In this document: positions 1 through 64,000 of the stretch, piece after piece
How the letters are laid out: every line of letters starts with the position of its first letter
How positions within the stretch are numbered: the stretch's first letter is position 1
Assembly (NCBI GenBank): GCA_038231455.1
Contig: JBBRLI010000001.1
Span: forward strand, 192,001-256,000
Length of the DNA stretch: 64,000 nt
Direction of reading: 5' to 3'
DNA from: Vulcanimicrobiales bacterium
GTDB taxonomy: Bacteria; Vulcanimicrobiota; Vulcanimicrobiia; Vulcanimicrobiales; Vulcanimicrobiaceae
Translations under genes and position numbers: made by a program
The notes under the pieces: generated by a model
Seen by the model: the letters and a program-made list of their open reading frames with translations, nothing else
What the model was told of the DNA's origin: nothing
The model's database searches: none

Positions 1-607
1 CACGGCCATCGTCGAGCGTCTTGCTCACTCGGTCGGCGTACCGCTTACGACCTTGGCGGGTGTATCGCACGCCGCGTAGTTCGCGTGCGGAGACGTTGGG
101 CACGTTGATATTGAGGAACACCCCGGGTTCGAGCGGCGTGCGAATCATTGCCTGCGCTTGATCGCAGGCGATCGCCGCGGCGACATCCCAGTAATGCGTG
201 GACGCCGTTTCGGGCCACGTCGCTGCGAGCGAAACAGCCATTGCCCTCGCGCCAAGAAGAACGCCCTCGACCGCGGCGGCGACGGTTCCGCTATAGCTGA
301 TGTCATCGGCAAGATTCGCACCGCGATTGATTCCGCTAATGACAAAATCCGGAGCGCCGCCGCAAAATTCGAACGCGCCGAGCACGACACAGTCGGCCGG
401 TGTGCCGGAACACGCATAGGTCGGAACGTCGCGACCTTCGAGGCGGGTGATCTCCAGCGGATGCGCGATCGAGATCGAGTGGCCAACCCCGCTGCGGTCG
501 CGATCCGGCGCGACGACCGTTACGTCGCCGAGCGCGCGCATGGCGCTTGCCAGCGCCACGATCCCGGGACTCGTTACGCCGTCATCGTTGACGACGAGGA
601 TCTTCAC
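1..607 (-). CDS. surE: 5'/3'-nucleotidase SurE (3' end runs off the window)
   Basis: Not in the ORF track. Manual translation from GTG at 607 gives MKILVVNDDGVTSPGI...VVAPDRDRSGVGHS...SGTPADCV...ISGINRGANL..DISYSGTVAAA, the SurE motifs. GTGA overlap with the upstream gene's stop. Confidence 0.95.
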   Translation of the reverse strand, partial: MKILVVNDDGVTSPGIVALASAMRALGDVTVVAPDRDRSGVGHSISIAHPLEITRLEGRDVPTYACSGTPADCVVLGAFEFCGGAPDFVISGINRGANLADDISYSGTVAAAVEGVLLGARAMAVSLAATWPETASTHYWDVAAAIACDQAQAMIRTPLEPGVFLNINVPNVSARELRGVRYTRQGRKRYADRVSKTLDDGR

Positions 608-954
608 GCTCTGCGCGCCGGCCGGATCAACTGCGCGAGCAAGAACGAGATGATGCTCAAGACGAGCGCGCCAAGAAACGCCGACCAAAAATTATCGACG
701 TGCAGCCCAACACCAAACTGCGCGACGACGTAGAACAACGCCGCGTTGATGACGAGCGTGAAGAGACCGAGCGTGATAATTTCGAGCGGCAGGCTCAAGA
801 GCACGAGGATCGGCTTAATGACGGCGTTGACGATTCCCAAGATGAGCGCCGCTACGATCGCCTCGATAAACCCGCTCACGTGGACACCCGAGACGATGTA
901 GGGCACGACATAGAGTGCCAGCGCGTTAACGATGAGTCGAATCAGCAGTCCCAT
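604..954 (-). CDS. YvlD/DUF360 (phage-holin-like) 4-TM membrane protein
   Basis: 116 aa hydrophobic protein with LGIVNAVIKPIL..LSLPL.IITLGLF.LVINA signature. Confidence 0.85.
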   Translation of the reverse strand: MGLLIRLIVNALALYVVPYIVSGVHVSGFIEAIVAALILGIVNAVIKPILVLLSLPLEIITLGLFTLVINAALFYVVAQFGVGLHVDNFWSAFLGALVLSIISFLLAQLIRPARRA

Positions 955-957
955 CGG

Positions 958-1572
958 TTACGCCGACTGCAGATAGGTGAAGCGCGACTCTTGCAGCGCG
1001 TTCACTGCAGCGACGCCGGCCGGTACGAGAATCGCACCCGCGATGAAACTGGCGCGTGCACGCGCATAGATTTCGGCCGGCGTCTTCTGCGAGCGGCGAG
1101 CGAGAGCGCCCGTAACGCCGTGCAAGGCGTTGTTGCAGATAAATATCCCGTTCCCCGAAGCGATGAGTTCGCGCGCTTCGGTGCTGTACGGATTGCCGCC
1201 GCTCGTCGTTGCCGACGTGTCGTGAATCTCGGTGAAGTACGCATCGTCCAGCGTGCTTTTCCAAAACGCATCATCCAGACCGAGCAAGACCGCCGGCCCA
1301 AACAGAATCACCGCGGCCGTCAAGTGCGGGTCGCCTGCATCCATCGCGCCGCTCTTATAGGCGTTAGCCGAGTTTGTGGCGTGGTGGAGCACGGTACCCG
1401 AGCGGAGCGAGATCGACCCGAATGCTTGCCGGTGCTTCGCCGTAACGCCGTTGCGAAACGCGTCGAGCGCTTTCGAATCGACTTCCAGCGATTCGGCCGC
1501 GATAACTGTCGCCGGCGCCCCCGTGAGCGCGCTTACCGCGACGCCGGTCCCGATAAAGTTACGTCGGTTCAC
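958..1572 (-). CDS. Tat-exported DsrE-like protein
   Basis: N-terminal MNRRNFI twin-arginine signal; C-terminal IFICNNAL...ILVPAGVAAVNALQESRFTY resembles the DsrE fold. Confidence 0.6.
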   Translation of the reverse strand: MNRRNFIGTGVAVSALTGAPATVIAAESLEVDSKALDAFRNGVTAKHRQAFGSISLRSGTVLHHATNSANAYKSGAMDAGDPHLTAAVILFGPAVLLGLDDAFWKSTLDDAYFTEIHDTSATTSGGNPYSTEARELIASGNGIFICNNALHGVTGALARRSQKTPAEIYARARASFIAGAILVPAGVAAVNALQESRFTYLQSA

Positions 1573-1604
1573 GTTTTCTCAATCTCTTTCACAGCAGGCG
1601 GCGG

Positions 1605-3629
1605 TCAGCCACCGAGTCCCGTCTTGACTTGCGCGGCAAGCGCCGGACTCATGCCTTTGACGGCGGCAATTTCATCGACGCTCGCCCGTTTGATCGCCGA
1701 GACCGAGCCGAACGCGACCATGAGCCGCTTTTTCCGCACCGGACCGACCCCTTCGAGTTCGTCCAGCGCGGATTTCGTCATCGCTTTATCACGGCGCTGG
1801 CGATGGTAGGTGATCGCAAAACGGTGCGCCTCATCGCGGATGCGCATGACGAGATGCAACCCCGCGGAGTTGGGCGCGAGAACGATTGGATCGGGGCTCT
1901 CCGGCAGATAGAGCCACTCGTGTTCTTTTGCCAGGCCGACAACGGGGATACCCCACATGTCCATCTCGCGCATGACCTCGACCACGGCGCTCAGTTGGCC
2001 TTTGCCGCCGTCGATGATCAGTAAGTCGGGCTTTTCGTGGAAACGCTCTTTGCGCGCGGCCTGGACTTCCATCGCTGCGGCGGCGGCATCGTCTTCGCCG
2101 ATCGGCGGGCGGTCCGCGTCCGCGCGCAGATACCGCAAGCGACGGCGCAACGTCTCCTGCATCATCGCAAAGTCGTTTGGCCCTTTATCGTACTGAATCT
2201 TGAAGTGCCGGTAGTCGCTTTTTTTTGCGCGACCCTCGATGAACACGACCATGGAACTCACGGCGTTGGTACCTTGGATATTCGAGATATCGTAGCACTC
2301 GATGCGGTGCGGCGGTTCGGGCAGGTCGAGCGCCGTCGCAAGTTCCGTTAGTGCGCTTGCAGAGGCACTCTCGGTTGCTTCTTGATGGACGAGAAACGCT
2401 TTGAGGTTCTGCTCGGCGTTTTTCTTCACGAGTCGCATGTATTCGGCGCGCGGACCGCGCTGCGGCTCAAGGATGCGCACGCGCTGGCCTTTGAGCTGCG
2501 TAAGCCACATCTCGATGACGGATTGATCGTCGGGAAAGGCCTCGATCAGTATTTCTTTCGGAATCGCGGCGGACGCACCGCGTGCGCGACGCTTGGAACG
2601 TTCGCTCACGGCAACCGGCGACTCTTGTCCGCGCGCCCCGCGCAGAGCCGATGGACTGCCGTGGATCTCGGATTCGAATTCCGGTTTCCCGGCATTCCCC
2701 GAGCGCGCGGTGTAAAATTGCTTAAGAAACATCGAGACAATTTCCGCATCGGAGGCATCGGCCGAGCCATCCATGATGAAGTGTTCTTGCCCGAGCAGCT
2801 TGCCGCCGCGCACGAGGAAGACTTGCATGCATGCCTGACCCTGCGCGCGTGCGAACGCGATCAAGTCCATATCCACGCGCGTCGCCCAGACGACTTTTTG
2901 CGATTCGGTCGTGCGTCGTACCGCAATGATCCGGTCGCGCAAGCGCGCCGCTGCCTCGAAGTTATACCCTTCCGAGGCGGCCGACATCTCGTTCTGAAGG
3001 CGGTGGATCAGCGCGTCTTGCTGTCCTTCGAGAAAGAGCACGACCTCATCGACGAGTTCGTCGTAGTCGTCTTCACTCTGATAACCGACGCACGGCGCAA
3101 GGCAACGCTTGATGTGATACTGCAAACACGGGCGCTTGCGTTTGCCGTCGATCGGCTCGCGGCACGTGCGTAGCGGGAAGACGATGCGCACGAGGTCGAT
3201 CAGCTCGCGTAGTCCATGCGCGTTGGTGTACGGACCGAAGTAGCGTGCCCCATCGTCGCGCAGCGTCCGGGTAAACGTGACGCGCGGAAAACGTTCGTTC
3301 GTCACTTTGAGATACGGGAAGCTCTTGTCATCCCGCATGCGCACGTTGAAGAGCGGCTGGTGCCGCTTGATGAGGTTCGCCTCGAGGATCAGCGCTTCGA
3401 TCTCGTTCGTGACAACGATCGTACGCACGTCGACGACGCGCTCGACCATCTTGATCGTGCGGTACGCGTGCGCGGCGCTCTCTTGAAAGTACGATCGCAC
3501 GCGACTGCGCAGCGAGACCGCTTTCCCGATATAGAGAATGCGATCGTCCTTCCCGATCATCTGATAGACGCCGGGAGCATCGGGGATCTGCGCGAGCGTC
3601 CGTTCCAGACGTGAGGGGGCGGTATTCAT
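1605..3629 (-). CDS. uvrC: Excinuclease ABC subunit C
   Basis: PGVY..YIGKAVSLRSRVRSYF GIY-YIG domain, RIECYDISNIQG, LIIDGGKGQL, RIRDEAHRFA, HhH tail. ATG start placed at 3629 (MNTAPS). Confidence 0.97.
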   Translation of the reverse strand: MNTAPSRLERTLAQIPDAPGVYQMIGKDDRILYIGKAVSLRSRVRSYFQESAAHAYRTIKMVERVVDVRTIVVTNEIEALILEANLIKRHQPLFNVRMRDDKSFPYLKVTNERFPRVTFTRTLRDDGARYFGPYTNAHGLRELIDLVRIVFPLRTCREPIDGKRKRPCLQYHIKRCLAPCVGYQSEDDYDELVDEVVLFLEGQQDALIHRLQNEMSAASEGYNFEAAARLRDRIIAVRRTTESQKVVWATRVDMDLIAFARAQGQACMQVFLVRGGKLLGQEHFIMDGSADASDAEIVSMFLKQFYTARSGNAGKPEFESEIHGSPSALRGARGQESPVAVSERSKRRARGASAAIPKEILIEAFPDDQSVIEMWLTQLKGQRVRILEPQRGPRAEYMRLVKKNAEQNLKAFLVHQEATESASASALTELATALDLPEPPHRIECYDISNIQGTNAVSSMVVFIEGRAKKSDYRHFKIQYDKGPNDFAMMQETLRRRLRYLRADADRPPIGEDDAAAAAMEVQAARKERFHEKPDLLIIDGGKGQLSAVVEVMREMDMWGIPVVGLAKEHEWLYLPESPDPIVLAPNSAGLHLVMRIRDEAHRFAITYHRQRRDKAMTKSALDELEGVGPVRKKRLMVAFGSVSAIKRASVDEIAAVKGMSPALAAQVKTGLGG

Positions 3630-3648
3630 CCGCCCGTTCTCTTCGCGT

Positions 3649-4293
3649 TTAGGCGGCGGTCCCGCTTCCGGCATTACGCTTGGCGATGCGCCACCAAATA
3701 ATTCCGCCGACGATCAGCAAGAGGACGATGCCGACGGCAAGCAGCGAGAATTCGTGGAGCGTCGCGACGATCGTATCGATATTCTTGCCGGCCGTCTCGC
3801 CGAGGTAGGCAAGGCCGAAGCAAAAGATTGCCGAGCCGGCTGCCGTGTAGGTGATGAAAAAGCGCTTCTGCATCCGAGAAATACCGGCCGGTAGCGCCGC
3901 GACGCCGCGAATGAACGGGAGGAAGCGACACAAGAAGACGGTCTTTGTCCCTTGGCGTTCGTAAAACGCATGAACGCGCTCGAGTTCGTGCTCGCGGAAG
4001 CGAATGTACTTCCCGTAACGCCGTACGAACGGCACGCCGCCATAATAGCCCACGCTATAAAGGACGATGCCGCCGACGACTTCGGCAACCGTAGCGACCA
4101 AGCCGACCACGACCCAACCCGGAATCACGCCAATGGGCGGTAATGCACCGCTTCCAGCGAGGGCGCCCGCAAAGGGAACGACGATTTCTGTGCCCACCGG
4201 AACGCCAATGTTGCCCAGGGCCATCACAACGAACAAACCCGGGTAACCCGCGTGCACGATCAGAGCGTGAATGAAGTCAGTCAGATGTTGCAG
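3649..4293 (-). CDS. DedA family membrane protein
   Basis: GVPVGTEIVVPFAG, FLCRFLPFIRG..ALPAG motifs. Start uncertain: GTG 4257, or an in-frame CTG at 4293 preceded by AAGGA. Confidence 0.9.
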   Translation of the reverse strand: MQHLTDFIHALIVHAGYPGLFVVMALGNIGVPVGTEIVVPFAGALAGSGALPPIGVIPGWVVVGLVATVAEVVGGIVLYSVGYYGGVPFVRRYGKYIRFREHELERVHAFYERQGTKTVFLCRFLPFIRGVAALPAGISRMQKRFFITYTAAGSAIFCFGLAYLGETAGKNIDTIVATLHEFSLLAVGIVLLLIVGGIIWWRIAKRNAGSGTAA

Positions 4294-4323
4294 GGGGCTG
4301 GTCCTTGTCTCATGATCCCGTAG

Positions 4324-4716
4324 CTACTGCGACGGGGCGTCCGGGTTTCGTTTGGCACGCGCCAAAATGTCGGCGGCTAAACCACCGCCGGAACGCGCGA
4401 TTGCCTCGAACAGGTCGATCGGTTCGACATCACGGTCCCGCGCCCACTCTTCCGCCATGCGGATCACGGATCGGACGCGTGGTGTCACGAGTATTCCTTC
4501 CCACATCCGGTCCTCTCCCGTACCAAGCGAGCGCTTCAATTCGGCGTGAACTTCGCTTGCGCCGGAACCGAGTGCCGCCTCGATCGCGGGGTCGTGTTCC
4601 TCGAGCAGGGCATAGAGCATATGCTCCGCGCCCACATAGTAGTGATTGTGGTTTCGGCACTCTTGTTCGGCGGCGCGTAAGACGCGCCGGGCAGCCGGAC
4701 TAAATCGAGAGAACAC
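4324..4716 (-). CDS. Stand-alone Clp protease N-terminal (Clp-R) domain protein
   Basis: MFSRFSPAARRVL..AEQE....H.YVGAEHMLYALL and a second repeat TPRVRSVI..A; no ATPase domain. Confidence 0.85.
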   Translation of the reverse strand: MFSRFSPAARRVLRAAEQECRNHNHYYVGAEHMLYALLEEHDPAIEAALGSGASEVHAELKRSLGTGEDRMWEGILVTPRVRSVIRMAEEWARDRDVEPIDLFEAIARSGGGLAADILARAKRNPDAPSQ

Positions 4717-4737
4717 GCCTGCTTCTTAAAAATTGAG

Positions 4738-4767
4738 GGGTGTCTCCGGCGATTGCCGGAGACACCC
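4738..4767 (-). terminator. Hairpin immediately downstream of the tRNA, probable intrinsic terminator
   Basis: Perfect 13-bp stem GGGTGTCTCCGGC/GCCGGAGACACCC, with a T-run shortly after it on the minus strand. Confidence 0.65.
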
Positions 4768-4770
4768 AAT

Positions 4771-4847
4771 TGGTCGGGATGGCAGGATTTGAACCTGTGG
4801 CCTCTGCGTCCCGAACGCAGCGCTCTACCAAGCTGAGCTACATCCCG
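4771..4847 (-). tRNA. tRNA-Pro (anticodon CGG)
   Basis: Reverse complement CGGGATGTAGCTCAGCTTGGTAGAGCGCTGCGTTCGGGACGCAGAGGCCACAGGTTCAAATCCTGCCATCCCGACCA: cloverleaf, anticodon loop TT-CGG-GA, encoded CCA. Confidence 0.98.
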
Positions 4848-4947
4848 AATGCCCGATTGGTAAGGTCGGGCAAAGGATACGGGGTTCTCAGCGATAGTAC
4901 GCGTTCCTGCCGGGGAAGAACGCTCGACACACACGAAGCCGCCGCCC

Positions 4948-5625
4948 ATGAGATACCTCATCGTCGGATGCGGCCGGGTTGGGTCGACCCTTGCCAAGCT
5001 CCTCGTCGCCGAGAAGCACGACGTCACGGTGGTCGACGAAAATCCGTCGGCCTTCAAACGACTCGGCAAATTTCCCGGCAGCGTCGAGGTCGGGACGGGC
5101 ATCGATTACGATGTCTTAAAACGAGCGGGCGCCGAAAAAGCCGATGCGTTTATCGCCGTGACCGACGGCGACAACCGCAACGTTATGGCCGCTCTTATCG
5201 CGCAGCGTATGTTCCGCATTCCGAAGATCGTCGCGCGCATTTACGATCCGCCGCGCGGGCAAATGTATCGGGAACTTGGGATCGAGACGTTCTGCCCAAC
5301 GACGATCGGCGCGCAACTCATCCGCGACACCCTCAATGCGACCGACTTTGCAAGCGCACCGAAATTCGATTTTGGCAAACTCACCTCACTTGCCGCGACG
5401 GTGACGAGCAGCAACGCCGGCCGCCGTGTGGTCGATATCGAACGCGATGGCCGCATTCGCATCTCAGCAATCCGTCGCGGAAGCATCGTCTCCGTCGCGA
5501 CGCCCGCCGAAGTGTTGCGCGAGGGCGATGAAATCAACGCCGTCGTCTCACCCGAAGCGCTCGCAGAATTTGCGACGACGTTTCTCTCGGCGCAGCCGAT
5601 CGTCGCCGCCCGACTGACCGCCTAG
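4948..5625 (+). CDS. trkA: TrkA/KtrA family K+ uptake regulatory (RCK) protein
   Basis: IVGCGRVG Rossmann motif, AVTDGDNRN, RCK_C tail. Confidence 0.9.
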   Translation: MRYLIVGCGRVGSTLAKLLVAEKHDVTVVDENPSAFKRLGKFPGSVEVGTGIDYDVLKRAGAEKADAFIAVTDGDNRNVMAALIAQRMFRIPKIVARIYDPPRGQMYRELGIETFCPTTIGAQLIRDTLNATDFASAPKFDFGKLTSLAATVTSSNAGRRVVDIERDGRIRISAIRRGSIVSVATPAEVLREGDEINAVVSPEALAEFATTFLSAQPIVAARLTA

Positions 5626-5628
5626 CTC

Positions 5629-6315
5629 ATGTTCATCATCATCGTTGGCGGCGGCAAGGTCGGCACGTATCTCGCGCGCGGTCTCATCAAACAGCATCAC
5701 GAAGTTGTCGTCATCGAAAAAGATCCGAAGAAGGCCCAGATGATGACGAATCTCATCGAAGCGGACATCGCGATCGTTGGAGACGGCTGCGACCCGATGG
5801 TACTCGCCCAGGCGGGCATCGCGCGCGCCGACGTGGTCGTCGCCGATACCGGCGACGATGAAGACAACCTCGTGGTCGTGCTGATTACCAAAAAACAGTC
5901 CAAGGCGCGCTGTATCGCGCGCGTCAACAATCCCAAGAACAAGATGATCTTCGAATCGCTCGATACGGAGCAGCCGGTTACCGTCATCTCATCCACCGAA
6001 ATCATCCTCAATTACATCGATGACCAGCTCAACGCGACGGATCTCGAACCGCTCGCACGTGTCGGCAAAGGGGACTTGGAACTCGTTCAGATGGAGATTC
6101 CCGCCGGTTCGCCCGCGATGGGCAAACGGGTCGCCGACTTGCGACTGCCGCGCGGCTGCGTGGTCGTTGCCGTCGACCGCGGAGCCGGTGATGTGGTCAT
6201 CCCCAACGGCGACACAACGCTTGCCGCAGGTGATGGAATCATTGCGATGATCAAGCGCGAAGCGCGCGCCGATGTGCGCGCCGCTCTCGTCGGCGCGGCA
6301 ACCGTCGCGCCCTAG
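5629..6315 (+). CDS. trkA: Second TrkA/KtrA family RCK protein
   Basis: IVGGGKVG, ADTGDDEDNL, IARVNNPKN, RCK_C VVIPNGDT. Confidence 0.9.
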   Translation: MFIIIVGGGKVGTYLARGLIKQHHEVVVIEKDPKKAQMMTNLIEADIAIVGDGCDPMVLAQAGIARADVVVADTGDDEDNLVVVLITKKQSKARCIARVNNPKNKMIFESLDTEQPVTVISSTEIILNYIDDQLNATDLEPLARVGKGDLELVQMEIPAGSPAMGKRVADLRLPRGCVVVAVDRGAGDVVIPNGDTTLAAGDGIIAMIKREARADVRAALVGAATVAP

Positions 6316-6375
6316 TCGGCGCCTCCGGTGGCGTGATCGTCGGGTGAGATCACTTGCTATCAGGAGTTGCACTCG

Positions 6376-7188
6376 ATGATCCGCTATCCGCAGACCAACG
6401 CGCCGACGGTGAGCCCGTCGTTTGCGCCCGAGTCGCAGCCCGATTGGGCGCGCGGCATCTTTACACCGCCAAGAGCCACCGCCGACGGCATCGCAGCGCC
6501 GTTCTGGCGACGGCCACACACGGACTTACCGTCGCCGGGAACGCAAGTCGATACACCATTCAGTACCCAGGGCGTTTGGGGAATCTTCGCGCAGCTCCAG
6601 TCGCTCGTAGCGCAACTTCTCGCCGCGTTTCAGTCGACGCTCGCACAGCCGAGTGCGCCATCCGGGCAGCCGAGTTCGCCGGAACAGCAATTCCAGAACG
6701 TGACGCTCGGATCGACCGGAGATCCGCATCTTGCGGTCGACGGTGTAAGTGGCGATGGCAAAACCGACGTAAGCAATCACTTCGACTCGATGACCTCGCA
6801 CAGCGATCTTCTTCACTCGAACGACTTTGCGGGCGGATACGCGGTCAGCACGACGGTCAGCGCACCGGACTCACGCGGTGTCACGACGAACGACTCCGCG
6901 TCGATTGCACTCAATAACGGCAACGACACGGTCTCGATGTCAAAGGACGGATCGTTCACGATCAGCAGCGATGGACAAGCCTATACGCTTGCAAGTGGTC
7001 AGTCCATGCAGCTGGACGGCGGCGAGACGGTGACGCGCAATACCGATGGATCGCTCACCGTTCACGACCAAAGCTCATCCGGCGGATCGCTCTCGACCAC
7101 CCTCAAATCGTGGGGCGGCGGTGTCGATGTGAATGCGCAGGGCCAGAACGTCGACATCGGCGGTGACATCGTCAACGCGCGACCTTAG
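6376..7188 (+). CDS. Hypothetical protein with a GDPH motif and S/T/G-rich beta domain (MIIA/DUF1521- or VWD-like)
   Basis: AGGAG RBS 9 nt before ATG 6376; Pro-rich N-terminus, an amphipathic helix, then TGDPHLAVDG. Confidence 0.6.
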   Translation: MIRYPQTNAPTVSPSFAPESQPDWARGIFTPPRATADGIAAPFWRRPHTDLPSPGTQVDTPFSTQGVWGIFAQLQSLVAQLLAAFQSTLAQPSAPSGQPSSPEQQFQNVTLGSTGDPHLAVDGVSGDGKTDVSNHFDSMTSHSDLLHSNDFAGGYAVSTTVSAPDSRGVTTNDSASIALNNGNDTVSMSKDGSFTISSDGQAYTLASGQSMQLDGGETVTRNTDGSLTVHDQSSSGGSLSTTLKSWGGGVDVNAQGQNVDIGGDIVNARP

Positions 7189-7832
7189 ATCAAGCCGCGA
7201 CGCAGCGCCGTGACGGCCGCCTGCGTTCGATCGGCAGCAGAGAGCTTCTCCAAAATATCGCGGATGTGCCCTTTGACCGTACCGAGACCGAGATGCAATC
7301 GCGTCGCGATCTCGGTATTGCCGATTCCCTCGGCGACAAGTCGTAAAATCTCGCCTTCACGCGGCGATAGCGGAGAATCGGCAGCAGGCTTCGTCGCCGC
7401 ACCGGGTGCGCCCAAACGACCGAGCACGACGTGTGCGATGCGCGCATCAAAATAGGCACCGCCCTCGGACGCAATCCGAATCGCGTCGATAACGCCATCG
7501 GGCTTCGATGTCTTCACGCAGTACGCATCAGCGCCCGCAGCCAGTGCAGCGAGAATCTCGGTCTCAAGATCGTGCATCGTCAAAATCACGACGTGCGTCG
7601 GGATTTTTGCCGCCCGGATACGACGCGTGATGTCGATACCGTCGATCCCGGGCAAGCCGATATCGATCACCGCGACGTCCGGGTGTTCGCGCTCGATTAG
7701 CGCAAGGCCGGCGATTCCGTCGTCGGCTTCAGCGATCACCAGCATCCCGGGCGCGGCATCGATTGCCGTTTTGAGCCCTACGCGCGTGAGCGCGTGATCT
7801 TCGACCAGCACCACGCGTATCGGTTCAGACAT
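7185..7832 (-). CDS. NarL/FixJ family response regulator (REC + LuxR HTH)
   Basis: VLVEDH, DIGLPGIDG, LSPREGEILRLVAEG..N.EIA..L.....TVKGH. Start at ATG 7832. Confidence 0.95.
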   Translation of the reverse strand: MSEPIRVVLVEDHALTRVGLKTAIDAAPGMLVIAEADDGIAGLALIEREHPDVAVIDIGLPGIDGIDITRRIRAAKIPTHVVILTMHDLETEILAALAAGADAYCVKTSKPDGVIDAIRIASEGGAYFDARIAHVVLGRLGAPGAATKPAADSPLSPREGEILRLVAEGIGNTEIATRLHLGLGTVKGHIRDILEKLSAADRTQAAVTALRRGLI

Positions 7833-9405
7833 CGGCGGTGACCGGTAGCAGCGGGAGAGCAAAACCAAACGAGCTGCCGTGCGGCGAACGCGGCGCATAT
7901 TTCACGTGCCCGCCATACGCTTCGATAATTCGACGCACGATGTAGAGTCCGAGTCCCGTTCCGCCGCCTCGGCGCGAACGCCCATCACCAAAGCGCTCGA
8001 AAAGCATCGCTCGCACGGCTTCTGGCACACCATAGCCTTCATCATGGACTTCGAATTTCGCCATCTCGTCTTCGGCGGCGATATGCAGCGTGACCGTGCC
8101 GTTCTCGTGACTCCAAGTAATCGCGTTGGCAAGAAGGTTCGTGATTGCGCGACGAAGATCTCCGCGATCTGCGACAACGATCGGATCGGCCGACGCTTCG
8201 ATAGCGACCGTCACACCTTTCGCCGACGCGACGGAGTGCAATTCAGCAGCGATCGTCGCGGCGAGTTCGCGTAATGAGAGCGACTCGGGGTCGACACTCC
8301 GCTCGCCCGATTCGAAACGCGCCACCACGAGCAGCGTCTCGGCCAACCGCGCCAGCTCATCGGTCGCCGAAATGCTGCGTGCGACGACCTCGCGATACGT
8401 CGTCGGCAACTCTCCATAGGCACCTTCGTTTGCTTGGCGCAGCGTCATGCCGAGCGCGGCTAGCGGCGTGCGAAGATCGTGCGAGAGTGCGTACACGATG
8501 TCGCGGATCACGTCGCTTCGCTCGCGCAGCGCGTCGTTCGCCGCCCCAAGTTCGTCGTTTCGGGCGGCGAGTTCCGCAAACAGCTGCGCTTGTGCGAGTG
8601 CGATCCCGGATTGGTCGCTGAAACTGCGGGCAAGATCGATCGTGGTGCGGTCGAACGGCTCGACATCCGTCCGAACCGCGATCAGAACACCAAACCGCGT
8701 CTGCCGATCGACGATCGGTAAGAGCAGGGCCGTGCTTCCCTCGAGCGCATCGAGCACGAGTCGACCGAGCGCGTCATCCCGACTAACGACTAGTGCGTCA
8801 CCGTCGTCGAGAGCGCGTTGAGCGATCGACGCGAGTTCGGGTTGCAGCCGACCGTTCACAACGCGAATATCGCCGCCGCGCGAAGCGACGAGTCGAACCG
8901 TTTCGTCGGTTCGATCCGGCGTCAGCAGAAACTGCGTGCTGGAAACGGAGAGCGCGCGGAGCAACTCGCGCACGATCGAGCGTTGCACGATCTCAGTCGA
9001 GAGCGACGCGCGAATTTCTTCGAACGCCGAGCGCAGCGCGTGTTCGCGTTCGGCCTGAATCTGTTGTGCCGAGAGCCGTCCGACTCGCTCGGAGCGCTCT
9101 TGTACGGCCGTACTCAAGTAACCGACGAACACGATGGAGATCGCGGCGAAGAGTCGGTCGGCGACGCCGATGGAACTCCAGTGATAGCCCTCATGAACGC
9201 CGTTGACGTATCCGGCAATAACGTTCGCGATCAGCGCGCAGCAGACAAGCGCGGTCGTCAGGCGCCGACTTCGCGCGAAACTCGCAAGGACGATCGGCCC
9301 GTCGAGGAGGATCGCAACGACCAGCAGCTGCGGCGTAGCGATGTCGATCAGAAACACCGCCAGCAGCGCCGCAAAGCTGACGAACGGGATCGCACGCGCT
9401 TGCAC
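7825..9405 (-). CDS. Membrane sensor histidine kinase (TM-GAF-HisKA-HATPase)
   Basis: N-terminal TM helices, GAF-like region, H-box LSHDLRTPL, N-box NLLANAI, DEGYG, GTGLGL. Start inferred at GTG 9405. Confidence 0.92.
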   Translation of the reverse strand: MQARAIPFVSFAALLAVFLIDIATPQLLVVAILLDGPIVLASFARSRRLTTALVCCALIANVIAGYVNGVHEGYHWSSIGVADRLFAAISIVFVGYLSTAVQERSERVGRLSAQQIQAEREHALRSAFEEIRASLSTEIVQRSIVRELLRALSVSSTQFLLTPDRTDETVRLVASRGGDIRVVNGRLQPELASIAQRALDDGDALVVSRDDALGRLVLDALEGSTALLLPIVDRQTRFGVLIAVRTDVEPFDRTTIDLARSFSDQSGIALAQAQLFAELAARNDELGAANDALRERSDVIRDIVYALSHDLRTPLAALGMTLRQANEGAYGELPTTYREVVARSISATDELARLAETLLVVARFESGERSVDPESLSLRELAATIAAELHSVASAKGVTVAIEASADPIVVADRGDLRRAITNLLANAITWSHENGTVTLHIAAEDEMAKFEVHDEGYGVPEAVRAMLFERFGDGRSRRGGGTGLGLYIVRRIIEAYGGHVKYAPRSPHGSSFGFALPLLPVTADV

Positions 9406-9466
9406 CGTGAGAATTTTCGCCCCCCGGCGGGGGCGGGCCTCGCCCAAGCGAACCTGAGCGATCAGC

Positions 9467-11581
9467 ATGGACGAGCGTACGGAACGGCCCAGCGCCGAGG
9501 CGCTCCTTGCCGAACTCGGGATCAAACCGCAGATCACGGTGTATCTCGCAAGCGCCCCGGGAGCCGGGAAAACGCGGCGAATCCTCGAGGATGCCATCGC
9601 TCAGTCGCGCGCCGGGAAACGTGTCGCAATCGGCTGGGTGGAGACGAAGAACCGCCCCGACCTCGACGCACTCGTCGACCAACTCGAACGGATCCCACCG
9701 CTGCGGCTCAAGGTCGGCGAGACGGAATTCGACGAGTTCGACTTTGCCGCAGCGGCCGAAAGTACGTACGAGACGATCGTACTCGACGAACTCGCCCACA
9801 CCAACCTCACGGGATCTACGAACGCGAAGCGTTGGGAAGATGCGCTTTCGTTGCGCGATCGATTCGGTAAAACGATCATCGGCGCGTTCAACGTGCAGCA
9901 TCTCGAAACGGTGGCTCCGGTCGCCGAGCGGATTATCAACTACCCCATCCGGGAAATCGTCCCCGTCTCGTTCCTCAAGTCCGCGGATCAGGTGATCGCC
10001 CTGGACGTGACGACAGCGGTCCTGGAATCGCGCCTCCAATCCGGCCGGATCGTGCGCGCCGACGACATCGACCGCGCCGCTTCAGGTGTCTTCAAACCCC
10101 AGAACTTGCAGATGCTGCGCGAGTTGCTGCTCCGCACCGTCGACGAACTCACCGTCCCGCTTGTGAGCGCGCGAAAAACGTCGACGGCGCTCGCGCTCGT
10201 GCCGGATACGAGCGATGCCGGCCCGTTTCTCAAACGCGTCCATGCGCTTGCCGACGCGCTCGATCTTGCGCTCGACGTCGCCGCGCCCGCGCGCATCGAC
10301 GCCGAGGCACTGGAACGCGCGGCCCGTGTCAACGAAGCCTCGGTCGTGAAGCACCCGGACGCAATTTTCGTAAACGGAAATTTTGCAGGCATCAAAGCCG
10401 GACTGATCGCTGTCCCCACCGGCGCGCTCGCGCGAAAAATTCTGGCCAGCATGATCGACCGCGATCTTTACGTCGTCGATCCGAATTGGCACCCATCGAA
10501 CGTCGCAGCTCAGGGCGCGCGCCATCCCTATGGTCAGAGTGCCGGCGACCGGCTGCGCATCGGGTACGGCAAATTGACGATTTACTTGGGCTCGGTTGCC
10601 GGGAGCGGTAAGACGTACGCGATGCTCGATCGCGCGCACCAACTCGTCGATGAAGGCGTCGACGTCGTCGCGGCGCTCGTGGAAACGCACGGACGTGCCG
10701 AAACGCTCGCGAAACTCGACGGGCTCGCGGTGTTGCCGCGCCGGCCGGATGGCGAGCTCGATCGCGAAGCGCTCGTCCTGCGCAATCCGCACGTCGCGCT
10801 CATCGACGAACTCGCCCACACCAATCCACCCGGCAGCCTGTACGCGAAGCGTTTCGATGAAGTCATCAGCATTCTGCGCCTCGGGATATCCGTCATCACG
10901 ACGCTGAACGTCCAGCATCTGGACGGTTTGAGCGATGTGGTGTTCCGGCTGACCGATCAGCGTGTGCGCGAAACGGTCCCCGATTCGATCTTAGAGCTCG
11001 CAGATGACGTCATCTTCATCGACGTTACGCCGCAAGTTCTTCGCGACCGGCTGCGCGCCGGGAAAATCTATCCGCGCGATCGCATCGAGCCTGCGTTGAA
11101 CAACTTCTTTCGCACGGAGAACCTCGCGGCACTGCGCGAACTCTCGGTCCGCGAAATGATGCGCGCGCGAGCCGAATCGCGCCCAGCTCCGCCGTTCGAG
11201 CGCATCGTGCTTGGCGTCGCGGCACGCGAACGCGATCGCGATCTTATCGCGCGCATGGGACGGCTCGCAAGCCGCTTGGAAATCGATCTGGTCGTCACCT
11301 ATGTCGCGGGGACGAATGATTTACTCGACGACCTGACCATCGACTCGCTCAGCCGCGCGGCGCGGGCACAGCGCGCGCGCTGGATCGTCACGCGCAGCGA
11401 CGACGTTGCAGCGGGACTCGTTGCTTTAGCAAAAGACGAGCGCGCCGTGCTTGCAGTCGAAGGAGCGCGCACCCGCAAACGCTTCTTCAATAACCGCAAG
11501 CCCGTCGCGCTTCGTGCGATCGAGGCGGGCGCGAGCGACATGTTCGTCCTCGCGCCTTTGGATGAACCTACGGGAACTTAA
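9467..11581 (+). CDS. kdpD: Soluble KdpD N-terminal sensor protein with tandem (KdpD-N + Usp-like) x2 architecture and no kinase
   Basis: Two copies of the KdpD-N motifs: VYLASAPGAGKT/DELAHTN/NVQHLE and IYLGSVAGSGKTYAML/DELAHTN/TLNVQHL. No TM helices, H-box or G-box. Confidence 0.9.
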   Translation: MDERTERPSAEALLAELGIKPQITVYLASAPGAGKTRRILEDAIAQSRAGKRVAIGWVETKNRPDLDALVDQLERIPPLRLKVGETEFDEFDFAAAAESTYETIVLDELAHTNLTGSTNAKRWEDALSLRDRFGKTIIGAFNVQHLETVAPVAERIINYPIREIVPVSFLKSADQVIALDVTTAVLESRLQSGRIVRADDIDRAASGVFKPQNLQMLRELLLRTVDELTVPLVSARKTSTALALVPDTSDAGPFLKRVHALADALDLALDVAAPARIDAEALERAARVNEASVVKHPDAIFVNGNFAGIKAGLIAVPTGALARKILASMIDRDLYVVDPNWHPSNVAAQGARHPYGQSAGDRLRIGYGKLTIYLGSVAGSGKTYAMLDRAHQLVDEGVDVVAALVETHGRAETLAKLDGLAVLPRRPDGELDREALVLRNPHVALIDELAHTNPPGSLYAKRFDEVISILRLGISVITTLNVQHLDGLSDVVFRLTDQRVRETVPDSILELADDVIFIDVTPQVLRDRLRAGKIYPRDRIEPALNNFFRTENLAALRELSVREMMRARAESRPAPPFERIVLGVAARERDRDLIARMGRLASRLEIDLVVTYVAGTNDLLDDLTIDSLSRAARAQRARWIVTRSDDVAAGLVALAKDERAVLAVEGARTRKRFFNNRKPVALRAIEAGASDMFVLAPLDEPTGT

Positions 11582-12755
11582 CGAGCGTCTCGAATCCGAT
11601 CGTGTCGTTGTACGTACGCGTCAATCCGTTGGAGAGGGCGAAGGTTGACTGGCTCGAGTGATCTTTGCGCCCTTCGAGGCGCAAGATCACATTCGGGTTG
11701 AGGGTGTAAGCGAACGTCAGCGTTGCCTCTTTGAGAAGCTGGTCGGTACCGGTGCGCGAACCGCCCTTATCGGTGAACGTTTCAGCGCGCAGCGTCGCGG
11801 AGAGTTTCGGGGTGATGTTGTCGCTGATGTAGCCGGCGATGCCGTTCCACGACGCAGTGCCGATGCCGCCGGTTGACAGGGCGAAGTTCGTCTCGCTGCC
11901 CGAGTCGAAATTAATCACGGCCTGTACGTTGGGATTGAAGTGATACGTGCCCACGATATCGACGAGCGAACGCTTCCGGTTCGCCGCGGGATCGGCAACG
12001 GCGACGGTGCCGTTGTAGCCTTGCGCGGTGAGCGAGAAGGCCGAGGTCGGATTGAATGCAAGGCCGAGTTCCGTCGTCAGACGATTGTTATCGCCGTTCG
12101 AAGAAATCGTCTTGGTCGTGTCCCAGCCTTTGTTCAAGCCGGCGATCAAGCTCAGTTTGTCATTCGCGGCATACGTGAGGCGGCCGCCGGTGTGCGTGAA
12201 CGGCACGGCAAGACCGAAGAGAAACGAGCGCGAGAAATTGAGATTGCTCGGACTCTCGATCACTTCGGCACCGGCGAGCGTTTCGAACTTGCCGCCGATG
12301 AGTGTGAACTTGCCCTGCGTAAACGAGATGTACGCTTGCGTGACGTCGACTGAGGACTGCGTTCCGAACTTCGGATACGAGTTGATGACATCGGCATCAT
12401 CGCCGAAGCTGAGTTCGAGTTTTCCGCCAATCGGGCCGGTGTATGCGGCTTGCAAGTTGAGATTGTGGAACTGCGGACGCTTATCGACCGTGTCGAAGAC
12501 GCGGTTGCTGATGAGTCCGCCGCCCGAGATATTGCCTGCCGTATTCGAGACACCGGTCGACGCGGATGACGAGGTGATGCCGACATCGCCAAAACCGCTG
12601 AATTGGAACGCCTTTGGCGTTGGAGTCGGGCTCGGCGAGGGGGATGCGGCAGGCGATGCAGCCGGAGCGGGCGACGACGGAGCCGCTTGCGCCGATGCGA
12701 TCGCCGGTGCGCTGAAAACGATCGCGCTTGCGATCAGTGAGATGAGGAACTTCAA
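11568..12755 (-). CDS. Outer-membrane beta-barrel porin (BBP2/DUF1597-like), last gene of the kdp operon
   Basis: Signal peptide plus Pro/Ser/Ala linker; GKFETLAGAEVIES..N.NFSRS.LF..AVPFTHTG; AAGGAG RBS before a TTG start. Confidence 0.8.
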   Translation of the reverse strand: MKFLISLIASAIVFSAPAIASAQAAPSSPAPAASPAASPSPSPTPTPKAFQFSGFGDVGITSSSASTGVSNTAGNISGGGLISNRVFDTVDKRPQFHNLNLQAAYTGPIGGKLELSFGDDADVINSYPKFGTQSSVDVTQAYISFTQGKFTLIGGKFETLAGAEVIESPSNLNFSRSFLFGLAVPFTHTGGRLTYAANDKLSLIAGLNKGWDTTKTISSNGDNNRLTTELGLAFNPTSAFSLTAQGYNGTVAVADPAANRKRSLVDIVGTYHFNPNVQAVINFDSGSETNFALSTGGIGTASWNGIAGYISDNITPKLSATLRAETFTDKGGSRTGTDQLLKEATLTFAYTLNPNVILRLEGRKDHSSQSTFALSNGLTRTYNDTIGFETLVKFP

Positions 12756-12763
12756 TTTTCTCC

Positions 12764-13378
12764 TTATTTCGGGTGATACGCGTCAAGCGCCCCATTGAGT
12801 TCAAGCACGTTCACGCGTGGTTCACCTAAGAATCCCAAGGCGCGTGGAACGATGTGTGAGTTCACGAGCGATGCGACCACGTCATGAGGAAGATGACGAG
12901 CCGCGGCAACACGTGTGATTTGATACTGCGCCGCTTCCGGCGAGATATCGGGGTCGATCCCGGATCCACTGGAGGTCACAAGATCAATCGGTGGCTCTGA
13001 AGCCATCGAATCCTCTGCGTGTAATCCTCTAATAGTCACACGGGTTGCGTCTATCAACTTATGTGACGTTGGAGCGAGGTTCGTTCCGCCAGTTGCAGTA
13101 GGGTCGTAACCGTTCTTGCCTGCGGCAGACGGTCTTCCGTGGAAATACTGCGGCTTGGTAAAAAGTTGCCCGATGATTTGCGAACCGACGACGACGCCCT
13201 GCGCATTGCGGACGAGCGACCCGGCCGCCTGATGCGGGAAAGCGAACATCCCGATAAGCGTTATAACGGCGGGATAGATGAAACCGAACACCACGACCGT
13301 CGCTACGGTGTAGAGCAGCGAGGTGAGCAGATGCGAGAGCGTCGACTCGCGAGGCGCGACTTCTGTTGTCTGGGTCAT
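12764..13378 (-). CDS. kdpC: K+-transporting ATPase subunit C
   Basis: FPHQAAGSL, IGQ.FT.PQYFHGRPSA, DLVTSSGSGIDPDIS, GEPRVNVLELN. Confidence 0.97.
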   Translation of the reverse strand: MTQTTEVAPRESTLSHLLTSLLYTVATVVVFGFIYPAVITLIGMFAFPHQAAGSLVRNAQGVVVGSQIIGQLFTKPQYFHGRPSAAGKNGYDPTATGGTNLAPTSHKLIDATRVTIRGLHAEDSMASEPPIDLVTSSGSGIDPDISPEAAQYQITRVAAARHLPHDVVASLVNSHIVPRALGFLGEPRVNVLELNGALDAYHPK

Positions 13379-13381
13379 GGG

Positions 13382-15459
<2,078 letters not shown>

Positions 15460-15460
<1 letters not shown>

Positions 15461-17160
15461 TAAAATGTCTTTCCTTGCAGCATCTGCAGATGTTCCACGA
15501 TTGGCCCGAGGGCATCCGCGGGGAAGAACGTGAGCGCTCCGACGATCACGATCACGCCGAGCAAGAGCCCAACGAAGACCGGCGATGTCGTCGTGAACGT
15601 GCCGCTCGTTTCGGAGACGGCACGCTTTCCGGCGAGTGCTCCCGCAAGTGCGAGCGTCGGAATGATGATTGCGAAACGTCCGAAAAGCATTGAGACGCCG
15701 GTCCAGACGTTGTAGAACGTGCTGCCGGCCAGTCCGCCAAAGGCCGACCCGTTGTTGCCGGTCGATGAGGTGAACGCATACAGAATCTCGGAGAATCCGT
15801 GCGCGCCGGAATTCCCAAGCGTCGCGAGGCCGTCTTTGGAGATCGCGGCAATCGCGGCGGGGACGAGCGTGAAGATCGGCACGACCAAGATGGCGAGAAT
15901 CGCCAGCTGCACCTCGCGCCGCTCGATTTTCTTCCCGAGGTATTCGGGCGTACGGCCAACCATGAGTCCGGCGATGAACACGGTTAGGATCACGAAGAGA
16001 ATCATGCCGTAAAAACCGGAACCGACGCCGCCGAAAATAATTTCGCCGAGCTGGATGTTGACCAGCGGAACGAGTCCGCCAAGCGGCATGAACGAATCAT
16101 GCTGCGCGTTGACCGCGCCGCACGACGTGTCGGTCGTGATGGTCGCGAACAGCGACGAAGCGCCGATGCCAAATCGGGTGTCTTTGCCTTCCATATTTCC
16201 GCCGGAAACGCCCATCGCGTGGACGAGCGGATTCCCCGAGGCTTCCGCGGTGTAGACAGAGGCGAATCCGACAATGAACACGATCGACATCGCGGCGAGA
16301 ATCGCCCAACCTTGGCGTTGGTTTTTCGCAAAACGTCCCAACGTGTACGTCAGGGCCGCCGGGATGAGAAAGATGACGAACATCTCGATGAAATTACTAA
16401 ACGGCGTCGGGTTCTCGTTCGGCGAGATCGAATTTGCGCTTACGAAGCCGCCGCCATTCGTGCCGAGTTCCTTGATGATCTCTTGCGAGGCCATCGGCCC
16501 GCCGGTCAACGTCTGAACGGCGCCGTCGATCGTCTTGACGTCAAAATACGCACTGAAATTCTGCGGAACGCCTTGCCAGAGCAACACGATCGCGCCGAGA
16601 AGCGAGAGCGGGAGAAAAACGTACAAAAGGCCGCGTGTGAGGTCGGCCCAGAAGTTCCCGAGCGTCTTTTTGTCGGTTCGTACGACGCCGCGAATGACGG
16701 CGACCGCAAGCGCCAGGCCGACCGCAGCGGACACGAAGTTGTGCCAAGCCAGGCCCGCCATCTGCGAGAGATAGCTCATCGTCGACTCGCCGCTGTAAAA
16801 CTGCCAATTGGTATTGGTCAGGAAGCTGATCGCCGTATTCCAGGCTGCATCCGGCGCGAAGTTGCCGAACTTCTGCGGATTGAGCGGCAGAAACGCCTGC
16901 GTCCGTAAAAGAACGTAGAGATAGATGAAGCCAACGAAACTGAAGCCGAGCATCGCAAAGACGTACGTCTTCCAACCCATCTCGAGGTCGGGTTTGATAC
17001 GACAAATGCGATAGAGCGCGCCCTCGATCGGCGCGATCGCGGGACTAAGGAAAACGCGCTCGCCGCTAAACACGCGCGCCATATACGTTCCGAGTGGACG
17101 CACGCAAAGGATGACGAGGGCAAAGAATGCCGCCGCCTGGAGCCAACCGGTGGGATTCAC
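15460..17160 (-). CDS. kdpA: K+-transporting ATPase subunit A
   Basis: [36 protein letters not shown] filter motifs. Confidence 0.99.
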
Positions 17161-17161
17161 C

Positions 17162-17251
17162 TCAGAATTTCTCCGGTCGTAGCATCGCGTACGTCAGGTA
17201 GACGAGCGCAAGTAGCGAGAGAATCAAGCCAATGATAAGATCGAGCGTCAT
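17162..17251 (-). CDS. kdpF: KdpF peptide (29 aa)
   Basis: MTLDLIIGLILSLLALVYLTYAMLRPEKF, with the YL.YA.LRPEKF signature directly before kdpA. Confidence 0.92.
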   Translation of the reverse strand: MTLDLIIGLILSLLALVYLTYAMLRPEKF

Positions 17252-17331
17252 ATCTTCTCGCACCCCGCGGTATAGCGGTCGAGCACGACGAAGAACATGG
17301 CGATAAGCGCCACGAGTACAATTTCGATCAC
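17248..17331 (-). CDS. 27-aa single-TM peptide upstream of kdpF
   Basis: Not in the ORF track. GTG start gives MIEIVLVALIAMFFVVLDRYTAGCEKI; its stop overlaps the kdpF ATG (ATGA). Confidence 0.75.
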   Translation of the reverse strand: MIEIVLVALIAMFFVVLDRYTAGCEKI

Positions 17332-17360
17332 GGGCGGGTGCCATAGGTGTCCATGGCACG

Positions 17361-17416
17361 ATCCTACTGCGAACGCTGCCCGCCCGCTATCCGCCGTTCG
17401 GATGATCCATTCGGAT
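17361..17416 (-). promoter_or_regulatory. Putative kdp promoter: -10 TAGGAT plus repeated TTCGGAT / ATCC-N4-GGAT boxes
   Basis: TAGGAT at 17366-17361 (minus strand); TTCGGAT direct repeat at 17397-17403 and 17410-17416. Confidence 0.45.
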
Positions 17417-17431
17417 TAATCGACGAACGAA

Positions 17432-18646
17432 TTAGTGGGTGTGGGTGAAGTTGCCTAAAGCGATGCCGAGGGACTCGAGGCGCTGGAGAGCGACACGCAT
17501 GCCGATTGGATCGCGTGGGCGGCCGACGCGGGCGAAATAGACTTCCGGATCGATGTTGAGCGTCCGCGTTTGGATCATCGTTACGGGATGCTCGCGTAGG
17601 AATGCCTCCGCTGCTTCCACTTCTTCGCGTTCGTCAGTAACGCCGGGGTGTGTGAGGTAATTAAGTGAAACGCGAAGCCCGCCTTTCACGGCAAGCGCGA
17701 TCGATTCGAGGACGTTCTCGAGGGTGTAGCCGGTCGGACGATAGTACGCCGCGTACGTTTCGGGTCGGAAGGCGTTCAGACTAATGCGCGCGGTCTGGAG
17801 GCCGGCGTCGATGAGACGCTCGAGACTCTTCGTCATGCTGCCGTTGGTGTTGATGTTGATCGTGCCGTTCGTGCGGACACCGCGAATCTTTTCGATTGCA
17901 GCAGCGATCGTTGTTGAGCGCAGAAGTGGCTCGCCCTCGCAGCCTTGGCCGAACGAGATGATGCCGTCGTCGACGCGTTCGAGGTGGTGGATTGCGATGC
18001 GCGCCAAGGCGTCCGCATCGGGCTCGTAGGCGATGCGCGTTTGCGGCGACGGAATTCCAGCATCTTCGTCAAGTTCCGAGATACAGCCGACGCAGGCGGC
18101 ATTGCATTTCGGCGAGACCGGGATCGCGGCTTCGCCGCGTTCGAGGAACACGTTTTGTGCGGTAAAGCAGCCGTAGCTTTGCGCGCAGATACCGAGCTGG
18201 GGGATCGTCGGATTGCTTGGGTCGAGAGCCTGGCGTTTCGCGACGAGCCCGGCCATCTCGCCCTCTTCGAAGTAGCGCGGCTGCCAGTCGTCGCTCTCGT
18301 CGGTGCGCATGGCCGCGACGTACAGTTCGTCATCAATGACGCACGTATAACTGTAGCCGAAGAGCGGCAACGTCGGTGCATCGTCTCGATGTTTGTATGC
18401 CGGCAAAAGTAAGCGCGTGTAGCCGGCCGGAAGGAGCGCACCGAGCGTCACACGTTTGCCGAAGACTTTGCCACCGGCAAGCAGTGGCGTGCGGCCGGGG
18501 AGCATCGTCGTGACGGTTCCCGGCGGCGCGGGAATCAGTTCGTCGCGATGCGGTAAGCGCACGAACCCGCCGTCGGCGAGGGGCGCTTGATCCTCATCGA
18601 AAAAAATCCGACCATGCGCGTCGGTGTACGCGAGACCGACGTTCAT
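17432..18646 (-). CDS. Uncharacterised radical SAM protein
   Basis: CNAACVGC cluster motif, SFGQGCEGEP, NINTNGS. ATG 18646 overlaps the dapF stop. Confidence 0.88.
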   Translation of the reverse strand: MNVGLAYTDAHGRIFFDEDQAPLADGGFVRLPHRDELIPAPPGTVTTMLPGRTPLLAGGKVFGKRVTLGALLPAGYTRLLLPAYKHRDDAPTLPLFGYSYTCVIDDELYVAAMRTDESDDWQPRYFEEGEMAGLVAKRQALDPSNPTIPQLGICAQSYGCFTAQNVFLERGEAAIPVSPKCNAACVGCISELDEDAGIPSPQTRIAYEPDADALARIAIHHLERVDDGIISFGQGCEGEPLLRSTTIAAAIEKIRGVRTNGTININTNGSMTKSLERLIDAGLQTARISLNAFRPETYAAYYRPTGYTLENVLESIALAVKGGLRVSLNYLTHPGVTDEREEVEAAEAFLREHPVTMIQTRTLNIDPEVYFARVGRPRDPIGMRVALQRLESLGIALGNFTHTH

Positions 18647-19437
18647 CCTTCGAGCGTGCGATCGGATTCGCGCACGACGTTGCCGGTGAGCAATGCCGCT
18701 TCGCCCGGCGTCCATTCGACACGCAAGCGACCGCCGGGAACGTCGACGGCGACCGGGCTTTGCAGGTTGTGAACGACGATCGCCGCGGCCGCCGATGCGA
18801 CCGCACCGGTACCGCAAGCTCGCGTAGCGCCAGAGCCGCGTTCCCAATGTCGCACCCGGAGCCACGACGGCCCCGCGATGGCGACGAAGTGGACGTTCGT
18901 GCCATTCGGAAAAACCGGATGCGTTTCGATCTCGCGACCGAGCACCGCGAGATCGACCTTCTGCGGATCGTCGACGAAGAAGACCGCGTGCGGATTGCCA
19001 ACATCGACAAAGACATAGGCGATGCGAGCGCCGTCGGCGAGGTCGAGCCAGCGAATCCCCGCGACCCGCGGTGTTCCCATTGCGACGCGCACCGTAAAAT
19101 CAGGCGACGTTCCGACAACGTCGGTTGCGATCGGTCCGGCGAGCGTTTCGATCGTCTTGCGCTCGCCGCCGTCGGTCTCGTACAGATAGCGCGCGACGCA
19201 GCGCACGCCATTGCCGCACATCTCCGCCTCGCTGCCATCCGCGTTGATCACGCGCATGCGCGCATCGCCGTGCGTGGACGGACCAACGAGGAGCACGCCG
19301 TCGGCACCGACGCCGCTCGTGCGCTCGCACCAACGGCGCGCAAAAGCGATTGGATCGGCAAGCGCGATCGTTCGCTCGTCGACCACGAGGAAGTCATTCT
19401 CGGTGCCGTTCATCTTGACGACCGGCACGGCCGCCAT
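18643..19437 (-). CDS. dapF: Diaminopimelate epimerase
   Basis: KMNGTENDF, NADGSEAEMCGNG, VGNPH, ERGSGATRACGTG. Confidence 0.97.
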   Translation of the reverse strand: MAAVPVVKMNGTENDFLVVDERTIALADPIAFARRWCERTSGVGADGVLLVGPSTHGDARMRVINADGSEAEMCGNGVRCVARYLYETDGGERKTIETLAGPIATDVVGTSPDFTVRVAMGTPRVAGIRWLDLADGARIAYVFVDVGNPHAVFFVDDPQKVDLAVLGREIETHPVFPNGTNVHFVAIAGPSWLRVRHWERGSGATRACGTGAVASAAAAIVVHNLQSPVAVDVPGGRLRVEWTPGEAALLTGNVVRESDRTLEG

Positions 19438-19691
19438 CACGGCGCTTCCGGTGCCGTTTCGGGCAGCAGCGGCGCGACGAGCGGGCCTTGCGGCGAGATC
19501 GTGGAGACGGCATGTTTGTAGATCAAGTGCGCTTTGTGTTCGTACTCCAGGATGATCGTGAACGGATCGAATCCTTTGACGATTCCACGCAACTGAAAAC
19601 CGTTGACGAGATAGACCGTTACCGGAACGGCTTGACGTTTGACTTCCGCGAGATACGCATCTTGCAGCGGCTGCGGCCGAGCGATCGACAT
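19437..19691 (-). CDS. hfq: RNA chaperone Hfq
   Basis: LQDAYL...VTVYLVNGFQLRG.VKGFD.F, LIYKHAVSTI. Confidence 0.97.
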   Translation of the reverse strand: MSIARPQPLQDAYLAEVKRQAVPVTVYLVNGFQLRGIVKGFDPFTIILEYEHKAHLIYKHAVSTISPQGPLVAPLLPETAPEAP

Positions 19692-19702
19692 TCGAACGCG
19701 CT

Positions 19703-20602
19703 TCACATCCATGCCGAGAATGTCCTGGCAAGCGCCAGTGCTTCGTCCGCATCGCGAACAACGTGAAGGTCGGGCTCGGTACGAAACCACGTTGCTTGAC
19801 GCTTTGCGTACCGGCGCGTCGCGCGCGCCAAGAGCAAGCGCAGTTCACGCTCGCTCGCCTCGCCGCGCTGGTATGCGAAGACGTCTCGATAGCCGACGGC
19901 GTCTGCTGCGAGTGCGTTTTCACCCACGTGCTCGGCCTCGGCGATGAGACCGGCAGAAAGCATCCGCTCGACGCGTGTTTCGATATTGGCTGCCAGTCGA
20001 TCGGGCTCGATCGCAAGTTGCAGCTTGCGATACGCGATACCGCGCGATGGCAATGTCGGTAGCGGCACGTTTGCGCGCGCCCCACCGCCGCTGCGCGCAA
20101 CAAGCGCGATTTCGAGCGCGCGCGTGAGTCGATACGGGTCCAGAGCCACATCCCTCCGATGCGGTTCGAGCGCGCGTAGCCAATCGGCAAGAACGTCGGT
20201 CGGATGCAAGCGCACCTCGCGCGAGAGACGCGTTCGTAAAGCATCGTCGCGGTCGGCGTTCAGGATCGTATCGCCGCAGAGCGCGCGTAAATAAAAACCC
20301 GTCCCGCCGACGATCAGCACGCGCTTGCCACGGGCACGAATTGCGTCGATGGCCGCCATCGCGTCGACCACGAATCGCGCCGCTGAATACGGTTCGCGTG
20401 GGTCGAGAAACCCGATGAGATGGTGTGGAATACCCGCGCGTTCCTCGAGCGTCGGTGCCGCCGTGCCGATTGACATACCGCGATAGATTTGGCGCGAGTC
20501 CATCCCGACGATTTCCGCATCGAAGGCACGCGCAAGGGATATCGCAAGCGCCGTCTTCCCGCTTGCGGTGGCGCCGGTGAGGAGAAGAACGCCGGCGTTC
20601 AC
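19703..20602 (-). CDS. miaA: tRNA dimethylallyltransferase
   Basis: GATASGKT, DSRQIYRGMSIGTA, VGGTGFY, TRRYAKRQ.TWF. GTG start overlaps the mutL stop. Confidence 0.97.
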   Translation of the reverse strand: MNAGVLLLTGATASGKTALAISLARAFDAEIVGMDSRQIYRGMSIGTAAPTLEERAGIPHHLIGFLDPREPYSAARFVVDAMAAIDAIRARGKRVLIVGGTGFYLRALCGDTILNADRDDALRTRLSREVRLHPTDVLADWLRALEPHRRDVALDPYRLTRALEIALVARSGGGARANVPLPTLPSRGIAYRKLQLAIEPDRLAANIETRVERMLSAGLIAEAEHVGENALAADAVGYRDVFAYQRGEASERELRLLLARATRRYAKRQATWFRTEPDLHVVRDADEALALARTFSAWM

Positions 20603-22260
20603 ATCCGTTTGAACAGGCGGGCGATTGCATCTGGTTCGAGTCGCACGATCGTCGGGCGGCCGTGCGGGCAATGCATCGGATTCACGCACCGCATCAGCCG
20701 TTCGAGGAGCGTCGTCATCTCGGTCATCTGCAGCGCTTCCCCCGCCCGCACGACGGAGTGGCACGCAAGCGATGCCCAAATGCGCTGACGGTCGTCGAGT
20801 CCGCGCACGTCATCGGAGAGACATTCGAGGAAATCGCCCACGTCGAAGGTACGAGTTTTTCCGGCGTGGACGTAGTTTGCCGGCGTTGCGACGATGCGAT
20901 ACGCCCGCTCGCCGAACGACTCGATCTCAAGACCGCTTGCCGCAAGCGCGTCGAGTGCGGGAACGAGTTTGTCACTTGCATCGGGTGCGAGTTCGAACGT
21001 ATGCGGGATCAGGAGCGGCTCCGCCGGCGCATGACCACCGGCATTTTCGGCGAGTGTCTCAAACACGATGCGCTCGTGTGCCGCGTGTTGATCGACGAGC
21101 ACGACGGCCGTTCCATCGGTCGCGAGGATGAACGTGCGGTCGACTTGCGCGAGCACGCGCAGGCCGCTTACCGCTTCCGGGTCGGGCTCGAAAAGCGTCC
21201 CCCATTCGACCGGCTGCGACGGCGCAGACGAACGCACCGGCGGCGAATACGAGATCGCACTATTGAGCCGCTCGACGGCTCCGGCGCGCAGTGCGGTCTG
21301 AATCGATTCCTTTACGACGGTCACGATCCGTTCGCCGTATCGGACACGCACGTCACTCTTGGTGGGATGAACGTTCGGGTCGACTTCGTGCGCCGGCACA
21401 TCGAGGAAGAGCACGCCGTACGGGTGGCGGCCGATCATCGCAAAGGTCCGGTACGCCGCACTCCACGCGCCCGAGACAAGCGTGCTGCGTAAAAGCCGCC
21501 CGTTGACGAAGAGAATTTGCGCGCGCCGGTCCGGCCGATCGTCGCCGGGCGAACTCACGAACCCATCCACGCGCACGCGTTCATCGCCGAGTCCTCTCAG
21601 GGCGACCATGCCCTCTGCGCCGCGGCCGAACACGTGCATGAGGCGCACCATCGGATCTTCGCCCGGTGCGAACGCGAACGTCTGACGACCGTCATGTTCG
21701 AGCGAGAAACCGACCTCGGGATACGCAAGCGCAAGCGTCGAGAGCCACGTTGCGATGCGCGAAAATTCGGCGCTGGGCGTGCGCAGATAGTCGCGCCGCA
21801 CCGGTACGTTTCCAAAGAGATCGCGCACGATCACGCGCGTCCCGGGCGGCGTTGCCATCGGACGCGGCTCTCCGATCGTCTCGCCGTGCGCGTCGATTGC
21901 CGTGCCGATTTCTGCAGCGCGCTCGCGCGAGACGATCGTCACCGAGGACACCGCTGCGATCGCGGCGAGGCCTTCGCCCCGAAAGCCGAGCGTACCGATA
22001 TCCGTGAGTCCAGCGGCGCTGATGAGTTTACTCGTCGCATGGCGCACGAGCGCGAGCGGAAGCTCGTCTGCGGCGATGCCGACGCCGTCATCGGCGACCT
22101 CGATCTCCGCGATGCCGCCCACACGAACGCGCACGACGATCCGGGTCGCTCGTGCATCGAGCGCGTTTTCGACGAGTTCTTTCACAACCGAGAGCGGCCG
22201 CTCGACCACTTCTCCCGCCGCGATTTGCCCGACGGTTTGGGGATCGAGCACGCGAATCAT
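20599..22260 (-). CDS. mutL: DNA mismatch repair endonuclease MutL
   Basis: IAAGEVVERP..VVKELVEN, HATSK, GFRGEGL, DQHAAHER, CPHGRP. Confidence 0.98.
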   Translation of the reverse strand: MIRVLDPQTVGQIAAGEVVERPLSVVKELVENALDARATRIVVRVRVGGIAEIEVADDGVGIAADELPLALVRHATSKLISAAGLTDIGTLGFRGEGLAAIAAVSSVTIVSRERAAEIGTAIDAHGETIGEPRPMATPPGTRVIVRDLFGNVPVRRDYLRTPSAEFSRIATWLSTLALAYPEVGFSLEHDGRQTFAFAPGEDPMVRLMHVFGRGAEGMVALRGLGDERVRVDGFVSSPGDDRPDRRAQILFVNGRLLRSTLVSGAWSAAYRTFAMIGRHPYGVLFLDVPAHEVDPNVHPTKSDVRVRYGERIVTVVKESIQTALRAGAVERLNSAISYSPPVRSSAPSQPVEWGTLFEPDPEAVSGLRVLAQVDRTFILATDGTAVVLVDQHAAHERIVFETLAENAGGHAPAEPLLIPHTFELAPDASDKLVPALDALAASGLEIESFGERAYRIVATPANYVHAGKTRTFDVGDFLECLSDDVRGLDDRQRIWASLACHSVVRAGEALQMTEMTTLLERLMRCVNPMHCPHGRPTIVRLEPDAIARLFKRM

Positions 22261-24743
22261 ATGACGTCGAAGAGCAGCGGCTGTTCGATGATCGGCACTT
22301 TGGCGAGTCGTCCGCGTAGCGGCGCCTGCGTCTCGAGCGACGGCCGACCTTCGAGCGCGTCGGCGATCTCTTTTGCGCGCGCGACGACGGCCGGCGGCAG
22401 GCCCGCCATCCGCGCAACTTCGATCCCAAAGGAACGTGAGCTCGAACCCGGCAGCACGCGATGGGAAAAGACGGGCGCCCCGCCGCGCGACATATTCTCG
22501 ACCGCCGTGATGTGATAGTTCGCAACAAGCGGCCAGCGTTCGGCAAGCGCGACGAGTTCGTGAAAGTGCGTTGCAAAGAGGACAGCCGGGCCGCGCGACT
22601 CGCGCTCGAGCAGATATTCACAAATCGCTTGTGCGATCGCAAGGCCGTCGACGGTCCCCGTGCCGCGACCGATCTCATCGATCAGCAGAAGACTGCGCCC
22701 GGTCGCGCGCCGCAAGATATTCGCGGCCTCCGCCATCTCGATATAAAACGTCGATTGACCGGAAGCAAGATCGTCACCCGCGCCAACGCGCGTGAAGATG
22801 CGATCCACAATTCCTACGATAGCCGATCGCGCGGGGACGAACGAGCCGACCTGCGCGAGAATCGTCAGCAGCGCCGCCTGACGAAGATAGGTCGACTTGC
22901 CGCCCATATTCGGACCGGTCAGCAAGATAAAACGCGGACCGCTAGGCTCGATACGCAAATCGTTCGGGACGAAGGCCGTGCCGAGCAGCGCTTCAACGAC
23001 CGGGTGGCGGCCGTCCTCGATCGCAATGCGGCTCTCTTCGACGAATGTCGGACGAACGTACCCGCGTTCGGCTGCAACTTGCGCGAGCGACGCGAACGCG
23101 TCGAGTTCCGCTAGCGCTTCCGCCGTCGCGAGAATCTCTTCCACACGAAGCGCCACCCGTTCGACGCACGCTTCGAACAGCGTCGTCTCCAACCGCAGCT
23201 GACGCGCCTGGGCGGAGGCGATCGCCGCATCAAGTTCGCGCAGCTCGGGTGTTAGGTAGCGCTCGCCATTCGCCAGCGTTTGGCGGCGCGTGTAGTCCGC
23301 CGGGACTTGGCCGAGCTGCGATTTTGAAATCTCGATCGCATAGCCGAAGGCGCTTGCGTATTTGACTTTAAGATTTTTGATTCCGGTGCGTTCGCGTTCG
23401 CGATCTTCCAGCGCCGCAATGCGGGAACGCGCGTCGGTCCGCAGACTCACACATTCGGCGAGCTCCGAGGAGTGCTCGGGACGCACCACGCCGCCGTCCG
23501 CAAGCGTCGCCGGCGGTTCGTCGACGATCGTCGATTCCAAATCCGCACGCAAGTCGCCGAAATCGCCAAAGCGTGCGGCAATCGCAGCCAGTCCCGCGGG
23601 CAGCGTCCCGGCGGCAAGCGCATCGGATATGGGGTCAAGCAAAGCAATCGTGCGCCGCAGCGAGGAGAGATCGCGCGGTACGGCGCGGCGAAAACGGACT
23701 TTCTGCGCGATCCGCTCCAAGTCAAAACACTTGTAGAGTACGTCTTGCATCGCAATGCGGCGCGGGCCATCACCGACGAGCGCCTCGATACAGTCGCCGC
23801 GGGCTTCGATCCGCGCGCGATCGACGAGCGGTGCGAGCAGCCAGCGGCCGAGCATGCGCGAGCCCATCGCCGTACGCGTGCGATCGACCGTCGCAAGCAA
23901 GGTCGCTTTCGGATTGGCGCCGAGGGCCTTGGTCAATTCGAGATGTTTGCGCGTATTGGGATCGAGCGCGAGAAACGTTGCCTGCGTGTAATAGATCGGC
24001 GCGCGAAGTGATTCGGCTTGCACGATCCCGACGCGGCGCACGAACGCCGCGAGCGCATCGAGCGCGCGGTGCATCGCGAGCGACTCATCCATCGAGAAGC
24101 CCTCGAGCGGATCGCGCGAGCGCACGTCGACCGCCGAGAGCGTCGGCATCGTGATGCGCACGCCCGCGTGTTCGAGCGCGCGATCGAGTGCCGCACGCAT
24201 CTCGGGCGTCACGTCGGCGACGATTTCGGCCGGATCGAGACGCGCGATCTCGGCGAGTGCATCTTCGAATGCGCTCTCGCCGGTGAAGGCGGTCGCGGCG
24301 GCATAACCGGTCGAGATATCCGCGTGCGCTAGCGAAACGACGTCTTCCACGACGGTCAGCGCGGCAAGATAGTTGTGCGCGCTGCGATCGAGCAGTTGCT
24401 CCTCGACGATCGTCCCCGGCGTAACGACCCGCACGACGTCGCGGCGCACGAGTTTGTTTGGAATCGGCGCTTCGAGTTGTTCTGCGAGCGCAACGACGCG
24501 CCGCTGTGCGACGAGTTTTGCGAGGTACGTATCGAGCGCGTGATACGGCACGCCCGCCATTGCGACGCGCTGACCGCTGCCGGCTTCTTTCGAGGTCAGC
24601 GTGATCGAGAGGGCCCTCGCGATCGTCTCGGCGTCTTCACCGTACGCTTCGTAGAAATCACCGACTCGCGAGAGCAGGATGGCTTCTGGATGTTTTGCTT
24701 TCATCCCAAAATACTGCTCGAGCATCGGAGAGTATTTCGTCAA
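22257..24743 (-). CDS. mutS: DNA mismatch repair protein MutS
   Basis: SPMLEQY, GDFYE, TGPNMGGKSTYLRQ, DEIGRGT, ATHFHEL. TTG start at 24743 overlaps the miaB stop. Confidence 0.98.
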   Translation of the reverse strand: MTKYSPMLEQYFGMKAKHPEAILLSRVGDFYEAYGEDAETIARALSITLTSKEAGSGQRVAMAGVPYHALDTYLAKLVAQRRVVALAEQLEAPIPNKLVRRDVVRVVTPGTIVEEQLLDRSAHNYLAALTVVEDVVSLAHADISTGYAAATAFTGESAFEDALAEIARLDPAEIVADVTPEMRAALDRALEHAGVRITMPTLSAVDVRSRDPLEGFSMDESLAMHRALDALAAFVRRVGIVQAESLRAPIYYTQATFLALDPNTRKHLELTKALGANPKATLLATVDRTRTAMGSRMLGRWLLAPLVDRARIEARGDCIEALVGDGPRRIAMQDVLYKCFDLERIAQKVRFRRAVPRDLSSLRRTIALLDPISDALAAGTLPAGLAAIAARFGDFGDLRADLESTIVDEPPATLADGGVVRPEHSSELAECVSLRTDARSRIAALEDRERERTGIKNLKVKYASAFGYAIEISKSQLGQVPADYTRRQTLANGERYLTPELRELDAAIASAQARQLRLETTLFEACVERVALRVEEILATAEALAELDAFASLAQVAAERGYVRPTFVEESRIAIEDGRHPVVEALLGTAFVPNDLRIEPSGPRFILLTGPNMGGKSTYLRQAALLTILAQVGSFVPARSAIVGIVDRIFTRVGAGDDLASGQSTFYIEMAEAANILRRATGRSLLLIDEIGRGTGTVDGLAIAQAICEYLLERESRGPAVLFATHFHELVALAERWPLVANYHITAVENMSRGGAPVFSHRVLPGSSSRSFGIEVARMAGLPPAVVARAKEIADALEGRPSLETQAPLRGRLAKVPIIEQPLLFDVI

Positions 24744-26152
24744 CGTGCGAGCGATACCAGATCGAGCGTTTGCGGAATTGCCTTCACCGCATGGCCCGCA
24801 TCGACGAAGCGTGCAGCGCGGCGCATTGCCGTGCCGCGTACTCCCCACACGGCGGCGGAGTCGATGCGCACATCAACCCATGGCTCAGCAGTGAGCGGGT
24901 TATCGGGATCTTCGATTGTGGGAAAGACGACCGTCACGTTGTCGAGTGTCTTAGCCGAGAGCATCGTGCGATCTTTGCGCGAGGGTCCGTGAATGAGCGC
25001 GCGGACGGTCGTGCCGATTTTGTTATCGTGAAAGGATCGGACGCCGCGATCGATGACGGCCATCAAGCGCGTCAGACGATCTTGCCCGACATCCACGGGG
25101 ATCGGCTCCCAGTGCGCCGCGGGCGTTCCGCGCCGTTGCGAGTAGACGAACATGTAGGCTTGCGCGAACCGGCCATCCTCACACATTGCGAGCGTCTTCT
25201 GAAAGTCGTCTTCCGTTTCGCTCGGAAATGCGACGATGATGTCCGTCGTGAGCGCCCAATCCGGGGCGTATTGCCGGAACATCGCGATCTTCTCGTCGTA
25301 CTGCTCGATCGTGTACTTGCGGTTCATCTTGCGCAAGACCGGGTTCGACGCAGACTGTACCGGCAGATGAAAACGCGGATTGAGCTTGGGGATGGAGCCG
25401 AACGCGCGCGCGAGCTTTTCGTTGAAGTCGTTGGGATGCGAGGTGACAAAAGCGAGCCGCTCGACACCGGGAATTGCGGCGATCGTTTCGAGCAGATCGG
25501 CGAAGTCGGCTCCGCTTGCGGGCTCCTTATACGCGTTGACGGTTTGCCCGACGAGCGTGACTTCGCGCGCACCCGCGGCAATTTTTCGTTCGACCTCGGC
25601 GATGATCTCGCCAATCGCCCGGTGATCGAACCGGCCGCGCACGTGCGGCACGATGCAGTACGTGCAGTAGTACGAACAGCCACGCTGCACGTTGACGAAC
25701 GCGCGTAAGAGGTCGTACGGTCCGGAAACACCCGAGCCGGCATTGTCCATCGCAACGAGGAGCGAGCGATCTTCGGTGAGATCGTCATCCGCGAAACCCG
25801 GCCGCCAAGCGACGAGCGCATCGCCGAGTTTTGCCAAGTCCTTCGGGCCGAAGATGCCATCGACGTGCGGCACAAGATCGCCCATGCGGTCTTTATCTTG
25901 TTCGGCAAGGCATCCGGCGACGATGACTTTGACCGCCGGATCGGCGGCCTTGAGTTTTTTCCACGATCCGATGCGGCCGTATGCCCGACGTTCGGCATTG
26001 TCGCGCACCGTACACGTATTGAGCACCAGCACCGATGCGTCTTCGGCTTTATCGCACAGCGCATAACCCGCGCTCTGCGCACGGCGCGCGATGTACTGGG
26101 AGTCGGCTTCGTTCATCTGGCAGCCGTGGGTTTCGATGTAGATCGTAGCCAT
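24740..26152 (-). CDS. miaB: tRNA-2-methylthio-N6-dimethylallyladenosine synthase
   Basis: THGCQMNEADS, NTCTVRDNAE, GCSYYCTYCIVP, TRAM-like tail. Confidence 0.95.
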   Translation of the reverse strand: MATIYIETHGCQMNEADSQYIARRAQSAGYALCDKAEDASVLVLNTCTVRDNAERRAYGRIGSWKKLKAADPAVKVIVAGCLAEQDKDRMGDLVPHVDGIFGPKDLAKLGDALVAWRPGFADDDLTEDRSLLVAMDNAGSGVSGPYDLLRAFVNVQRGCSYYCTYCIVPHVRGRFDHRAIGEIIAEVERKIAAGAREVTLVGQTVNAYKEPASGADFADLLETIAAIPGVERLAFVTSHPNDFNEKLARAFGSIPKLNPRFHLPVQSASNPVLRKMNRKYTIEQYDEKIAMFRQYAPDWALTTDIIVAFPSETEDDFQKTLAMCEDGRFAQAYMFVYSQRRGTPAAHWEPIPVDVGQDRLTRLMAVIDRGVRSFHDNKIGTTVRALIHGPSRKDRTMLSAKTLDNVTVVFPTIEDPDNPLTAEPWVDVRIDSAAVWGVRGTAMRRAARFVDAGHAVKAIPQTLDLVSLAR

Positions 26153-26898
26153 TATCGATCTTTCGTCCCGGCGATCTTCTCTAAGAGCGCAAGCGGGAAG
26201 TAGAGTTTTGTGCCGAGCAAGGTCGGCGCCGAGCCGTAGGTCGCATCGCGGCCATCGATTTTGTAGGCATTCTCGCCGAGGTGACCGATGACGGTATGTC
26301 CCGCGTGTTTAATGACGACGCGGTTGCCCACGACCTTGTATTCGCCATCGGCCAGATAATCTTCGGCCGGCGCGACCACGCTTGTCTGGGGCTCGTCCGA
26401 GACGACATCGGCGCGAATCAGCACATCGGTTCGCATTTCGGGATACACGCTGACCGAGCGTGTGAAATTGCCGCGCGCGGTATGCACCAGCAGCGTATGC
26501 GGACCGGCGGGAAGCGGAATTTGGCCTCGCTTATCAGCTATTTTCGCGGAACCGTCGACAAAGAGCGTACCGGTCGTGCCGCGCACGGCAAGAAATCCGA
26601 TGGCCTTCGGATAGCCCTGCGGCCCGTGCTGGAGTGCGACTGTCGAGAACGCAACCGCGCCGCCGCCGACGGTCACATCGACATCTTGCGAGGCCCAGCC
26701 CGTCCGCGTGACGGTGACGGTGTGGCGGCCAAGCGCGAGCGCGTCGAGCAGAACGGGGCTATGCCCGACATAGCTGCCGTCGATCCAGACGTCGGCTGCG
26801 GCCGGGAGCGTCGTTATATAGAGGGCGCCGCTCGGCGCGGGCGCAGCAGCAGTAAGAACGAACGCGGCAGCCGCCGCTCCCAAAAGCCGTCGAATCAT
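26152..26898 (-). CDS. Exported PEGA-domain protein
   Basis: Signal peptide MIRRLLGAAAAAFVL; ITTLPAAADVWIDGSYVGHSP...GRHTVTVTRTGW PEGA motif; copper-amine-oxidase-N-like tail. Confidence 0.75.
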   Translation of the reverse strand: MIRRLLGAAAAAFVLTAAAPAPSGALYITTLPAAADVWIDGSYVGHSPVLLDALALGRHTVTVTRTGWASQDVDVTVGGGAVAFSTVALQHGPQGYPKAIGFLAVRGTTGTLFVDGSAKIADKRGQIPLPAGPHTLLVHTARGNFTRSVSVYPEMRTDVLIRADVVSDEPQTSVVAPAEDYLADGEYKVVGNRVVIKHAGHTVIGHLGENAYKIDGRDATYGSAPTLLGTKLYFPLALLEKIAGTKDR

Positions 26899-26967
26899 GG
26901 TCGACCCTGCGGGTTCGGGTGAAAAAGCATGAGTTCCCGGCGGGGAACGGTAAGGTTCGAGGCTGCC

Positions 26968-28395
26968 ATGTCCACCTTTGATGATGTCGCCCTCGGCGGC
27001 GACGAGCTTCTTGACGCTGAATCCACCGAAGTCGGCGGCGAGTCGCTTCGCGTCCGTCCCGCGACGGTTGCGATCGTCGGCCGCCCCAACGTTGGGAAAT
27101 CCGCTCTCTTCAATCGCCTGATCGGCCAGCGCATGGCGATCGTTGAAGATACGCCAGGCGTGACGCGCGACCGCCTTTACGGCTTGTGCGAATGGCGCGG
27201 TCGCACGTTCAGCATCGTCGACACGGGCGGCATCGACGTCGAGTCCGATCCGCACGATGCGATCGCCGCGGGTACGCGATTGCAAGCGGAAGCGGCCGCA
27301 AACGACGCCGACGTGATCGTCTTCGTGGTCGACGCACAAGTCGGTATGTCGACGCTCGATGATGACGTCGTGCAAATTTTGCGCCGCACGCGCAATCCCG
27401 TGATCGTTGCCGCCAACAAAAGCGAGTCGGCCGCGGCGATGGCGACGGTCTACGGCGAATTCAGCCGCCTGGGTCTCGGTGAAATTTTCCCGGTCTCCGC
27501 CATTCATGGCGAGGGGACGGGCGATCTGCTCGATGAGATTTTCAAACGGCTCCCCCCCGATCTCGGCTTTGTCGAAGCCGAGAACGAGATTTCGATCGCC
27601 CTGATCGGACAGCCGAACGTCGGCAAGTCCTCGTTGCTCAACGCGATCCTGGGCGAAGAGCGATCGATCGTAAGCGACGTAGCCGGTACGACGCGCGATG
27701 CGATCGATACGGTCTTCATGTACGACAACCAGCGCGTGCGATTGATCGATACCGCGGGTGTCCGACGCAAAGTCAATCGTGCCGGTTCCATTGAGTATTA
27801 CAGCTCGCTGCGGTCGATCAAAGCGATCGGGCGATGCGACATCGCCTTGCTGCTCATCGATTCGATGCAAGGCGTGCTCAATCAAGATCGCCGTCTTGCC
27901 GGCATGGTGCTTGAAGAGCGCAAAGGCCTCATCATCGTCGGCAACAAGTGGGATCTCGTGACCGCGCAGGGCGAGTACAGCCAGTCCGAACTCGCGGGCG
28001 AAATCCATAAGGCGATTCCGTTTGGGCGACACGCACCGGTGACGTTTCTCTCCGCGCTCACCAAACGCAAACTCAACAACTTGATGCCCGTTATCATGAA
28101 AGTCTCGGAGAATCTTAACCGGCGCGTGCCGACGGCCAAGCTCAACGCAATCATCCGCGATGCCGTGCTCGCCCACCCGGCACCGATCTCACAGGATCGC
28201 GCGCTCAAGATTCTCTACTGCGCGCAAGTCGCGACGCATCCGCCGCTCTTCGTCTTCCACTGCAACGACCCCGAACTCGTGCAGCCGTCGTACAAGCGGT
28301 TCCTCGAAAACATCATTCGCACGAATTTCGCCTTCGAGGGCGTTCCGCTCACGCTCGAATTCCGCGAACGCGGCGGTCGCGAACCCCAACCCTAA
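26968..28395 (+). CDS. der: Ribosome biogenesis GTPase Der (EngA)
   Basis: Two G-domains (GRPNVGKS, GQPNVGKS), DTGG/DTAG, KH-like tail. Confidence 0.98.
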   Translation: MSTFDDVALGGDELLDAESTEVGGESLRVRPATVAIVGRPNVGKSALFNRLIGQRMAIVEDTPGVTRDRLYGLCEWRGRTFSIVDTGGIDVESDPHDAIAAGTRLQAEAAANDADVIVFVVDAQVGMSTLDDDVVQILRRTRNPVIVAANKSESAAAMATVYGEFSRLGLGEIFPVSAIHGEGTGDLLDEIFKRLPPDLGFVEAENEISIALIGQPNVGKSSLLNAILGEERSIVSDVAGTTRDAIDTVFMYDNQRVRLIDTAGVRRKVNRAGSIEYYSSLRSIKAIGRCDIALLLIDSMQGVLNQDRRLAGMVLEERKGLIIVGNKWDLVTAQGEYSQSELAGEIHKAIPFGRHAPVTFLSALTKRKLNNLMPVIMKVSENLNRRVPTAKLNAIIRDAVLAHPAPISQDRALKILYCAQVATHPPLFVFHCNDPELVQPSYKRFLENIIRTNFAFEGVPLTLEFRERGGREPQP

Positions 28396-28994
28396 TGCTC
28401 GAGTGGGCCTCGCACCTCATCGTCGCGTTTTTGATCGGCGCGATCCCCTTCGGCGTGATTGTCTCGCGGCTGTTCTACAAACGCGATCTGCGTGCGTCGG
28501 GAAGTGGAAACATCGGCGCGGCAAATGCGCTTCGCACGCTCGGCAAGCGCGGTGCGATCGCGGTGTTGCTGCTCGATGCATTCAAAGGCGCAGCTCCTGT
28601 TCTGCTCACGGTGCCGCACTACGAACAAGCCGCAGCCGTCGGTTTTGCGGCCGTCCTCGGACACTGTTTTTCGCCGTTTCTTGCCTTCAAAGGCGGGAAA
28701 GGCGTTGCTACAAGCTTCGGCGTGATCTTCGCGCTGGCGTGGCCCGCCGGGCTTGCCTTCATGCTCGTGTGGATCGCGTTTGCCATCGGACTTGGGTTCG
28801 CGTCGGTTTCGTCCATGGCGGCGAGCATCGCGATGCCCTACGTACTGTGGTTCGTCATCGGCGCGCCGGGGATGTGGTATGGAATCGCTTCGGCCCTCCT
28901 GATCGTCGCCATGCACCGCCAGAATCTCGAGCGGCTGCGCGCCGGGACCGAAAGTCGTCTTTCATTATTCGCCAAACGAACCAAGGCCGGCTAG
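28395..28994 (+). CDS. plsY: Glycerol-3-phosphate acyltransferase PlsY
   Basis: [36 protein letters not shown]. Confidence 0.96.
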
Positions 28995-29032
28995 CAAGAG
29001 ACTCGGAATCCGGCGCCGTATTGGCTCCGGTC

Positions 29033-29596
29033 ATGATTTCGTCGAACGATTTCCGAAACGGTGTTACCGTTGTCATCGAGGGCCAGCTTTGGACGGTCAT
29101 CGAGTTTCTCCACGTCAAGCCCGGCAAAGGCTCGGCTTTCGTGCGGACGCGTCTCAAGAACGTGAAAAGCGGCGCCACGGTCGAACGCACGTTCCGCGCC
29201 GGTGAAAAACTGGAGCGCGCGACGGTCGACAACCGCGAAATGCAAATGCTCTATAACAACGACGATGGCTATCATTTTATGGATATCGAATCGTACGAGA
29301 ATTTCACCCTCCAGAAAGAAGTCATCGGGGATCCGGCCGACTTCCTCAAAGACGGGATGAAGATCAACGTCCAGTTCCACGACGGGACGCCGATTGGCGC
29401 CGATCTGCCGGCCCACGTCGAACTCAAGGTCGAGGAGACCGACCCCGGCTTCAAAGGCGATACCGCCACGGGCACGACGAAGCCCGCCAAGCTCGAAACC
29501 GGCGCCACGGTCAACGTTCCGCTCTTCGTGAATCCGGGCGATATGATCAAGATCGACACCCGCGACCGCCGGTATATCGGGCGCGTCCAGAGCTAA
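29033..29596 (+). CDS. efp: Elongation factor P
   Basis: HVKPGKGSAFVR, TDPGFKGDT, VPLFV..GD.IKIDTR. Confidence 0.98.
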   Translation: MISSNDFRNGVTVVIEGQLWTVIEFLHVKPGKGSAFVRTRLKNVKSGATVERTFRAGEKLERATVDNREMQMLYNNDDGYHFMDIESYENFTLQKEVIGDPADFLKDGMKINVQFHDGTPIGADLPAHVELKVEETDPGFKGDTATGTTKPAKLETGATVNVPLFVNPGDMIKIDTRDRRYIGRVQS

Positions 29597-29612
29597 GCCA
29601 CCTCTCACTTGC

Positions 29613-29640
29613 AAAAGCCGTCGCGCCGACGGCTTTTTTT
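29613..29640 (+). terminator. Intrinsic terminator after efp
   Basis: AAAAGCCGTCG-CGC-CGACGGCTTTTTTT. Confidence 0.9.
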
Positions 29641-29678
29641 ATGCTCTTGTAAACACCGTCTGCGATAGTAGTTTTCGA

Positions 29679-29755
29679 GCCGCCCAGGGAATGGTCGTCT
29701 TGCTGACCGGCCTGGGTCCCGCTTTGCGGGAGCCCGGCTGGACCATATCCGCGGC
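29679..29755 (+). other. Candidate structured 5' leader or small RNA upstream of the cyclase
   Basis: Nested stems GCCGC/GCGGC, ATGGTC/GACCAT, CCGGCC/GGCTGG, TCCCGC-TTT-GCGGGA; promoter-like TTGTAA...TAGTTT just upstream. Confidence 0.35.
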
Positions 29756-29778
29756 GCATGAAAACGGAGCGACGGCAC

Positions 29779-31806
29779 GTGAAGATTCGCAGAATCAAGA
29801 CACTCGGGATCGCGCTATCGCTCTCGGCGATCGCGGCGGTCATCGGCTTGTTTCTCTACCAACTGCCCAAAAATACGCTCCCAAGCGCCAATCGCATCGC
29901 CGATTTCGTCGTGATCAACGACTCGCTGTTCTGGTTCCGCGATCAAAGTTGGCTAAAAAAGGTCGGCGTGAAGTTGCCCGATCTCGATGAAGACAACGAC
30001 GGCATTCGGCTCGTCACGATGGACGAGTCGACGCTTCTACCACCGAGTAAAGGCGGCTACGGGCAGTTCCCTTGGGATCGCCGCATCTACGCAAAGTTGC
30101 TCGATCGGCTCGCAAAGGCGCATGCGAAAGTTGCGACCTTCGATATTGCGTTGCTCGACCCGGCGCGTAATCCGGAAGAAGATCGTGTTCTCGCCGCAGC
30201 GATGCGGCGGATGCCGACGATCCTCGGCTATACGATCGGTACCACGAAAGGCGGGGACTCCCGTTTATCGATCAACGGAGTTGCGCCGGTGCTCGGCGCC
30301 GTGACCGCCGCACAAGGATCGACGACCGTCGACAACCCCGGCGGCTGGCTGGTCGGTCAATACTTGACGATTTCTGCGCCAGATCCGGCGGGCAAACGCG
30401 TGGATTATCCATCGCTCTCCGGTGCGACGGTTGCATTCGCACTCGGCCAAAAGATTGACGTCGTGGATCCATGGAACGCGCGGATGGGGAAGACCAATAT
30501 CCCACTCGACGGCGACGGCTATCTTTTGATGTTGCCGTTCCAAACGCACGAATACGTCGATCAAGCAGAGACGAACGGGCTGAGCTCACGCGCCGGTGCC
30601 GTACGCGAAACCATGGGATTCGCGCAAACATTTCCCCTCAACGACGTGATGAAACTCGATGACGACACGATGAAACAGTTTGCGGAAAATCGGATCATCG
30701 TCCTCGGGGCAACCGCTCAAGCGATGGGCGACTTCATTTTGACCCCGAACGGCCGGTTTCCCGGGGTCTTCTCGAACCTGCGATTCATGGATCAATTGCT
30801 GAGCAAACGATTCATCCGGCGCGCGCCGGTTGCCGTCGACTACGCGCTAATCATCATCATGCCGCTCATGATCGGCTTCCTCGTCACGCAACTCAAACCG
30901 TCGATCGGCATCGGCATCGCACTCTTAGGTGCATTCGTCTATACACTAGTTGCGATCGGTGTCTACGCGTATACCTTGCACTGGGTGAACCTGGTGCACG
31001 TCGACGTTGCAATCGTGCTCTCCGCACTGTTCGTCGCCATGTACCGGGTCGTTACCGAAGGTGCCGATAAACGCGCGATTCGCGATATGTTCGGCAAACA
31101 TGTGAGCCCCGCGATCGTCTCGCAGATGCTCGACCACGACGATCCAAAGGGCGCACTCAAACCGCAGGGCAAGCGCGTTCGGGTCACGATCTTCTACTCC
31201 GATATCCGTGGCTTCACGGCGATGTCAGAAAAAATGACGGCGGAAGAAATCTACGGTCAACTCAACGAGTACTTCGAAGAAATGTGTAAGATCGTCTTCA
31301 AGTACAACGGGTACGTCGATAAGTTTATCGGCGACTGCTTGATGGCCGTGTTCTCCGCGCCAACTCCCCAGGAGGACGACGCGTACAAGGCTTGTCTGTG
31401 CGCGTTCGAACAACAGCAGAAGATTCTCGAGATGTCGGTAGCCTGGGCGGCTGAGGGGCGCAAGACGTTCACCGTCGGCATGGGGCTTAACACAGGCGAG
31501 GTCATGATGGGCAACCTCGGTTCGAGCGACCGCATGAACTACACCGTCATCGGCGACAACGTAAACACCGCAGCGCGTCTTTACAACGTCGCCGTTGGCG
31601 GCCAGACGATCATCAGCGAGTACACGTACGACGAAGTGAAGGATCGCTTCATCGTCAACGAACTGCAGCCCGTGTTTGTCAAAGGCAAAGAACTGCCACT
31701 GCGCATCTTCGAGATCGTCGAGCCGCTCCAACCGGGGCAAGCGAATACCTCAAAAATCCTCGATCAGAGTATCGTCCACGAAGCAGCCGTTGCGGCGGAC
31801 CATTAA
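29779..31806 (+). CDS. CHASE2-domain class III adenylate cyclase
   Basis: FPWDR..YAKLL (CHASE2), 3 TM helices, FYSDIRGFT, DKFIGD, YTVIGDNVNTAARL. GGAG RBS before GTG 29779 (alternative ATG 29758). Confidence 0.93.
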   Translation: MKIRRIKTLGIALSLSAIAAVIGLFLYQLPKNTLPSANRIADFVVINDSLFWFRDQSWLKKVGVKLPDLDEDNDGIRLVTMDESTLLPPSKGGYGQFPWDRRIYAKLLDRLAKAHAKVATFDIALLDPARNPEEDRVLAAAMRRMPTILGYTIGTTKGGDSRLSINGVAPVLGAVTAAQGSTTVDNPGGWLVGQYLTISAPDPAGKRVDYPSLSGATVAFALGQKIDVVDPWNARMGKTNIPLDGDGYLLMLPFQTHEYVDQAETNGLSSRAGAVRETMGFAQTFPLNDVMKLDDDTMKQFAENRIIVLGATAQAMGDFILTPNGRFPGVFSNLRFMDQLLSKRFIRRAPVAVDYALIIIMPLMIGFLVTQLKPSIGIGIALLGAFVYTLVAIGVYAYTLHWVNLVHVDVAIVLSALFVAMYRVVTEGADKRAIRDMFGKHVSPAIVSQMLDHDDPKGALKPQGKRVRVTIFYSDIRGFTAMSEKMTAEEIYGQLNEYFEEMCKIVFKYNGYVDKFIGDCLMAVFSAPTPQEDDAYKACLCAFEQQQKILEMSVAWAAEGRKTFTVGMGLNTGEVMMGNLGSSDRMNYTVIGDNVNTAARLYNVAVGGQTIISEYTYDEVKDRFIVNELQPVFVKGKELPLRIFEIVEPLQPGQANTSKILDQSIVHEAAVAADH

Positions 31807-32494
31807 GGCTGCGCTGTTGGCGCTCGTCGCCTGCAGCGCGCTTGTTCCCTCGGCCCTGCGTGCCGACGACAAAAGCTTGCTTTCGCGAAGCGCCGGCTCC
31901 GTGGAATACGGCCGCGCCGATGCGATCGATGCGCCGAACTTGCGACGTAAACTGCTCGGAGAAATCTCGCTCGAAGACGACGCCTACGTCAGCACCGATG
32001 CGCGCGCCGCCGCGCGTCTGCAACTACCCGATTCGTCGATCGTCCTTATCGGCGACCGAACGACCGCACAAATCGGCGCGTTCCACGCAGCCGACCGCGG
32101 CGAGAACGTCATCACGCTCAACCGCGGCGCCGTCCGCTTCGCCGTCACGCACGCGGCCGGAGGACGCTCGAACTATCGGTTCGTCACGCCGACCGCGCAG
32201 ATCGCGGTACGCGGGACGGTCGGCTACGTCGTTAGCGGCCCGCTCGGCGTGCAGCTCTACTGCGTGGAATGCGCACCGGGTGATGTTTCGCTGACGACCG
32301 CAAACGAGACGTACACGATCCAAAGCGGCCAATCGATCAATGCGCTCGTCATCGGTAAAGCGCAATCCGTCACGATCGTACCGAATCCGAGCATCAACAA
32401 TCCGGCGATCGACCAATTTCTCCACGGCTATAGCCCATTCGGACGCCCATCATCCGAAGGTTTCGATATCACGGGGTCCGATAGCGGCAACTAA
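31790..32494 (+). CDS. Exported FecR-domain protein
   Basis: TTG start gives signal peptide MRRTIKAALLALVACSALVPSALRA; ARLQLPDSS, TPTAQIAVRGT FecR motif. Confidence 0.8.
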   Translation: MRRTIKAALLALVACSALVPSALRADDKSLLSRSAGSVEYGRADAIDAPNLRRKLLGEISLEDDAYVSTDARAAARLQLPDSSIVLIGDRTTAQIGAFHAADRGENVITLNRGAVRFAVTHAAGGRSNYRFVTPTAQIAVRGTVGYVVSGPLGVQLYCVECAPGDVSLTTANETYTIQSGQSINALVIGKAQSVTIVPNPSINNPAIDQFLHGYSPFGRPSSEGFDITGSDSGN

Positions 32495-33276
32495 TGCATC
32501 TCGCCCCGCAAGCGTATGCGGTGCTGTTTATCGCAGGCGTCGCGGCGAGCATTTTAGGCTCGATCGTGGGCCTCGGCGGCGGTTTCGTAGTCGTGCCTGT
32601 CATGCGCATTTTCTTCTTAGCCGGTCCGTCGGTCGCAGCCGGGACGTCGCTTGTCTACGTCCTGGCCAATGTCGTCGGCGCGACGATCGGTTATGCGCGC
32701 CAGCAATTGGTCGATTTCAAACTCGGCTGGACGATTGCGATTGGGGCGATCCCCGCGAGCATCGCCGGCGTCTACGTGTTGCGCCTTTTCTCGCCCACCG
32801 GATTCGATATCGCCTACGGTGGGCTTCTGATTGCGCTCGGTGTGATTTCACTTCGGCAACGGGACCGCCTGAGCGACCCGAATTCGATCGAACAACCGTT
32901 TGCGCGCTCGATCCCGCTTGCAATCGCCGCTGGGATCCTCATCGGCCTTGCCTCGAGCATCTTCGGTATCGGCGGCGGATTCGTGATGGTGAGCGTCTAT
33001 TTGGTGCTCGCCGGAATGAAGCCACGGGTGATCGCCGCGACCTCATCGTTTGTCGTGTTGCTAACCGCGCCGTTTGGTATCGCCGCCCACATCGCCGCCG
33101 GACACGTCTCGCTCGATTTTTCCATACCGCTCGTGCTCGGCGGGCTCGTCGGCGGCACGATCGGACCGCACATCGCAAAACGGCTCTCGAGCCGAGCGAT
33201 CGTTACCCTGCTCGCAGTGACACTCTTTTCCAGCGTCGTCTTGCTCGTCGTCCGTCACCTTTTCGAGCACGACTAA
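32494..33276 (+). CDS. Sulfite exporter TauE/SafE family
   Basis: Duplicated GLGGGF / GIGGGF motifs, AAGTSL / AATSS, about 8 TM helices. Confidence 0.9.
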   Translation: MHLAPQAYAVLFIAGVAASILGSIVGLGGGFVVVPVMRIFFLAGPSVAAGTSLVYVLANVVGATIGYARQQLVDFKLGWTIAIGAIPASIAGVYVLRLFSPTGFDIAYGGLLIALGVISLRQRDRLSDPNSIEQPFARSIPLAIAAGILIGLASSIFGIGGGFVMVSVYLVLAGMKPRVIAATSSFVVLLTAPFGIAAHIAAGHVSLDFSIPLVLGGLVGGTIGPHIAKRLSSRAIVTLLAVTLFSSVVLLVVRHLFEHD

Positions 33277-33335
33277 CTCGGCCGCAGGGTAAGCGACGCT
33301 GCCCAACGCACTGCAATTCAACGGAGGGACTTCCT

Positions 33336-33881
33336 ATGGTGCCCTGTGAGCGGTCGCGCGTTCTTCCACTAACAGCGTGGATTTCTGATTTTCTCGACGC
33401 CCTTAGCGTAAGTGGCGAAGATGCAATCGCGCCCTATTTACACACGACGGGAATCGCTCCGCAGACGCTCGATCCCCATATCGCTTTTCCCGCCAGCGGC
33501 TACTCGCGCAAACGGCTCGCTCAGACGGACGACATGGAAATCGCCCTCCTATGCTGGTCGCACGATGCGCTTACGCCGATCCACGATCACGGCGGCGTCG
33601 GTTGCTGGACGGCCGCGCAACTCGGCTCATTCTCGGTCACCAGTTTCTCGCTGAAGTCGCTCGACCTCGACTCCGGTTGCGCATCGCTTTCCGTCGCGCG
33701 CACCGAAGAGGCGATCGTTGAGGAGATCGACCGTGACTGCCGCACGATGATCCACCGCGTAAGCGTCTCTCCGAACTGCGAACGCGCCGTCTCCGTGCAC
33801 GTGTATCGCAACCCGATCTGCGACTATCTCGAATTCGACTTCGAACGCTCGCGCGTCGCGCGCAAGTCGATGTCGGTTTAG
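33336..33881 (+). CDS. Cysteine dioxygenase family (cupin) protein
   Basis: GGAGG RBS; YSR..L, LLCW....TPIHDH, IHRV, AVSVHVY. Confidence 0.8.
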   Translation: MVPCERSRVLPLTAWISDFLDALSVSGEDAIAPYLHTTGIAPQTLDPHIAFPASGYSRKRLAQTDDMEIALLCWSHDALTPIHDHGGVGCWTAAQLGSFSVTSFSLKSLDLDSGCASLSVARTEEAIVEEIDRDCRTMIHRVSVSPNCERAVSVHVYRNPICDYLEFDFERSRVARKSMSV

Positions 33882-34393
33882 CTCGGACGCGCTCGCGACG
33901 CGGCTTGCTGCATCGTCACCTCGCGCGTTTCGACGATTTCTAAAACGGTTAGCGACTTATTGCAACGGGCGCAGACGGCACTTGCCGGCGGCTTTCGTTT
34001 GCGCAGCAGTTCCATCCCGCATTTTTCGCAGCGCACGATATAGCGCTTGGCGCTCGGGTTGAACGGCACGGCCGTGCCCATATCATGATAGATCGAACTC
34101 AGGCCAAGTTCGCGCATCTTCTTCTTGAATTTTGCCGTATGACCGGGGTTTTCACCGCGCGCGTAGAGCCAAGCGTGAATCATCTCGTGTAACAACGTCT
34201 CGCGAAGCGCATCGGGTTTGTCTTTGAGGTGCTTCGGCGAAAGCTCGATCGTCGGCGGCTTGTAGGTGATGCGGCCGGCGAGGTTTGCGAAGCGGCTATT
34301 GTAGGCGATACGGTGGGCCGGAATTTCGCCGTCGAAATAGGTGTAGTTCAGCTGCGCGAAGAGGAGTTGGAGTTCGGCAACATCGGGGAGCAC
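33878..34393 (-). CDS. SprT-like zinc metalloprotease with Zn ribbon
   Basis: LN..YF, ETLLHEMIH, H...FK, CEKC...CARC. Confidence 0.88.
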   Translation of the reverse strand: MLPDVAELQLLFAQLNYTYFDGEIPAHRIAYNSRFANLAGRITYKPPTIELSPKHLKDKPDALRETLLHEMIHAWLYARGENPGHTAKFKKKMRELGLSSIYHDMGTAVPFNPSAKRYIVRCEKCGMELLRKRKPPASAVCARCNKSLTVLEIVETREVTMQQAASRARPS

Positions 34394-34449
34394 GCGTGTT
34401 TCATTCGCCGCGAAAAGAGTCGCCGCATCCTAGGCGAACACGATTGAAC

Positions 34450-35223
34450 GTGAATCGTCCCGAAGGCGCCGGGCTCCCGCCGCGCATCGTCATACCCGTC
34501 CTTGCCGTCTTTGCGGTGCTCTTCTTGGGCATCATGGGCTACTTCATCAAAGTCGGCCTATCAACGTCGGGTTCGGCATTCGGCTCGGGAACGCCGCACG
34601 AACAGGGCGATGCGAAAATTCAAGCGACACCGGCACCGGTCGCAATCGCAACCGATCCACCGGGAACGGTCGATATTCCGCAGAGCGGCACCGGGGCCGG
34701 CGCGTCCGTTGCAAGCGGAGCACAGCCGCCGAACGCGCAGCCGGTGGAACAGCAAGCTCCCGTCGGCGCGCCGCCGGGCAACACAACCGGCGGCGGCCCG
34801 CCCCCCGCCGTGAAGCAAGCGATCGACGATCTCAAAGCGCGGATCGCAAAAAACCCGCGCGATCTTGCAGCGCTTGTGACGCTTGGCAATTTCTATTTCG
34901 ATGCTCAAAAGTTCGATCAAGCCGGAACCTACTACCAGCGTGCGCTGGCGCTCGATCCCGGCAACCCCGACGTGCGCACCGACTACGCGGTGGTCGAGCA
35001 TCAGACCGGGCACGATATCGAAGCCCTCGCCTCGATCGACGCGATTCTCAAATCGAATCCGACGTTTACGCCGGCGCTCTTCAATCGCGGCGTGATCCTC
35101 TCCGCAATCGGACGACGCACGCAAGCCGCGGACGCCTACAAACACTTCATCGCCGTTGCGCCACGCGATCCGCATGTTGGAGATGCCAAAACGGCACTCA
35201 AAGAACTTGGAGCAACGCCGTAA
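34450..35223 (+). CDS. Membrane-anchored TPR protein
   Basis: TM helix, P/G/A-rich linker, TPR repeats (LGNFYF..QKFDQA..YYQRALALDP). Confidence 0.8.
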   Translation: MNRPEGAGLPPRIVIPVLAVFAVLFLGIMGYFIKVGLSTSGSAFGSGTPHEQGDAKIQATPAPVAIATDPPGTVDIPQSGTGAGASVASGAQPPNAQPVEQQAPVGAPPGNTTGGGPPPAVKQAIDDLKARIAKNPRDLAALVTLGNFYFDAQKFDQAGTYYQRALALDPGNPDVRTDYAVVEHQTGHDIEALASIDAILKSNPTFTPALFNRGVILSAIGRRTQAADAYKHFIAVAPRDPHVGDAKTALKELGATP

Positions 35224-36056
35224 TGCGACTGTACGTTTCATGCGACATGGAAGGGACGGCTGCGGTGTCCTCGTGGACGCAAGTCGATCCGAAGAATACG
35301 ACCGAGTATCCGTACTACCGGCGGCTAATGTCGCGCGAAGTTCGCGCGGCGATCGACGGCGCGCGTGAGGCGGGCGTCGGCGACGTGCTCATTAATGACT
35401 CGCACTCATCCATGCGCAACGTGCTTTGGGACGAATTACCGCAAGACGTCCGCATGATTTACGGCAATCGCAAGCCGTTCTCGATGGCCGAGGGCGCGGA
35501 GGGTCACTTCGATGCGGCCTTCTTCACCGGCTATCACGCGGGGATCGGCGAGGCCAACGGCGCGCTCGATCACACCTACACCGATGAGACCCTCTACAAC
35601 GTGCGCATCAACGGCATGCGCTGCAGCGAGGCGATGCTTAATGCCGCCGTGCTCGGATACGTCGGCGTTCCCGTCGCTCTCATCACCGGCGACCGCGTTA
35701 CGATCGAGACGACGCGCGCGGTGATGCCGTGGATTACGGGCGTGATCGTGAAAGAATCGATCGGACGTTTCGCCACCAACTCGATTCATCCCGAGCTAGC
35801 TTGCGAAAAAATACGCACGGGGGCACGTGAGGCAATCGAGCGCATCGCCGAGGCGAAGCCCTTTGTCTTTGACTCCCCGACCACGCTGGAACTCGAATTC
35901 GTCGGGACCCAGAACGCCGACTTCGCCGAACTGATTCCCGGCTTCGAGCGCACCGGTGGACGGACGGTTCGTTTTGTCCACGCCGACTATCGCGTCATCT
36001 TCCGCGCATTCATGGCAGCGATGCGACTCGGCGCCGCCGCGAACGCACCGGTCTAA
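35223..36056 (+). CDS. dppA: D-aminopeptidase DppA (M55)
   Basis: LYVSCDMEG, INDSH, FTGYHAG, LDHTY. Confidence 0.93.
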   Translation: MRLYVSCDMEGTAAVSSWTQVDPKNTTEYPYYRRLMSREVRAAIDGAREAGVGDVLINDSHSSMRNVLWDELPQDVRMIYGNRKPFSMAEGAEGHFDAAFFTGYHAGIGEANGALDHTYTDETLYNVRINGMRCSEAMLNAAVLGYVGVPVALITGDRVTIETTRAVMPWITGVIVKESIGRFATNSIHPELACEKIRTGAREAIERIAEAKPFVFDSPTTLELEFVGTQNADFAELIPGFERTGGRTVRFVHADYRVIFRAFMAAMRLGAAANAPV

Positions 36057-36058
36057 GC

Positions 36059-36850
36059 ATGCTCGTTGGATTTCAGGGTGAACCCGCGGCATTCAGTGAT
36101 GATGCCGCGCGTCTGCTCGTGCCGGGCTCCGAGACGCGCGGCTACTCGAGTTTTGAGGACCTGCTCGATGCTGCCGACAAGCGCGAAGTCGACCTTGCAC
36201 TCTTACCGGTTGAGAATTCGATTTACGGCGCGATCGCGCGCTCCTACGATCTACTTGGCTTGCACGGCGAGCTGACGATCGTCGATGAAATCGTGTACCG
36301 CGTCATCCAGTCGCTGATCGGCACGAGCGACGCGACGATCGATGACATCAAAGAAGTCCGATCTCACCCGGTCGCGCTCGAGCAATGCCGCAAACTCTTC
36401 GCCGACCATCCCGCATGGAAACGGACGATCGTCGAAGATACGGCCGGCGCCGTTGCCGCGATCGTCACCTCAGGCGAGCGCGGTGTCGCGGCGATTGGCT
36501 CGCAAGCCGCTGCCCTGCGCTACGGTGCAAAGATCCTCAAAGAAGTCGTGCAGGACGATGCGGAAAACTTCACTCGCTTCTACCTGATTCAAAAAAACGG
36601 CAAAGCGCGTCGCAATCTGCGGCGTGCGTGTGTCGTGCTGGGATTGCACGACGGACCGGGGACGCTCCGCGATGCACTCACTTCATTTGCCGAGAAGAGC
36701 ATTAACCTGCGGTCGCTGGTCTCGCGTCCCTCGCACGAAGGCCCGTTTCAGTACCGATTCTATTGCGAGATCGACAATGTCGAGATCCGGACGCTCGCCC
36801 AGGCACTCGCCGAAATCAAAGGCGAATCGAAGATTTTAGGAATCTACTAA
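36059..36850 (+). CDS. pheA: Prephenate dehydratase
   Basis: FQGEPAAFS, LPVENSIYG, SHPVALEQC, NFTRF, ACT domain with SRP. Confidence 0.93.
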   Translation: MLVGFQGEPAAFSDDAARLLVPGSETRGYSSFEDLLDAADKREVDLALLPVENSIYGAIARSYDLLGLHGELTIVDEIVYRVIQSLIGTSDATIDDIKEVRSHPVALEQCRKLFADHPAWKRTIVEDTAGAVAAIVTSGERGVAAIGSQAAALRYGAKILKEVVQDDAENFTRFYLIQKNGKARRNLRRACVVLGLHDGPGTLRDALTSFAEKSINLRSLVSRPSHEGPFQYRFYCEIDNVEIRTLAQALAEIKGESKILGIY

Positions 36851-37282
36851 GACGGGTTTACTGATCCGGTAGCAGACGCCGCGGAACATCGCGATCGGCG
36901 ATCCGTCCGCAAGCGCCACGTTCACATCGTAGAGACCCGTGCGCCCTTTACCGCCGACGAGTTCTTGCGCAGTCGCAACGAAGCGATCGCCGAGGCGGCC
37001 GGCTTTGGTAAACGAAATACTCGCTTGCAGCGCGACGTTGGATTCGTTGCGTGAGTTGCATGCAAAGGCAAAGGCCGTGTCAGCGAGCGTGAACGTGATC
37101 CCCCCGTGCACGGTATCATGGCTATTGATCATCGTCTCCGTCACGGTCATGGCGATCCGTGCGTAGCCTTCACGCGCCTCTTCGATGGCAATACCGAGCG
37201 ACTGCGCGGTGCGGTCGCGACCGAGCATGGCCGTCGCGCACGCCAAAGCGAGCGCGTCGGCGCTTGGGTTTGCTTCGATCAT
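36836..37282 (-). CDS. paaI: Phenylacetyl-CoA thioesterase (hotdog fold)
   Basis: MINSH..VHGG..FTLADTAFAFACNS, GLYDV, FRG. Confidence 0.88.
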   Translation of the reverse strand: MIEANPSADALALACATAMLGRDRTAQSLGIAIEEAREGYARIAMTVTETMINSHDTVHGGITFTLADTAFAFACNSRNESNVALQASISFTKAGRLGDRFVATAQELVGGKGRTGLYDVNVALADGSPIAMFRGVCYRISKPVLVDS

Positions 37283-38970
37283 GCGCCCGCGGGTGTTCGC
37301 GTTTCGATCACGCGGAAACGATTTGCGACGAACGCCGCGTCGGTGAGTGAGGCGTTACCGGCCGGATTGCCGCCGGTGACATGATAGTCGCTGAACGCCG
37401 ATGACTGGTTGATCATAAGCGCGCCGGTGAGATTCTCACCAAGCGAGACGCGGCCATAGGCGGCGGCTTCTTCGGCTTTCGCCAAGACCGCCGGATCGGT
37501 CGAGTGAACGATCGCGGTGATCGCGCCTTTCGTGCGCGCTTCGTGCGATGAGATCGCGAGCGCCTGATCCACGTCATCCGTTGCGATCACGTAGACGATC
37601 GGTCCGAACATCTCCCGGCCGAATCGCTCCGTATCTTTGACATCGAGTTTGGCGACGAGCGGCGTGCGTACGCGTGCGTGCGGGAATTCCGGATGGGTGA
37701 GCGTCTTACTCGCAAGCACGACGCCGGATGCTCCGTTCTCGGCATCCACGCGGTCGAGGGTGGGCTGCGTCGCGATCGCGCCGAGCAATTCGAACGCGCG
37801 CTCCGGAGCAGCGAGCAGGCTCTCGATGGCCCCAGCAATCGCTGTCGTGAGGTCATCGAACGAGAGATGAGCGCCGTCGGCCTGGATCCCGCCGCGCGGC
37901 ACAAAAATGTTTTGCGGCGTCGTGCACATTTGTCCCGAATACAAACTCACCGACATCGCGATATTGCGCAGCATGCCTTTGAGGTTGCCCGTGCTCTCGA
38001 TGACGATCGCGTTGACGCCCGCCTTCTCCGTATAGGTTGGGCCGTGCGCGTTTTTCTCGACCCAATCGCCAAAGGCGCTGCCGCCGGTGTAATCGACGAT
38101 CGCGATCTCGGGTCGTTCGATGAGTTTCTTTGCGATCGGCTCATCGACGGAATCGACCGCAAGCTGGACGAGATTCGGATCGAACCCGGCATCGCGTAAC
38201 GTCGCCCGCATAATTTCAACGGAAATCGCGAGCGGTAGAATCGCTTGCGGGTGCGGTTTCACGATCACGGCATTACATGTCGCGAGACTTGCGAAAACGC
38301 CGGGGTAAGAATTCCACGTCGGGAATGTCGAGCAACCGATCGTCAGATCGATTCCGCGTCCGATTAGACGGAACGTCTTCTCGATCCGTAGCGGTTCGTT
38401 CTTGCCCTGCGGTTTCTCCCACAAAACACTCTCGGGAATCTTGCTCATCTCGTCGTAGGCGTAGGCGATTGCTTCAAGTGCGCGGTCTTGCGCGTGCGGC
38501 CCGCCCGCCTGAAATGCCATTCCGAATCCTTGACCCGTCGTATGCATAACGGCATGCGCCATCTCGAAACTACGTTTGTTGATGCGCGCGATCATTTCCA
38601 GAAGCACGCCCGCGCGCTCGATGATCGACGCGCGCGTCCACGACGCAACCGAGGCATTCGCCGCGGAAATCAGTGCGTCGAGGTCGGGCTTCGGGTACCT
38701 CACGCCAAGTTCGATACCAAAGGGCGATCGTTCCTCACCGATGTTGCCGCTCGAACCGGGCTGATCGAGTTCGAACGATTTGCCAAGGCGGCCCTCAAAG
38801 GCGGCCTTCCCATCGGCTGCTGCCGTTTCGCCGTACGCTTTGGCACTCGGCACTTCAACGTAGGCGCTGAAGAACTCGCGGGTGCGGATCGCTTTGAGCG
38901 CACCAAGCAAGGTCGTGTGGTGGTCTCCGAACCAGCCGTGTGCGCGGGAGGTTGTCGCTTGAGAACTCAT
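37279..38970 (-). CDS. paaN: Phenylacetic acid degradation aldehyde dehydrogenase-like protein PaaN
   Basis: FQAGGPHAQDR, WEKPQGK, GCSTFPTWNSYPG, SLYSGQMCT, FSDYHVTGGNPAGNA. Confidence 0.9.
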   Translation of the reverse strand: MSSQATTSRAHGWFGDHHTTLLGALKAIRTREFFSAYVEVPSAKAYGETAAADGKAAFEGRLGKSFELDQPGSSGNIGEERSPFGIELGVRYPKPDLDALISAANASVASWTRASIIERAGVLLEMIARINKRSFEMAHAVMHTTGQGFGMAFQAGGPHAQDRALEAIAYAYDEMSKIPESVLWEKPQGKNEPLRIEKTFRLIGRGIDLTIGCSTFPTWNSYPGVFASLATCNAVIVKPHPQAILPLAISVEIMRATLRDAGFDPNLVQLAVDSVDEPIAKKLIERPEIAIVDYTGGSAFGDWVEKNAHGPTYTEKAGVNAIVIESTGNLKGMLRNIAMSVSLYSGQMCTTPQNIFVPRGGIQADGAHLSFDDLTTAIAGAIESLLAAPERAFELLGAIATQPTLDRVDAENGASGVVLASKTLTHPEFPHARVRTPLVAKLDVKDTERFGREMFGPIVYVIATDDVDQALAISSHEARTKGAITAIVHSTDPAVLAKAEEAAAYGRVSLGENLTGALMINQSSAFSDYHVTGGNPAGNASLTDAAFVANRFRVIETRTPAGA

Positions 38971-38987
38971 AGCTTCGATGCCTTCCG

Positions 38988-39449
38988 CTAGACGGTTAGC
39001 GCCCCTTCCAGTGCGGCGCCCTTGGCCGCGTCGAAGGCACCCGCCGTGCGCCAAACGACGTTGCCGGCGGGATCGACAACAAAAATCGCCAGATCTTTTT
39101 CGTTTGCGATTGCAAGGTTCGTTTTCAGCCGATCGAGATCAAGAAACGTGACGAGCGTTGACGCGCGCGCCTCGGCCGGAACGGCGGCGCGCATTGCGGG
39201 TACGATCACGCGCCCCATCATCTTCATCCCGCTCGAGAGAGCGACGATTAAAAACGCGCGCACATCGGGTCGGCCGGTGACGTATTTTTCGATCAGCGGG
39301 ACCCAGGTCATCACCTCGCCGATCTGCTCGCGCGCAAAGCCGACGACGACGATGTTCATCGCGCCGGCAAAATCGCGCGGAAGAACGCGCGGCTCGTCCG
39401 TAAGCGTTTTGCCTTCGAGAGACGGGAAGCGAAGCGGTGAATCGATCAT
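38988..39449 (-). CDS. Thioredoxin-like (ATP10-like) protein without CxxC
   Basis: FPSLEGKTL...LPRDF.G..NIVVVGF.REQ...TW; IFVVDPAGNVVWR. Confidence 0.55.
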   Translation of the reverse strand: MIDSPLRFPSLEGKTLTDEPRVLPRDFAGAMNIVVVGFAREQIGEVMTWVPLIEKYVTGRPDVRAFLIVALSSGMKMMGRVIVPAMRAAVPAEARASTLVTFLDLDRLKTNLAIANEKDLAIFVVDPAGNVVWRTAGAFDAAKGAALEGALTV

Positions 39450-39510
39450 CGCTTGACCTTTCCACGCCGACCGTGCGAAACACCCACGCCGATTCTCGGT
39501 AGCAAGAAAC

Positions 39511-39924
39511 GTGCTTGCTTTCGGACAGAGTTACCTGATCGCGTCGCTCGTTGTGTTCGGCATCGTGATCGCTCGCCGGTACCGATCGTTGCCGCCTCGC
39601 GTTCTTTTAAATTACACGTTTTCCGGATTGCCGCGGGGTGCGGCGTGGCCCCGGCCGCTCGTTTGGCTGCCATTCGCGATCCTCGTGCCCGTCTGCACGG
39701 CGTTGCTCAGCTTCACCGCAAATGGCATTCCGAACGCCGATAAACTGGGGCCGATCTTCATCGAAATCGGAACCATCACGCTTGCGCTCTGCTACCTCTA
39801 CGATCAAATGATGCAGGTTAGCCTTGGGACGCGCGAGCGGCTGAGCCGTTCCGCGAGCCTCGGACTGCTCGTAGCGGCTGTTGGCAGCGTCGTGGCCAAC
39901 ACGGTTTTATTCGGTTTCCACTGA
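39511..39924 (+). CDS. Membrane protein, DUF1648/SdpI-like
   Basis: TM, RYRSLPPRVLLNYTFSGLP, further TMs. Confidence 0.5.
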   Translation: MLAFGQSYLIASLVVFGIVIARRYRSLPPRVLLNYTFSGLPRGAAWPRPLVWLPFAILVPVCTALLSFTANGIPNADKLGPIFIEIGTITLALCYLYDQMMQVSLGTRERLSRSASLGLLVAAVGSVVANTVLFGFH

Positions 39925-39925
39925 A

Positions 39926-40360
39926 ATGCCGATCGCTCTGGTCCTGACGCTCATCCTCGATATCGGTGGGCTGATCGCGCTGGCCTTCGCGATCGCGCCG
40001 CGCTACCAGCAATTGCCGCCGTGGATTGCCGTCAATTTTCAATTCGGCCGCCCGTGGGGGCCGAGGTTGCCGCGAATCACGCTGTGGGCGCAGATTCCCA
40101 TGCTCGCCTTCTTCGAGTGGATCCTCGTAAGCCCGAACATCGACCGGGGATGGGTCGGGGGCGTTGCGCTTGTCGGATTCGACCCGATGATGATATTTGG
40201 TCTCGGGATTGGCTTCGTCGTCTTTGGTGTCGCCTATTCCACCCGGGACGTCATCGACGTTGCTCTCGGCCTGCGGGAACGAATCAGCCTCCGCGCCCAA
40301 ATCGCGGTCGGCCTTCCCGCGCTTATCACCATGCTAGCGGTATGGTCGATGTCTCGCTGA
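39926..40360 (+). CDS. Membrane protein, DUF1648/SdpI-like paralogue
   Basis: RYQQLPPWIAVNFQFGRP; its LGLRERIS segment matches LGTRERLS of the upstream gene. Confidence 0.5.
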   Translation: MPIALVLTLILDIGGLIALAFAIAPRYQQLPPWIAVNFQFGRPWGPRLPRITLWAQIPMLAFFEWILVSPNIDRGWVGGVALVGFDPMMIFGLGIGFVVFGVAYSTRDVIDVALGLRERISLRAQIAVGLPALITMLAVWSMSR

Positions 40361-40381
40361 CCCTCGCCACGACAAAAGAAT

Positions 40382-40410
40382 TTGACGTACAAGGGAGAGT
40401 GTGGGATACT
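40382..40410 (+). promoter_or_regulatory. Sigma70-type promoter of the DEAD-box helicase
   Basis: TTGACG-N17-GATACT with an extended -10 TGn. Confidence 0.7.
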
Positions 40411-40509
40411 GACGTGTCGTGTCCGGACGCCACTGCGCCTCGGCAGACCCACCTCGCGCGATCTTTCGAACAGCCGATCGACTTGCGCACACTCGAAAGA
40501 TTGCGAAAA

Positions 40510-41811
40510 TTGAATACGTTTGACTCTCTCGGCCTCAAGCCGCAGTTATTGCGCGCGCTTGCGGACCTCAAATTCACCGAGCCCACTCCGGTGCAAGTAT
40601 CTTCCATCCCGCCCGCCCTTGCCGGCAAAGATGTTCTGGCAAGCGCCGCGACCGGTAGTGGGAAATCTGCCGCCTTTGGCCTGCCGATCCTCAACGCCCT
40701 CATCGATCAGCCGCGCGGCAAAACGCGCGCCCTGATCCTTGCTCCGACGCGCGAACTCGCCGTGCAAATCGCGCAGCATCTCGGCGTGCTTGCAAAACAC
40801 ACCGGTATCAAGATTGCCGCCGTCTATGGCGGTGTCGGTTTCGGTCAGCAAGTGCAGGCGTTCAAACGCGGCACCGACATCATCGTTGCAACTCCGGGCC
40901 GCCTGTTCGATCACATCGGCCAGGGCACGTGCAAGCTCGACGATCTGCAGTATCTCGTCTTAGATGAAGCGGACCGCATGCTCGACATGGGCTTCTTGCC
41001 CGTCGTGCGTCGCCTGCTCAAGATCATCCCGACGAAGCGCCAGACGTTATTTTTCTCGGCCACGATCTCGCCGCCGATAGCCGCGCTTACCAAAGAAATG
41101 CTGCACGATCCGATTCGCGTCGAGCTCGAGACGGAACAAAAAACCGTCGAAGGCCTCACGCAGACGATCTACACGATCGATCAGCAGCGCAAAACCGATC
41201 TGCTGCTCGAGCTGCTCAAAGATAACGCCATCTACACTGCGATCGTCTTTACACGCACCAAGGCTCGCGCGAACCGTCTCGCCTCGGCGCTCCTCAAGCA
41301 CAACGTGCCCTCGGAACGCATTCACGGCGATCGTTCGCAAGCCCAGCGCACCCGCGCGCTCGAAGACTTCAAGAAGGGCAAGTTCCGCGTGCTCGTCGCA
41401 ACCGACATCGCCGCTCGTGGTATCGACGTTGCGAACCTCGGCCACGTTGTCAACTTCGACGTCCCGATGGTGCCCGAAGACTACGTCCACCGGATCGGCC
41501 GCACGGCACGTGCGCAGATGACGGGCGATGCGATTACGTTCGTCGGGCGTGATGAAGAAAAGCTCTTCACGCAAATCGAAAAAGTGCTCGGCAAACGGAT
41601 CGACCGCGCCAAGCTCCCGCCGCTCCCGGAAGTCACCCCGGAGCAACTGCGCGTCGCACGCGCCGAAGATCTCAGCGACCGCCGCGATCCCTCGCACGGC
41701 CGCAGCCGCCCCGGCGGCGGCAACCGCGGACCCTCATCGAGCGGCGGACGCCCGTTCGTCCACGCCAAGAGCGCCGGACCCGCTCGCCGCGAGCACCGCG
41801 CAAAAGGTTAA
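40510..41811 (+). CDS. DEAD-box RNA helicase (RhlE-like)
   Basis: PTPVQ, ATGSGKS, PTRELA, DEAD, SAT, ARGID, HRIGRTAR; R/G-rich tail; TTG start at 40510. Confidence 0.96.
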   Translation: MNTFDSLGLKPQLLRALADLKFTEPTPVQVSSIPPALAGKDVLASAATGSGKSAAFGLPILNALIDQPRGKTRALILAPTRELAVQIAQHLGVLAKHTGIKIAAVYGGVGFGQQVQAFKRGTDIIVATPGRLFDHIGQGTCKLDDLQYLVLDEADRMLDMGFLPVVRRLLKIIPTKRQTLFFSATISPPIAALTKEMLHDPIRVELETEQKTVEGLTQTIYTIDQQRKTDLLLELLKDNAIYTAIVFTRTKARANRLASALLKHNVPSERIHGDRSQAQRTRALEDFKKGKFRVLVATDIAARGIDVANLGHVVNFDVPMVPEDYVHRIGRTARAQMTGDAITFVGRDEEKLFTQIEKVLGKRIDRAKLPPLPEVTPEQLRVARAEDLSDRRDPSHGRSRPGGGNRGPSSSGGRPFVHAKSAGPARREHRAKG

Positions 41812-41864
41812 ACGTATCCAGCTCAGCATAAAAGGGCTCGACCGCAGGATTTGGCTCTTTTATG

Positions 41865-42200
41865 CTAGCGATTTAGCGGCTTGAAAATCGCATCTGCACG
41901 AACGTTATGGACCATCTCAAGCACGCGGTCGGCGACAGGACGCGGTTTATGTTCATCCCAAAACACGCGAAGCGAAAAACCGGGCGCTGTGGGGCCAGTT
42001 GGAAAAGACCAGTCAACAACGCCTAGCTCAATGAAGCCATCGTTATTGACAAAGTCCAACATCACGTATACGTCGCCGAATTGTCGCGCCGCGCCAGTCA
42101 AACGATTATTGCCTAGAGCCTCACCAACAATGGCCCAAAAGGCTAGTTCCCAGTCATGCCAGCGCTGCGTACGCGCTCGCGAATCAGCATCGTCTTGCAC
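41865..42200 (-). CDS. Hypothetical protein (AT-richer segment)
   Basis: 111-aa ORF filling the gap, Trp-rich, no recognised motif. Confidence 0.45.
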   Translation of the reverse strand: MQDDADSRARTQRWHDWELAFWAIVGEALGNNRLTGAARQFGDVYVMLDFVNNDGFIELGVVDWSFPTGPTAPGFSLRVFWDEHKPRPVADRVLEMVHNVRADAIFKPLNR

Positions 42201-42252
42201 GCCAAGAGTCTAGCACATGTCGAGGGCACCTTGGAAGATGGCGTCTCTAATC

Positions 42253-42266
42253 TGCTATAATGTAGC
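42253..42266 (+). promoter_or_regulatory. Extended -10 promoter with overlapping palindrome
   Basis: TG-C-TATAAT 6 nt before the ATG; GCTA-TAATG-TAGC inverted repeat. Confidence 0.65.
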
Positions 42267-42267
42267 T

Positions 42268-42558
42268 ATGAAACAGGTTCGAATTTCCGATGCAAAAGCG
42301 CGACTCTCGGAAATTGTACGCGAAGCTGTAGCTGGCGTGTCGACCATCTTAACCCGAAATGGCGAACCGGTCGCGAAGATCGTTCCGATGCCGCTCGCGA
42401 GAATTCGCGAATTTGGTTTTGACGATGGGCTTGGGCGAATTGCCGATGACTTCGATGACCCTCTCCCAGCCGATATCCTCGCAAAGTACTTCAACATAAA
42501 AATGAGCCGCGCTGATTGGCGCGACTCACTTTCTCGTCTTGGGATGTTGTCGCTCTAG
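42268..42558 (+). CDS. Phd/YefM family antitoxin (no toxin gene follows)
   Basis: MKQVRISDAKARLSEIV..A..G....LTRNGEPVAKIVP...DDFDDPLP. Confidence 0.88.
   Translation: MKQVRISDAKARLSEIVREAVAGVSTILTRNGEPVAKIVPMPLARIREFGFDDGLGRIADDFDDPLPADILAKYFNIKMSRADWRDSLSRLGMLSL
42498..42534. terminator. Probable bidirectional terminator between convergent genes
   Basis: AAAAA-TGAGCCGCGC-TGATTG-GCGCGACTCA-CTTTCT. Confidence 0.55.
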
Positions 42559-43595
42559 AAGACGGGAATGATATCTTCCGGGCCGATGTCGCCGACGTCG
42601 ACGCCGTCGAGGTCAAGTTCCGGAATCGCGGGGAATGCGATGCCCCACTCTTCAACGATCGCGCGAACGCGCGCGAGCGCCGTACGCCAGTTTTCCGCTT
42701 GTTCGTCAAACGTAAGCACGCCGAGGCCGCCATCGCGCGCGTGCTGCACGAGCACGCGGTGGTTCGGTAAGAAGTAATCCGGGATATCCCAGAACTGATT
42801 GGGCGGCTCCCAGAGGATCATCGAGAGAAACACGAAGCCCGCGCGCAGTTGCTTAGTGATGAGCGTTTTATACTCATCGCTCAGTCCCGGCCAATCTTTT
42901 TCGAGAATCGTCAAGCAGATCGCGAGATGTCGCGCTTCGTCCTGGCCGACTTTCTTGAAGATTTCTTTGAAGAGCGGATGTGTTGCTTTCTTCGACATGC
43001 CGAAGAACAGCGTCGAACTTGCCACTTCACCCATCATGAACGATGTGAAGAGCACGCTGAGCGGATACTTCGCAAGCGAATCCGAGTAGCCGTTCCAGTA
43101 CCGGCCGCCATTGTGATAGAGCCAGCCGATGTTGTTTTGTGCGGCGCGCTCGAGATCGGTCGTCGCGGTGAAGTCGAGCGGACCGCCGGGAATTAGTCCC
43201 TGAATCGCGCGCTGGCATACTTCTTCGTGATTCATCTCATCGTGCGTGATCGCAAAGAAGCACTTGCGGATCGGATCTTCCGAATGTTGCTCGAACGCGT
43301 GAATCGTCGCTTTGGCAAACACCGCGGGGCCGGAGCCATCGAAGTTCGCAAGCACGGCGTACCAATACATGATACCGGCGCGCTGTTCGGGCGTGAAATC
43401 TTCGGGGCGTAATTGCGACCAATCAAAGTCCGAGGGATTCCACGCCATGCGTTTGGACTTCTCGTAAATCTCAACGAGCTTCGGGGTATCGACGCGCCAC
43501 TCCATCGGATAGATGTTGGGCTGCGGAACCGCCGGCGGCGGAATGAGTCCGCCTTCGGGAATCACCAGTTGCGGTTTCGGAATGCTGATCGCCAT
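42555..43595 (-). CDS. Ferritin-like diiron-carboxylate protein (AurF/desaturase-like superfamily)
   Basis: Two ExxH motifs, HDEMNHEE and QDEARH; W.P..FDW. Confidence 0.8.
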   Translation of the reverse strand: MAISIPKPQLVIPEGGLIPPPAVPQPNIYPMEWRVDTPKLVEIYEKSKRMAWNPSDFDWSQLRPEDFTPEQRAGIMYWYAVLANFDGSGPAVFAKATIHAFEQHSEDPIRKCFFAITHDEMNHEEVCQRAIQGLIPGGPLDFTATTDLERAAQNNIGWLYHNGGRYWNGYSDSLAKYPLSVLFTSFMMGEVASSTLFFGMSKKATHPLFKEIFKKVGQDEARHLAICLTILEKDWPGLSDEYKTLITKQLRAGFVFLSMILWEPPNQFWDIPDYFLPNHRVLVQHARDGGLGVLTFDEQAENWRTALARVRAIVEEWGIAFPAIPELDLDGVDVGDIGPEDIIPVF

Positions 43596-43701
43596 GCGCT
43601 GAACTCTCCCCTACCAAATGGTTGGCCCTCCTACGGTAGCAAACCCGGGACGTGGGGTCAAGGCGACGGGGCCCGCTCGGTTGCTTTGCGAACAGAACGG
43701 G

Positions 43702-45168
43702 ATGGCAAGTCCGCATCCGCGCAGCGTGGTCCGCCGCGCCGCCGACATCGCCGCCGAGTCTCTTCCCGAAGACCGGCTAGTCGCGGCGTTCGGCAAGCTC
43801 GTCCATCAGGTCTACAGCAAAGCGCCGGTTCGGGTAGGCCTCTTCTCCGGCGAAGAACTGCGCGTCGAATACGCGCATTTACATCCGCACAACATCGAGA
43901 TCTTCGATTTACCGGAGAGCGATCTGCATGTCTTGCGCGCCGGCAACACCGTTCAGCGCGCCGGCGAAACACTCGTTCCGGTACGCTATGCCTCGCGCAC
44001 ACTCGGCGTAATCGGCGTTCGGCCCGATGCCCCCATTGTCGATCCCGACGTCCTGGAGACATGCGCCGTAATTCTCGCAAGCTCGCTCAATGCCGCACGA
44101 TTGACGCTCGCGAACGTCGCGCTGGTCGATCAGGTCGGGCACGACCCGCTTACGGGCGTTGCGAACCGCCGCCGCTTCGACGCCGCGCTGATCAACGAAT
44201 GGGACCGCATGCGTCGCAGCGGCAAGCCGCTCTCCGTCATGATGGTCGACATCGATTTTTACAAAGCGTTCAACGACCGCTACGGACATCAGCGCGGCGA
44301 TACGTGTCTCCAACTGGTAGCAAAAGCGCTGGAATCGTGTGCGGCCCGTGCAGGCGAATTGCTCGCGCGCTACGGGGGCGAAGAGTTCGGGGCGATCTTG
44401 CCTTCATGCGATGCAACGACCGCGATCCTCGTCGCCGAACGGATGCGATCGACGATCGCGGCGCTCAACATTCCGCACGAAGGGTCGTCCCTCGAACGCG
44501 TCTCGATTACGGTCGGCGTGGCGACGATGATCCCCGATGCCGTGCAGACCTCGCACGAGTTCTTCGCCCGCGCCGACCACTTCGCGTACGATGCAAAGAA
44601 GAACGGCCGCAATCGCGTGGTTGCTGTCGGCTACGAGAGTGTCGAGCCGCCGATCATGCGCACGGCACCGACTCACGTGAATCTCCCCACGCATCTTGCA
44701 AGCGACGAAGACCATGAAGCGCTCGACGAACTCGAGCGCGCGCTCGTGCGCACGCCGCTGGTCACGCTCGTTGGCGCCGATCCCGCCTACCTCATGCGGC
44801 TCGCCTTACGCGCCGGCGTCGAAATTTCACACGCCTTTGAAGACGGCGTTTTCTATGCCGAACTTGCGACGATCGACGATTCCGAAGACGTCATTTTCTC
44901 GATCGGGGCTGCGCTCGGATTACCGCACGACCCAAGCAACGAAGGCGAACGACTGCTCAAACATTTGCGCAGCCGCTCGCTCTTGCTCGTGCTCGACGGC
45001 TGCGGACCCGTGATGGATGCCGTACGCGCCGTGATCCCATCGATACTCGATGCTTCGCCGCACGTGCGAATTCTGGTCACTGCGCCCGCACCGCTCGAAA
45101 TTGCGCGCGAACGCGTGATTATCGGTCACACCGCGTCGCTCTCCGGGACGGCCCGCGTGTCGGCGTAA
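43702..45168 (+). CDS. Diguanylate cyclase with a C-terminal degenerate STAND/NB-ARC-like domain
   Basis: DPLTGVANRR, DIDFYKAFND.YGH..GD, ARYGGEEF; tail LVTLVG...LLLVLDGC...RILVT. Confidence 0.9.
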   Translation: MASPHPRSVVRRAADIAAESLPEDRLVAAFGKLVHQVYSKAPVRVGLFSGEELRVEYAHLHPHNIEIFDLPESDLHVLRAGNTVQRAGETLVPVRYASRTLGVIGVRPDAPIVDPDVLETCAVILASSLNAARLTLANVALVDQVGHDPLTGVANRRRFDAALINEWDRMRRSGKPLSVMMVDIDFYKAFNDRYGHQRGDTCLQLVAKALESCAARAGELLARYGGEEFGAILPSCDATTAILVAERMRSTIAALNIPHEGSSLERVSITVGVATMIPDAVQTSHEFFARADHFAYDAKKNGRNRVVAVGYESVEPPIMRTAPTHVNLPTHLASDEDHEALDELERALVRTPLVTLVGADPAYLMRLALRAGVEISHAFEDGVFYAELATIDDSEDVIFSIGAALGLPHDPSNEGERLLKHLRSRSLLLVLDGCGPVMDAVRAVIPSILDASPHVRILVTAPAPLEIARERVIIGHTASLSGTARVSA

Positions 45169-46190
45169 AGCTCGCGAATCCGGAGAATCTCCGGCAACAC
45201 GTCATAAAACGCATCGACCAGATACGGATCGAAATGCGTACCGCGCCCGCCATCGATCTCCGCACACGCTCGATCGACCGACCACGCTTCTTTGTACACG
45301 CGTTTGGACGTCAACGCATCGAACACGTCGGCCAGCGCGACGATCCGACCCGAAAGCGGGATTGCCACGCCCCGTACGCCGAGCGGATACCCTCGGCCGT
45401 CGAACCGTTCGTGATGCGTCAGCGCGATATCGGCGGCCATTCGCAAAAGCGCGGATTCGCTATCGCGCAAAATGTCGTACCCGTCGCGCGCGTGCGCTTT
45501 CATGATCGCGAATTCATCGGTCGTGTGTCGGCCCGGTTTGAGCAGAATTGAATCAGGTGTCGCAACTTTTCCGATGTCGTGCATCGGTGCGGCGAGAAAA
45601 ATCGTCTCGCACATCGCATCCGATTCTCCAACCGTGCGAGCGAGCAGTTCGCAGTAGTGCGCCATTCGTACCAGATGCGCCCCCGTCTCGCTGTCGCGAA
45701 ACTCGGCCGCCCGCGCGAGTCGATAGACCGTCTCGCGTTCGCGTAGACGAATTGCCTTGGTCGCCAACTGCACTTCGTGCATGAGCCATTCGGCACGATC
45801 GCTCAGCGCGAGGCGACTGGCGCGCAGTTCGAGCAGGTTGAGCGCGCGCGTTTTGAATTCGACCCGATCGACGGGCTTGATGATGAAATCGTTCGCGCCG
45901 GCCTCGAGCATGGTGCGCCTGATCCCAACCGCGTCGTCAGCGCTCAGCGCGAGGACCGGTGTGTCCCCCATACCGGCAAGGGCCCGAAATTCGCCCAGGA
46001 ACGAGATCGCGTGGCCATCGGGTAGATGGTAGTCGAGCACGACGAGCGCCGGATGTTCGCGCAAGCTAGTGAGGCGTGCATCCGCGAGCGTGCCGACGGT
46101 CTGTACGGTGTAGCCTTCGATTTCTTCAGCGTACTTGCGCAGAAGCGCCGCGTCGATTGGCTGATCTTCGACGATCAGGATGCAAGACAC
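45126..46190 (-). CDS. REC + HD-GYP c-di-GMP phosphodiesterase (RpfG-like)
   Basis: LIVEDQ, ETGAH, MHDIGK, HHERFDGRGYP, ADVFDAL. Confidence 0.95.
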   Translation of the reverse strand: MSCILIVEDQPIDAALLRKYAEEIEGYTVQTVGTLADARLTSLREHPALVVLDYHLPDGHAISFLGEFRALAGMGDTPVLALSADDAVGIRRTMLEAGANDFIIKPVDRVEFKTRALNLLELRASRLALSDRAEWLMHEVQLATKAIRLRERETVYRLARAAEFRDSETGAHLVRMAHYCELLARTVGESDAMCETIFLAAPMHDIGKVATPDSILLKPGRHTTDEFAIMKAHARDGYDILRDSESALLRMAADIALTHHERFDGRGYPLGVRGVAIPLSGRIVALADVFDALTSKRVYKEAWSVDRACAEIDGGRGTHFDPYLVDAFYDVLPEILRIRELYADTRAVPESDAV

Positions 46191-46504
46191 GAATTAACCA
46201 TCCAACGAAAGCAAACATAGCGGCGATAAAGCGCCCCCCACGCGCTCATCACGCGCCCGTGGTCGGCTGACGCAGCAGCTATCACAAGACCTTGCGCCGC
46301 GGTCGTACACGCCGTCGCATCGAGTCCGGCGAATCCGCCTTTGAGCGCATGCGCCTGCCGGGCAACTTCAGGGAACTCGCCGCTCGCGATCGCCCCTTCG
46401 AGTGCAGCGATCTCACCGCAAATCGTCGCGAGCGCAAATTGCAAAAAAGCGCGGCGCCCGATTTCGTCGCCCACAAATGCCTCATCGATATGAGGGAACG
46501 CCAT
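46175..46504 (-). CDS. Hpt (histidine phosphotransfer) domain protein
   Basis: VARQAHALKGG motif; ATG 46504 inferred. Confidence 0.7.
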   Translation of the reverse strand: MAFPHIDEAFVGDEIGRRAFLQFALATICGEIAALEGAIASGEFPEVARQAHALKGGFAGLDATACTTAAQGLVIAAASADHGRVMSAWGALYRRYVCFRWMVNSCLAS

Positions 46505-46668
46505 CGGCTCACGGCTGCAACGCACGCGCACCGCGCGACGCGCGCGGGCTGAAGCGGGATTCATCATCGAACACCCTCGGTCAACATGGTTTTGCGAGAT
46601 TCGACGCTCAGTGCCCCCGCTACGTTGCAGGTTCGTGCAATCGCTGCGATCGTGCGTGCGATCACGTT

Positions 46669-47253
46669 TTAAGTTCGGTGGACGATCAGCCCCTCGAAAA
46701 GTAACGCATCGAGCGTCTCCGCAACGCCGAGACCCGAGCCGGTACGTCCGGGTCGGTACCACTCGACAACCGAATTGGACATGCCGAAAATGAGGCGCGC
46801 GATGAGTCGCGCATCGAGATCTGCACGAATACTGCCGTCGCGCTGCGCCTGCATGATTAACTCCGTGGTCATCCGATCGAACGCACGGCGGCGTTCGAGC
46901 GCGTCGCGCTGAATCGGAGACGTGCCGCGGACGCGAAAGAGCACGGTGAGTTCCGGTAGGAGAGCGAGGGTCGTTTCGGAGACCCGCCGGACGATGTACC
47001 GCAACCGCGCGAGCGGCGGGTCCTCCCGGGCTCCGGCTTCCTCTAAGAGCGCGAAGAGCGCGTCGAGGGCGCGCTTGAGACCGCGTTCGAGAAGCGCCTC
47101 TTTACCGGTGACGTGATGGTAAATGCTCGCCTTGGTGATGCCTGCAGCCCGCGCGACATCATCCATCGACGCTCCGTCGTAGCCGCGCTCCGCGAATACC
47201 GCAAGCGCGACGTCCGTGAGCGAATCGATATCGTAAGGTTTACGCGTTTCCAC
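46669..47253 (-). CDS. TetR family regulator (PaaR-like)
   Basis: FAERGYDGASMDDVARAAGITKASIYHH..GKE; FGMSNSVVEWYRP. GTG start at 47253. Confidence 0.9.
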   Translation of the reverse strand: METRKPYDIDSLTDVALAVFAERGYDGASMDDVARAAGITKASIYHHVTGKEALLERGLKRALDALFALLEEAGAREDPPLARLRYIVRRVSETTLALLPELTVLFRVRGTSPIQRDALERRRAFDRMTTELIMQAQRDGSIRADLDARLIARLIFGMSNSVVEWYRPGRTGSGLGVAETLDALLFEGLIVHRT

Positions 47254-47304
47254 CTTCGCCGAGGATTCGACGAGGGGCGCAGGCGTCCCGGGCGAGGGGC
47301 AGTA

Positions 47305-47320
47305 GGGGGTGTTCACCCCC
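47305..47320. promoter_or_regulatory. Perfect inverted repeat in the divergent TetR/E1-alpha spacer (candidate operator)
   Basis: GGGGGTG-TT-CACCCCC. Confidence 0.45.
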
Positions 47321-47338
47321 GCGTAGCACGATCCGCGT

Positions 47339-48352
47339 ATGGCGCAATCGACGAAAGCACTCCCGCACGGGCTCAGCAAAGACCAGTTGCTGCTCGTGTT
47401 CCGAAACATGCTCACGCAGCGAGCCGTCGACACGCGCGGATTCCAGCTCAATCGCCAGGGGAAGATCGCAATCGCCATGGGGTCGGAGGGCCACGAAGCC
47501 GTCCAAGCCGGCGCGGGTCTGGCCTTCGTTCGCGGGCGCGACGTGCTCTACCCATACTATCGGAATACGGGGATTACGCTTGCTTGCGGCTTTCCGCTCG
47601 AGGATCTCTTCCGATCGCAATTCGCGCGCGCGACGGATCGCACCAAAGGTCGGTCGATCATCAACCACGTCACCGCACGCGACCGCGGCATCGCTTCGAT
47701 CAGTTCGATTATCGCCTCGCAGTGCACGCACGCCGTCGGCGCCGCGTATGCGTTCCGCTACCGCAAGGAGAACGACCGCGTGGTGCTCTGCACGTTCGGT
47801 GAAGGCGCGACGAGCGAAGGAGAGTGGCACGAAGCGATGAATTTCGCCGCCGTTCATAAGGTGCCGGTCGTGTTCTTGTGCGAGAACAACCAGTGGGCGA
47901 TCTCGACGCCAATTAGCAAACAAATGGTCGTCCCGGACGTTTCGGCACGCGCAGCCGGTTACGGTATGCGCGGCGTCGTTTGCGACGGGTTCGATCCACT
48001 CGCCGTCTACGCGGCCGTGCGCGACGCACGCGAGTATGCGCTTGCCGGGAACGGCCCGACCTTGGTCGAGGCAAAGTGCTACCGATTTCTCTCGCACACG
48101 ACCGATGACGATGACAAAACCTACCGGTCGCGCGAAGAAGTCGCATTACAGCGCCAAAACGACCCCGTCCCGCGCTACGAGCGTTGGCTCATCGAAAACC
48201 ATTTGATCGATGCGGCCCAGGCCGAAGCGATGAAGAACGACGTGACGCGGGTCGTGAATGAGACAACCGATGCGGTCGAGCAAGAGCCGCTCCCGCAAGC
48301 AAGCGATCTCTACGGCAACGTTTACGCGGGGGCCGACGCGCCTTGGATCTGA
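47339..48352 (+). CDS. 2-oxoacid dehydrogenase E1 alpha subunit (branched-chain type)
   Basis: GHEAVQAG, PYYRN, FGEGATSEGEWHEAMN, CENNQWAIS, YRFLSHTTDDD..YR. Confidence 0.93.
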   Translation: MAQSTKALPHGLSKDQLLLVFRNMLTQRAVDTRGFQLNRQGKIAIAMGSEGHEAVQAGAGLAFVRGRDVLYPYYRNTGITLACGFPLEDLFRSQFARATDRTKGRSIINHVTARDRGIASISSIIASQCTHAVGAAYAFRYRKENDRVVLCTFGEGATSEGEWHEAMNFAAVHKVPVVFLCENNQWAISTPISKQMVVPDVSARAAGYGMRGVVCDGFDPLAVYAAVRDAREYALAGNGPTLVEAKCYRFLSHTTDDDDKTYRSREEVALQRQNDPVPRYERWLIENHLIDAAQAEAMKNDVTRVVNETTDAVEQEPLPQASDLYGNVYAGADAPWI

Positions 48353-48411
48353 TCCAATAAACGTCTTTCGCGCTTAGGTCGTCCAAACGCGGGTACGATC
48401 CCGTACGGTTT

Positions 48412-48428
48412 TGTCTACCCCGTAGACA
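48412..48428. promoter_or_regulatory. Palindromic site TGTCTAC-N3-GTAGACA (copy 1)
   Basis: Perfect 7-bp inverted repeat, 33 nt upstream of the 48462 ATG; recurs at 53687. Confidence 0.7.
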
Positions 48429-48461
48429 TCTGAGCCGGCCCGTATCCCGTTTGGTGTTTGA

Positions 48462-50132
48462 ATGATATTGCGACGTCTCGCGCCGCTCTTTCTCGTGGTT
48501 GCCGCGCTTTTTGCGCGTCCTGCCGACGCGCATCCGCTCGGCAACTTCACAATCAATCATCTCGTGCGCGTGACGGCAAATGCGAAGTCGTTGGATCTGC
48601 GTTACGTGGCTGACTTCGCCGAGATTCCGTCATACACGATCCTCCGCCAGATGGCGACATCAGCGAAACCGACGAAGACGCAGCTCGATTCGTGGGCGCG
48701 GACCGAAGCAGCGACGATTGCAAACGACTTGCATGCAAGCGCCGACGGAAAGACCCTCGCGCTTGCGCCGCGCACGGCTCAGGCGAGGACGAAGCCCGGC
48801 GCCGGTGGCCTTCTGACGATTCGACTGGTCGCCTCGTATGCCGGCGATGCTCCCGGTTCGATCGCGCATGTGGTCGTTCACGATGCAACGTACGCCAATC
48901 GTCTGGGCTGGAAAGACATGGTTCTTGCGCCGGCGACCGAGCCGACACAAGAACTTACCGTCTATCCGAACGCTCTGGTGGGGTCGCCACGCCAAACCAC
49001 GATGCTTGCCTTTACGATCGATGCGCGCGGCGTTGCGATTCGAACCGATGCGCCCCGCGCCGTCGAAGGGCAGACCGTAGCGTCGCCGGGTCTCGCGCGC
49101 AGCAATGCACTCTCCGATATGCTCGCCCATGGCGACGGTAGTTTGACGTTCTTTATCGGTGCGTTGCTTTTAGCGATCGGGCTCGGCGCACTGCACGCAC
49201 TCGAACCCGGCCACGGGAAAACGCTGCTTGCGGTTTCGCTGGTCGGCGCGCGTGCGACGATGCAACAAGCAGCAATTCTTGCCGGGGCCTTGACCGTGGC
49301 GCATACGGCGGGCGTACTCGCGCTCGGTGTTGTCGTCCTGTACGCCGCACGCTGGATTGTTCCCGAGCAGATTTACCCGTGGATAACCTTAGGATCGGGC
49401 GCCGTCGTTGCGTATCTCGGCGCGCAAGCCCTCGCACGATACGTTCGTGCTCGCCGTCCGGTCGCTCACGCACACGTCCACGATCATCGCGATGCACAGC
49501 CGCATGCTCACGAACACGCGCACGGGCTCGCGCTCGGCGATCACGACCACCAGCATGGCGAAGAAACGGACGCGGCGTTTGCGGCACGAATGTTCGCCCG
49601 GCATCGTCACGAGCACGACGCAAATCTTCCGCACGCGCACGACGCGGCGCCCCACTCGCACGAGGGCCTCGACGATGAAGCGCACGCGCTTGCGCACCGC
49701 ATACCGGGAACGGCACCGCTGAAATTCCGCACCGCCGTCTTCGCGGCGATGAGCGGCGGAATCGCTCCCTGCCCGGCAGCGCTCGTCGTCTTGCTCGCAG
49801 CAATCCAACTCAAAGAGATCGGCCTGGGTTTGATTCTCATCGTCGCATTCAGCTTCGGACTCGCTGCCGTCCTCACGGGCCTTGGCATCGCCGTCGTTCG
49901 CAGTGCATCGTGGCTTGGCAAGCAGAAACGCTTCGAACTTTTCACGCGCTACGCGCCGCTCGTGTCGGCGTGCGTCATCGCGTTCATTGGATCGGCGCTC
50001 GTCGCGCAGGGTCTCGTCGATCAAGGCGTGCCGCTCCCGCTCATGGCGATCGCCGCGCTCACCCTGCTTGCCATTGCCGGTTACGCCTTCGCCCCGCGCC
50101 ACGCCCACCGCACAAAGTCGGTGGCGGCATGA
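48462..50132 (+). CDS. Ni/Co transporter (RcnA/HoxN-like) fused to an exported N-terminal domain, with a His-rich loop
   Basis: Signal peptide then HPLGNFTINH; GALHALEPGHGK, AHTAGV, long His-rich loop, GIAPCPAALVV. Confidence 0.88.
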   Translation: MILRRLAPLFLVVAALFARPADAHPLGNFTINHLVRVTANAKSLDLRYVADFAEIPSYTILRQMATSAKPTKTQLDSWARTEAATIANDLHASADGKTLALAPRTAQARTKPGAGGLLTIRLVASYAGDAPGSIAHVVVHDATYANRLGWKDMVLAPATEPTQELTVYPNALVGSPRQTTMLAFTIDARGVAIRTDAPRAVEGQTVASPGLARSNALSDMLAHGDGSLTFFIGALLLAIGLGALHALEPGHGKTLLAVSLVGARATMQQAAILAGALTVAHTAGVLALGVVVLYAARWIVPEQIYPWITLGSGAVVAYLGAQALARYVRARRPVAHAHVHDHRDAQPHAHEHAHGLALGDHDHQHGEETDAAFAARMFARHRHEHDANLPHAHDAAPHSHEGLDDEAHALAHRIPGTAPLKFRTAVFAAMSGGIAPCPAALVVLLAAIQLKEIGLGLILIVAFSFGLAAVLTGLGIAVVRSASWLGKQKRFELFTRYAPLVSACVIAFIGSALVAQGLVDQGVPLPLMAIAALTLLAIAGYAFAPRHAHRTKSVAA

Positions 50133-50941
50133 TGCTCGTCGGCGGCGCGTTCACCGTCTTCGTGCTCGGACTACGGCACGGCGCCGATCCCGATCATCTC
50201 GCGGCAATCGACAATGTTACGCGCAATTCGTACGAGCGCTCACCACGTCTTAGCCGCTTCGTCGGCACGCTTTTCGCCGGGGGCCATACCGTTATGGTGA
50301 TGGCAATCTCCGTTCTCGTCGGCTTACTTGGGACGCGTTTTGCCGAGCACGGTGCGATTATCGAACGAGTTGGCACGTATCTCTCCATCGCCGTCCTCGT
50401 CGCGCTGGCCGCGGCCAACATTCGCTCGCTACGACGCGGCGGCACGGGCCTCGTCAGTCTGAAGTCCCGCCTCTTGCCAAAGCAGCTGCGCGAGGGTTCG
50501 AGCGCGCTGCTCGCGATTCCAATCGGACTGCTCTTCGGATTCGGCTTCGAGACCTCAAGCCAAATCGCGACGTACGCCGTTGCCTTCGCGAGCACGTCGG
50601 GCGTGTTCGGCGCGGTGATCGTCGGTGCGATGTTTTGTCTTGGCATGATCGTTACCGACACGCTGGATAGCGTGCTCGTGCACCGGCTCGTTTCCTACCG
50701 GCGGGAAACACTCCCGCGCGTGATGCGGACCTGGATCTGGTCTGTCACGCTCGTCGCGCTCACGGTCGCGGCATATGAATTCGCGCAAGTCCTGGGTTGG
50801 CGGTCGCCGCTCTCGGATATGGCGTTTAGTGCGATGCTCGTCATCGCACTGGTTACGGTTTTCGTCTACGTGTTCGTCAAGACACGCAGCGTCACCGAAT
50901 CCGTCACCATGGCACCCCCCACAGGAGAGGTCATTCCATGA
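50129..50941 (+). CDS. NiCoT family (HoxN/HupN/NixA-like) transporter
   Basis: GLRHGADPDHLAAID, FAGGHT, LFGFGFETSSQ; ATGA overlap with the upstream stop. Confidence 0.9.
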   Translation: MMLVGGAFTVFVLGLRHGADPDHLAAIDNVTRNSYERSPRLSRFVGTLFAGGHTVMVMAISVLVGLLGTRFAEHGAIIERVGTYLSIAVLVALAAANIRSLRRGGTGLVSLKSRLLPKQLREGSSALLAIPIGLLFGFGFETSSQIATYAVAFASTSGVFGAVIVGAMFCLGMIVTDTLDSVLVHRLVSYRRETLPRVMRTWIWSVTLVALTVAAYEFAQVLGWRSPLSDMAFSAMLVIALVTVFVYVFVKTRSVTESVTMAPPTGEVIP

Positions 50942-51711
50942 AATTCCAACGCCTGCTCGGATCGGCCGCGGCTATCGCCGTCGTCGCTTCCGCAGCACTC
51001 ATCTACAACGTGTTCCCGGCTCACGGCTCGGATCACCAAGATGCCCCAACGCTCATCGCGCATCCGGCGGCAGACATCACCGATGTCTTTGTCTTCCCGA
51101 GCCCCGCGAACGCAGCGAACGTCGTCCTTGCGATGGACACGCATCCGCTCATCCCCAAAGGAATGGGCGCGCAGACTTATTTTGACCCGCAGGTCATGTA
51201 TCAATTTAAGATCTCGCACGCCGCATCGGGCGTCGAAGATCAGGTCATCCAGTTCAAAGTGAACGGTTCGGATCAAAACCAGACGATCACCGTTTACGGT
51301 CCGGGCGCACCAAATGCAAGCGGCGTCAATTCGACGTTCTTGCCGACCGCGGCCGGTACCGTGACGTACAACCAAAGCGCAACGCTTCCCAATGGCATCC
51401 AAGTCTTTGCGGGACCGCGCTCAGACCCGTTCTACTTCGACCTCTTCCAGTTTTTCAAAATCATCCCGGATCGCAATCAGGCAAACCAGCCGAACCCGCC
51501 CGCTGCGACGGCAGGATCGTTTAACGGATTCACCACCGCCTTCAATCAGGCGAACAGCTCGAGCTGCTCGACCGCTCAAGCCGTCGACGCACTCTCATCG
51601 AACAACTTCAATGTGCTTTCGCTCGTTGTCGAAGTTCCGAAAGCCCTGCTCACAACGTCGTCACCCGTGATTCACGTGTACGCGACGACCAGCACGCAGT
51701 CCGGTACGTAG
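50938..51711 (+). CDS. DUF4331-like exported protein (N-terminal half)
   Basis: Signal peptide, SDHQDAP...ADITDVFVF, VFAGPRSDPFYFD, FNVLSLVVEVP. Confidence 0.8.
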   Translation: MKFQRLLGSAAAIAVVASAALIYNVFPAHGSDHQDAPTLIAHPAADITDVFVFPSPANAANVVLAMDTHPLIPKGMGAQTYFDPQVMYQFKISHAASGVEDQVIQFKVNGSDQNQTITVYGPGAPNASGVNSTFLPTAAGTVTYNQSATLPNGIQVFAGPRSDPFYFDLFQFFKIIPDRNQANQPNPPAATAGSFNGFTTAFNQANSSSCSTAQAVDALSSNNFNVLSLVVEVPKALLTTSSPVIHVYATTSTQSGT

Positions 51712-51723
51712 GAGAACACCAAC

Positions 51724-52353
51724 ATGCAAGACTTCATCAAGTCCTTCGCCGGAACGATCGCAGCAGTCGCCGGTATCGCCGGCCTGGCAAGTTGCGGCGG
51801 CGGCAGCTCCACCTCACTCCCGCCAGCGCCGAACCAATACGTTCAGATCGAGCGCCTCGCGCGCCCGGCCGTTAAAGAACTGTTCCAAAACTATCAGGCT
51901 CATGATTCTACCAACCGCGCGACTCCGTACAGCGATCCCACGCTCCCGGCCGCGATCAACAGCTTCATGACCGGCGTTGCCGGCCGCTCGCCCGCAATCG
52001 CAAACGCCGTGCAAGGCGTGCTCATCCCCGATGAAATCGCAGCAGATCTCTCGCAAAGCGCGACCTCGGCGGCGTACCTCGGTGTCGAAACCGGCGGCGC
52101 GACGGGTAATAAGTTCGGCGGACGCGATCTGCTCTCGCCCGTCATCGACATCTCGCTCGGCGTCGTGTTCGGCAAAACCGTTCCCGCGCTCTTCTCGACC
52201 ATCCCAGATGACAAAAAAGAAAGCCCCTGCCTAACGACGCAAAACGTGCCTTTGACGGTGCCCGGTGGCAACGCCCAATACACGTCGGCCGCACAAATCG
52301 GTGCGGCGAATAACGAGACGGCAACGTTCCCGTATCTCGGGACGCCGCACTAA
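51724..52353 (+). CDS. DUF4331-like lipoprotein (C-terminal half)
   Basis: Lipobox LASC; QIERLARPAVKE, GGRDL...VIDISL, C-terminal FPYLGTPH. Confidence 0.78.
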   Translation: MQDFIKSFAGTIAAVAGIAGLASCGGGSSTSLPPAPNQYVQIERLARPAVKELFQNYQAHDSTNRATPYSDPTLPAAINSFMTGVAGRSPAIANAVQGVLIPDEIAADLSQSATSAAYLGVETGGATGNKFGGRDLLSPVIDISLGVVFGKTVPALFSTIPDDKKESPCLTTQNVPLTVPGGNAQYTSAAQIGAANNETATFPYLGTPH

Positions 52354-52358
52354 CTCTC

Positions 52359-53684
52359 GTGCGACCTCAGACCCTGTGGGCAGTGGCAGCGAGCGCGGTA
52401 ATCGCGCTCGCTGCCTGGCCCGCCTTCGTCAAAGTCAGTGCGGCCCACGCGATGGCACCCGCATCGACGGCGACGCCGGCGCCGCCCAATCGCGACGATC
52501 TGCGCCGCGATGCCATCGTCTCCGCACTCGAAGCGCAACTGAAAAAGAATGGGCCGAATTTCCTTGTGCCCCGTCTTCTTTCCGCGCAATACTTGCAGCG
52601 ATACCGCGAGCGCGGCGACATCGACGATGTTCTACGCGCGCAGCACGTCGCCCAACTTTCTCTCACCGCGCAAACGCGCGGTAACATCGCAGGCGATCTC
52701 TCGATGGCAAGCGCCCTGCTGACGCTTCACCGATTTAAAGAAGCTCGCGGCTATGTCGATACGGCGGTTCGATCCGCCCCAAGCGAAGACGCTTTCGTTG
52801 CGGAGGAAGCCTCGCTCGACCTCGAGACCGGTGCGTACGAACGCGCCAAACGCGAACTCGCGCGCATTTCGCCGCGCGGCGCGAGTTCCGAACCCGTCAA
52901 AACGATTCAGTCGCGATACGACGAGCTAACCGGCAGCCTCGATGAGGCGCGACGTTTGCTCGCAAGCGTGACGACAACGATGGATACGTACTACGATCTC
53001 TCCGCCGAACGACGTGCCTGGTTCCACATGCGCTTAGGTGAAATGGCCTTCACGGCCGGTGATGTCGATGAAGCGGTCAAAGACGAACGCGACGCACTTG
53101 CCATTTTTCCAAACGACAGTCGGGCATTCAATGCGCTTGCACGGATCGAACTTGCTCGTCACCACGATAAAGACGCGCTCGACGCCGCGACGCGCGGTGC
53201 GGCGATCCTCCCGCTGCCGGAGACACTCGGCTACCAATCGGACGCCCAACGCGCACTTGGCGATGCGGCATCCGCCGACCGTGCGCGCGATGAGATCGAA
53301 GCAATCGAGAAAATCGGCAACGCGCAGCGCGTGAACGACCGGCTCCTAGCCATCTATTATGACGAACACGATCTGAAACTCGATGATGCCTATGCGATCG
53401 CCAAGCGCGAAATCGCGGTCCGTGACGACGTTTTCGCGGAAGACACCCTTGCCTGGGCGGCGGCGAAAATCGGCAAGTGGGACGAAGCCTTGGGATTGAT
53501 TCGCAAGGCGCGCCGATACGGGACCCAAGATTCGCGAATGTTGTATCATGCCGGCGTGATCGAAGAGCACTTCGGGAATTCTAGCGCCGCGAAGTCTGCA
53601 TTCACACGCGCCATCGCCCTCAACGCGTCGTTTCATCCGACGTACGCCGACGACGCGCGCAAGCGCTTACAGACGCTCCTTTAA
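52359..53684 (+). CDS. Exported or anchored TPR protein
   Basis: N-terminal hydrophobic segment, multiple TPRs, R.DVFAEDTLAWA, LYHAGVI. Confidence 0.85.
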   Translation: MRPQTLWAVAASAVIALAAWPAFVKVSAAHAMAPASTATPAPPNRDDLRRDAIVSALEAQLKKNGPNFLVPRLLSAQYLQRYRERGDIDDVLRAQHVAQLSLTAQTRGNIAGDLSMASALLTLHRFKEARGYVDTAVRSAPSEDAFVAEEASLDLETGAYERAKRELARISPRGASSEPVKTIQSRYDELTGSLDEARRLLASVTTTMDTYYDLSAERRAWFHMRLGEMAFTAGDVDEAVKDERDALAIFPNDSRAFNALARIELARHHDKDALDAATRGAAILPLPETLGYQSDAQRALGDAASADRARDEIEAIEKIGNAQRVNDRLLAIYYDEHDLKLDDAYAIAKREIAVRDDVFAEDTLAWAAAKIGKWDEALGLIRKARRYGTQDSRMLYHAGVIEEHFGNSSAAKSAFTRAIALNASFHPTYADDARKRLQTLL

Positions 53685-53686
53685 AA

Positions 53687-53702
53687 TGTCTACAACGTAG
53701 AC
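53687..53702. promoter_or_regulatory. Palindromic site TGTCTAC-N3-GTAGAC (copy 2)
   Basis: Same arms as 48412-48428; lies upstream of the TonB-dependent receptor. Confidence 0.7.
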
Positions 53703-53773
53703 GATCCAGCTCGATTCGGACCGCGTTTTGCGTGGTAGGGTGGTCACACCGCACCGGGCCGAAGGATAGAATC

Positions 53774-56257
53774 TTGCGTTGTTTTCGAGTTGTGCTGCCA
53801 GTGACCGCATTCGTGATCTTGCTGTCCTCCTGCTTACCGGCGCGCGCGCAAAGTCGTCCCGGTGCCGAAACGGCTCCCAGCGCGCGAATGACTGCGACGG
53901 GTTCCATTTACGGGGTCGTCTCCGGACCCGATGGCTTCGAGCTTTTCGGCGCAACGGTCACGCTATCCGGGACCCCGACGCGAATTACGACGACCGACGC
54001 TAGTGGTGCCTTTCGTTTCGACGACGTTGAGGCAGGTCCGCACCGCTTTCGTGTAACCCTCTCCGGGTACGGCGATGCACGTGAAGACGCAATTGCGATC
54101 GACGATCGCGCGGTAACCGTTCGTCTCTACCCGGCAATCGTCGGAGAGTCCCCGAAAAACGACTGCAAGTCGGGAGTCGTGCGAGCGAAATCGTCGCCAT
54201 GTTCGTCGCCGGATCTGAAGACAATCGGACGTGTGCAGGCCCGCGGTCGTGCGGAAAATCTCATCGGCACGGCGACTTCCGCGGCCGAAGGGTTTGTGGG
54301 ACACGCCGAACTAGAGAAGCGACCGATCCTGCGTCCAGGCGAACTGCTAGAAACCGTTCCCGGTGTGGTCATCTCGCAACACTCCGGCGAAGGCAAAGCG
54401 AACCAGTACTATTTACGAGGATTCAATCTCGATCACGGCACCGACATCGCGGTTACGGTCGGTGGTGTCCCAGCGAATATGCGCACCCATGCGCACGGTC
54501 AAGGCTATTCCGACATCAACTGGCTGATCCCTGAGACGGTCAACTATGTGAATTATCGCAAGGGTACCTATAACGCAGACCAGGGCGACTTCTCAACTGC
54601 TGGGGCCGTCAACATGGCGTATTTTAATACGTTACCGCAGAGTATTCTCACCGTGGTGGGCGGACCGTACGGACAAGCGCGCTTCCTGCTCGCTGAGTCT
54701 CCCGCGGTTGCTAAGGACATGCATCTGCTTTACGCCCTCGAATACGCTCACGAAGACAATACGGCACTCGACAAGGACAACTATCGCAAGTACAACGCGC
54801 TCGTGCGCCTGAGCCGTCAGTCCGGAAATTCGTTCTTCGATATAACCGCGCAGGCGTACGATGCAACCTGGAATTCTTCCGACCAAATTCCGTTACGAGC
54901 GGTCCAGCGAGGTGACATAAGCCGCTTTGGACAGATCGACCCAACCGACGGTGGCCGAACGCACCGCTATGTACTATCGACGGACTACGCGCACAGCGAC
55001 GAACGTTCGTCGACACAATTTGTCGCGTACGCGCTCGACTATCGTCTGCGCCTTTTCTCCGACTTCACGTATTTCCTTAGCGATCCGGCCAATAAGGATC
55101 AATTCGAACAGACGGACCAGCGGCTCGTACTCGGAGTCAACGCAAGTCATACGCTACACACCCGTTCCGCCGGCGATTACACCGTCGGCTATCAAATGCG
55201 CAACGACAACATCACCCCGGTATCGCTCTATGCGACTGCCGCGCAGCGTATTCTCAGTACGACGCGTATCGATCGCGTGCTCGAGACAAGCAATGCGCTC
55301 TACGTACAAGCCGACCGTCATTTCTCGAGCAAACTTCGCTTCACCGCTGGACTTCGCGGAGATCTTTACGCGTTCAAAGTCAAGGATTTGCGCCCCGAAA
55401 ATTCGGGCACGACGACGGCCGGAATTATCAGTCCCAAAGCCGCTCTCGCTTATACGGTGAGCCCGAAAACGGAATTTTACGCGGATTTTGGCACCGGGTT
55501 TCATAGTAACGACGCACGCGGAGTTACCGAGCACGTCGATCCGGGAACGGGCCTGAGGACCGACCCGGGCACCGGTCAAATCGTTCAGGGCGCAACCCCG
55601 CTTGTTCGCGCGGTCGGATCGGAGGTCGGCGCGCGCTTTCTGTTCGGGAACGGACTCCGGACGACCGTCTCCCTTTGGAATCTCTTGCTCGGATCCGAAC
55701 TCGTTTTTCAGGGCGATGCCGGAACCACCTCACCAGGACGCCCTAGTCATCGGTACGGCATCGAATTTGCAAACTTCTGGACGCTGAACAAGAATACAAC
55801 ACTCGATGTTGACTATTCGACATCGACTGCTAAGTTCACCGACTACGATCCGGTTGGCCAACATATTCCCGGGTCGGTCAAAGACGTGCTGACCTTTGGA
55901 ATCACGAAAGATGCGTACAAAGCCTTTGGCAGTCTGCGGCTGCGATACTTCGGGCCCCGTCCGCTCATCGAAGACGCAAGCGTCTCGTCAAATCCAACGA
56001 CCACCGTTAGCCTGCAAGCCGGCATCAAGCCCGCAAAAGGGATTAAACTGCAGCTGGACATCTTCAACTTGCTCAACGCCAAAACAAGCGACATCGATTA
56101 CTATTATAATTCCTCGATCCCAAGTGACCCCGCGTACACAAAGCCCGGCTACGCCGGAGCTTGCCCGATCGATCAATGCGGTGTCGGCGTGCCCGACGTG
56201 CACTTCCATCCGATCGAGCGACGCTTACTGCGCTTTACGCTCAGCAAGCAATTTTGA
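53774..56257 (+). CDS. TonB-dependent receptor with N-terminal carboxypeptidase-regulatory-like domain
   Basis: Plug RPGELLETVPG..ISQHSGEGKANQYYLRGFNLDHGTD, THAHGQGY, FHSNDAR, C-terminal Phe. TTG 53774 follows GAAGGA (start uncertain). Confidence 0.92.
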   Translation: MRCFRVVLPVTAFVILLSSCLPARAQSRPGAETAPSARMTATGSIYGVVSGPDGFELFGATVTLSGTPTRITTTDASGAFRFDDVEAGPHRFRVTLSGYGDAREDAIAIDDRAVTVRLYPAIVGESPKNDCKSGVVRAKSSPCSSPDLKTIGRVQARGRAENLIGTATSAAEGFVGHAELEKRPILRPGELLETVPGVVISQHSGEGKANQYYLRGFNLDHGTDIAVTVGGVPANMRTHAHGQGYSDINWLIPETVNYVNYRKGTYNADQGDFSTAGAVNMAYFNTLPQSILTVVGGPYGQARFLLAESPAVAKDMHLLYALEYAHEDNTALDKDNYRKYNALVRLSRQSGNSFFDITAQAYDATWNSSDQIPLRAVQRGDISRFGQIDPTDGGRTHRYVLSTDYAHSDERSSTQFVAYALDYRLRLFSDFTYFLSDPANKDQFEQTDQRLVLGVNASHTLHTRSAGDYTVGYQMRNDNITPVSLYATAAQRILSTTRIDRVLETSNALYVQADRHFSSKLRFTAGLRGDLYAFKVKDLRPENSGTTTAGIISPKAALAYTVSPKTEFYADFGTGFHSNDARGVTEHVDPGTGLRTDPGTGQIVQGATPLVRAVGSEVGARFLFGNGLRTTVSLWNLLLGSELVFQGDAGTTSPGRPSHRYGIEFANFWTLNKNTTLDVDYSTSTAKFTDYDPVGQHIPGSVKDVLTFGITKDAYKAFGSLRLRYFGPRPLIEDASVSSNPTTTVSLQAGIKPAKGIKLQLDIFNLLNAKTSDIDYYYNSSIPSDPAYTKPGYAGACPIDQCGVGVPDVHFHPIERRLLRFTLSKQF

Positions 56258-56322
56258 CGGAATCGGAGACCTCGAAGCGCCGATCGCATGCGACTGTTGA
56301 AGGCGCTTTCAACGCACGAGCG

Positions 56323-57384
56323 TTGCAGCGTGTCTTCGACGATAGCCCCAGTCACGTTCGAGCCAAGGTCATCACCCTCTACGCGCTTCTCGGTTCGGCG
56401 ACGGTCATCGCATGGGGACTCGCGTGGGCAGCGTTCGCGAACCGTCCGCTGCTCCTCGGAACCGCCCTTATCGCCTACACGTTCGGCTTACGCCATGCCG
56501 TCGATGCCGATCACATTTCGGCGATTGATAACGTCACGCGCAAGCTCATGCAAGATGGCAAACGTCCCGTCGCCGTCGGATTTTTCTTTTCTCTTGGCCA
56601 CTCGACGGTCGTCGTTGCACTAACGATCGCAATTGCCGTTGCGGCTGCTCTGATCAAAGAGACCATTCCCGGTTTGCAGACGGTCGGCGGGCTAATTGGA
56701 ACGTCTGTCTCGGCGATCTTTCTCTTTGCGATCGCGCTTTTGAACATCGTCATCTTTCTCGAGGTCTATAAAACGTTTCGTCGCGTTCGACGAGGCGAAC
56801 CTTATGACGAGCAGAGCGTCGAGACGTTTCTCAGTAACCGCGGGTTGATCGGGCGTTTTTTTAAGCCGCTCTTCAAATTCATCGGCAAGAGTTGGCACAT
56901 GTATCCGATGGGCGTTCTCTTCGGACTCGGCTTCGATACGGCATCGGAAGTCGGGCTACTCGGGATCGCCGCCGTTGAGGGCGGCAAAGGACTGCCCGTC
57001 TACGATATTCTCATCTTCCCGTTGCTCTTTACCGTCGGCATGTCGCTACTCGACACAACCGACGGCATTTTAATGCTGGGCGCGTACGGATGGGCATACG
57101 TCAAACCTGTGCGCAAACTGTACTACAATATGAACATCACGCTCGTTTCGATCGTCGTTGCGCTCCTGGTTGGATCGATCGAGGCACTCGGTGTGATTGC
57201 GGGTCAGCTGCACTTGAGCGGCCCGTTTTGGTCTCAGGTGAACGCGCTAACCGAGAATTTCGGGATGTTGGGCTTCCTCATCATCGGCGTCTTCTTGCTG
57301 AGTTGGGGAATCTCTACGATGGTCTATCGGATGCGAGGCTACGATCGCCTCGACGCAGCCGAAACACGCGCCGATTCATTATAA
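56323..57384 (+). CDS. High-affinity nickel permease (NixA/HoxN)
   Basis: Canonical RHAVDADHISAID, FFSLGHSTVV, LFGLGFDTASE, LLDTTDG. Start uncertain. Confidence 0.95.
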   Translation: MQRVFDDSPSHVRAKVITLYALLGSATVIAWGLAWAAFANRPLLLGTALIAYTFGLRHAVDADHISAIDNVTRKLMQDGKRPVAVGFFFSLGHSTVVVALTIAIAVAAALIKETIPGLQTVGGLIGTSVSAIFLFAIALLNIVIFLEVYKTFRRVRRGEPYDEQSVETFLSNRGLIGRFFKPLFKFIGKSWHMYPMGVLFGLGFDTASEVGLLGIAAVEGGKGLPVYDILIFPLLFTVGMSLLDTTDGILMLGAYGWAYVKPVRKLYYNMNITLVSIVVALLVGSIEALGVIAGQLHLSGPFWSQVNALTENFGMLGFLIIGVFLLSWGISTMVYRMRGYDRLDAAETRADSL

Positions 57385-57726
57385 TCAAACCTTCGCGTTG
57401 TCCGTTTCGCCCGCGATCCGGATGCCATCGGCCGCCAACCACTTCCACAAATGCTTGATGTACTCAGCGCCAAAAGTATCTTCGAGAGCGCGCAAATAAC
57501 TGTGGGCTGCGGAGGCGTCGTGCGCGAGCGTTTCGATGGATCGTCGATGGACGGCCATATAGCCCTCGCGTAGACGCAGGCCCCCATGAATCAACTCGAC
57601 AAGCACTTCGCTCGCAGATTTATGAGTATGTAGCATGAGCCGGGCTTCCAGCCACTCGTCGAGCGGCACGGGGAGCCGCGTCGATCGAACGGGACCCATC
57701 GTGCCGGAACCGCGGGTTCGTGCCAT
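57385..57726 (-). CDS. Hypothetical protein with a ribbon-helix-helix-like N-terminus
   Basis: VRSTRLP.PLDEWLEAR...KSASEVLVELIHGGL has a beta-helix-helix pattern; starts 3 nt after the His-rich peptide. Confidence 0.55.
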   Translation of the reverse strand: MARTRGSGTMGPVRSTRLPVPLDEWLEARLMLHTHKSASEVLVELIHGGLRLREGYMAVHRRSIETLAHDASAAHSYLRALEDTFGAEYIKHLWKWLAADGIRIAGETDNAKV

Positions 57727-57729
57727 GCC

Positions 57730-57912
57730 TTAGTGCTCGTGATCGTGTTCGTGATCGTGCGGATGCGCGTGCTCGGTTCCGTCGCCGTGCCGATGCGCGT
57801 CCTCGCCATCGATATGTACGTGCTGGTGATCGTGGTCGTTGTGGCCGTGTTCGTGCGCATGTTCGATTCCGTCGGCATGCGCGTGTTTGTGAATGTGCTC
57901 GTCGTTCTGCAT
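57730..57912 (-). CDS. Histidine-rich metal-binding micro-protein (60 aa, 21 His)
   Basis: AGGAAAGG RBS; alternating H-x-H tracts; located among Ni transporter genes. Confidence 0.8.
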   Translation of the reverse strand: MQNDEHIHKHAHADGIEHAHEHGHNDHDHQHVHIDGEDAHRHGDGTEHAHPHDHEHDHEH

Positions 57913-57972
57913 GGAGTGCCTTTCCTAGCTCGTCGATCAAAATTCGGCCGCGCTCGGCTCCGTTGCCTTCTT

Positions 57973-58623
57973 CTATAGCACCGGGAAGATCAAAAAAACG
58001 ACGCCAACGAGGGCGATAAACGCGCCACTGATCACTTCGCCATATTTTTCGAACGATCCCAGTCGCACGCGCTGCAATCCGGCCGCCGAGTAGATGCAGA
58101 GCACCACGTATGTTGCGATTGTCGAGATGGCAAACGCGACAGACATGATCGCGATCAGGCCGATGCCATATTTTCCGGCGGCGAAGAACGCCGGTATACC
58201 TTCGACCATTGGCGACGAGCCAAGGATCAAAAGGAGCGCGGTGCGATTCGATCGCGGCGCGTGCCCCGGTAGGTCGTGGTCGTGGTCGTGGTGATGTTCG
58301 GCCGCCGATTGCATCTCGCGGATGGACGAGATCGCGATCCAAGCGCCAAAGCCAATTAGCGCGAGACTCGAGATCATCGACACGATCGAACCGAAACGAG
58401 TCGCAAACGCCGCACCCGCGATCCACACGATGAGCCCGATGAATAAGGTCGAGAGCACATGCCCCGTGCCAGCCCGGAAGGCGGCGAGCGCCGTCTCGCG
58501 TCGCGACCAGCGCTGCTGACGCGCGAGTAAGGTAATTGGTACCCAGTGATCGGGGACGATCGTATGCAACACGCCGACGGCGATGACGGCACCGATCAGG
58601 AGCGCTTGCGGAGCGAAGGTCAT
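57973..58623 (-). CDS. Ni/Co transporter-like membrane protein (NicO/RcnA/UreH-like)
   Basis: GVLHTIVPDHW, GTGHVLST, HHHDHDH loop, SSPMVEGIP; about 6 TM helices. Confidence 0.75.
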   Translation of the reverse strand: MTFAPQALLIGAVIAVGVLHTIVPDHWVPITLLARQQRWSRRETALAAFRAGTGHVLSTLFIGLIVWIAGAAFATRFGSIVSMISSLALIGFGAWIAISSIREMQSAAEHHHDHDHDLPGHAPRSNRTALLLILGSSPMVEGIPAFFAAGKYGIGLIAIMSVAFAISTIATYVVLCIYSAAGLQRVRLGSFEKYGEVISGAFIALVGVVFLIFPVL

Positions 58624-58701
58624 ACATCGGGGCTTCGCGCTCGCAACTGAAGCTCACTCCGCAACGGTTGTGCGAAGTGCTCGAAGAAGGGCAAGGCATG
58701 C

Positions 58702-61008
58702 ATGAAACACGTTAAGAATGTAGCAAAAGATCCCGTTTGCGGAATGGACGTCGATCCGGCCGACTCGGATCAATCGACCGAGTACAACGGAACGACCTAC
58801 CACTTTTGTTCGGCGGGCTGCCGCTCCAAATTCATCGCTCATCCCGCGCAGTTTCTCGAACCGCCGGTCGCGACGCCCGTCGTCGAGGGTGCGATCTACA
58901 CGTGTCCGATGCATCCGCAGATTCGGCAAGTTGGACCCGGCAGCTGTCCGATTTGCGGAATGGCGCTCGAACCGGTGACGGTCTCCGCCGTCGAGCTCCC
59001 AAACGAGGAGCTCCAAGATATGACCCGCCGTTTTTGGATCGGCGCAGCACTCGCACTACCCGTTTTTCTCTTAGAGATGGCGAGCCATATTCCGGCCGTC
59101 CACCTCGAGACACTCGTGTCGGAACGCGCATCGGTTTGGATTCAGTTCGTTCTCTCAACACCCGTTGTGCTCTGGGCGGGATGGCCGTTTTTTGTTCGCG
59201 GCTGGGCGTCGGTTCGTACGCGAAATCTCAACATGTTCACGCTCATTGCGCTTGGAACCGGCACGGCATATCTCTACAGCCTTGTCGCAACATTCGCACC
59301 GGGGCTCTTTCCCGCGGGTTTCCGGATGATGGGCGGCGTCGTGCCCGTGTACTACGAGGCGGCGGCCGTGATCACGGTCCTCGTGCTCCTCGGGCAGGTT
59401 CTGGAGTTGCGCGCACGCGAGCAAACCGGCGGTGCGATTCGCGCGCTGCTCAACCTCGCGCCGAAGAATGCGCGACGAGTTCGTGCGGACGGCACCGATG
59501 AAGACGTCGCCGTTGACATCGTCATTCGCGGCGATCGGCTACGCGTGCGACCGGGCGAAGCCGTCCCCGTCGACGGCGTCGTTCTCGAAGGCCGCAGTGC
59601 CGTCGATGAATCGATGGTCACCGGCGAATCACTTCCGAATTCCAAAGCACCCAGCGACAAGCTGATCGGCGGGACGATTAATGGAACGGGGTCGCTATTG
59701 ATGCGCGCAGACGCGGTCGGTTCCGACACCATGCTCGCCCGAATCGTCGCAATGGTAGCGGAGGCGCAGCGGAGTCGCGCGCCGATTCAAAAACTCGCCG
59801 ACACCGTCGCCGGTTATTTCGTCCCCATCGTCTTGGCGGTCGCACTCGTCGCTTTTGCCGCGTGGGCAATTTGGGGGCCGGCCCCCTCGCTTGCGTACGC
59901 ACTGATCGCGGCAGTTTCCGTCGTGATCATTGCGTGCCCGTGCGCGCTCGGACTCGCAACGCCGATGTCGATCGGCGTCGGCGTCGGCAAAGGCGCGAGC
60001 GCCGGCGTTCTGATCAAATCCGCCGAAGCGCTCGAGCGTTTGGAAAAAGTCGACACGTTGGTGATCGACAAGACGGGCACGCTTACCGAAGGCAAGCCAC
60101 GCGTGACGTCCGTGATTACGGCCCCCGGTCAGACCGAAACCGCAATCGTCGCACTTGCAGCGAGTCTCGAACGATCGAGCGAACATCCCCTTGCCGCAGC
60201 GATCGTTGCAGCGGCGGCAGAGCGCTCGATCGCGCTAAGCGAACCGGCGAATTTCGAATCGATCACCGGCCAAGGTGTTGTCGGTACGATCGACGCGCAC
60301 GCGGTAGCGCTCGGCAATGCGGCGCTCATGAGCGAGCGCGGCGTAGCGCTCGGCGAGATCGAATTGCAAGCCGATGCGCTCCGGCGGAGCGGCGCTACCG
60401 CGCTCTATATCAGCATCGACGGCACGATTGCCGGAGCGATCGCAATCGCCGACCCGATCAAGTCGACAACCGCATCAGCCCTTGCCGACCTCCGCGCGCA
60501 CAATATCCGCATCGTTATGCTCACGGGCGATAACCGCCTCACCGCCGAGTTCGTCGCTAAACACCTTGGCATCGACGAATTCCACGCCGACGTGCTACCC
60601 GAGGACAAAGGGCGGATCGTCAACGAACTGCGCGCGAGCGGTAAGGTCGTCGCGATGGCAGGCGACGGCATCAACGACGCACCCGCACTCGCAGCTGCCG
60701 ACGTTGGCATCGCAATGGGGACGGGGACCGAAGTTGCGATCCAGAGTGCCGGCATGACGCTCGTCAAAGGCGATCTTGCCGGCATCGCGCGCGCCCGCAA
60801 ACTGAGCCGCGCGACCATGCGCAATATTCGAGAGAATCTGGCCTTTGCGTTTCTCTATAACGTGCTGGGCATCCCGATCGCGGCAGGCGTTCTCTACCCC
60901 GTGTTCGGGCTTCTTCTGAGCCCGGTCATCGCAGCACTTGCAATGTCGTTCAGTTCCGTTTCTGTCATCACCAACGCACTACGACTGCGCGGTCTGCGCC
61001 TCTCGTAG
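58702..61008 (+). CDS. copA: Cu(I)/Ag(I)-translocating P1B-type ATPase with YHS and heavy-metal-binding N-terminus
   Basis: KDPVCGM..HFCS..C, YTCPMHP..CPICGM, TGES, CPC, DKTGT, SEHP, YN, MSFSS. Confidence 0.95.
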
Positions 61009-61014
61009 TGCGAA

Positions 61015-61797
61015 TCAGCAATGGTGAGACATCAAATAGGCGGCGTTCCCCAGAAAAATAAAGTGGCTTGAAATGAGAGCGACGAGCACCACACCGGCGA
61101 CGACCGCCGGCCAAAGGCTCATGCTCGAACGTCGTCCGACAAGCGCCCGCAATCTCCACGTAAGGAGCGGCGAGCGTTCGCGTACCGCCGCGCGGACGAG
61201 CAGTGCACGATAACGCTCGACGGCAGCACCCGCGGTCTCACGATCGGCAATCTCTTCGCGTCGCGCATGTCGCCAGCGCTCGAGCGATCGGAAGCCGGGC
61301 AACATCAGAAAGCGCGTGACGATACGCCAGGCAAAGGCCTTGTCCGAATGGCGGCGTGCGATGTGCACGAGTTCGTGGCGCAGTGTGAGTGCGAGTTCCT
61401 CATCATCGAGCGGGTCCATGAAGCCGCGCGAAATGAGAATCTTCGTTCTGCCGTTCGCCGTGAAGCAAAACGATTGCGTAACATCGAGATACGCAGACGA
61501 AGGAACGGCGCATCCGAGCGCGGCCGATTCGCGAGCGAGCAGCAGGCGCAAGCGATCGGGGGGCGGCGTGGCAAAACCCGCCAGTTGATCGAGCCGCTCG
61601 CGCGCGCGAGCGTCGGCCACCACGACGAGTGCCGCGGACACGAGCCCGTAGGCAAGTAAGATTTGCGGCATATACTCGTGCGTAAAGAGCAGCGAGTGGT
61701 ACACCGGATCGATCCCCGAGAGCCAGCAGTACCGGCCGGCAAAATCACCGAGCGGAATAAAGAAAATCAGCGGCCAGACGTACCGGATAAAGCGCAA
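61015..61797 (-). CDS. BlaR1/M56-M48-like membrane zinc metalloprotease
   Basis: ILISRGF, LRHELVH, REEIAD; TM helices; directly follows the BlaI-like gene. Confidence 0.8.
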   Translation of the reverse strand: MRFIRYVWPLIFFIPLGDFAGRYCWLSGIDPVYHSLLFTHEYMPQILLAYGLVSAALVVVADARARERLDQLAGFATPPPDRLRLLLARESAALGCAVPSSAYLDVTQSFCFTANGRTKILISRGFMDPLDDEELALTLRHELVHIARRHSDKAFAWRIVTRFLMLPGFRSLERWRHARREEIADRETAGAAVERYRALLVRAAVRERSPLLTWRLRALVGRRSSMSLWPAVVAGVVLVALISSHFIFLGNAAYLMSHHC

Positions 61798-61799
61798 GC

Positions 61800-62189
61800 T
61801 TACCGGTCCACATCCTGGCGTCGCGCGATTGCCTCAGCGAGCGCGTCGAGATGATCTCCCTGTGCTACGAGTTCGACAAAGCCGTGGATCGCGGCCGACC
61901 CATGGGACTGCATGAGATCGCCAAGTACGCTCGAGACGGTCTTCGCGACCCACTCTTCGCGCGTGAACAGCGCGCGGTAAACGACCGACTTGTGTTCGCT
62001 GCCAACTTTCTGCACGAACCCCTTCTGCACGAGGCGCGAGAGTTCGGTAAAGATCGTCGTATACGCGACCGGCTCGCCGACGGCAATCGATCGATGGACG
62101 TCGACCGGCGTTTGCGAGCCGTGCTTCCAAAGCTGTTCCATGATCGCAAGTTGCCGCGGTCCGAGCGAAATCGACGTGTTGCGATTCAT
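61800..62189 (-). CDS. BlaI/MecI/CopY family repressor
   Basis: LGPRQLAIMEQLW, VAYTTIFTELSRLVQKG, YRA..TREE. Confidence 0.9.
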   Translation of the reverse strand: MNRNTSISLGPRQLAIMEQLWKHGSQTPVDVHRSIAVGEPVAYTTIFTELSRLVQKGFVQKVGSEHKSVVYRALFTREEWVAKTVSSVLGDLMQSHGSAAIHGFVELVAQGDHLDALAEAIARRQDVDR

Positions 62190-62764
62190 TTGGGCTGCAT
62201 TTGCATCCCCGGGACATGTTCGTCACGAGCATGCGATCCCGGAGCGGCCGAGCTCGGCATCTTCTTCCAAGCGACGTCCACCGGTTTCGGAAGCTTATCG
62301 AGGTGTTTGAGCAGCATCGTCACCTGCCACACCTCACGCGAGGTTAGGGATTTTGCAAACGCCGGCATCGCTGTGAATCGGATACCGTGCTGAATTTTCC
62401 AGGCGGTCGCGCCTTCCGGGTCGTCTTCGGCGCCGTCGGTTGCGAATTGCGGTGAGGGCACGTAGAAGCCGAGCGCGGCGTTCGACGCTTTTCCGTCAGA
62501 GGTACCGTGACACATCGAGCAGTTTTGCTGATACACGTGCAGTCCGGCGCCCAAATTTGCCACATTCAGGGGCAACGGATTTTTCGCGTCTCCCATCTCG
62601 CGTTCGGAAACGCGATGCACGGCCATCATCGCAAGGTTCGCCTCGATCGCCGACGGTGCGATATCGGCGCGCATCGGCATGTATCCCATGTTCGCGGTTA
62701 GGCCGACGAAGGCGACGACCAAAAGCACGAAAACTCCGACGCCGACGACGATACCGCGCAGCAC
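62186..62764 (-). CDS. Membrane-anchored monoheme cytochrome c
   Basis: N-terminal TM, KNPL, CSMCH heme motif, W.IQHGIRFTAMPAF. Confidence 0.9.
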   Translation of the reverse strand: MLRGIVVGVGVFVLLVVAFVGLTANMGYMPMRADIAPSAIEANLAMMAVHRVSEREMGDAKNPLPLNVANLGAGLHVYQQNCSMCHGTSDGKASNAALGFYVPSPQFATDGAEDDPEGATAWKIQHGIRFTAMPAFAKSLTSREVWQVTMLLKHLDKLPKPVDVAWKKMPSSAAPGSHARDEHVPGMQMQPK

Positions 62765-64000
62765 TAGTGTCCGCCCATCGACATGCCGGGGGTGCGCGCC
62801 ATATCCGGCGGCCGAACGCGCAGGTACACCTGGAATCCAATCGGGGTCTGGGAACCGTAGGTGGGAGTGAGACGCGCGCTCTTCGCGTTGAGGGTTAGTT
62901 GTGCGCCGAGTCCGACACTAGCGGCGGCTGGATTCCGGCTCAAATCGTGCACGCCTCCAAGCGAATACGCGCCCACTTGATACACCGTCTCGGGATCGAC
63001 GAGTGGAATAACCAGATCGCGAGCGGTGCGCGTGCCGAGTTCGATACGAGCGAAGAGCGTATTGCGACCGCTCTGGTAATCGGTTTCGGCAAGATACGAA
63101 CTCGTTCGATTTCCGCCGCTCTCGACATTCTGTCCGAACACAAAGCCAGTATACCAGTTCCGATCGGCTCCAAGCGTCCGGTTGAGCAGCAACGAGCCGG
63201 TGATCCGGTGTTGGTTGCTCGCAGGCGACAACACTTCGGGGCTCTTGATGAAACCATATGAGACCTGGACTGCGGCGTCGTTGCTGGGATTCCACGAAAA
63301 GCGCTCGCTGTACGAATCCAAGTGGATCGGATCGAAGTTCGTGCGAATTTCATTGGGCTCGCGACCCGTGAACGTGCTTGCTTCGAGCTTGAAATGCGTG
63401 CTCGGCGCGAATCCAAGGGTCGCGACGCCGAATTGGATGTGCGTCGCGTCCATCCAGTGGTGTCCGATCGTCGATTCAGGCATATCGTAGGCGATCCGGC
63501 GATGCATGTAGACCGGCGGTCCAAGCGCGGGTTCGCCGGGATAGCCGACGTAGGCGTACGCGGACGCGGTCTTGCCGATCTTCATCGAATAGTCGAGCGC
63601 GAGTTCGGAGAAAAGATCGTGTGGATGTTGGTGATCGTGTAACGCGACGCCGTGCGCCGTCTCACCCGTTTGGAAGAGCAGTGGATAGCCGCTCTGATTT
63701 TCCGTCAACACATCGGCGCTAACCATCGCGCGATAGCCAAGTTGCGCGGTCGCTCCGAGGGCGTGCGTACCCATGATCATGAGCCAATTCGGCGCGTCAG
63801 CGCGCCGGTCGCCGCGATTTGAACCGCTGGAAACGTAGCGCGGGAAGATGGCTCCGTGTTCCATCGTCATATCGTTGCCGTGCATCTGCGTCCAACCGAA
63901 CATTTGGGTCGAGCGCGGTACCCACGATGTCCCCGAGCCTTCTTGACTCATCGGATCGACGAGATTCGTCGTCGAGGCCATATCGACGGATGCGCCCATC
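62764..64000 (-). CDS. Probable outer-membrane protein with Met/His-rich segments (5' end outside the window)
   Basis: EGSGTSWVP, LLFQTGET, HDHQHPHDLFSEL, GHHWMDATHI; alternating beta-strand pattern; tail MARTPGMSMGGH. Confidence 0.65.
   Translation of the reverse strand, partial: MGASVDMASTTNLVDPMSQEGSGTSWVPRSTQMFGWTQMHGNDMTMEHGAIFPRYVSSGSNRGDRRADAPNWLMIMGTHALGATAQLGYRAMVSADVLTENQSGYPLLFQTGETAHGVALHDHQHPHDLFSELALDYSMKIGKTASAYAYVGYPGEPALGPPVYMHRRIAYDMPESTIGHHWMDATHIQFGVATLGFAPSTHFKLEASTFTGREPNEIRTNFDPIHLDSYSERFSWNPSNDAAVQVSYGFIKSPEVLSPASNQHRITGSLLLNRTLGADRNWYTGFVFGQNVESGGNRTSSYLAETDYQSGRNTLFARIELGTRTARDLVIPLVDPETVYQVGAYSLGGVHDLSRNPAAASVGLGAQLTLNAKSARLTPTYGSQTPIGFQVYLRVRPPDMARTPGMSMGGH

Follow-up and report, generated by a model that had tools for sequence, protein, structure and literature searches.

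Secondary nickel permeases are, to our knowledge, thought to work alone. In Helicobacter pylori, nickel import involves the TonB receptor FrpB4 together with the NiCoT permease NixA, and in Escherichia coli RcnB acts outside the membrane as a modulator or receiver for RcnA. Members of the NiCoT family include HoxN, NixA and NhlF (background in PMC2667541). For the anglerases, PMC12537917 reports that Ang-1 prefers Cu, that Ang-2 binds Cu and that RbAng-1a has affinities of 74 nM for Cu2+ and 220 nM for Ni2+. The affinity of His1 braces and X-X-His tips for Cu(II) equals or exceeds that for Ni(II).

The window analysed here is a stretch of 64,000 nucleotides from a member of the phylum Eremiobacterota that lives in soil or sediment (genome 3.71 Mb, 93.7 % complete), and all coordinates refer to it. 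It contains a locus that we interpret as an instance of an envelope module that is conserved and has not been described before. We place roughly even odds (about 0.5) on this reading, in which nickel would be captured in the periplasm and handed to two inner-membrane permeases.

Organization of the locus and comparison with described systems

ORF calls combined with Pfam and NCBIfam searches re-found, at the same coordinates, every gene and all four His motifs (HALEPGH, RHGADPDH, RHAVDADH and HTIVPDH) listed in a preliminary description of the region, and the Pfam scan proposed there recovered NicO, DUF4331, TPR and TonB-receptor domains. Five core genes occupy the plus strand, namely a NicO/RcnA-like permease with an anglerase-like N-domain and a His-rich loop (48462–50132; 556 aa; NicO, 42 bits), a short NiCoT-type permease (50129–50941; 270 aa; NicO, 70 bits; RHGADPDH), the N-terminal half of DUF4331, predicted to be secreted (50938–51711; PF14224, 113 bits), the C-terminal half, a lipoprotein with lipobox ...LASC (51724–52353; PF14224, 55 bits), and a module-specific TPR protein with a hydrophobic N-terminal segment (52359–53684; TPR families in Pfam). 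Tight coupling of these genes had been proposed and is borne out by their junctions, the first two of which are 4-nt ATGA overlaps and the next two gaps of 12 nt and 5 nt. They are followed on the same strand by a TonB-dependent outer-membrane receptor (53732–56257; Plug, barrel and CarboxypepD_reg domains in Pfam) and a canonical HoxN/NixA-type NiCoT permease (about 56254–57384; NicO, 351 bits). Start candidates for the latter are 56161, 56176, 56254 and 56323, and the start at 56254 overlaps the receptor stop. Three further genes lie on the minus strand and are described below. A copper-exporting ATPase (CopA) is encoded adjacent to the locus, with a BlaI/CopY-type repressor nearby.

Two copies of a palindrome, GTCTAC-N3-GTAGAC, precede the core operon and the receptor/NiCoT pair, at 48413–48427 (35 nt upstream of the first core gene) and at 53688–53702 (30 nt upstream of the receptor gene). 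Because these are the two perfect copies in the entire 3.71 Mb genome and both fall here, the palindrome is a candidate operator and points to co-regulation of the two units; at up to two mismatches, 0.9 matches are expected in a shuffled window. Two additional copies were located upstream of the receptor in a relative (G126).

The 556-aa permease resembles an anglerase in having a signal peptide followed, after predicted cleavage, by an invariant His1, in the modelled beta-sandwich of its N-domain, which has helices inserted between the second and third strands as in Ang-1, and in the fusion of a capture-type domain to a multi-helix metal permease. It differs in that the anglerase C-terminal portion is HupE/UreJ-2 (PF13795), whereas the permease here is NicO/RcnA-like and travels with DUF4331, TPR and NiCoT proteins. 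The order of an outer-membrane TonB receptor directly before a HoxN/NixA-type permease recalls FrpB4/NixA of H. pylori, but the receptor is accessory in this module, with homologues in 7/79 DUF4331-centred loci, and the periplasmic DUF4331/TPR set has no known counterpart in that system. With E. coli RcnA the 556-aa permease shares a NicO-family membrane domain, a motif of the HxxxPGHGK type (here HALEPGH) and a long His-rich loop (20 His within 95 residues). Its top NCBIfam match is indeed the RcnA efflux subfamily (NF007454), but the score of 129 bits falls short of the cut-off (195), and unlike RcnA it adds a 200-aa periplasmic His1 domain and sits in one operon with importer-type NiCoTs. 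Of the two NiCoT-type proteins, the canonical one meets TIGR00802 (416 bits, cut-off 333) and carries the signature RHA(V/F)DADH as RHAVDADH. The short form has the RH(A/G)xDxDH signature and aligns with the canonical permease over 219 columns (hhalign probability 99.4 %, E 1e-21), but is about 60–100 residues shorter, reaches just 73 bits on TIGR00802 and forms a single chain with DUF4331 in certain relatives.

Conservation of the core and features of its periplasmic proteins

The conserved core consists of four parts: the NicO/RcnA-like fusion permease, a NiCoT-type permease, DUF4331 and the specific TPR protein. We cross-tabulated by hand 79 DUF4331-centred loci, which come nearly all from one phylum, Eremiobacterota, and are not independent; the TPR protein was present in 61, the fusion permease in 59 and a NiCoT in 52 (17 short, 35 canonical), with all three together in 47. 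Amongst loci of at least 12 kb, 43/55 had all three partners. A set of 20 TPR-centred loci from 18 relatives contained the fusion permease within 10 kb in 16 cases and DUF4331 in 19, and the module-specific TPR itself was found in 79/201 phylum genomes. The preliminary description had named a lack of neighbourhood enrichment between DUF4331/TPR genes and metal transporters as grounds for refutation; enrichment was strongly positive in this DUF4331 lineage. In two layouts, a canonical NiCoT takes the place of the short one within the operon. In three proteins of relatives (P0133, P0135 and L037:10632-12710), NicO and DUF4331 form a single chain, the NicO portion of which corresponds to the short NiCoT-type permease. 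The order DUF4331-TPR-permease also occurs on pNPUN01 of Nostoc punctiforme, at 42 % (TPR) and 30 % (permease) identity, as well as in two loci labelled cyanobacterial.

The fold of the permease N-domain, as modelled, is similar to that of the Cu/Ni-binding anglerase Ang-1. Cleavage after ...PADA would leave a mature N-terminus of HPLGNFTINH, and His1 is invariant in 64/64 homologues, as are 21 other columns of the domain; this and the other signal-peptide cleavage sites were read by eye using the -3/-1 rule. A Pfam search with the domain (~200 aa) gave no match. When its predicted model (pLDDT 85.4) was compared with 48,161 solved chains, the best match was 9gce_A (Ang-1; Z 9.1, rmsd 3.4 Å, 136/168 residues aligned, 10 % identity over the structural alignment), the sole chain at Z ≥8; ZrgA and PA4063, both involved in zinc uptake, came next (Z 7.1 and 6.2, respectively). 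By profile, no solved chain matched at E up to 1, 9GCE included. HupE_UreJ_2 (PF13795) was absent from the 556-aa permease even at E 10, leaving NicO (PF03824) alone, and the text of the anglerase paper (PMC12537917) contains 0 occurrences each of DUF4331, NicO and RcnA.

The two halves of DUF4331 share a reading frame that just one TAG interrupts, and the readthrough frame covers profile positions 155–421 of PF14224. Taken separately, the N-half matches positions 1–94 plus a second stretch and the C-half positions 250–421, both above the cut-off of 27 bits. Despite the shared frame, the split in this locus is real and conserved: DUF4331 is split in 56/79 related loci and the C-half has a lipoprotein signal of its own in 57/66 distinct homologues under a strict lipobox pattern. 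The predicted mature N-terminus of the N-half is Ser-Asp-His. An ATCUN (amino-terminal Cu/Ni) motif requires an unblocked N-terminus, His as the third residue and a residue other than Pro as the second. By pattern, S-D-H-x-D is present in 93/97 distinct DUF4331 homologues, with S-D-H directly after a predicted A-x-G or V-R-G/S cleavage site in 93/97, and a 94th carries it with an offset. Ser-Asp-His also occurs in full-length DUF4331 copies without a nearby transporter, and a second copy in the same genome, full-length and inside a flagellar cluster, bears it too. More distant DUF4331 proteins were found in unrelated contexts, beside tail-fibre-like, peroxidase or other genes, and in a quick tree the transporter-linked split forms were separate from a clade of full-length forms. 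The fold search with a predicted DUF4331 model yielded a starch-adherence protein as the top match (Z 7.5) and no convincing solved relative, and the DUF4331 profile matched no solved chain by sequence. The family comprises 1,664 clusters (50 % identity) matching at E ≤0.001; a search of one literature library found no paper naming DUF4331.

Metal, proposed mechanism and alternative explanations

Nickel is favoured over cobalt because CbiC is rare in the phylum (2/201 genomes), hydrogenase or LarC is present in 46/78 module-bearing relatives, the module abuts hypF and hypE in one relative (G011), where a hydrogenase large subunit lies 16 kb away, and the genome studied here encodes the nickel-inserting LarC (415 bits). 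Some Eremiobacterota carry [NiFe]-hydrogenases, and supply of a nickel enzyme of this kind had been suggested for the locus, but this 93.7 %-complete genome yielded no [NiFe]-hydrogenase, urease or CbiC, and no B12 synthesis was seen. In 32/78 module-bearing relatives, neither hydrogenase nor LarC nor urease was found, and in one genus the TPR protein was found in 36/44 genomes, LarC in 1/44 and urease in 0/44.

Under the nickel-capture reading, signal-peptide cleavage would free two metal-binding tips: the permease domain would begin with His1 and the DUF4331 N-half with Ser-Asp-His. The N-half, the lipoprotein C-half and the TPR protein may work jointly outside the membrane and supply metal to two permeases, the short NiCoT and the anglerase-like NicO protein; the His-rich loop of the latter would accept the metal on the cytoplasmic side. 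In this genome, the TonB receptor and canonical NiCoT, behind the same candidate operator, could add passage across the outer membrane and another route of import, and the nickel sink would be the nickel-pincer cofactor made by LarC, not a hydrogenase. The envelope-spanning nickel pathway first proposed is supported in part, by the neighbourhood enrichment, the NicO-DUF4331 fusions, the N-domain fold and the shared palindrome; the storage peptide, the fourth transporter and the hydrogenase sink found no support. More speculatively, and with the balance leaning against it, DUF4331 and TPR might represent a new class of periplasmic metallochaperone that binds Ni(II) at a Ser-Asp-His tip and hands the ion straight on to secondary permeases of the NiCoT/NicO type. 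If so, this permease class would gain its first known dedicated periplasmic partner, one that is sometimes covalently fused to the permease. A conserved periplasmic capture set, translationally coupled or fused to secondary nickel permeases, would alter the view that these work alone, carry the anglerase concept of 2025 beyond HupE/UreJ-2 to NicO permeases and give the widespread DUF4331 family a testable function. It also bears on nickel acquisition by uncultured Eremiobacterota.

The core might instead serve nickel/cobalt efflux or periplasmic buffering, with the RcnA-like permease exporting metal that its cytoplasmic His-rich loop has collected, and DUF4331/TPR modulating this or receiving the metal outside. 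The top match to the RcnA subfamily and the RcnA-style loop are consistent with this, as are the copper-exporting ATPase adjacent here and in 4/79 loci, a CsoR/RcnR-type repressor in one locus (L043) and the 32/78 carriers without a recognised nickel sink. We consider it unlikely, however, given that the RcnA score falls below its cut-off, that the operon includes a NiCoT-type importer in 52/79 loci, that the shared candidate operator ties the core to the TonB receptor and canonical NiCoT, and that the N-domain is similar to a capture domain which elsewhere is joined to permeases of the uptake type. The canonical HoxN/NixA-type NiCoT inside the operon in 35/79 loci and the position of the module against hyp genes in G011 likewise argue against a role in copper (or zinc) rather than nickel handling. 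That role would cast the His1 brace and X-X-His tip as copper sites and have NicO-type permeases move copper. It is suggested by the tighter binding of Cu2+ than Ni2+ by RbAng-1a and the Cu binding of Ang-2 (PMC12537917), by zinc-uptake ZrgA and PA4063 as runner-up folds, and by the CopA and BlaI/CopY-type repressor genes adjoining the locus; CopA, however, is adjacent in only 4/79 loci, and we judge this explanation improbable.

It is far harder to reconcile the data with DUF4331 and TPR being surface or structural proteins that have no metal role and merely happen to neighbour permeases often. The full-length DUF4331 among flagellar genes in the same genome, the distant family members beside tail-fibre-like, peroxidase and other genes, and a starch-adherence protein as the top fold match, although its Z is only 7.5, would accord with such a role. 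The NicO-DUF4331 fusions, the 4-nt gene overlaps, the joint presence of all three partners in 47/79 loci and the near-invariance of Ser-Asp-His all speak against it, and we regard it as very improbable.

Minus-strand genes

Next to the canonical NiCoT, a 113-aa protein is encoded at 57385–57726. Neither it nor its homologues (n=7) matched a Pfam family to E 10; 31 columns are invariant across the 7 homologues, and the gene adjoins a NiCoT or the receptor in 9/79 loci. We regard this conserved protein as a candidate regulator of the system. The preliminary description had called it RHH-like (ribbon-helix-helix), a guess that the Pfam search does not back. It is followed on the minus strand by a 60-aa peptide with 21 His (57730–57912) and a 216-aa membrane protein with the motif HTIVPDH and an HHHDHDHD loop (57973–58623). 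The preliminary description had counted these two as module parts, a storage peptide and a fourth transporter, but each was found in at most 1/79 loci and that match was spurious; no His-rich ORF was found beside the 11 nearest homologues of the 216-aa protein. Of the four proteins initially termed NiCoT/RcnA-type transporters, three are NicO by Pfam and the fourth, the 216-aa protein, falls outside Pfam and NCBIfam families. With hhalign it matches the RcnA-like domain remotely, over the C-terminal half of that domain (probability 94.5 %, E 8e-8, 62 columns), and it represents an independent, remotely RcnA-like family. It was present in 65/201 phylum genomes, some of which lack the module.

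Gene content and arrangement of the locus

Analysis of the window confirmed the gene content and arrangement reported in the preliminary description. Five head-to-tail genes form a core operon on the forward strand (48462-53684). Gene 1 (48462-50132) encodes a 556 aa fusion permease consisting of a signal peptide, a domain of approximately 200 aa with no Pfam match and a NicO membrane domain carrying the motif HALEPGH, and includes a loop with 20 histidines per 95 residues. Gene 2 (50129-50941) encodes a 270 aa NiCoT-like permease with the motif RHGADPDH, genes 3 (50938-51711) and 4 (51724-52353) the N- and C-terminal halves of DUF4331, the latter with a lipoprotein signal, and gene 5 (52359-53684) a TPR protein. 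The successive junctions comprise two ATGA overlaps, a 12 nt gap and a 5 nt gap. After a further 47 nt these genes are followed, on the same strand, by a TonB-dependent receptor (53732-56257) and a canonical HoxN/NixA-type NiCoT (approximately 56254-57384), which scored 416 bits against TIGR00802, above the family cut-off, and has a possible TTG start at 56254 overlapping the receptor stop codon. The opposite strand carries genes for a 113 aa protein without a family assignment (57385-57726), a 60 aa peptide containing 21 histidines (57730-57912) and a 216 aa membrane protein (57973-58623). The host genome is 3.71 Mb in size and 93.7 % complete, and its only NicO genes are the three inside the window; judged by the source names of homologues, it belongs to the phylum Eremiobacterota (Vulcanimicrobiota). 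Rfam searches of the window at gathering thresholds returned tRNA only, and hence no B12 or NiCo riboswitch above threshold. A search of public runs listed no RNA holder.

Two further gene sets lie close to the locus. A copper unit (58702-62189) adjoins it, comprising a P1B ATPase of the CopA type, which contains YHS and HMBD domains, and, on the opposite strand, genes for an M48/M56-like peptidase and for a repressor of the BlaI/CopY type. The latter two resemble a BlaR1/BlaI-style pair of sensor and repressor adjoining a copper pump. The upstream genes at 43618-46762 form a set for c-di-GMP signalling and show no evident connection with the metal genes; they encode a GGDEF diguanylate cyclase, a response regulator whose HD domain is of the HD-GYP type, and an Hpt-like protein.

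Conservation of the DUF4331, TPR and permease core

Of 201 genomes sampled from the phylum, 79 encoded the TPR protein, and these belong to two families of one class; this tally, and those for hydrogenase, LarC and the 216 aa family below, include one unpublished genome (G128). Among 20 TPR-centred loci of 20 kb from 18 of these genomes, 16 contained the fusion permease and 19 contained DUF4331, once as a fusion. A DUF4331-seeded scan using one genome per species yielded 79 loci from the best 80 of 586 relatives, nearly all of this phylum, which were screened with the window's proteins. The TPR protein was identified in 61 of these loci, the fusion permease in 59 and a NiCoT in 52 (17 short, 35 canonical). 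All three partners occurred together in 47 of the 79, bearing out the suggested neighbourhood enrichment of DUF4331 and TPR genes with metal transporters, and in 43 of the 55 loci of at least 12 kb, whilst DUF4331 stood alone in 12. As the loci are kin, these counts describe a lineage and not independent events.

Two layouts recurred: permease, short NiCoT, DUF4331-N, DUF4331-C and TPR, as observed here, and permease, DUF4331-N, DUF4331-C, TPR and canonical NiCoT. Short and canonical NiCoTs therefore fill one slot, and the two are homologous (hhalign probability 99.4 %). NicO and DUF4331 were also found within one chain in two proteins of relatives (P0133 and P0135, 541 aa each) and in a 692 aa protein at L037:10632-12710. 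Such fusions are the strongest single sign that the short permease and DUF4331 may act together. The core is a conserved module tying DUF4331 and a TPR partner to nickel-type permeases; literature searches returned no description of it, and within their reach it is previously unpublished.

Of the nickel pathway put forward in the preliminary description, it is this DUF4331/TPR-permease core that is conserved, and not the storage step or the fourth transporter. The His-rich peptide, proposed to serve in storage, had no counterpart in the 79 loci (best 80 of 586 relatives). The family of the 216 aa protein, cast as the fourth transporter, occurred in 65 of 201 genomes, including some without the module. 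In three genomes a member lay 3-5 kb from a TPR copy, and at the 11 nearest loci of the 216 aa protein the neighbours differed, with no His-rich ORF, 113 aa gene or CopA within 1.5 kb. This distribution, together with the lack of a peptide counterpart, indicates that both parts are local additions.

Coverage of the module comprised two phyla, Eremiobacterota and Cyanobacteria. On plasmid pNPUN01 of Nostoc punctiforme, DUF4331, the TPR protein (42 % identity) and the fusion permease (30 % identity) are encoded in a row behind an HTH regulator, and the permease has the same N-terminal HPLGNFTINH as gene 1. The same layout was observed in two loci labelled Chroococcidiopsidaceae, and a tblastn search of plasmids with the permease detected its N-terminal domain only in two Nostoc plasmids. 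Distant DUF4331 genes (25-32 % identity; proteobacterial, Streptomyces plasmids) were accompanied by neither TPR nor permease, and the permease link therefore belongs to a sub-lineage, not to the whole Pfam family.

Split DUF4331 and the N-terminal domain of the fusion permease

The DUF4331 halves share one reading frame with a single TAG between them. A broken gene was considered and ruled out by homologue lengths, split loci and lipobox conservation: most of the 120 best N-half homologues were 255-300 aa long, DUF4331 was split in 56 of the 79 loci from the DUF4331-seeded scan (best 80 of 586 relatives), and the C-half lipobox matched a strict pattern in 57 of 66 distinct homologues, the listed exceptions also having the cysteine in place. 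As the split form and the lipobox are kept across homologues, the gene is not broken. In a quick tree, transporters went with split forms, and a single starred clade comprised the full-length forms, among them all ten that lack a neighbouring partner. The second DUF4331 of this genome is a full-length protein of 451 aa (contig C9:67161-69382), located in a flagellar gene cluster after a FlgE-like gene and without a transporter nearby. A 289 aa protein encoded 3' of it appeared outer-membrane barrel-like by eye.

The pattern S-D-H-x-D directly followed the signal peptide in 93 of 97 distinct DUF4331 homologues and was present at an offset in a 94th, the three exceptions being second tandem copies. 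These second copies of split DUF4331 (loci L041, L115 and L134) start with F-D-L-Q/R, lack Ser-Asp-His and formed a starred clade of their own. Should signal peptidase cleave in front of the serine, as is predicted, Ser-Asp-His would form an amino-terminal Cu/Ni site of the X-X-His type. The pattern also occurs in the transporter-less full-length clade, and is therefore a family feature as opposed to a mark of nickel context. A structural model of the full-length paralogue (pLDDT 88.7, pTM 0.86) matched nothing in the PDB at E ≤0.001 using Foldseek (TM 0.06-0.15), the highest Z in a broad structure comparison was 7.5, which falls inside the background range stated for the tool, and at E up to 1 a DUF4331 profile matched no solved chain. 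The whole 451-residue model thus appears to be without a clear solved relative, which does not show a new fold. In the literature searched, neither DUF4331 nor PF14224 was named.

Alignment of 64 homologues of the gene 1 N-terminal domain revealed 22 invariant columns, the first being H-P-L-G-N-F directly after the signal peptide. In its AlphaFold2 model (pLDDT 85.4, pTM 0.79) the domain folds as a beta-sandwich, strands 2 and 3 being separated by two helices. Comparison with 48,161 representative solved chains identified 9gce_A, the copper-bound Ang-1 domain of a HupE/UreJ-2 protein, as the top match (Z 9.1, rmsd 3.4 Å, 136 residues) and the sole one at Z ≥8, the next matches being Vibrio cholerae ZrgA (Z 7.1) and Pseudomonas aeruginosa PA4063 (Z 6.2). 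Sequence does not join the domain to Ang-1, its profile matching no solved chain at E up to 1; a whole-permease profile gave chance-level matches only, and a domain search of the ESM Atlas returned unnamed clusters only (top score 0.91). Ang-1 and Ang-2 are described as His1 beta-sandwich domains joined to HupE/UreJ-2 permeases, of which RbAng-1a binds Cu2+ (Kd 74 nM) and Ni2+ (220 nM) via a mono-histidine brace, and their authors propose metal capture for the attached permease (PMC12537917). Gene 1 shares with these anglerases His1 after the predicted cleavage and, in the model, an Ang-1-like fold, but its permease is NicO-type, with no HupE_UreJ_2 match even at E 10. Gene 1 may work like an anglerase, yet with a permease outside the type that defines that family, and one module permease is predicted to bear an anglerase-like capture domain.

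Metal, role and regulation of the module

A nickel enzyme such as a hydrogenase, encoded elsewhere in the genome, had been put forward as a possible recipient. No [NiFe]-hydrogenase, urease or CbiC was found in this 93.7 % complete assembly, whilst LarC, the nickel-inserting enzyme of the nickel-pincer cofactor, was present (415 bits). A LarA match of 32 bits was dropped because it is antisense to an IlvD gene, and CobN, considered as a cobalt chelatase, is likely a Mg-chelatase instead, since it adjoins a NifH-like gene. The position of this 1,322 aa CobN/Mg-chelatase gene near a NifH/BchL-like gene (locus L136, C8:104000-114600) suggests bacteriochlorophyll synthesis genes in this genome.

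We compared 78 module-bearing with 50 module-less genomes by hand in families f1 and f3 of the phylum sample. Hydrogenase was present in 29/78 versus 7/50 and LarC in 26/78 versus 12/50. One or both were found in 46 of the 78 module-bearing genomes, to which urease added none. CbiC occurred in 2 of 201 genomes, which indicates that the module is not driven by a need of cobalt for making corrins. In the relative G011 (locus L043, C1:1722000-1741900) the module immediately follows hypF, a gene for a SIS-domain protein and hypE, and the large subunit of the hydrogenase is encoded 16 kb away; in other genomes with module and hydrogenase on one contig, the two were far apart. Further genes of locus L043 encode a TonB receptor and an ArsP permease accompanied by a repressor of the CsoR/RcnR type.

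The hydrogenase and LarC tallies, the rarity of CbiC and the hyp neighbours in G011 thus make nickel our best guess for the metal. None of hydrogenase, LarC and urease was found, however, in 32 of the 78 module-bearing genomes (about two fifths); organisms with nickel transporters but no known nickel enzyme have been described (Zhang et al., PMC2667541). Nickel uptake would be the most likely role of the module, to which we give about even odds. Efflux or buffering is a live rival. Copper or zinc handling is likewise a live rival to nickel uptake, the predicted Ser-Asp-His site and the RbAng-1a brace being ascribed to copper as well as nickel.

The 3.71 Mb genome contains exactly two copies of the palindrome GTCTAC-N3-GTAGAC, one 35 nt 5' of gene 1 and the other 30 nt 5' of the receptor. 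The 113 aa protein is the obvious candidate for a palindrome-binding protein; it belongs to a conserved family (31 invariant columns in 7 sequences), and in 9 of the 79 loci (best 80 of 586 relatives) its gene adjoins that of a NiCoT or a receptor. Two copies of the palindrome stand 5' of the receptor in relative G126, and G126 apart, no copy, perfect or with one mismatch, was found at promoter-like positions in other loci with the 113 aa gene. Of 15 loci of relatives that were sampled with Pfam, five (L049, L051, L054, L059 and L060) carried ECF sigma factor genes next to the module, and control therefore differs between genomes. L049 carries an RskA-type anti-sigma gene as well as the sigma factor gene.

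Follow-up and report, generated by a model that had tools for sequence, protein, structure and literature searches.

The open reading frame at 50938..51711 (+ strand, 257 aa, taken from the open reading frame list) of the window, that is, of the whole stretch of 64,000 nucleotides analysed here, encodes the N-terminal half of a DUF4331 protein with a Sec-type leader that ends directly before a Ser-Asp-His tripeptide. This boundary and the histidine at position 3 behind it are conserved in the family, the division of the domain between two genes is conserved as well, and the gene is linked to NicO-family permease and TPR protein genes. Most likely, this tip is a candidate N-terminal metal site, either of the ATCUN type or a composite of amine, histidine and carboxylates, on a periplasmic accessory of Ni/Co/Cu transport. 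We give an even chance to the explanation as a whole, namely that the gene encodes the soluble N-terminal part of a DUF4331 protein made in two pieces, with a metal-site accessory role. All genes and gene segments given below lie on the + strand.

The leader boundary of DUF4331 proteins

The product of 50938..51711 begins with MKFQRLLGSAAAIAVVASAALIYNVFPAHG, followed by SDHQDAP. Its leader (50938..51027, residues 1-30, delimited by the sequence and by (-3,-1) statistics) has K2 and R5 in the n-region, an uncharged h-region of residues 6-23 and an NVFPAHG c-region, and its boundary A28-H29-G30|S31 presents A-x-G at -3/-1; neither a lipobox Cys nor a twin arginine occurs in its sequence, and by the rules for n-region, h-region and -3/-1 residues it is a predicted Sec/signal peptidase I leader. 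The sequence-only reading had described a leader ending in PAHG and followed by SDHQDAP, and the translation and the codons bear this out: P-A-H-G (residues 27-30) occupies 51016-51027, and S-D-H-Q-D-A-P, the predicted mature N-terminus, occupies 51028..51048, with position 1 of the Pfam profile aligned to residue 31, the Ser of SDH. The cleavage that it placed at A-H-G/S fits the leader anatomy, the (-3,-1) rule and the conservation, and it stands as a rule-based prediction; given this cut, precursor His33 is mature His3. The mature N-terminal half would then extend over 51028..51711 (about positions 1-250 of the PF14224 profile), up to the TAG stop at 51709-51711, with a single Cys. The match to Pfam DUF4331 (PF14224) reaches 113.1 bits over profile positions 1-94 and further stretches, with a cut-off of 27.

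The boundary was followed in 386 stored homologues, of which 369 were usable (4 had no HMM hit, 10 were without the domain N-terminus and 3 had leaders below 12 aa), in a less redundant set of 50%-identity cluster representatives (136 usable of 150), and in the related loci of 80 named genomes, found with a 13-row alignment and spanning Eremiobacterota/Vulcanimicrobiota, Cyanobacteria, Armatimonadota, Planctomycetota and one Limnocylindrales MAG, with 88 N-half copies. Among the stored homologues, the tripeptide at the junction of leader and domain is SDH in 313/369 and ADH in 30/369, His3 is present in 346/369, Asp2 in 358/369 and Asp or Glu at position 5 in 353/369, while position -1 is A, G or S in 356/369 and position -3 is A, V, L, S, T, G or I in 357/369. 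The strict (-3,-1) rule holds at this boundary in 341/369, against 2-155/369 at the other offsets from -10 to +8. The representatives give the same picture, with His3 in 114/136, Asp2 in 126/136 and the rule holding at the boundary in 117/136 versus at most 48 at other offsets; the more distant among them carry short classical leaders with A-x-A before [SA]DH, and SDH adjoins the leader in 86 of the 88 locus copies. These sequences thus predict, as a family feature, a site of the signal-peptidase type immediately in front of [S/A]-D-H, and the expectation that His would be consistently mature residue 3 across the family is borne out in most of the homologues, the representatives and the locus copies, with the boundary placed by rule. 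The start motif that the sequence-only reading gave for the family, S-[DS]-H-x-[DE]-A-P, was roughly right, except that position 2 is never S among the 369 and position 6 is mostly S (S 229, T 89, A 41); position 7 is P in 274.

Pro at residue 2 occurs in only 1/136 representatives (DPI in P0157, a row without the motif), and in P0246 and P0247 (2/136) an ADH lies about 10-12 residues past a better-looking cleavage site. The motif is missing from the lipoprotein-type members P0156, P0165 and P0183, whose domain cannot begin at a free amine. His3 is absent from 22/136 representatives; in mature numbering, Asp2, Asp5, Asp16 and Asp19 hardly vary, even where His3 is missing. A comparison of 10 His-less members shows changes confined to residues 1 and 3 and two other positions, with the rest of the conserved core kept, so His3 appears to be separable from the fold and independent of it, as a ligand should be.

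One domain on two genes

The C-terminal half of DUF4331 is a separate gene at 51724..52353 (profile positions 250-421, 55 bits versus a cut-off of 27), and since the N-half covers positions 1-94 and beyond and this next open reading frame covers 250-421, the domain is complete only across both genes. The C-half has the lipobox L21-A22-S23-C24 (nucleotides 51784-51795) of a bacterial lipoprotein, and its Shine-Dalgarno sequence, AGGAG, shares bases with the TAG that ends the N-half. The arrangement recurs in the relatives, where 48 of 88 C-half matches are open reading frames of their own, mostly with lipoprotein-type leaders ending in Cys and a few too short to show a leader; split N/C pairs number 49 in the related loci versus 37 unsplit ones. 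In the 49 split relatives, the C-half lies in all three frames relative to the N-half (offsets 19/16/14), and the N-half stop codons are TAG in 28, TAA in 19 and TGA in 2. Read-through of the TAG between both halves was considered and ruled out by the C-half's own Shine-Dalgarno sequence, start codon and lipoprotein leader, and also by the frame offsets, the mixed stop codons and the more than 100 homologues of N-half length (250-300 aa), which stop at about 260-290 aa.

Structural modelling of the two-chain complex places the tip of the N-half against the C-half. The alignment-based AF2 model of an unsplit paralogue reached a pLDDT of 91.9 and a pTM of 0.92 (single-sequence AlphaFold2 gave a mean pLDDT of 31.4); in the paralogue model, mature residues 1-6 form coil, and the mean pLDDT rises from 80 over the first 10 mature residues to 96-97 in the blocks after them. 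In the two-chain complex model, Ser31, Asp32 and Asp35-Leu39 of the N-half are in the interface with the C-half, with His33 and Gln34 not listed there, and residues 45-54 of the N-half are likewise in it; the C-half contributes residues 60-61, 64-70 and 131-138, including the invariant His60 and Gly-Gly-Arg132-134. Judging from these interface residues, the tip looks docked and not free, and a planar N-terminal chelate would need the docked segment to rearrange.

As to the fold, Foldseek against the PDB with the paralogue model found no clear relative (best E 0.015), and a wide VIA-align search gave a best Z of 7.0 (rmsd 5.6, 209 aligned; Sas6 7uwu_A), followed by Ig-like folds at a Z of about 5; these scores are within the range common for this tool, so the DUF4331 fold is not shown to be new. 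The N-half had no match in a PDB sequence search, and the ESM Atlas gave no usable match.

Permease operon, TPR partner and candidate operator

Two genes for NicO-family Ni/Co permeases are linked to the N-half gene by ATGA overlaps. The first (48462..50132) encodes an RcnA/NicO-like permease of 556 aa, here called NicO556, with a His-rich loop and an N-terminal extracytoplasmic domain; going by the NCBIfam name, RcnA-type NicO proteins can be exporters. The second (50129..50941) encodes a NiCoT-like permease of the NicO family (PF03824, 69.4 bits versus 27.7), whose translation contains H-G-A-D-P-D-H, which we take to be the H-x4-D-H signature of NiCoT/HoxN-NixA; NCBIfam TIGR00802 scores 71.7 on it against a cut-off of 333.05. 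This gene probably starts at the ATG at 50129, which overlaps the previous stop (ATGA); the longest open reading frame runs from 49910, and relatives align from its residues ~70-80 onward. The start ATG of the N-half overlaps the stop of the upstream permease in the same way (ATGA), and, as far as the sequence tells, the N-half gene is translationally coupled to both permeases in one operon.

NicO556 has a predicted processed end of its own, A-D-A|H-P-L-G-N-F-T-I-N-H, with His1 encoded at 48531-48533, and the boundary A-x-A|HPLGNFT[IV]NH is found in all 50 NicO556 homologue N-termini listed; a sequence search of its N-terminal domain against PDB chains gave nothing significant (best E 0.1). 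A NicO556-like permease gene lies within ~7 kb of the DUF4331 gene in 60/80 related loci, and together with the NicO neighbours recognised by Pfam, this substantiates the link of DUF4331 to Ni/Co-type transporters that the sequence-only reading had put forward for Ni.

Downstream of the C-half, an exported TPR protein (52359..53684, with TPR family matches) is a conserved partner of DUF4331, with a homologue in 70/80 related loci, and a TonB-dependent receptor with CarboxypepD_reg, Plug and barrel domains follows at 53732..56257, with homologues near DUF4331 in only 3/80. Two perfect copies of the palindrome GTCTAC-N3-GTAGAC, a candidate operator, lie at 48413..48427, which is 35 nt upstream of the first permease gene, and at 53688..53702, which is 30 nt upstream of the TonB-dependent receptor gene, and these are the only exact sites in the 3.7-Mb assembly. 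A copy with 1 mismatch on contig 12 was dropped, as it is inside a long open reading frame. The 80 related loci have no exact match to the palindrome, with scattered matches at up to 2 mismatches, and an Rfam scan of the window returned tRNA only, with no riboswitch near the operon.

The Ser-Asp-His tip as a candidate metal site

We propose that the N-half would be exported via Sec, that signal peptidase I would cleave it behind A-H-G30 to leave a mature chain starting with Ser-Asp-His, and that it would assemble in the periplasm with the lipoprotein C-half, probably through one disulfide, as the models and the co-occurrence of the cysteines suggest. His3 and the free alpha-amine would then form an N-terminal metal site, which may be a genuine 4N chelate of the ATCUN type, holding Cu(II)/Ni(II), or, alternatively, a composite site that adds Asp2/Asp5 and residues of the C-half. 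An ATCUN site grips Cu(II) and Ni(II) very tightly and is better suited to sequestration than to hand-off. In the periplasm, the N-half may capture or buffer metal or hand it on, as an accessory of the co-transcribed NicO permeases and of the TonB receptor presumed to be co-regulated with them, and one of these permeases would, once processed, present a domain with His1 at its own N-terminus. E. coli has a comparable protein in RcnB, which partners the Ni/Co exporter RcnA: it too is a periplasmic accessory encoded beside an RcnA/NicO-family membrane protein, although the likeness is by description only and the two families are unrelated. From the sequences, whether His3 and the N-terminus bind a transition metal is evenly balanced in our estimation, whereas a strict ATCUN geometry is doubtful.

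In an ATCUN site, according to the part of PMC7701195 drawn on here, the terminal amine, two amide nitrogens and the His nitrogen hold Cu(II) or Ni(II) in a square plane at physiological pH, and neither of the first two residues contributes a side-chain ligand. Ser31-Asp32-His33 has the sequence of such a site, with His3 and a residue 2 other than Pro, conditional on the cut. The sequence-only reading had offered ATCUN as the explanation of the family's start motif; an Xaa-Xaa-His indeed stands at the predicted boundary, but the conservation of Asp2 and Asp5 is no lower than that of His3, and both are retained in His-less members, so ATCUN alone leaves the whole motif unexplained, and the docked tip of the model also speaks against a free one.

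This conservation of the carboxylates is what a mainly structural role would account for, in which the N-terminal segment is a latch that holds the two halves together, either by salt bridges of Asp2/Asp5 or by a Ca2+-type carboxylate site with Asp16/Asp19, while His3 sits in an internal ligand or catalytic pocket without a free amine. The near-invariance of Asp2, Asp5, Asp16 and Asp19, even upon loss of His3, and the presence of Ser31, Asp32, Asp35-Leu39, residues 45-54 and the C-half regions of His60 and Gly-Gly-Arg132-134 in the modelled interface agree with such a latch, which we nevertheless consider rather unlikely, given that it explains neither why the domain starts exactly at a signal-peptidase site in about nine-tenths of the members, nor the loss of the motif in lipoprotein-type members, nor the fixed His at position 3. 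The exposed peptide could instead be a recognition element for a partner, whether the TPR protein, the permease ectodomain or the TonB-dependent receptor, with no metal site at all. TPR domains commonly bind short peptide ends, and a TPR gene stands beside DUF4331 in 70/80 loci; however, Asp, His and Asp are typical metal ligands, and the adjoining genes encode metal permeases with a His1 tip of their own, which makes pure recognition improbable.

Every reading with a free amine depends on the cut at G30|S31, and the leader might instead be retained as a membrane anchor or be cut elsewhere, leaving no Xaa-Xaa-His amine terminus. Its uncharged run is indeed long (about 18 residues here, with a family median of 20), and an A-S-A|A inside the h-region also obeys the rule, the -10 offset fitting 155/369. 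Against this, rule compliance peaks sharply at the boundary (341/369), conservation and the Pfam profile begin at Ser31, and the more distant cluster representatives have the short classical leaders described above. In addition, the leaders of the TonB receptor and the TPR protein of the same cluster are similarly long in translation, and the receptor, an outer-membrane protein, must be cleaved. A leader that is cut elsewhere, or that stays uncut as a signal anchor given its long uncharged run, is therefore very improbable on the sequence evidence.

Returning to the candidate metal site, the nearest parallels are found among processed N-termini. In the part of PMC7701195 considered here, the ATCUN sites of serum albumin, hepcidin and neuromedin C resemble the DUF4331 tip in having His3 at a processed extracellular N-terminus and a residue 2 other than Pro, and their Cu(II)/Ni(II) preference would suit the Ni/Co-type transporter neighbours of DUF4331; unlike them, the DUF4331 tip is carried on a large folded bacterial periplasmic protein, has residues 1, 2, 5 and 7 also conserved, and lies against a second polypeptide in the complex model. 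The signal strapping work of Franco Cairo et al. 2025 (PMC12537917) describes, in the part used here, N-terminal-His1 metalloproteins, namely the Ni-binding DUF4198 and the anglerases Ang-1/Ang-2 fused to HupE/UreJ-2 permeases, with metal binding shown at the His1 sites of both. As with DUF4331, signal-peptide cleavage creates the N-terminus, which binds metal there and is predicted here, and there is linkage to Ni permeases and TonB receptors; in contrast, the anglerases have His1 and DUF4331 has His3, so a strategy built on His at position 1 would miss DUF4331. The terms ATCUN and NicO are absent from the main text of PMC12537917.

The neighbour NicO556, with its predicted His1 domain, is itself like the anglerase-permease fusions as far as these are described in that paper, although its permease part is NicO/RcnA-like and theirs is HupE/UreJ-2. 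It would carry His1 on a permease fusion as they do, and no relatedness of its N-terminal domain to Ang-1 or Ang-2 emerged from the sequence search of PDB chains; by analogy, NicO556 would work like an anglerase fusion and is not classed as one. Taken together, these features suggest, tentatively and on balance against the odds, a new class of periplasmic metal capture, in which a site made of the amine, His3 and Asp2/Asp5 would be completed by a second, separately exported lipoprotein chain and would pass Ni(II), Cu(II) or Co(II) on to a His1-bearing NicO permease. Such a three-part relay of processed N-termini would be conserved from Eremiobacterota to Cyanobacteria and would involve the TPR protein and, in the genome analysed here, the TonB receptor under shared regulation.

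In soil bacteria and cyanobacteria, nickel is needed for urease, hydrogenase and Ni-SOD. Should the Ser-Asp-His tip prove to bind Ni or Cu, it would add a bacterial Xaa-Xaa-His site generated by signal-peptide cleavage to the N-terminal-His metalloproteins, and it would give a function to the conserved DUF4331-TPR-NicO module of these same soil bacteria and cyanobacteria. No mention of DUF4331 was found in the literature searched, probably because the family is absent from model organisms, with 0/14 control genomes of such organisms containing it. Elsewhere the family is widespread: a search at E <= 0.001 returned 1678 representatives of 50%-identity clusters, and 26/81 sampled genomes of the source phylum contain it.

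The leader and the Ser-Asp-His boundary

The ORF at 50938..51711 (+) encodes a 257-aa protein, here called the N-half, whose translation begins with MKFQRLLGSAAAIAVVASAALIYNVFPAHG and continues with SDHQDAP; translation and codons confirm that P-A-H-G (51016-51027) ends the leader and is followed by S-D-H-Q-D-A-P (51028-51048), as the sequence-only reading had observed. Pfam assigns the protein to DUF4331 (PF14224; 113.1 bits, cut-off 27) with Ser31 as the exact alignment partner of profile position 1, while NCBIfam holds no model for it and the PDB sequence search gave no matching chain. Its leader carries the positive residues K2 and R5, about 18 uncharged residues and a c-region ending in A-H-G, and on inspection showed neither a Cys nor a twin-arginine motif; we infer that cleavage directly before Ser31 would give a mature Ser-Asp-His start. 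The long h-region seems to be a trait of the organism and not the sign of an anchor, given that the translated TonB receptor and TPR protein of the same cluster have similar ones.

The boundary was counted with an HMM beginning at Ser31, to which 386 stored homologous proteins were aligned, with 369 usable (4 had no HMM match, 10 lacked the domain N-terminus and 3 had a leader shorter than 12 aa). Because close relatives dominate this set, the count was repeated on representatives of 50%-identity clusters, 136 of 150 being usable. SDH stands at the boundary in 313/369 proteins and 82/136 representatives, and ADH in 30 of each set; His3 is found in 346/369 and 114/136, Asp2 in 358/369 and 126/136, and Asp/Glu5 in 353/369 and 122/136. 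Position -1 is A/G/S in 356/369 proteins and position -3 is A/V/L/S/T/G/I in 357/369, and the strict (-3,-1) rule holds there in 341/369 proteins and 117/136 representatives, as against 155/369 and 48/136 at the best other offset within -10 to +8, the former falling within the Ala-rich h-region. Many representatives of the remoter clusters have short classical leaders with an A-x-A end before [SA]DH; against a simple ATCUN reading, two of the 136 (P0246 and P0247) have a better-looking cleavage site about 10-12 residues before ADH. In 80 related genome loci (Eremiobacterota/Vulcanimicrobiota, Nostocales and other Cyanobacteria, Armatimonadota, one Planctomycetota MAG and one Limnocylindrales MAG), 86 of the 88 N-half copies bear SDH, 84 with allowed -1 and -3 residues. 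The predicted cleavage site and the His at mature position 3 hold computationally.

The split domain and the assembly of its halves

Of the 421 PF14224 profile positions, the N-half accounts for only about the first 250, and the next ORF (51724..52353, +; 209 aa), the C-half, matches positions 250-421 with 55 bits in Pfam, both lying in one frame with a single TAG and a 12-nt spacer between them. This is a true two-gene arrangement, given that an AGGAG Shine-Dalgarno for the C-half overlaps the N-half TAG (51709-51711), that the translated C-half opens with its own lipoprotein leader (L-A-S-C24; nt 51784-51795), that more than 100 homologues terminate at about 260-290 aa, and that frames and stop codons are mixed in the 49 split pairs found, beside 37 unsplit, among the 86 N/C pairs of the 80 loci (frames 0/1/2 relative to the N-half in 19/16/14 cases; 28 TAG, 19 TAA and 2 TGA). 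The conserved pair is a soluble N-half and a lipoprotein C-half; Eremiobacterota and Armatimonadota relatives also have C-half ORFs with their own lipoprotein-type leaders, and the cyanobacterial copies are unsplit.

The same assembly has a second, unsplit DUF4331 paralogue of 451 aa on contig 9 (locus L004, 1408-2763), whose leader ends in S-S-R-A before S-D-H-Q-D-S-P; it lies directly behind a flagellar hook-type gene, and no transporter was seen in the 3.3 kb of that contig that the analysis covered. Alignment-based AlphaFold2 models its mature form as one unit (mean pLDDT 91.9, pTM 0.92), the N-half beta-rich and the C-half helix-rich. The two-chain prediction for the window's mature halves scored 0.92 vs 0.00 for the best of three controls, the runs sharing at least 84% of contacts with a partner pLDDT of at least 82; 116 out of 157 solved complexes pass the mark, compared with 2 out of 215 mismatched pairs, rates that apply here only approximately since custom alignments were used. 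The model supports binding of the N-half to the C-half, although its score falls short of proof. PDB sequence and fold searches found no solved relative, so the pass reflects the unsplit family fold and not a remembered complex. Exactly two Cys, one per half, occur in 65/79 full-length members, and among 80 rows compared both are present in 51, neither in 17 and one in 12; this co-occurrence suggests a disulfide across the halves, which would be inter-chain in the window, where each mature chain has one such Cys.

His3 and the reach of the ATCUN reading

An ATCUN terminus, that is, a free N-terminal Xaa-Xaa-His binding Cu(II) or Ni(II), had been proposed as the reason for the family's start motif. 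The prevalence of His3 bears this out in part, but Asp2 and Asp/Glu5 are conserved at least as well, and, according to PMC7701195, residues 1 and 2 of an ATCUN site do not bind the metal through their side chains; the motif goes beyond plain ATCUN. The chief alternative is that the N-terminal segment has a structural role or belongs to an internal pocket. In the complex model, the N-half residues touching the C-half are Ser31, Asp32, Asp35-Leu39, residue 42 and residues 45-54, so that the modelled N-terminal tip is docked where the two chains meet; the C-half contacts include 60-61, 64-70 and 131-138, with the invariant His60 and Gly-Gly-Arg132-134. His33 and Gln34 are missing from the interface listing, which makes their place uncertain rather than negative. 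On the other side, the motif is missing in three lipoprotein-type representatives (P0156, P0165 and P0183), and confidence in the AF2 model is lower over the first ten residues (mean pLDDT 80), with residues 1-6 in coil; both points favour a free-end role.

It also weighs against a simple ATCUN reading that His3 is absent in 22/136 representatives, with starts including TDLQDS, FDIQDS, FDVKDS and ADLQDS; in locus L055 a His-less copy with FDLQDSP (8072-8848) accompanies a His-bearing one. Ten His-less members differ from 73 His-bearing members only at residues 1 and 3 and at mature positions 67 and 135, and keep Asp2, Asp5, Asp16, Asp19, Glu70, Asp133 and Asp138. This acidic core, unchanged where His3 is lost, argues that His3 would be a separable functional residue and that the acidic residues of the N-half would serve another role. 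Other His-less paralogues, which likewise retain Asp2, Asp5 and the remaining conserved core, include L083:7001-7774, P0127, P0148, P0150, P0160 and P0169. We regard a transition-metal site formed by His3 and the processed N-terminus as an evenly balanced proposition, and one with strict 4N ATCUN geometry as only about half as probable, hence rather unlikely; the ATCUN interpretation is a good, testable hypothesis, partly supported.

The literature search returned no paper mentioning DUF4331 or PF14224, and on ATCUN sites in connection with the periplasm, nickel and signal peptides it found only work on PcoB, which describes internal His-rich, ATCUN-like motifs. Among the matches listed from the broader ATCUN literature, titles and abstract starts name no comparable bacterial family.

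Permeases, operon and metal context

A tight operon holds, in this order, the 556-aa RcnA-like permease NicO556 (48462..50132, +; Pfam NicO, His-rich loop), a smaller NiCoT-like permease (50129..50941, +, the start being probable; Pfam NicO, H-G-A-D-P-D-H), the N-half, the C-half and, after a 5-nt spacer, a TPR protein (52359..53684, +), with a TonB-dependent receptor (53732..56257, +) 47 nt behind. NicO556 and the smaller permease share an ATGA start/stop overlap (50129-50132), as do the latter and the N-half (50938-50941). For the smaller permease, the longest ORF (from 49910) probably includes some 73 codons too many, as the alignments with relatives begin only at residues ~70-80. In the stored proteins P0121, P0125 (541 aa) and P0034 (400 aa), the C-terminus of this permease is joined to the N-half; rather than real fusions, these entries are probably gene calls that ran on through the ATGA overlap.

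The suggested link of DUF4331 to nickel transporters holds computationally, a NicO556-like gene lying near the N-half in 60/80 related loci; of the 19 loci that lack a NicO match, several are short contigs. A C-half is near in 79/80, a TPR homologue in 70/80, the smaller permease in 42/80 and a window-type TonB receptor in 3/80.

The extracytoplasmic N-domain of NicO556 spans about 200 aa, and all 50 homologue N-termini listed (L005-L084) show A-x-A and then HPLGNFT[IV]NH, giving a predicted mature His1 (window codon 48531-48533). Pfam had no match for this domain, and the PDB sequence search nothing significant (best E 0.1). In PMC12537917, DUF4198 proteins and anglerases are N-terminal-His metalloproteins with Ni or Cu binding shown experimentally; the predicted processed His of NicO556 follows the same logic, but on a NicO-type permease, whereas anglerase fusions have a HupE/UreJ-2 permease. 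By sequence, NicO556 has a putative anglerase-like layout built on a NicO-type permease.

The sequence (T)GTCTAC-N3-GTAGAC, a perfect palindrome, occurs at 48413-48427, where 35 nt separate it from the first permease gene downstream, and at 53688-53702, where 30 nt separate it from the downstream TonB receptor gene. Neither the 64-kb window nor the rest of the 3.7-Mb assembly has a further exact copy. As a candidate operator the palindrome would tie the receptor to the operon; as such it is not conserved across the 80 loci, and neither copy has an identified regulator gene nearby. The receptor is followed 2.4 kb downstream by a heavy-metal P-type ATPase (58702-61008, +), whose YHS and HMBD domains are typical of copper pumps, beside an M48/M56 (BlaR1-like) peptidase gene (61015-61797, -), and the two may hint at copper over nickel. 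RcnA-type proteins can also export; the metal may be Ni, Co or Cu, and the system may serve either uptake or the buffering of efflux. Upstream lies a Phd/YefM-type antitoxin gene (42217-42558, +), unrelated to the DUF4331 finding.
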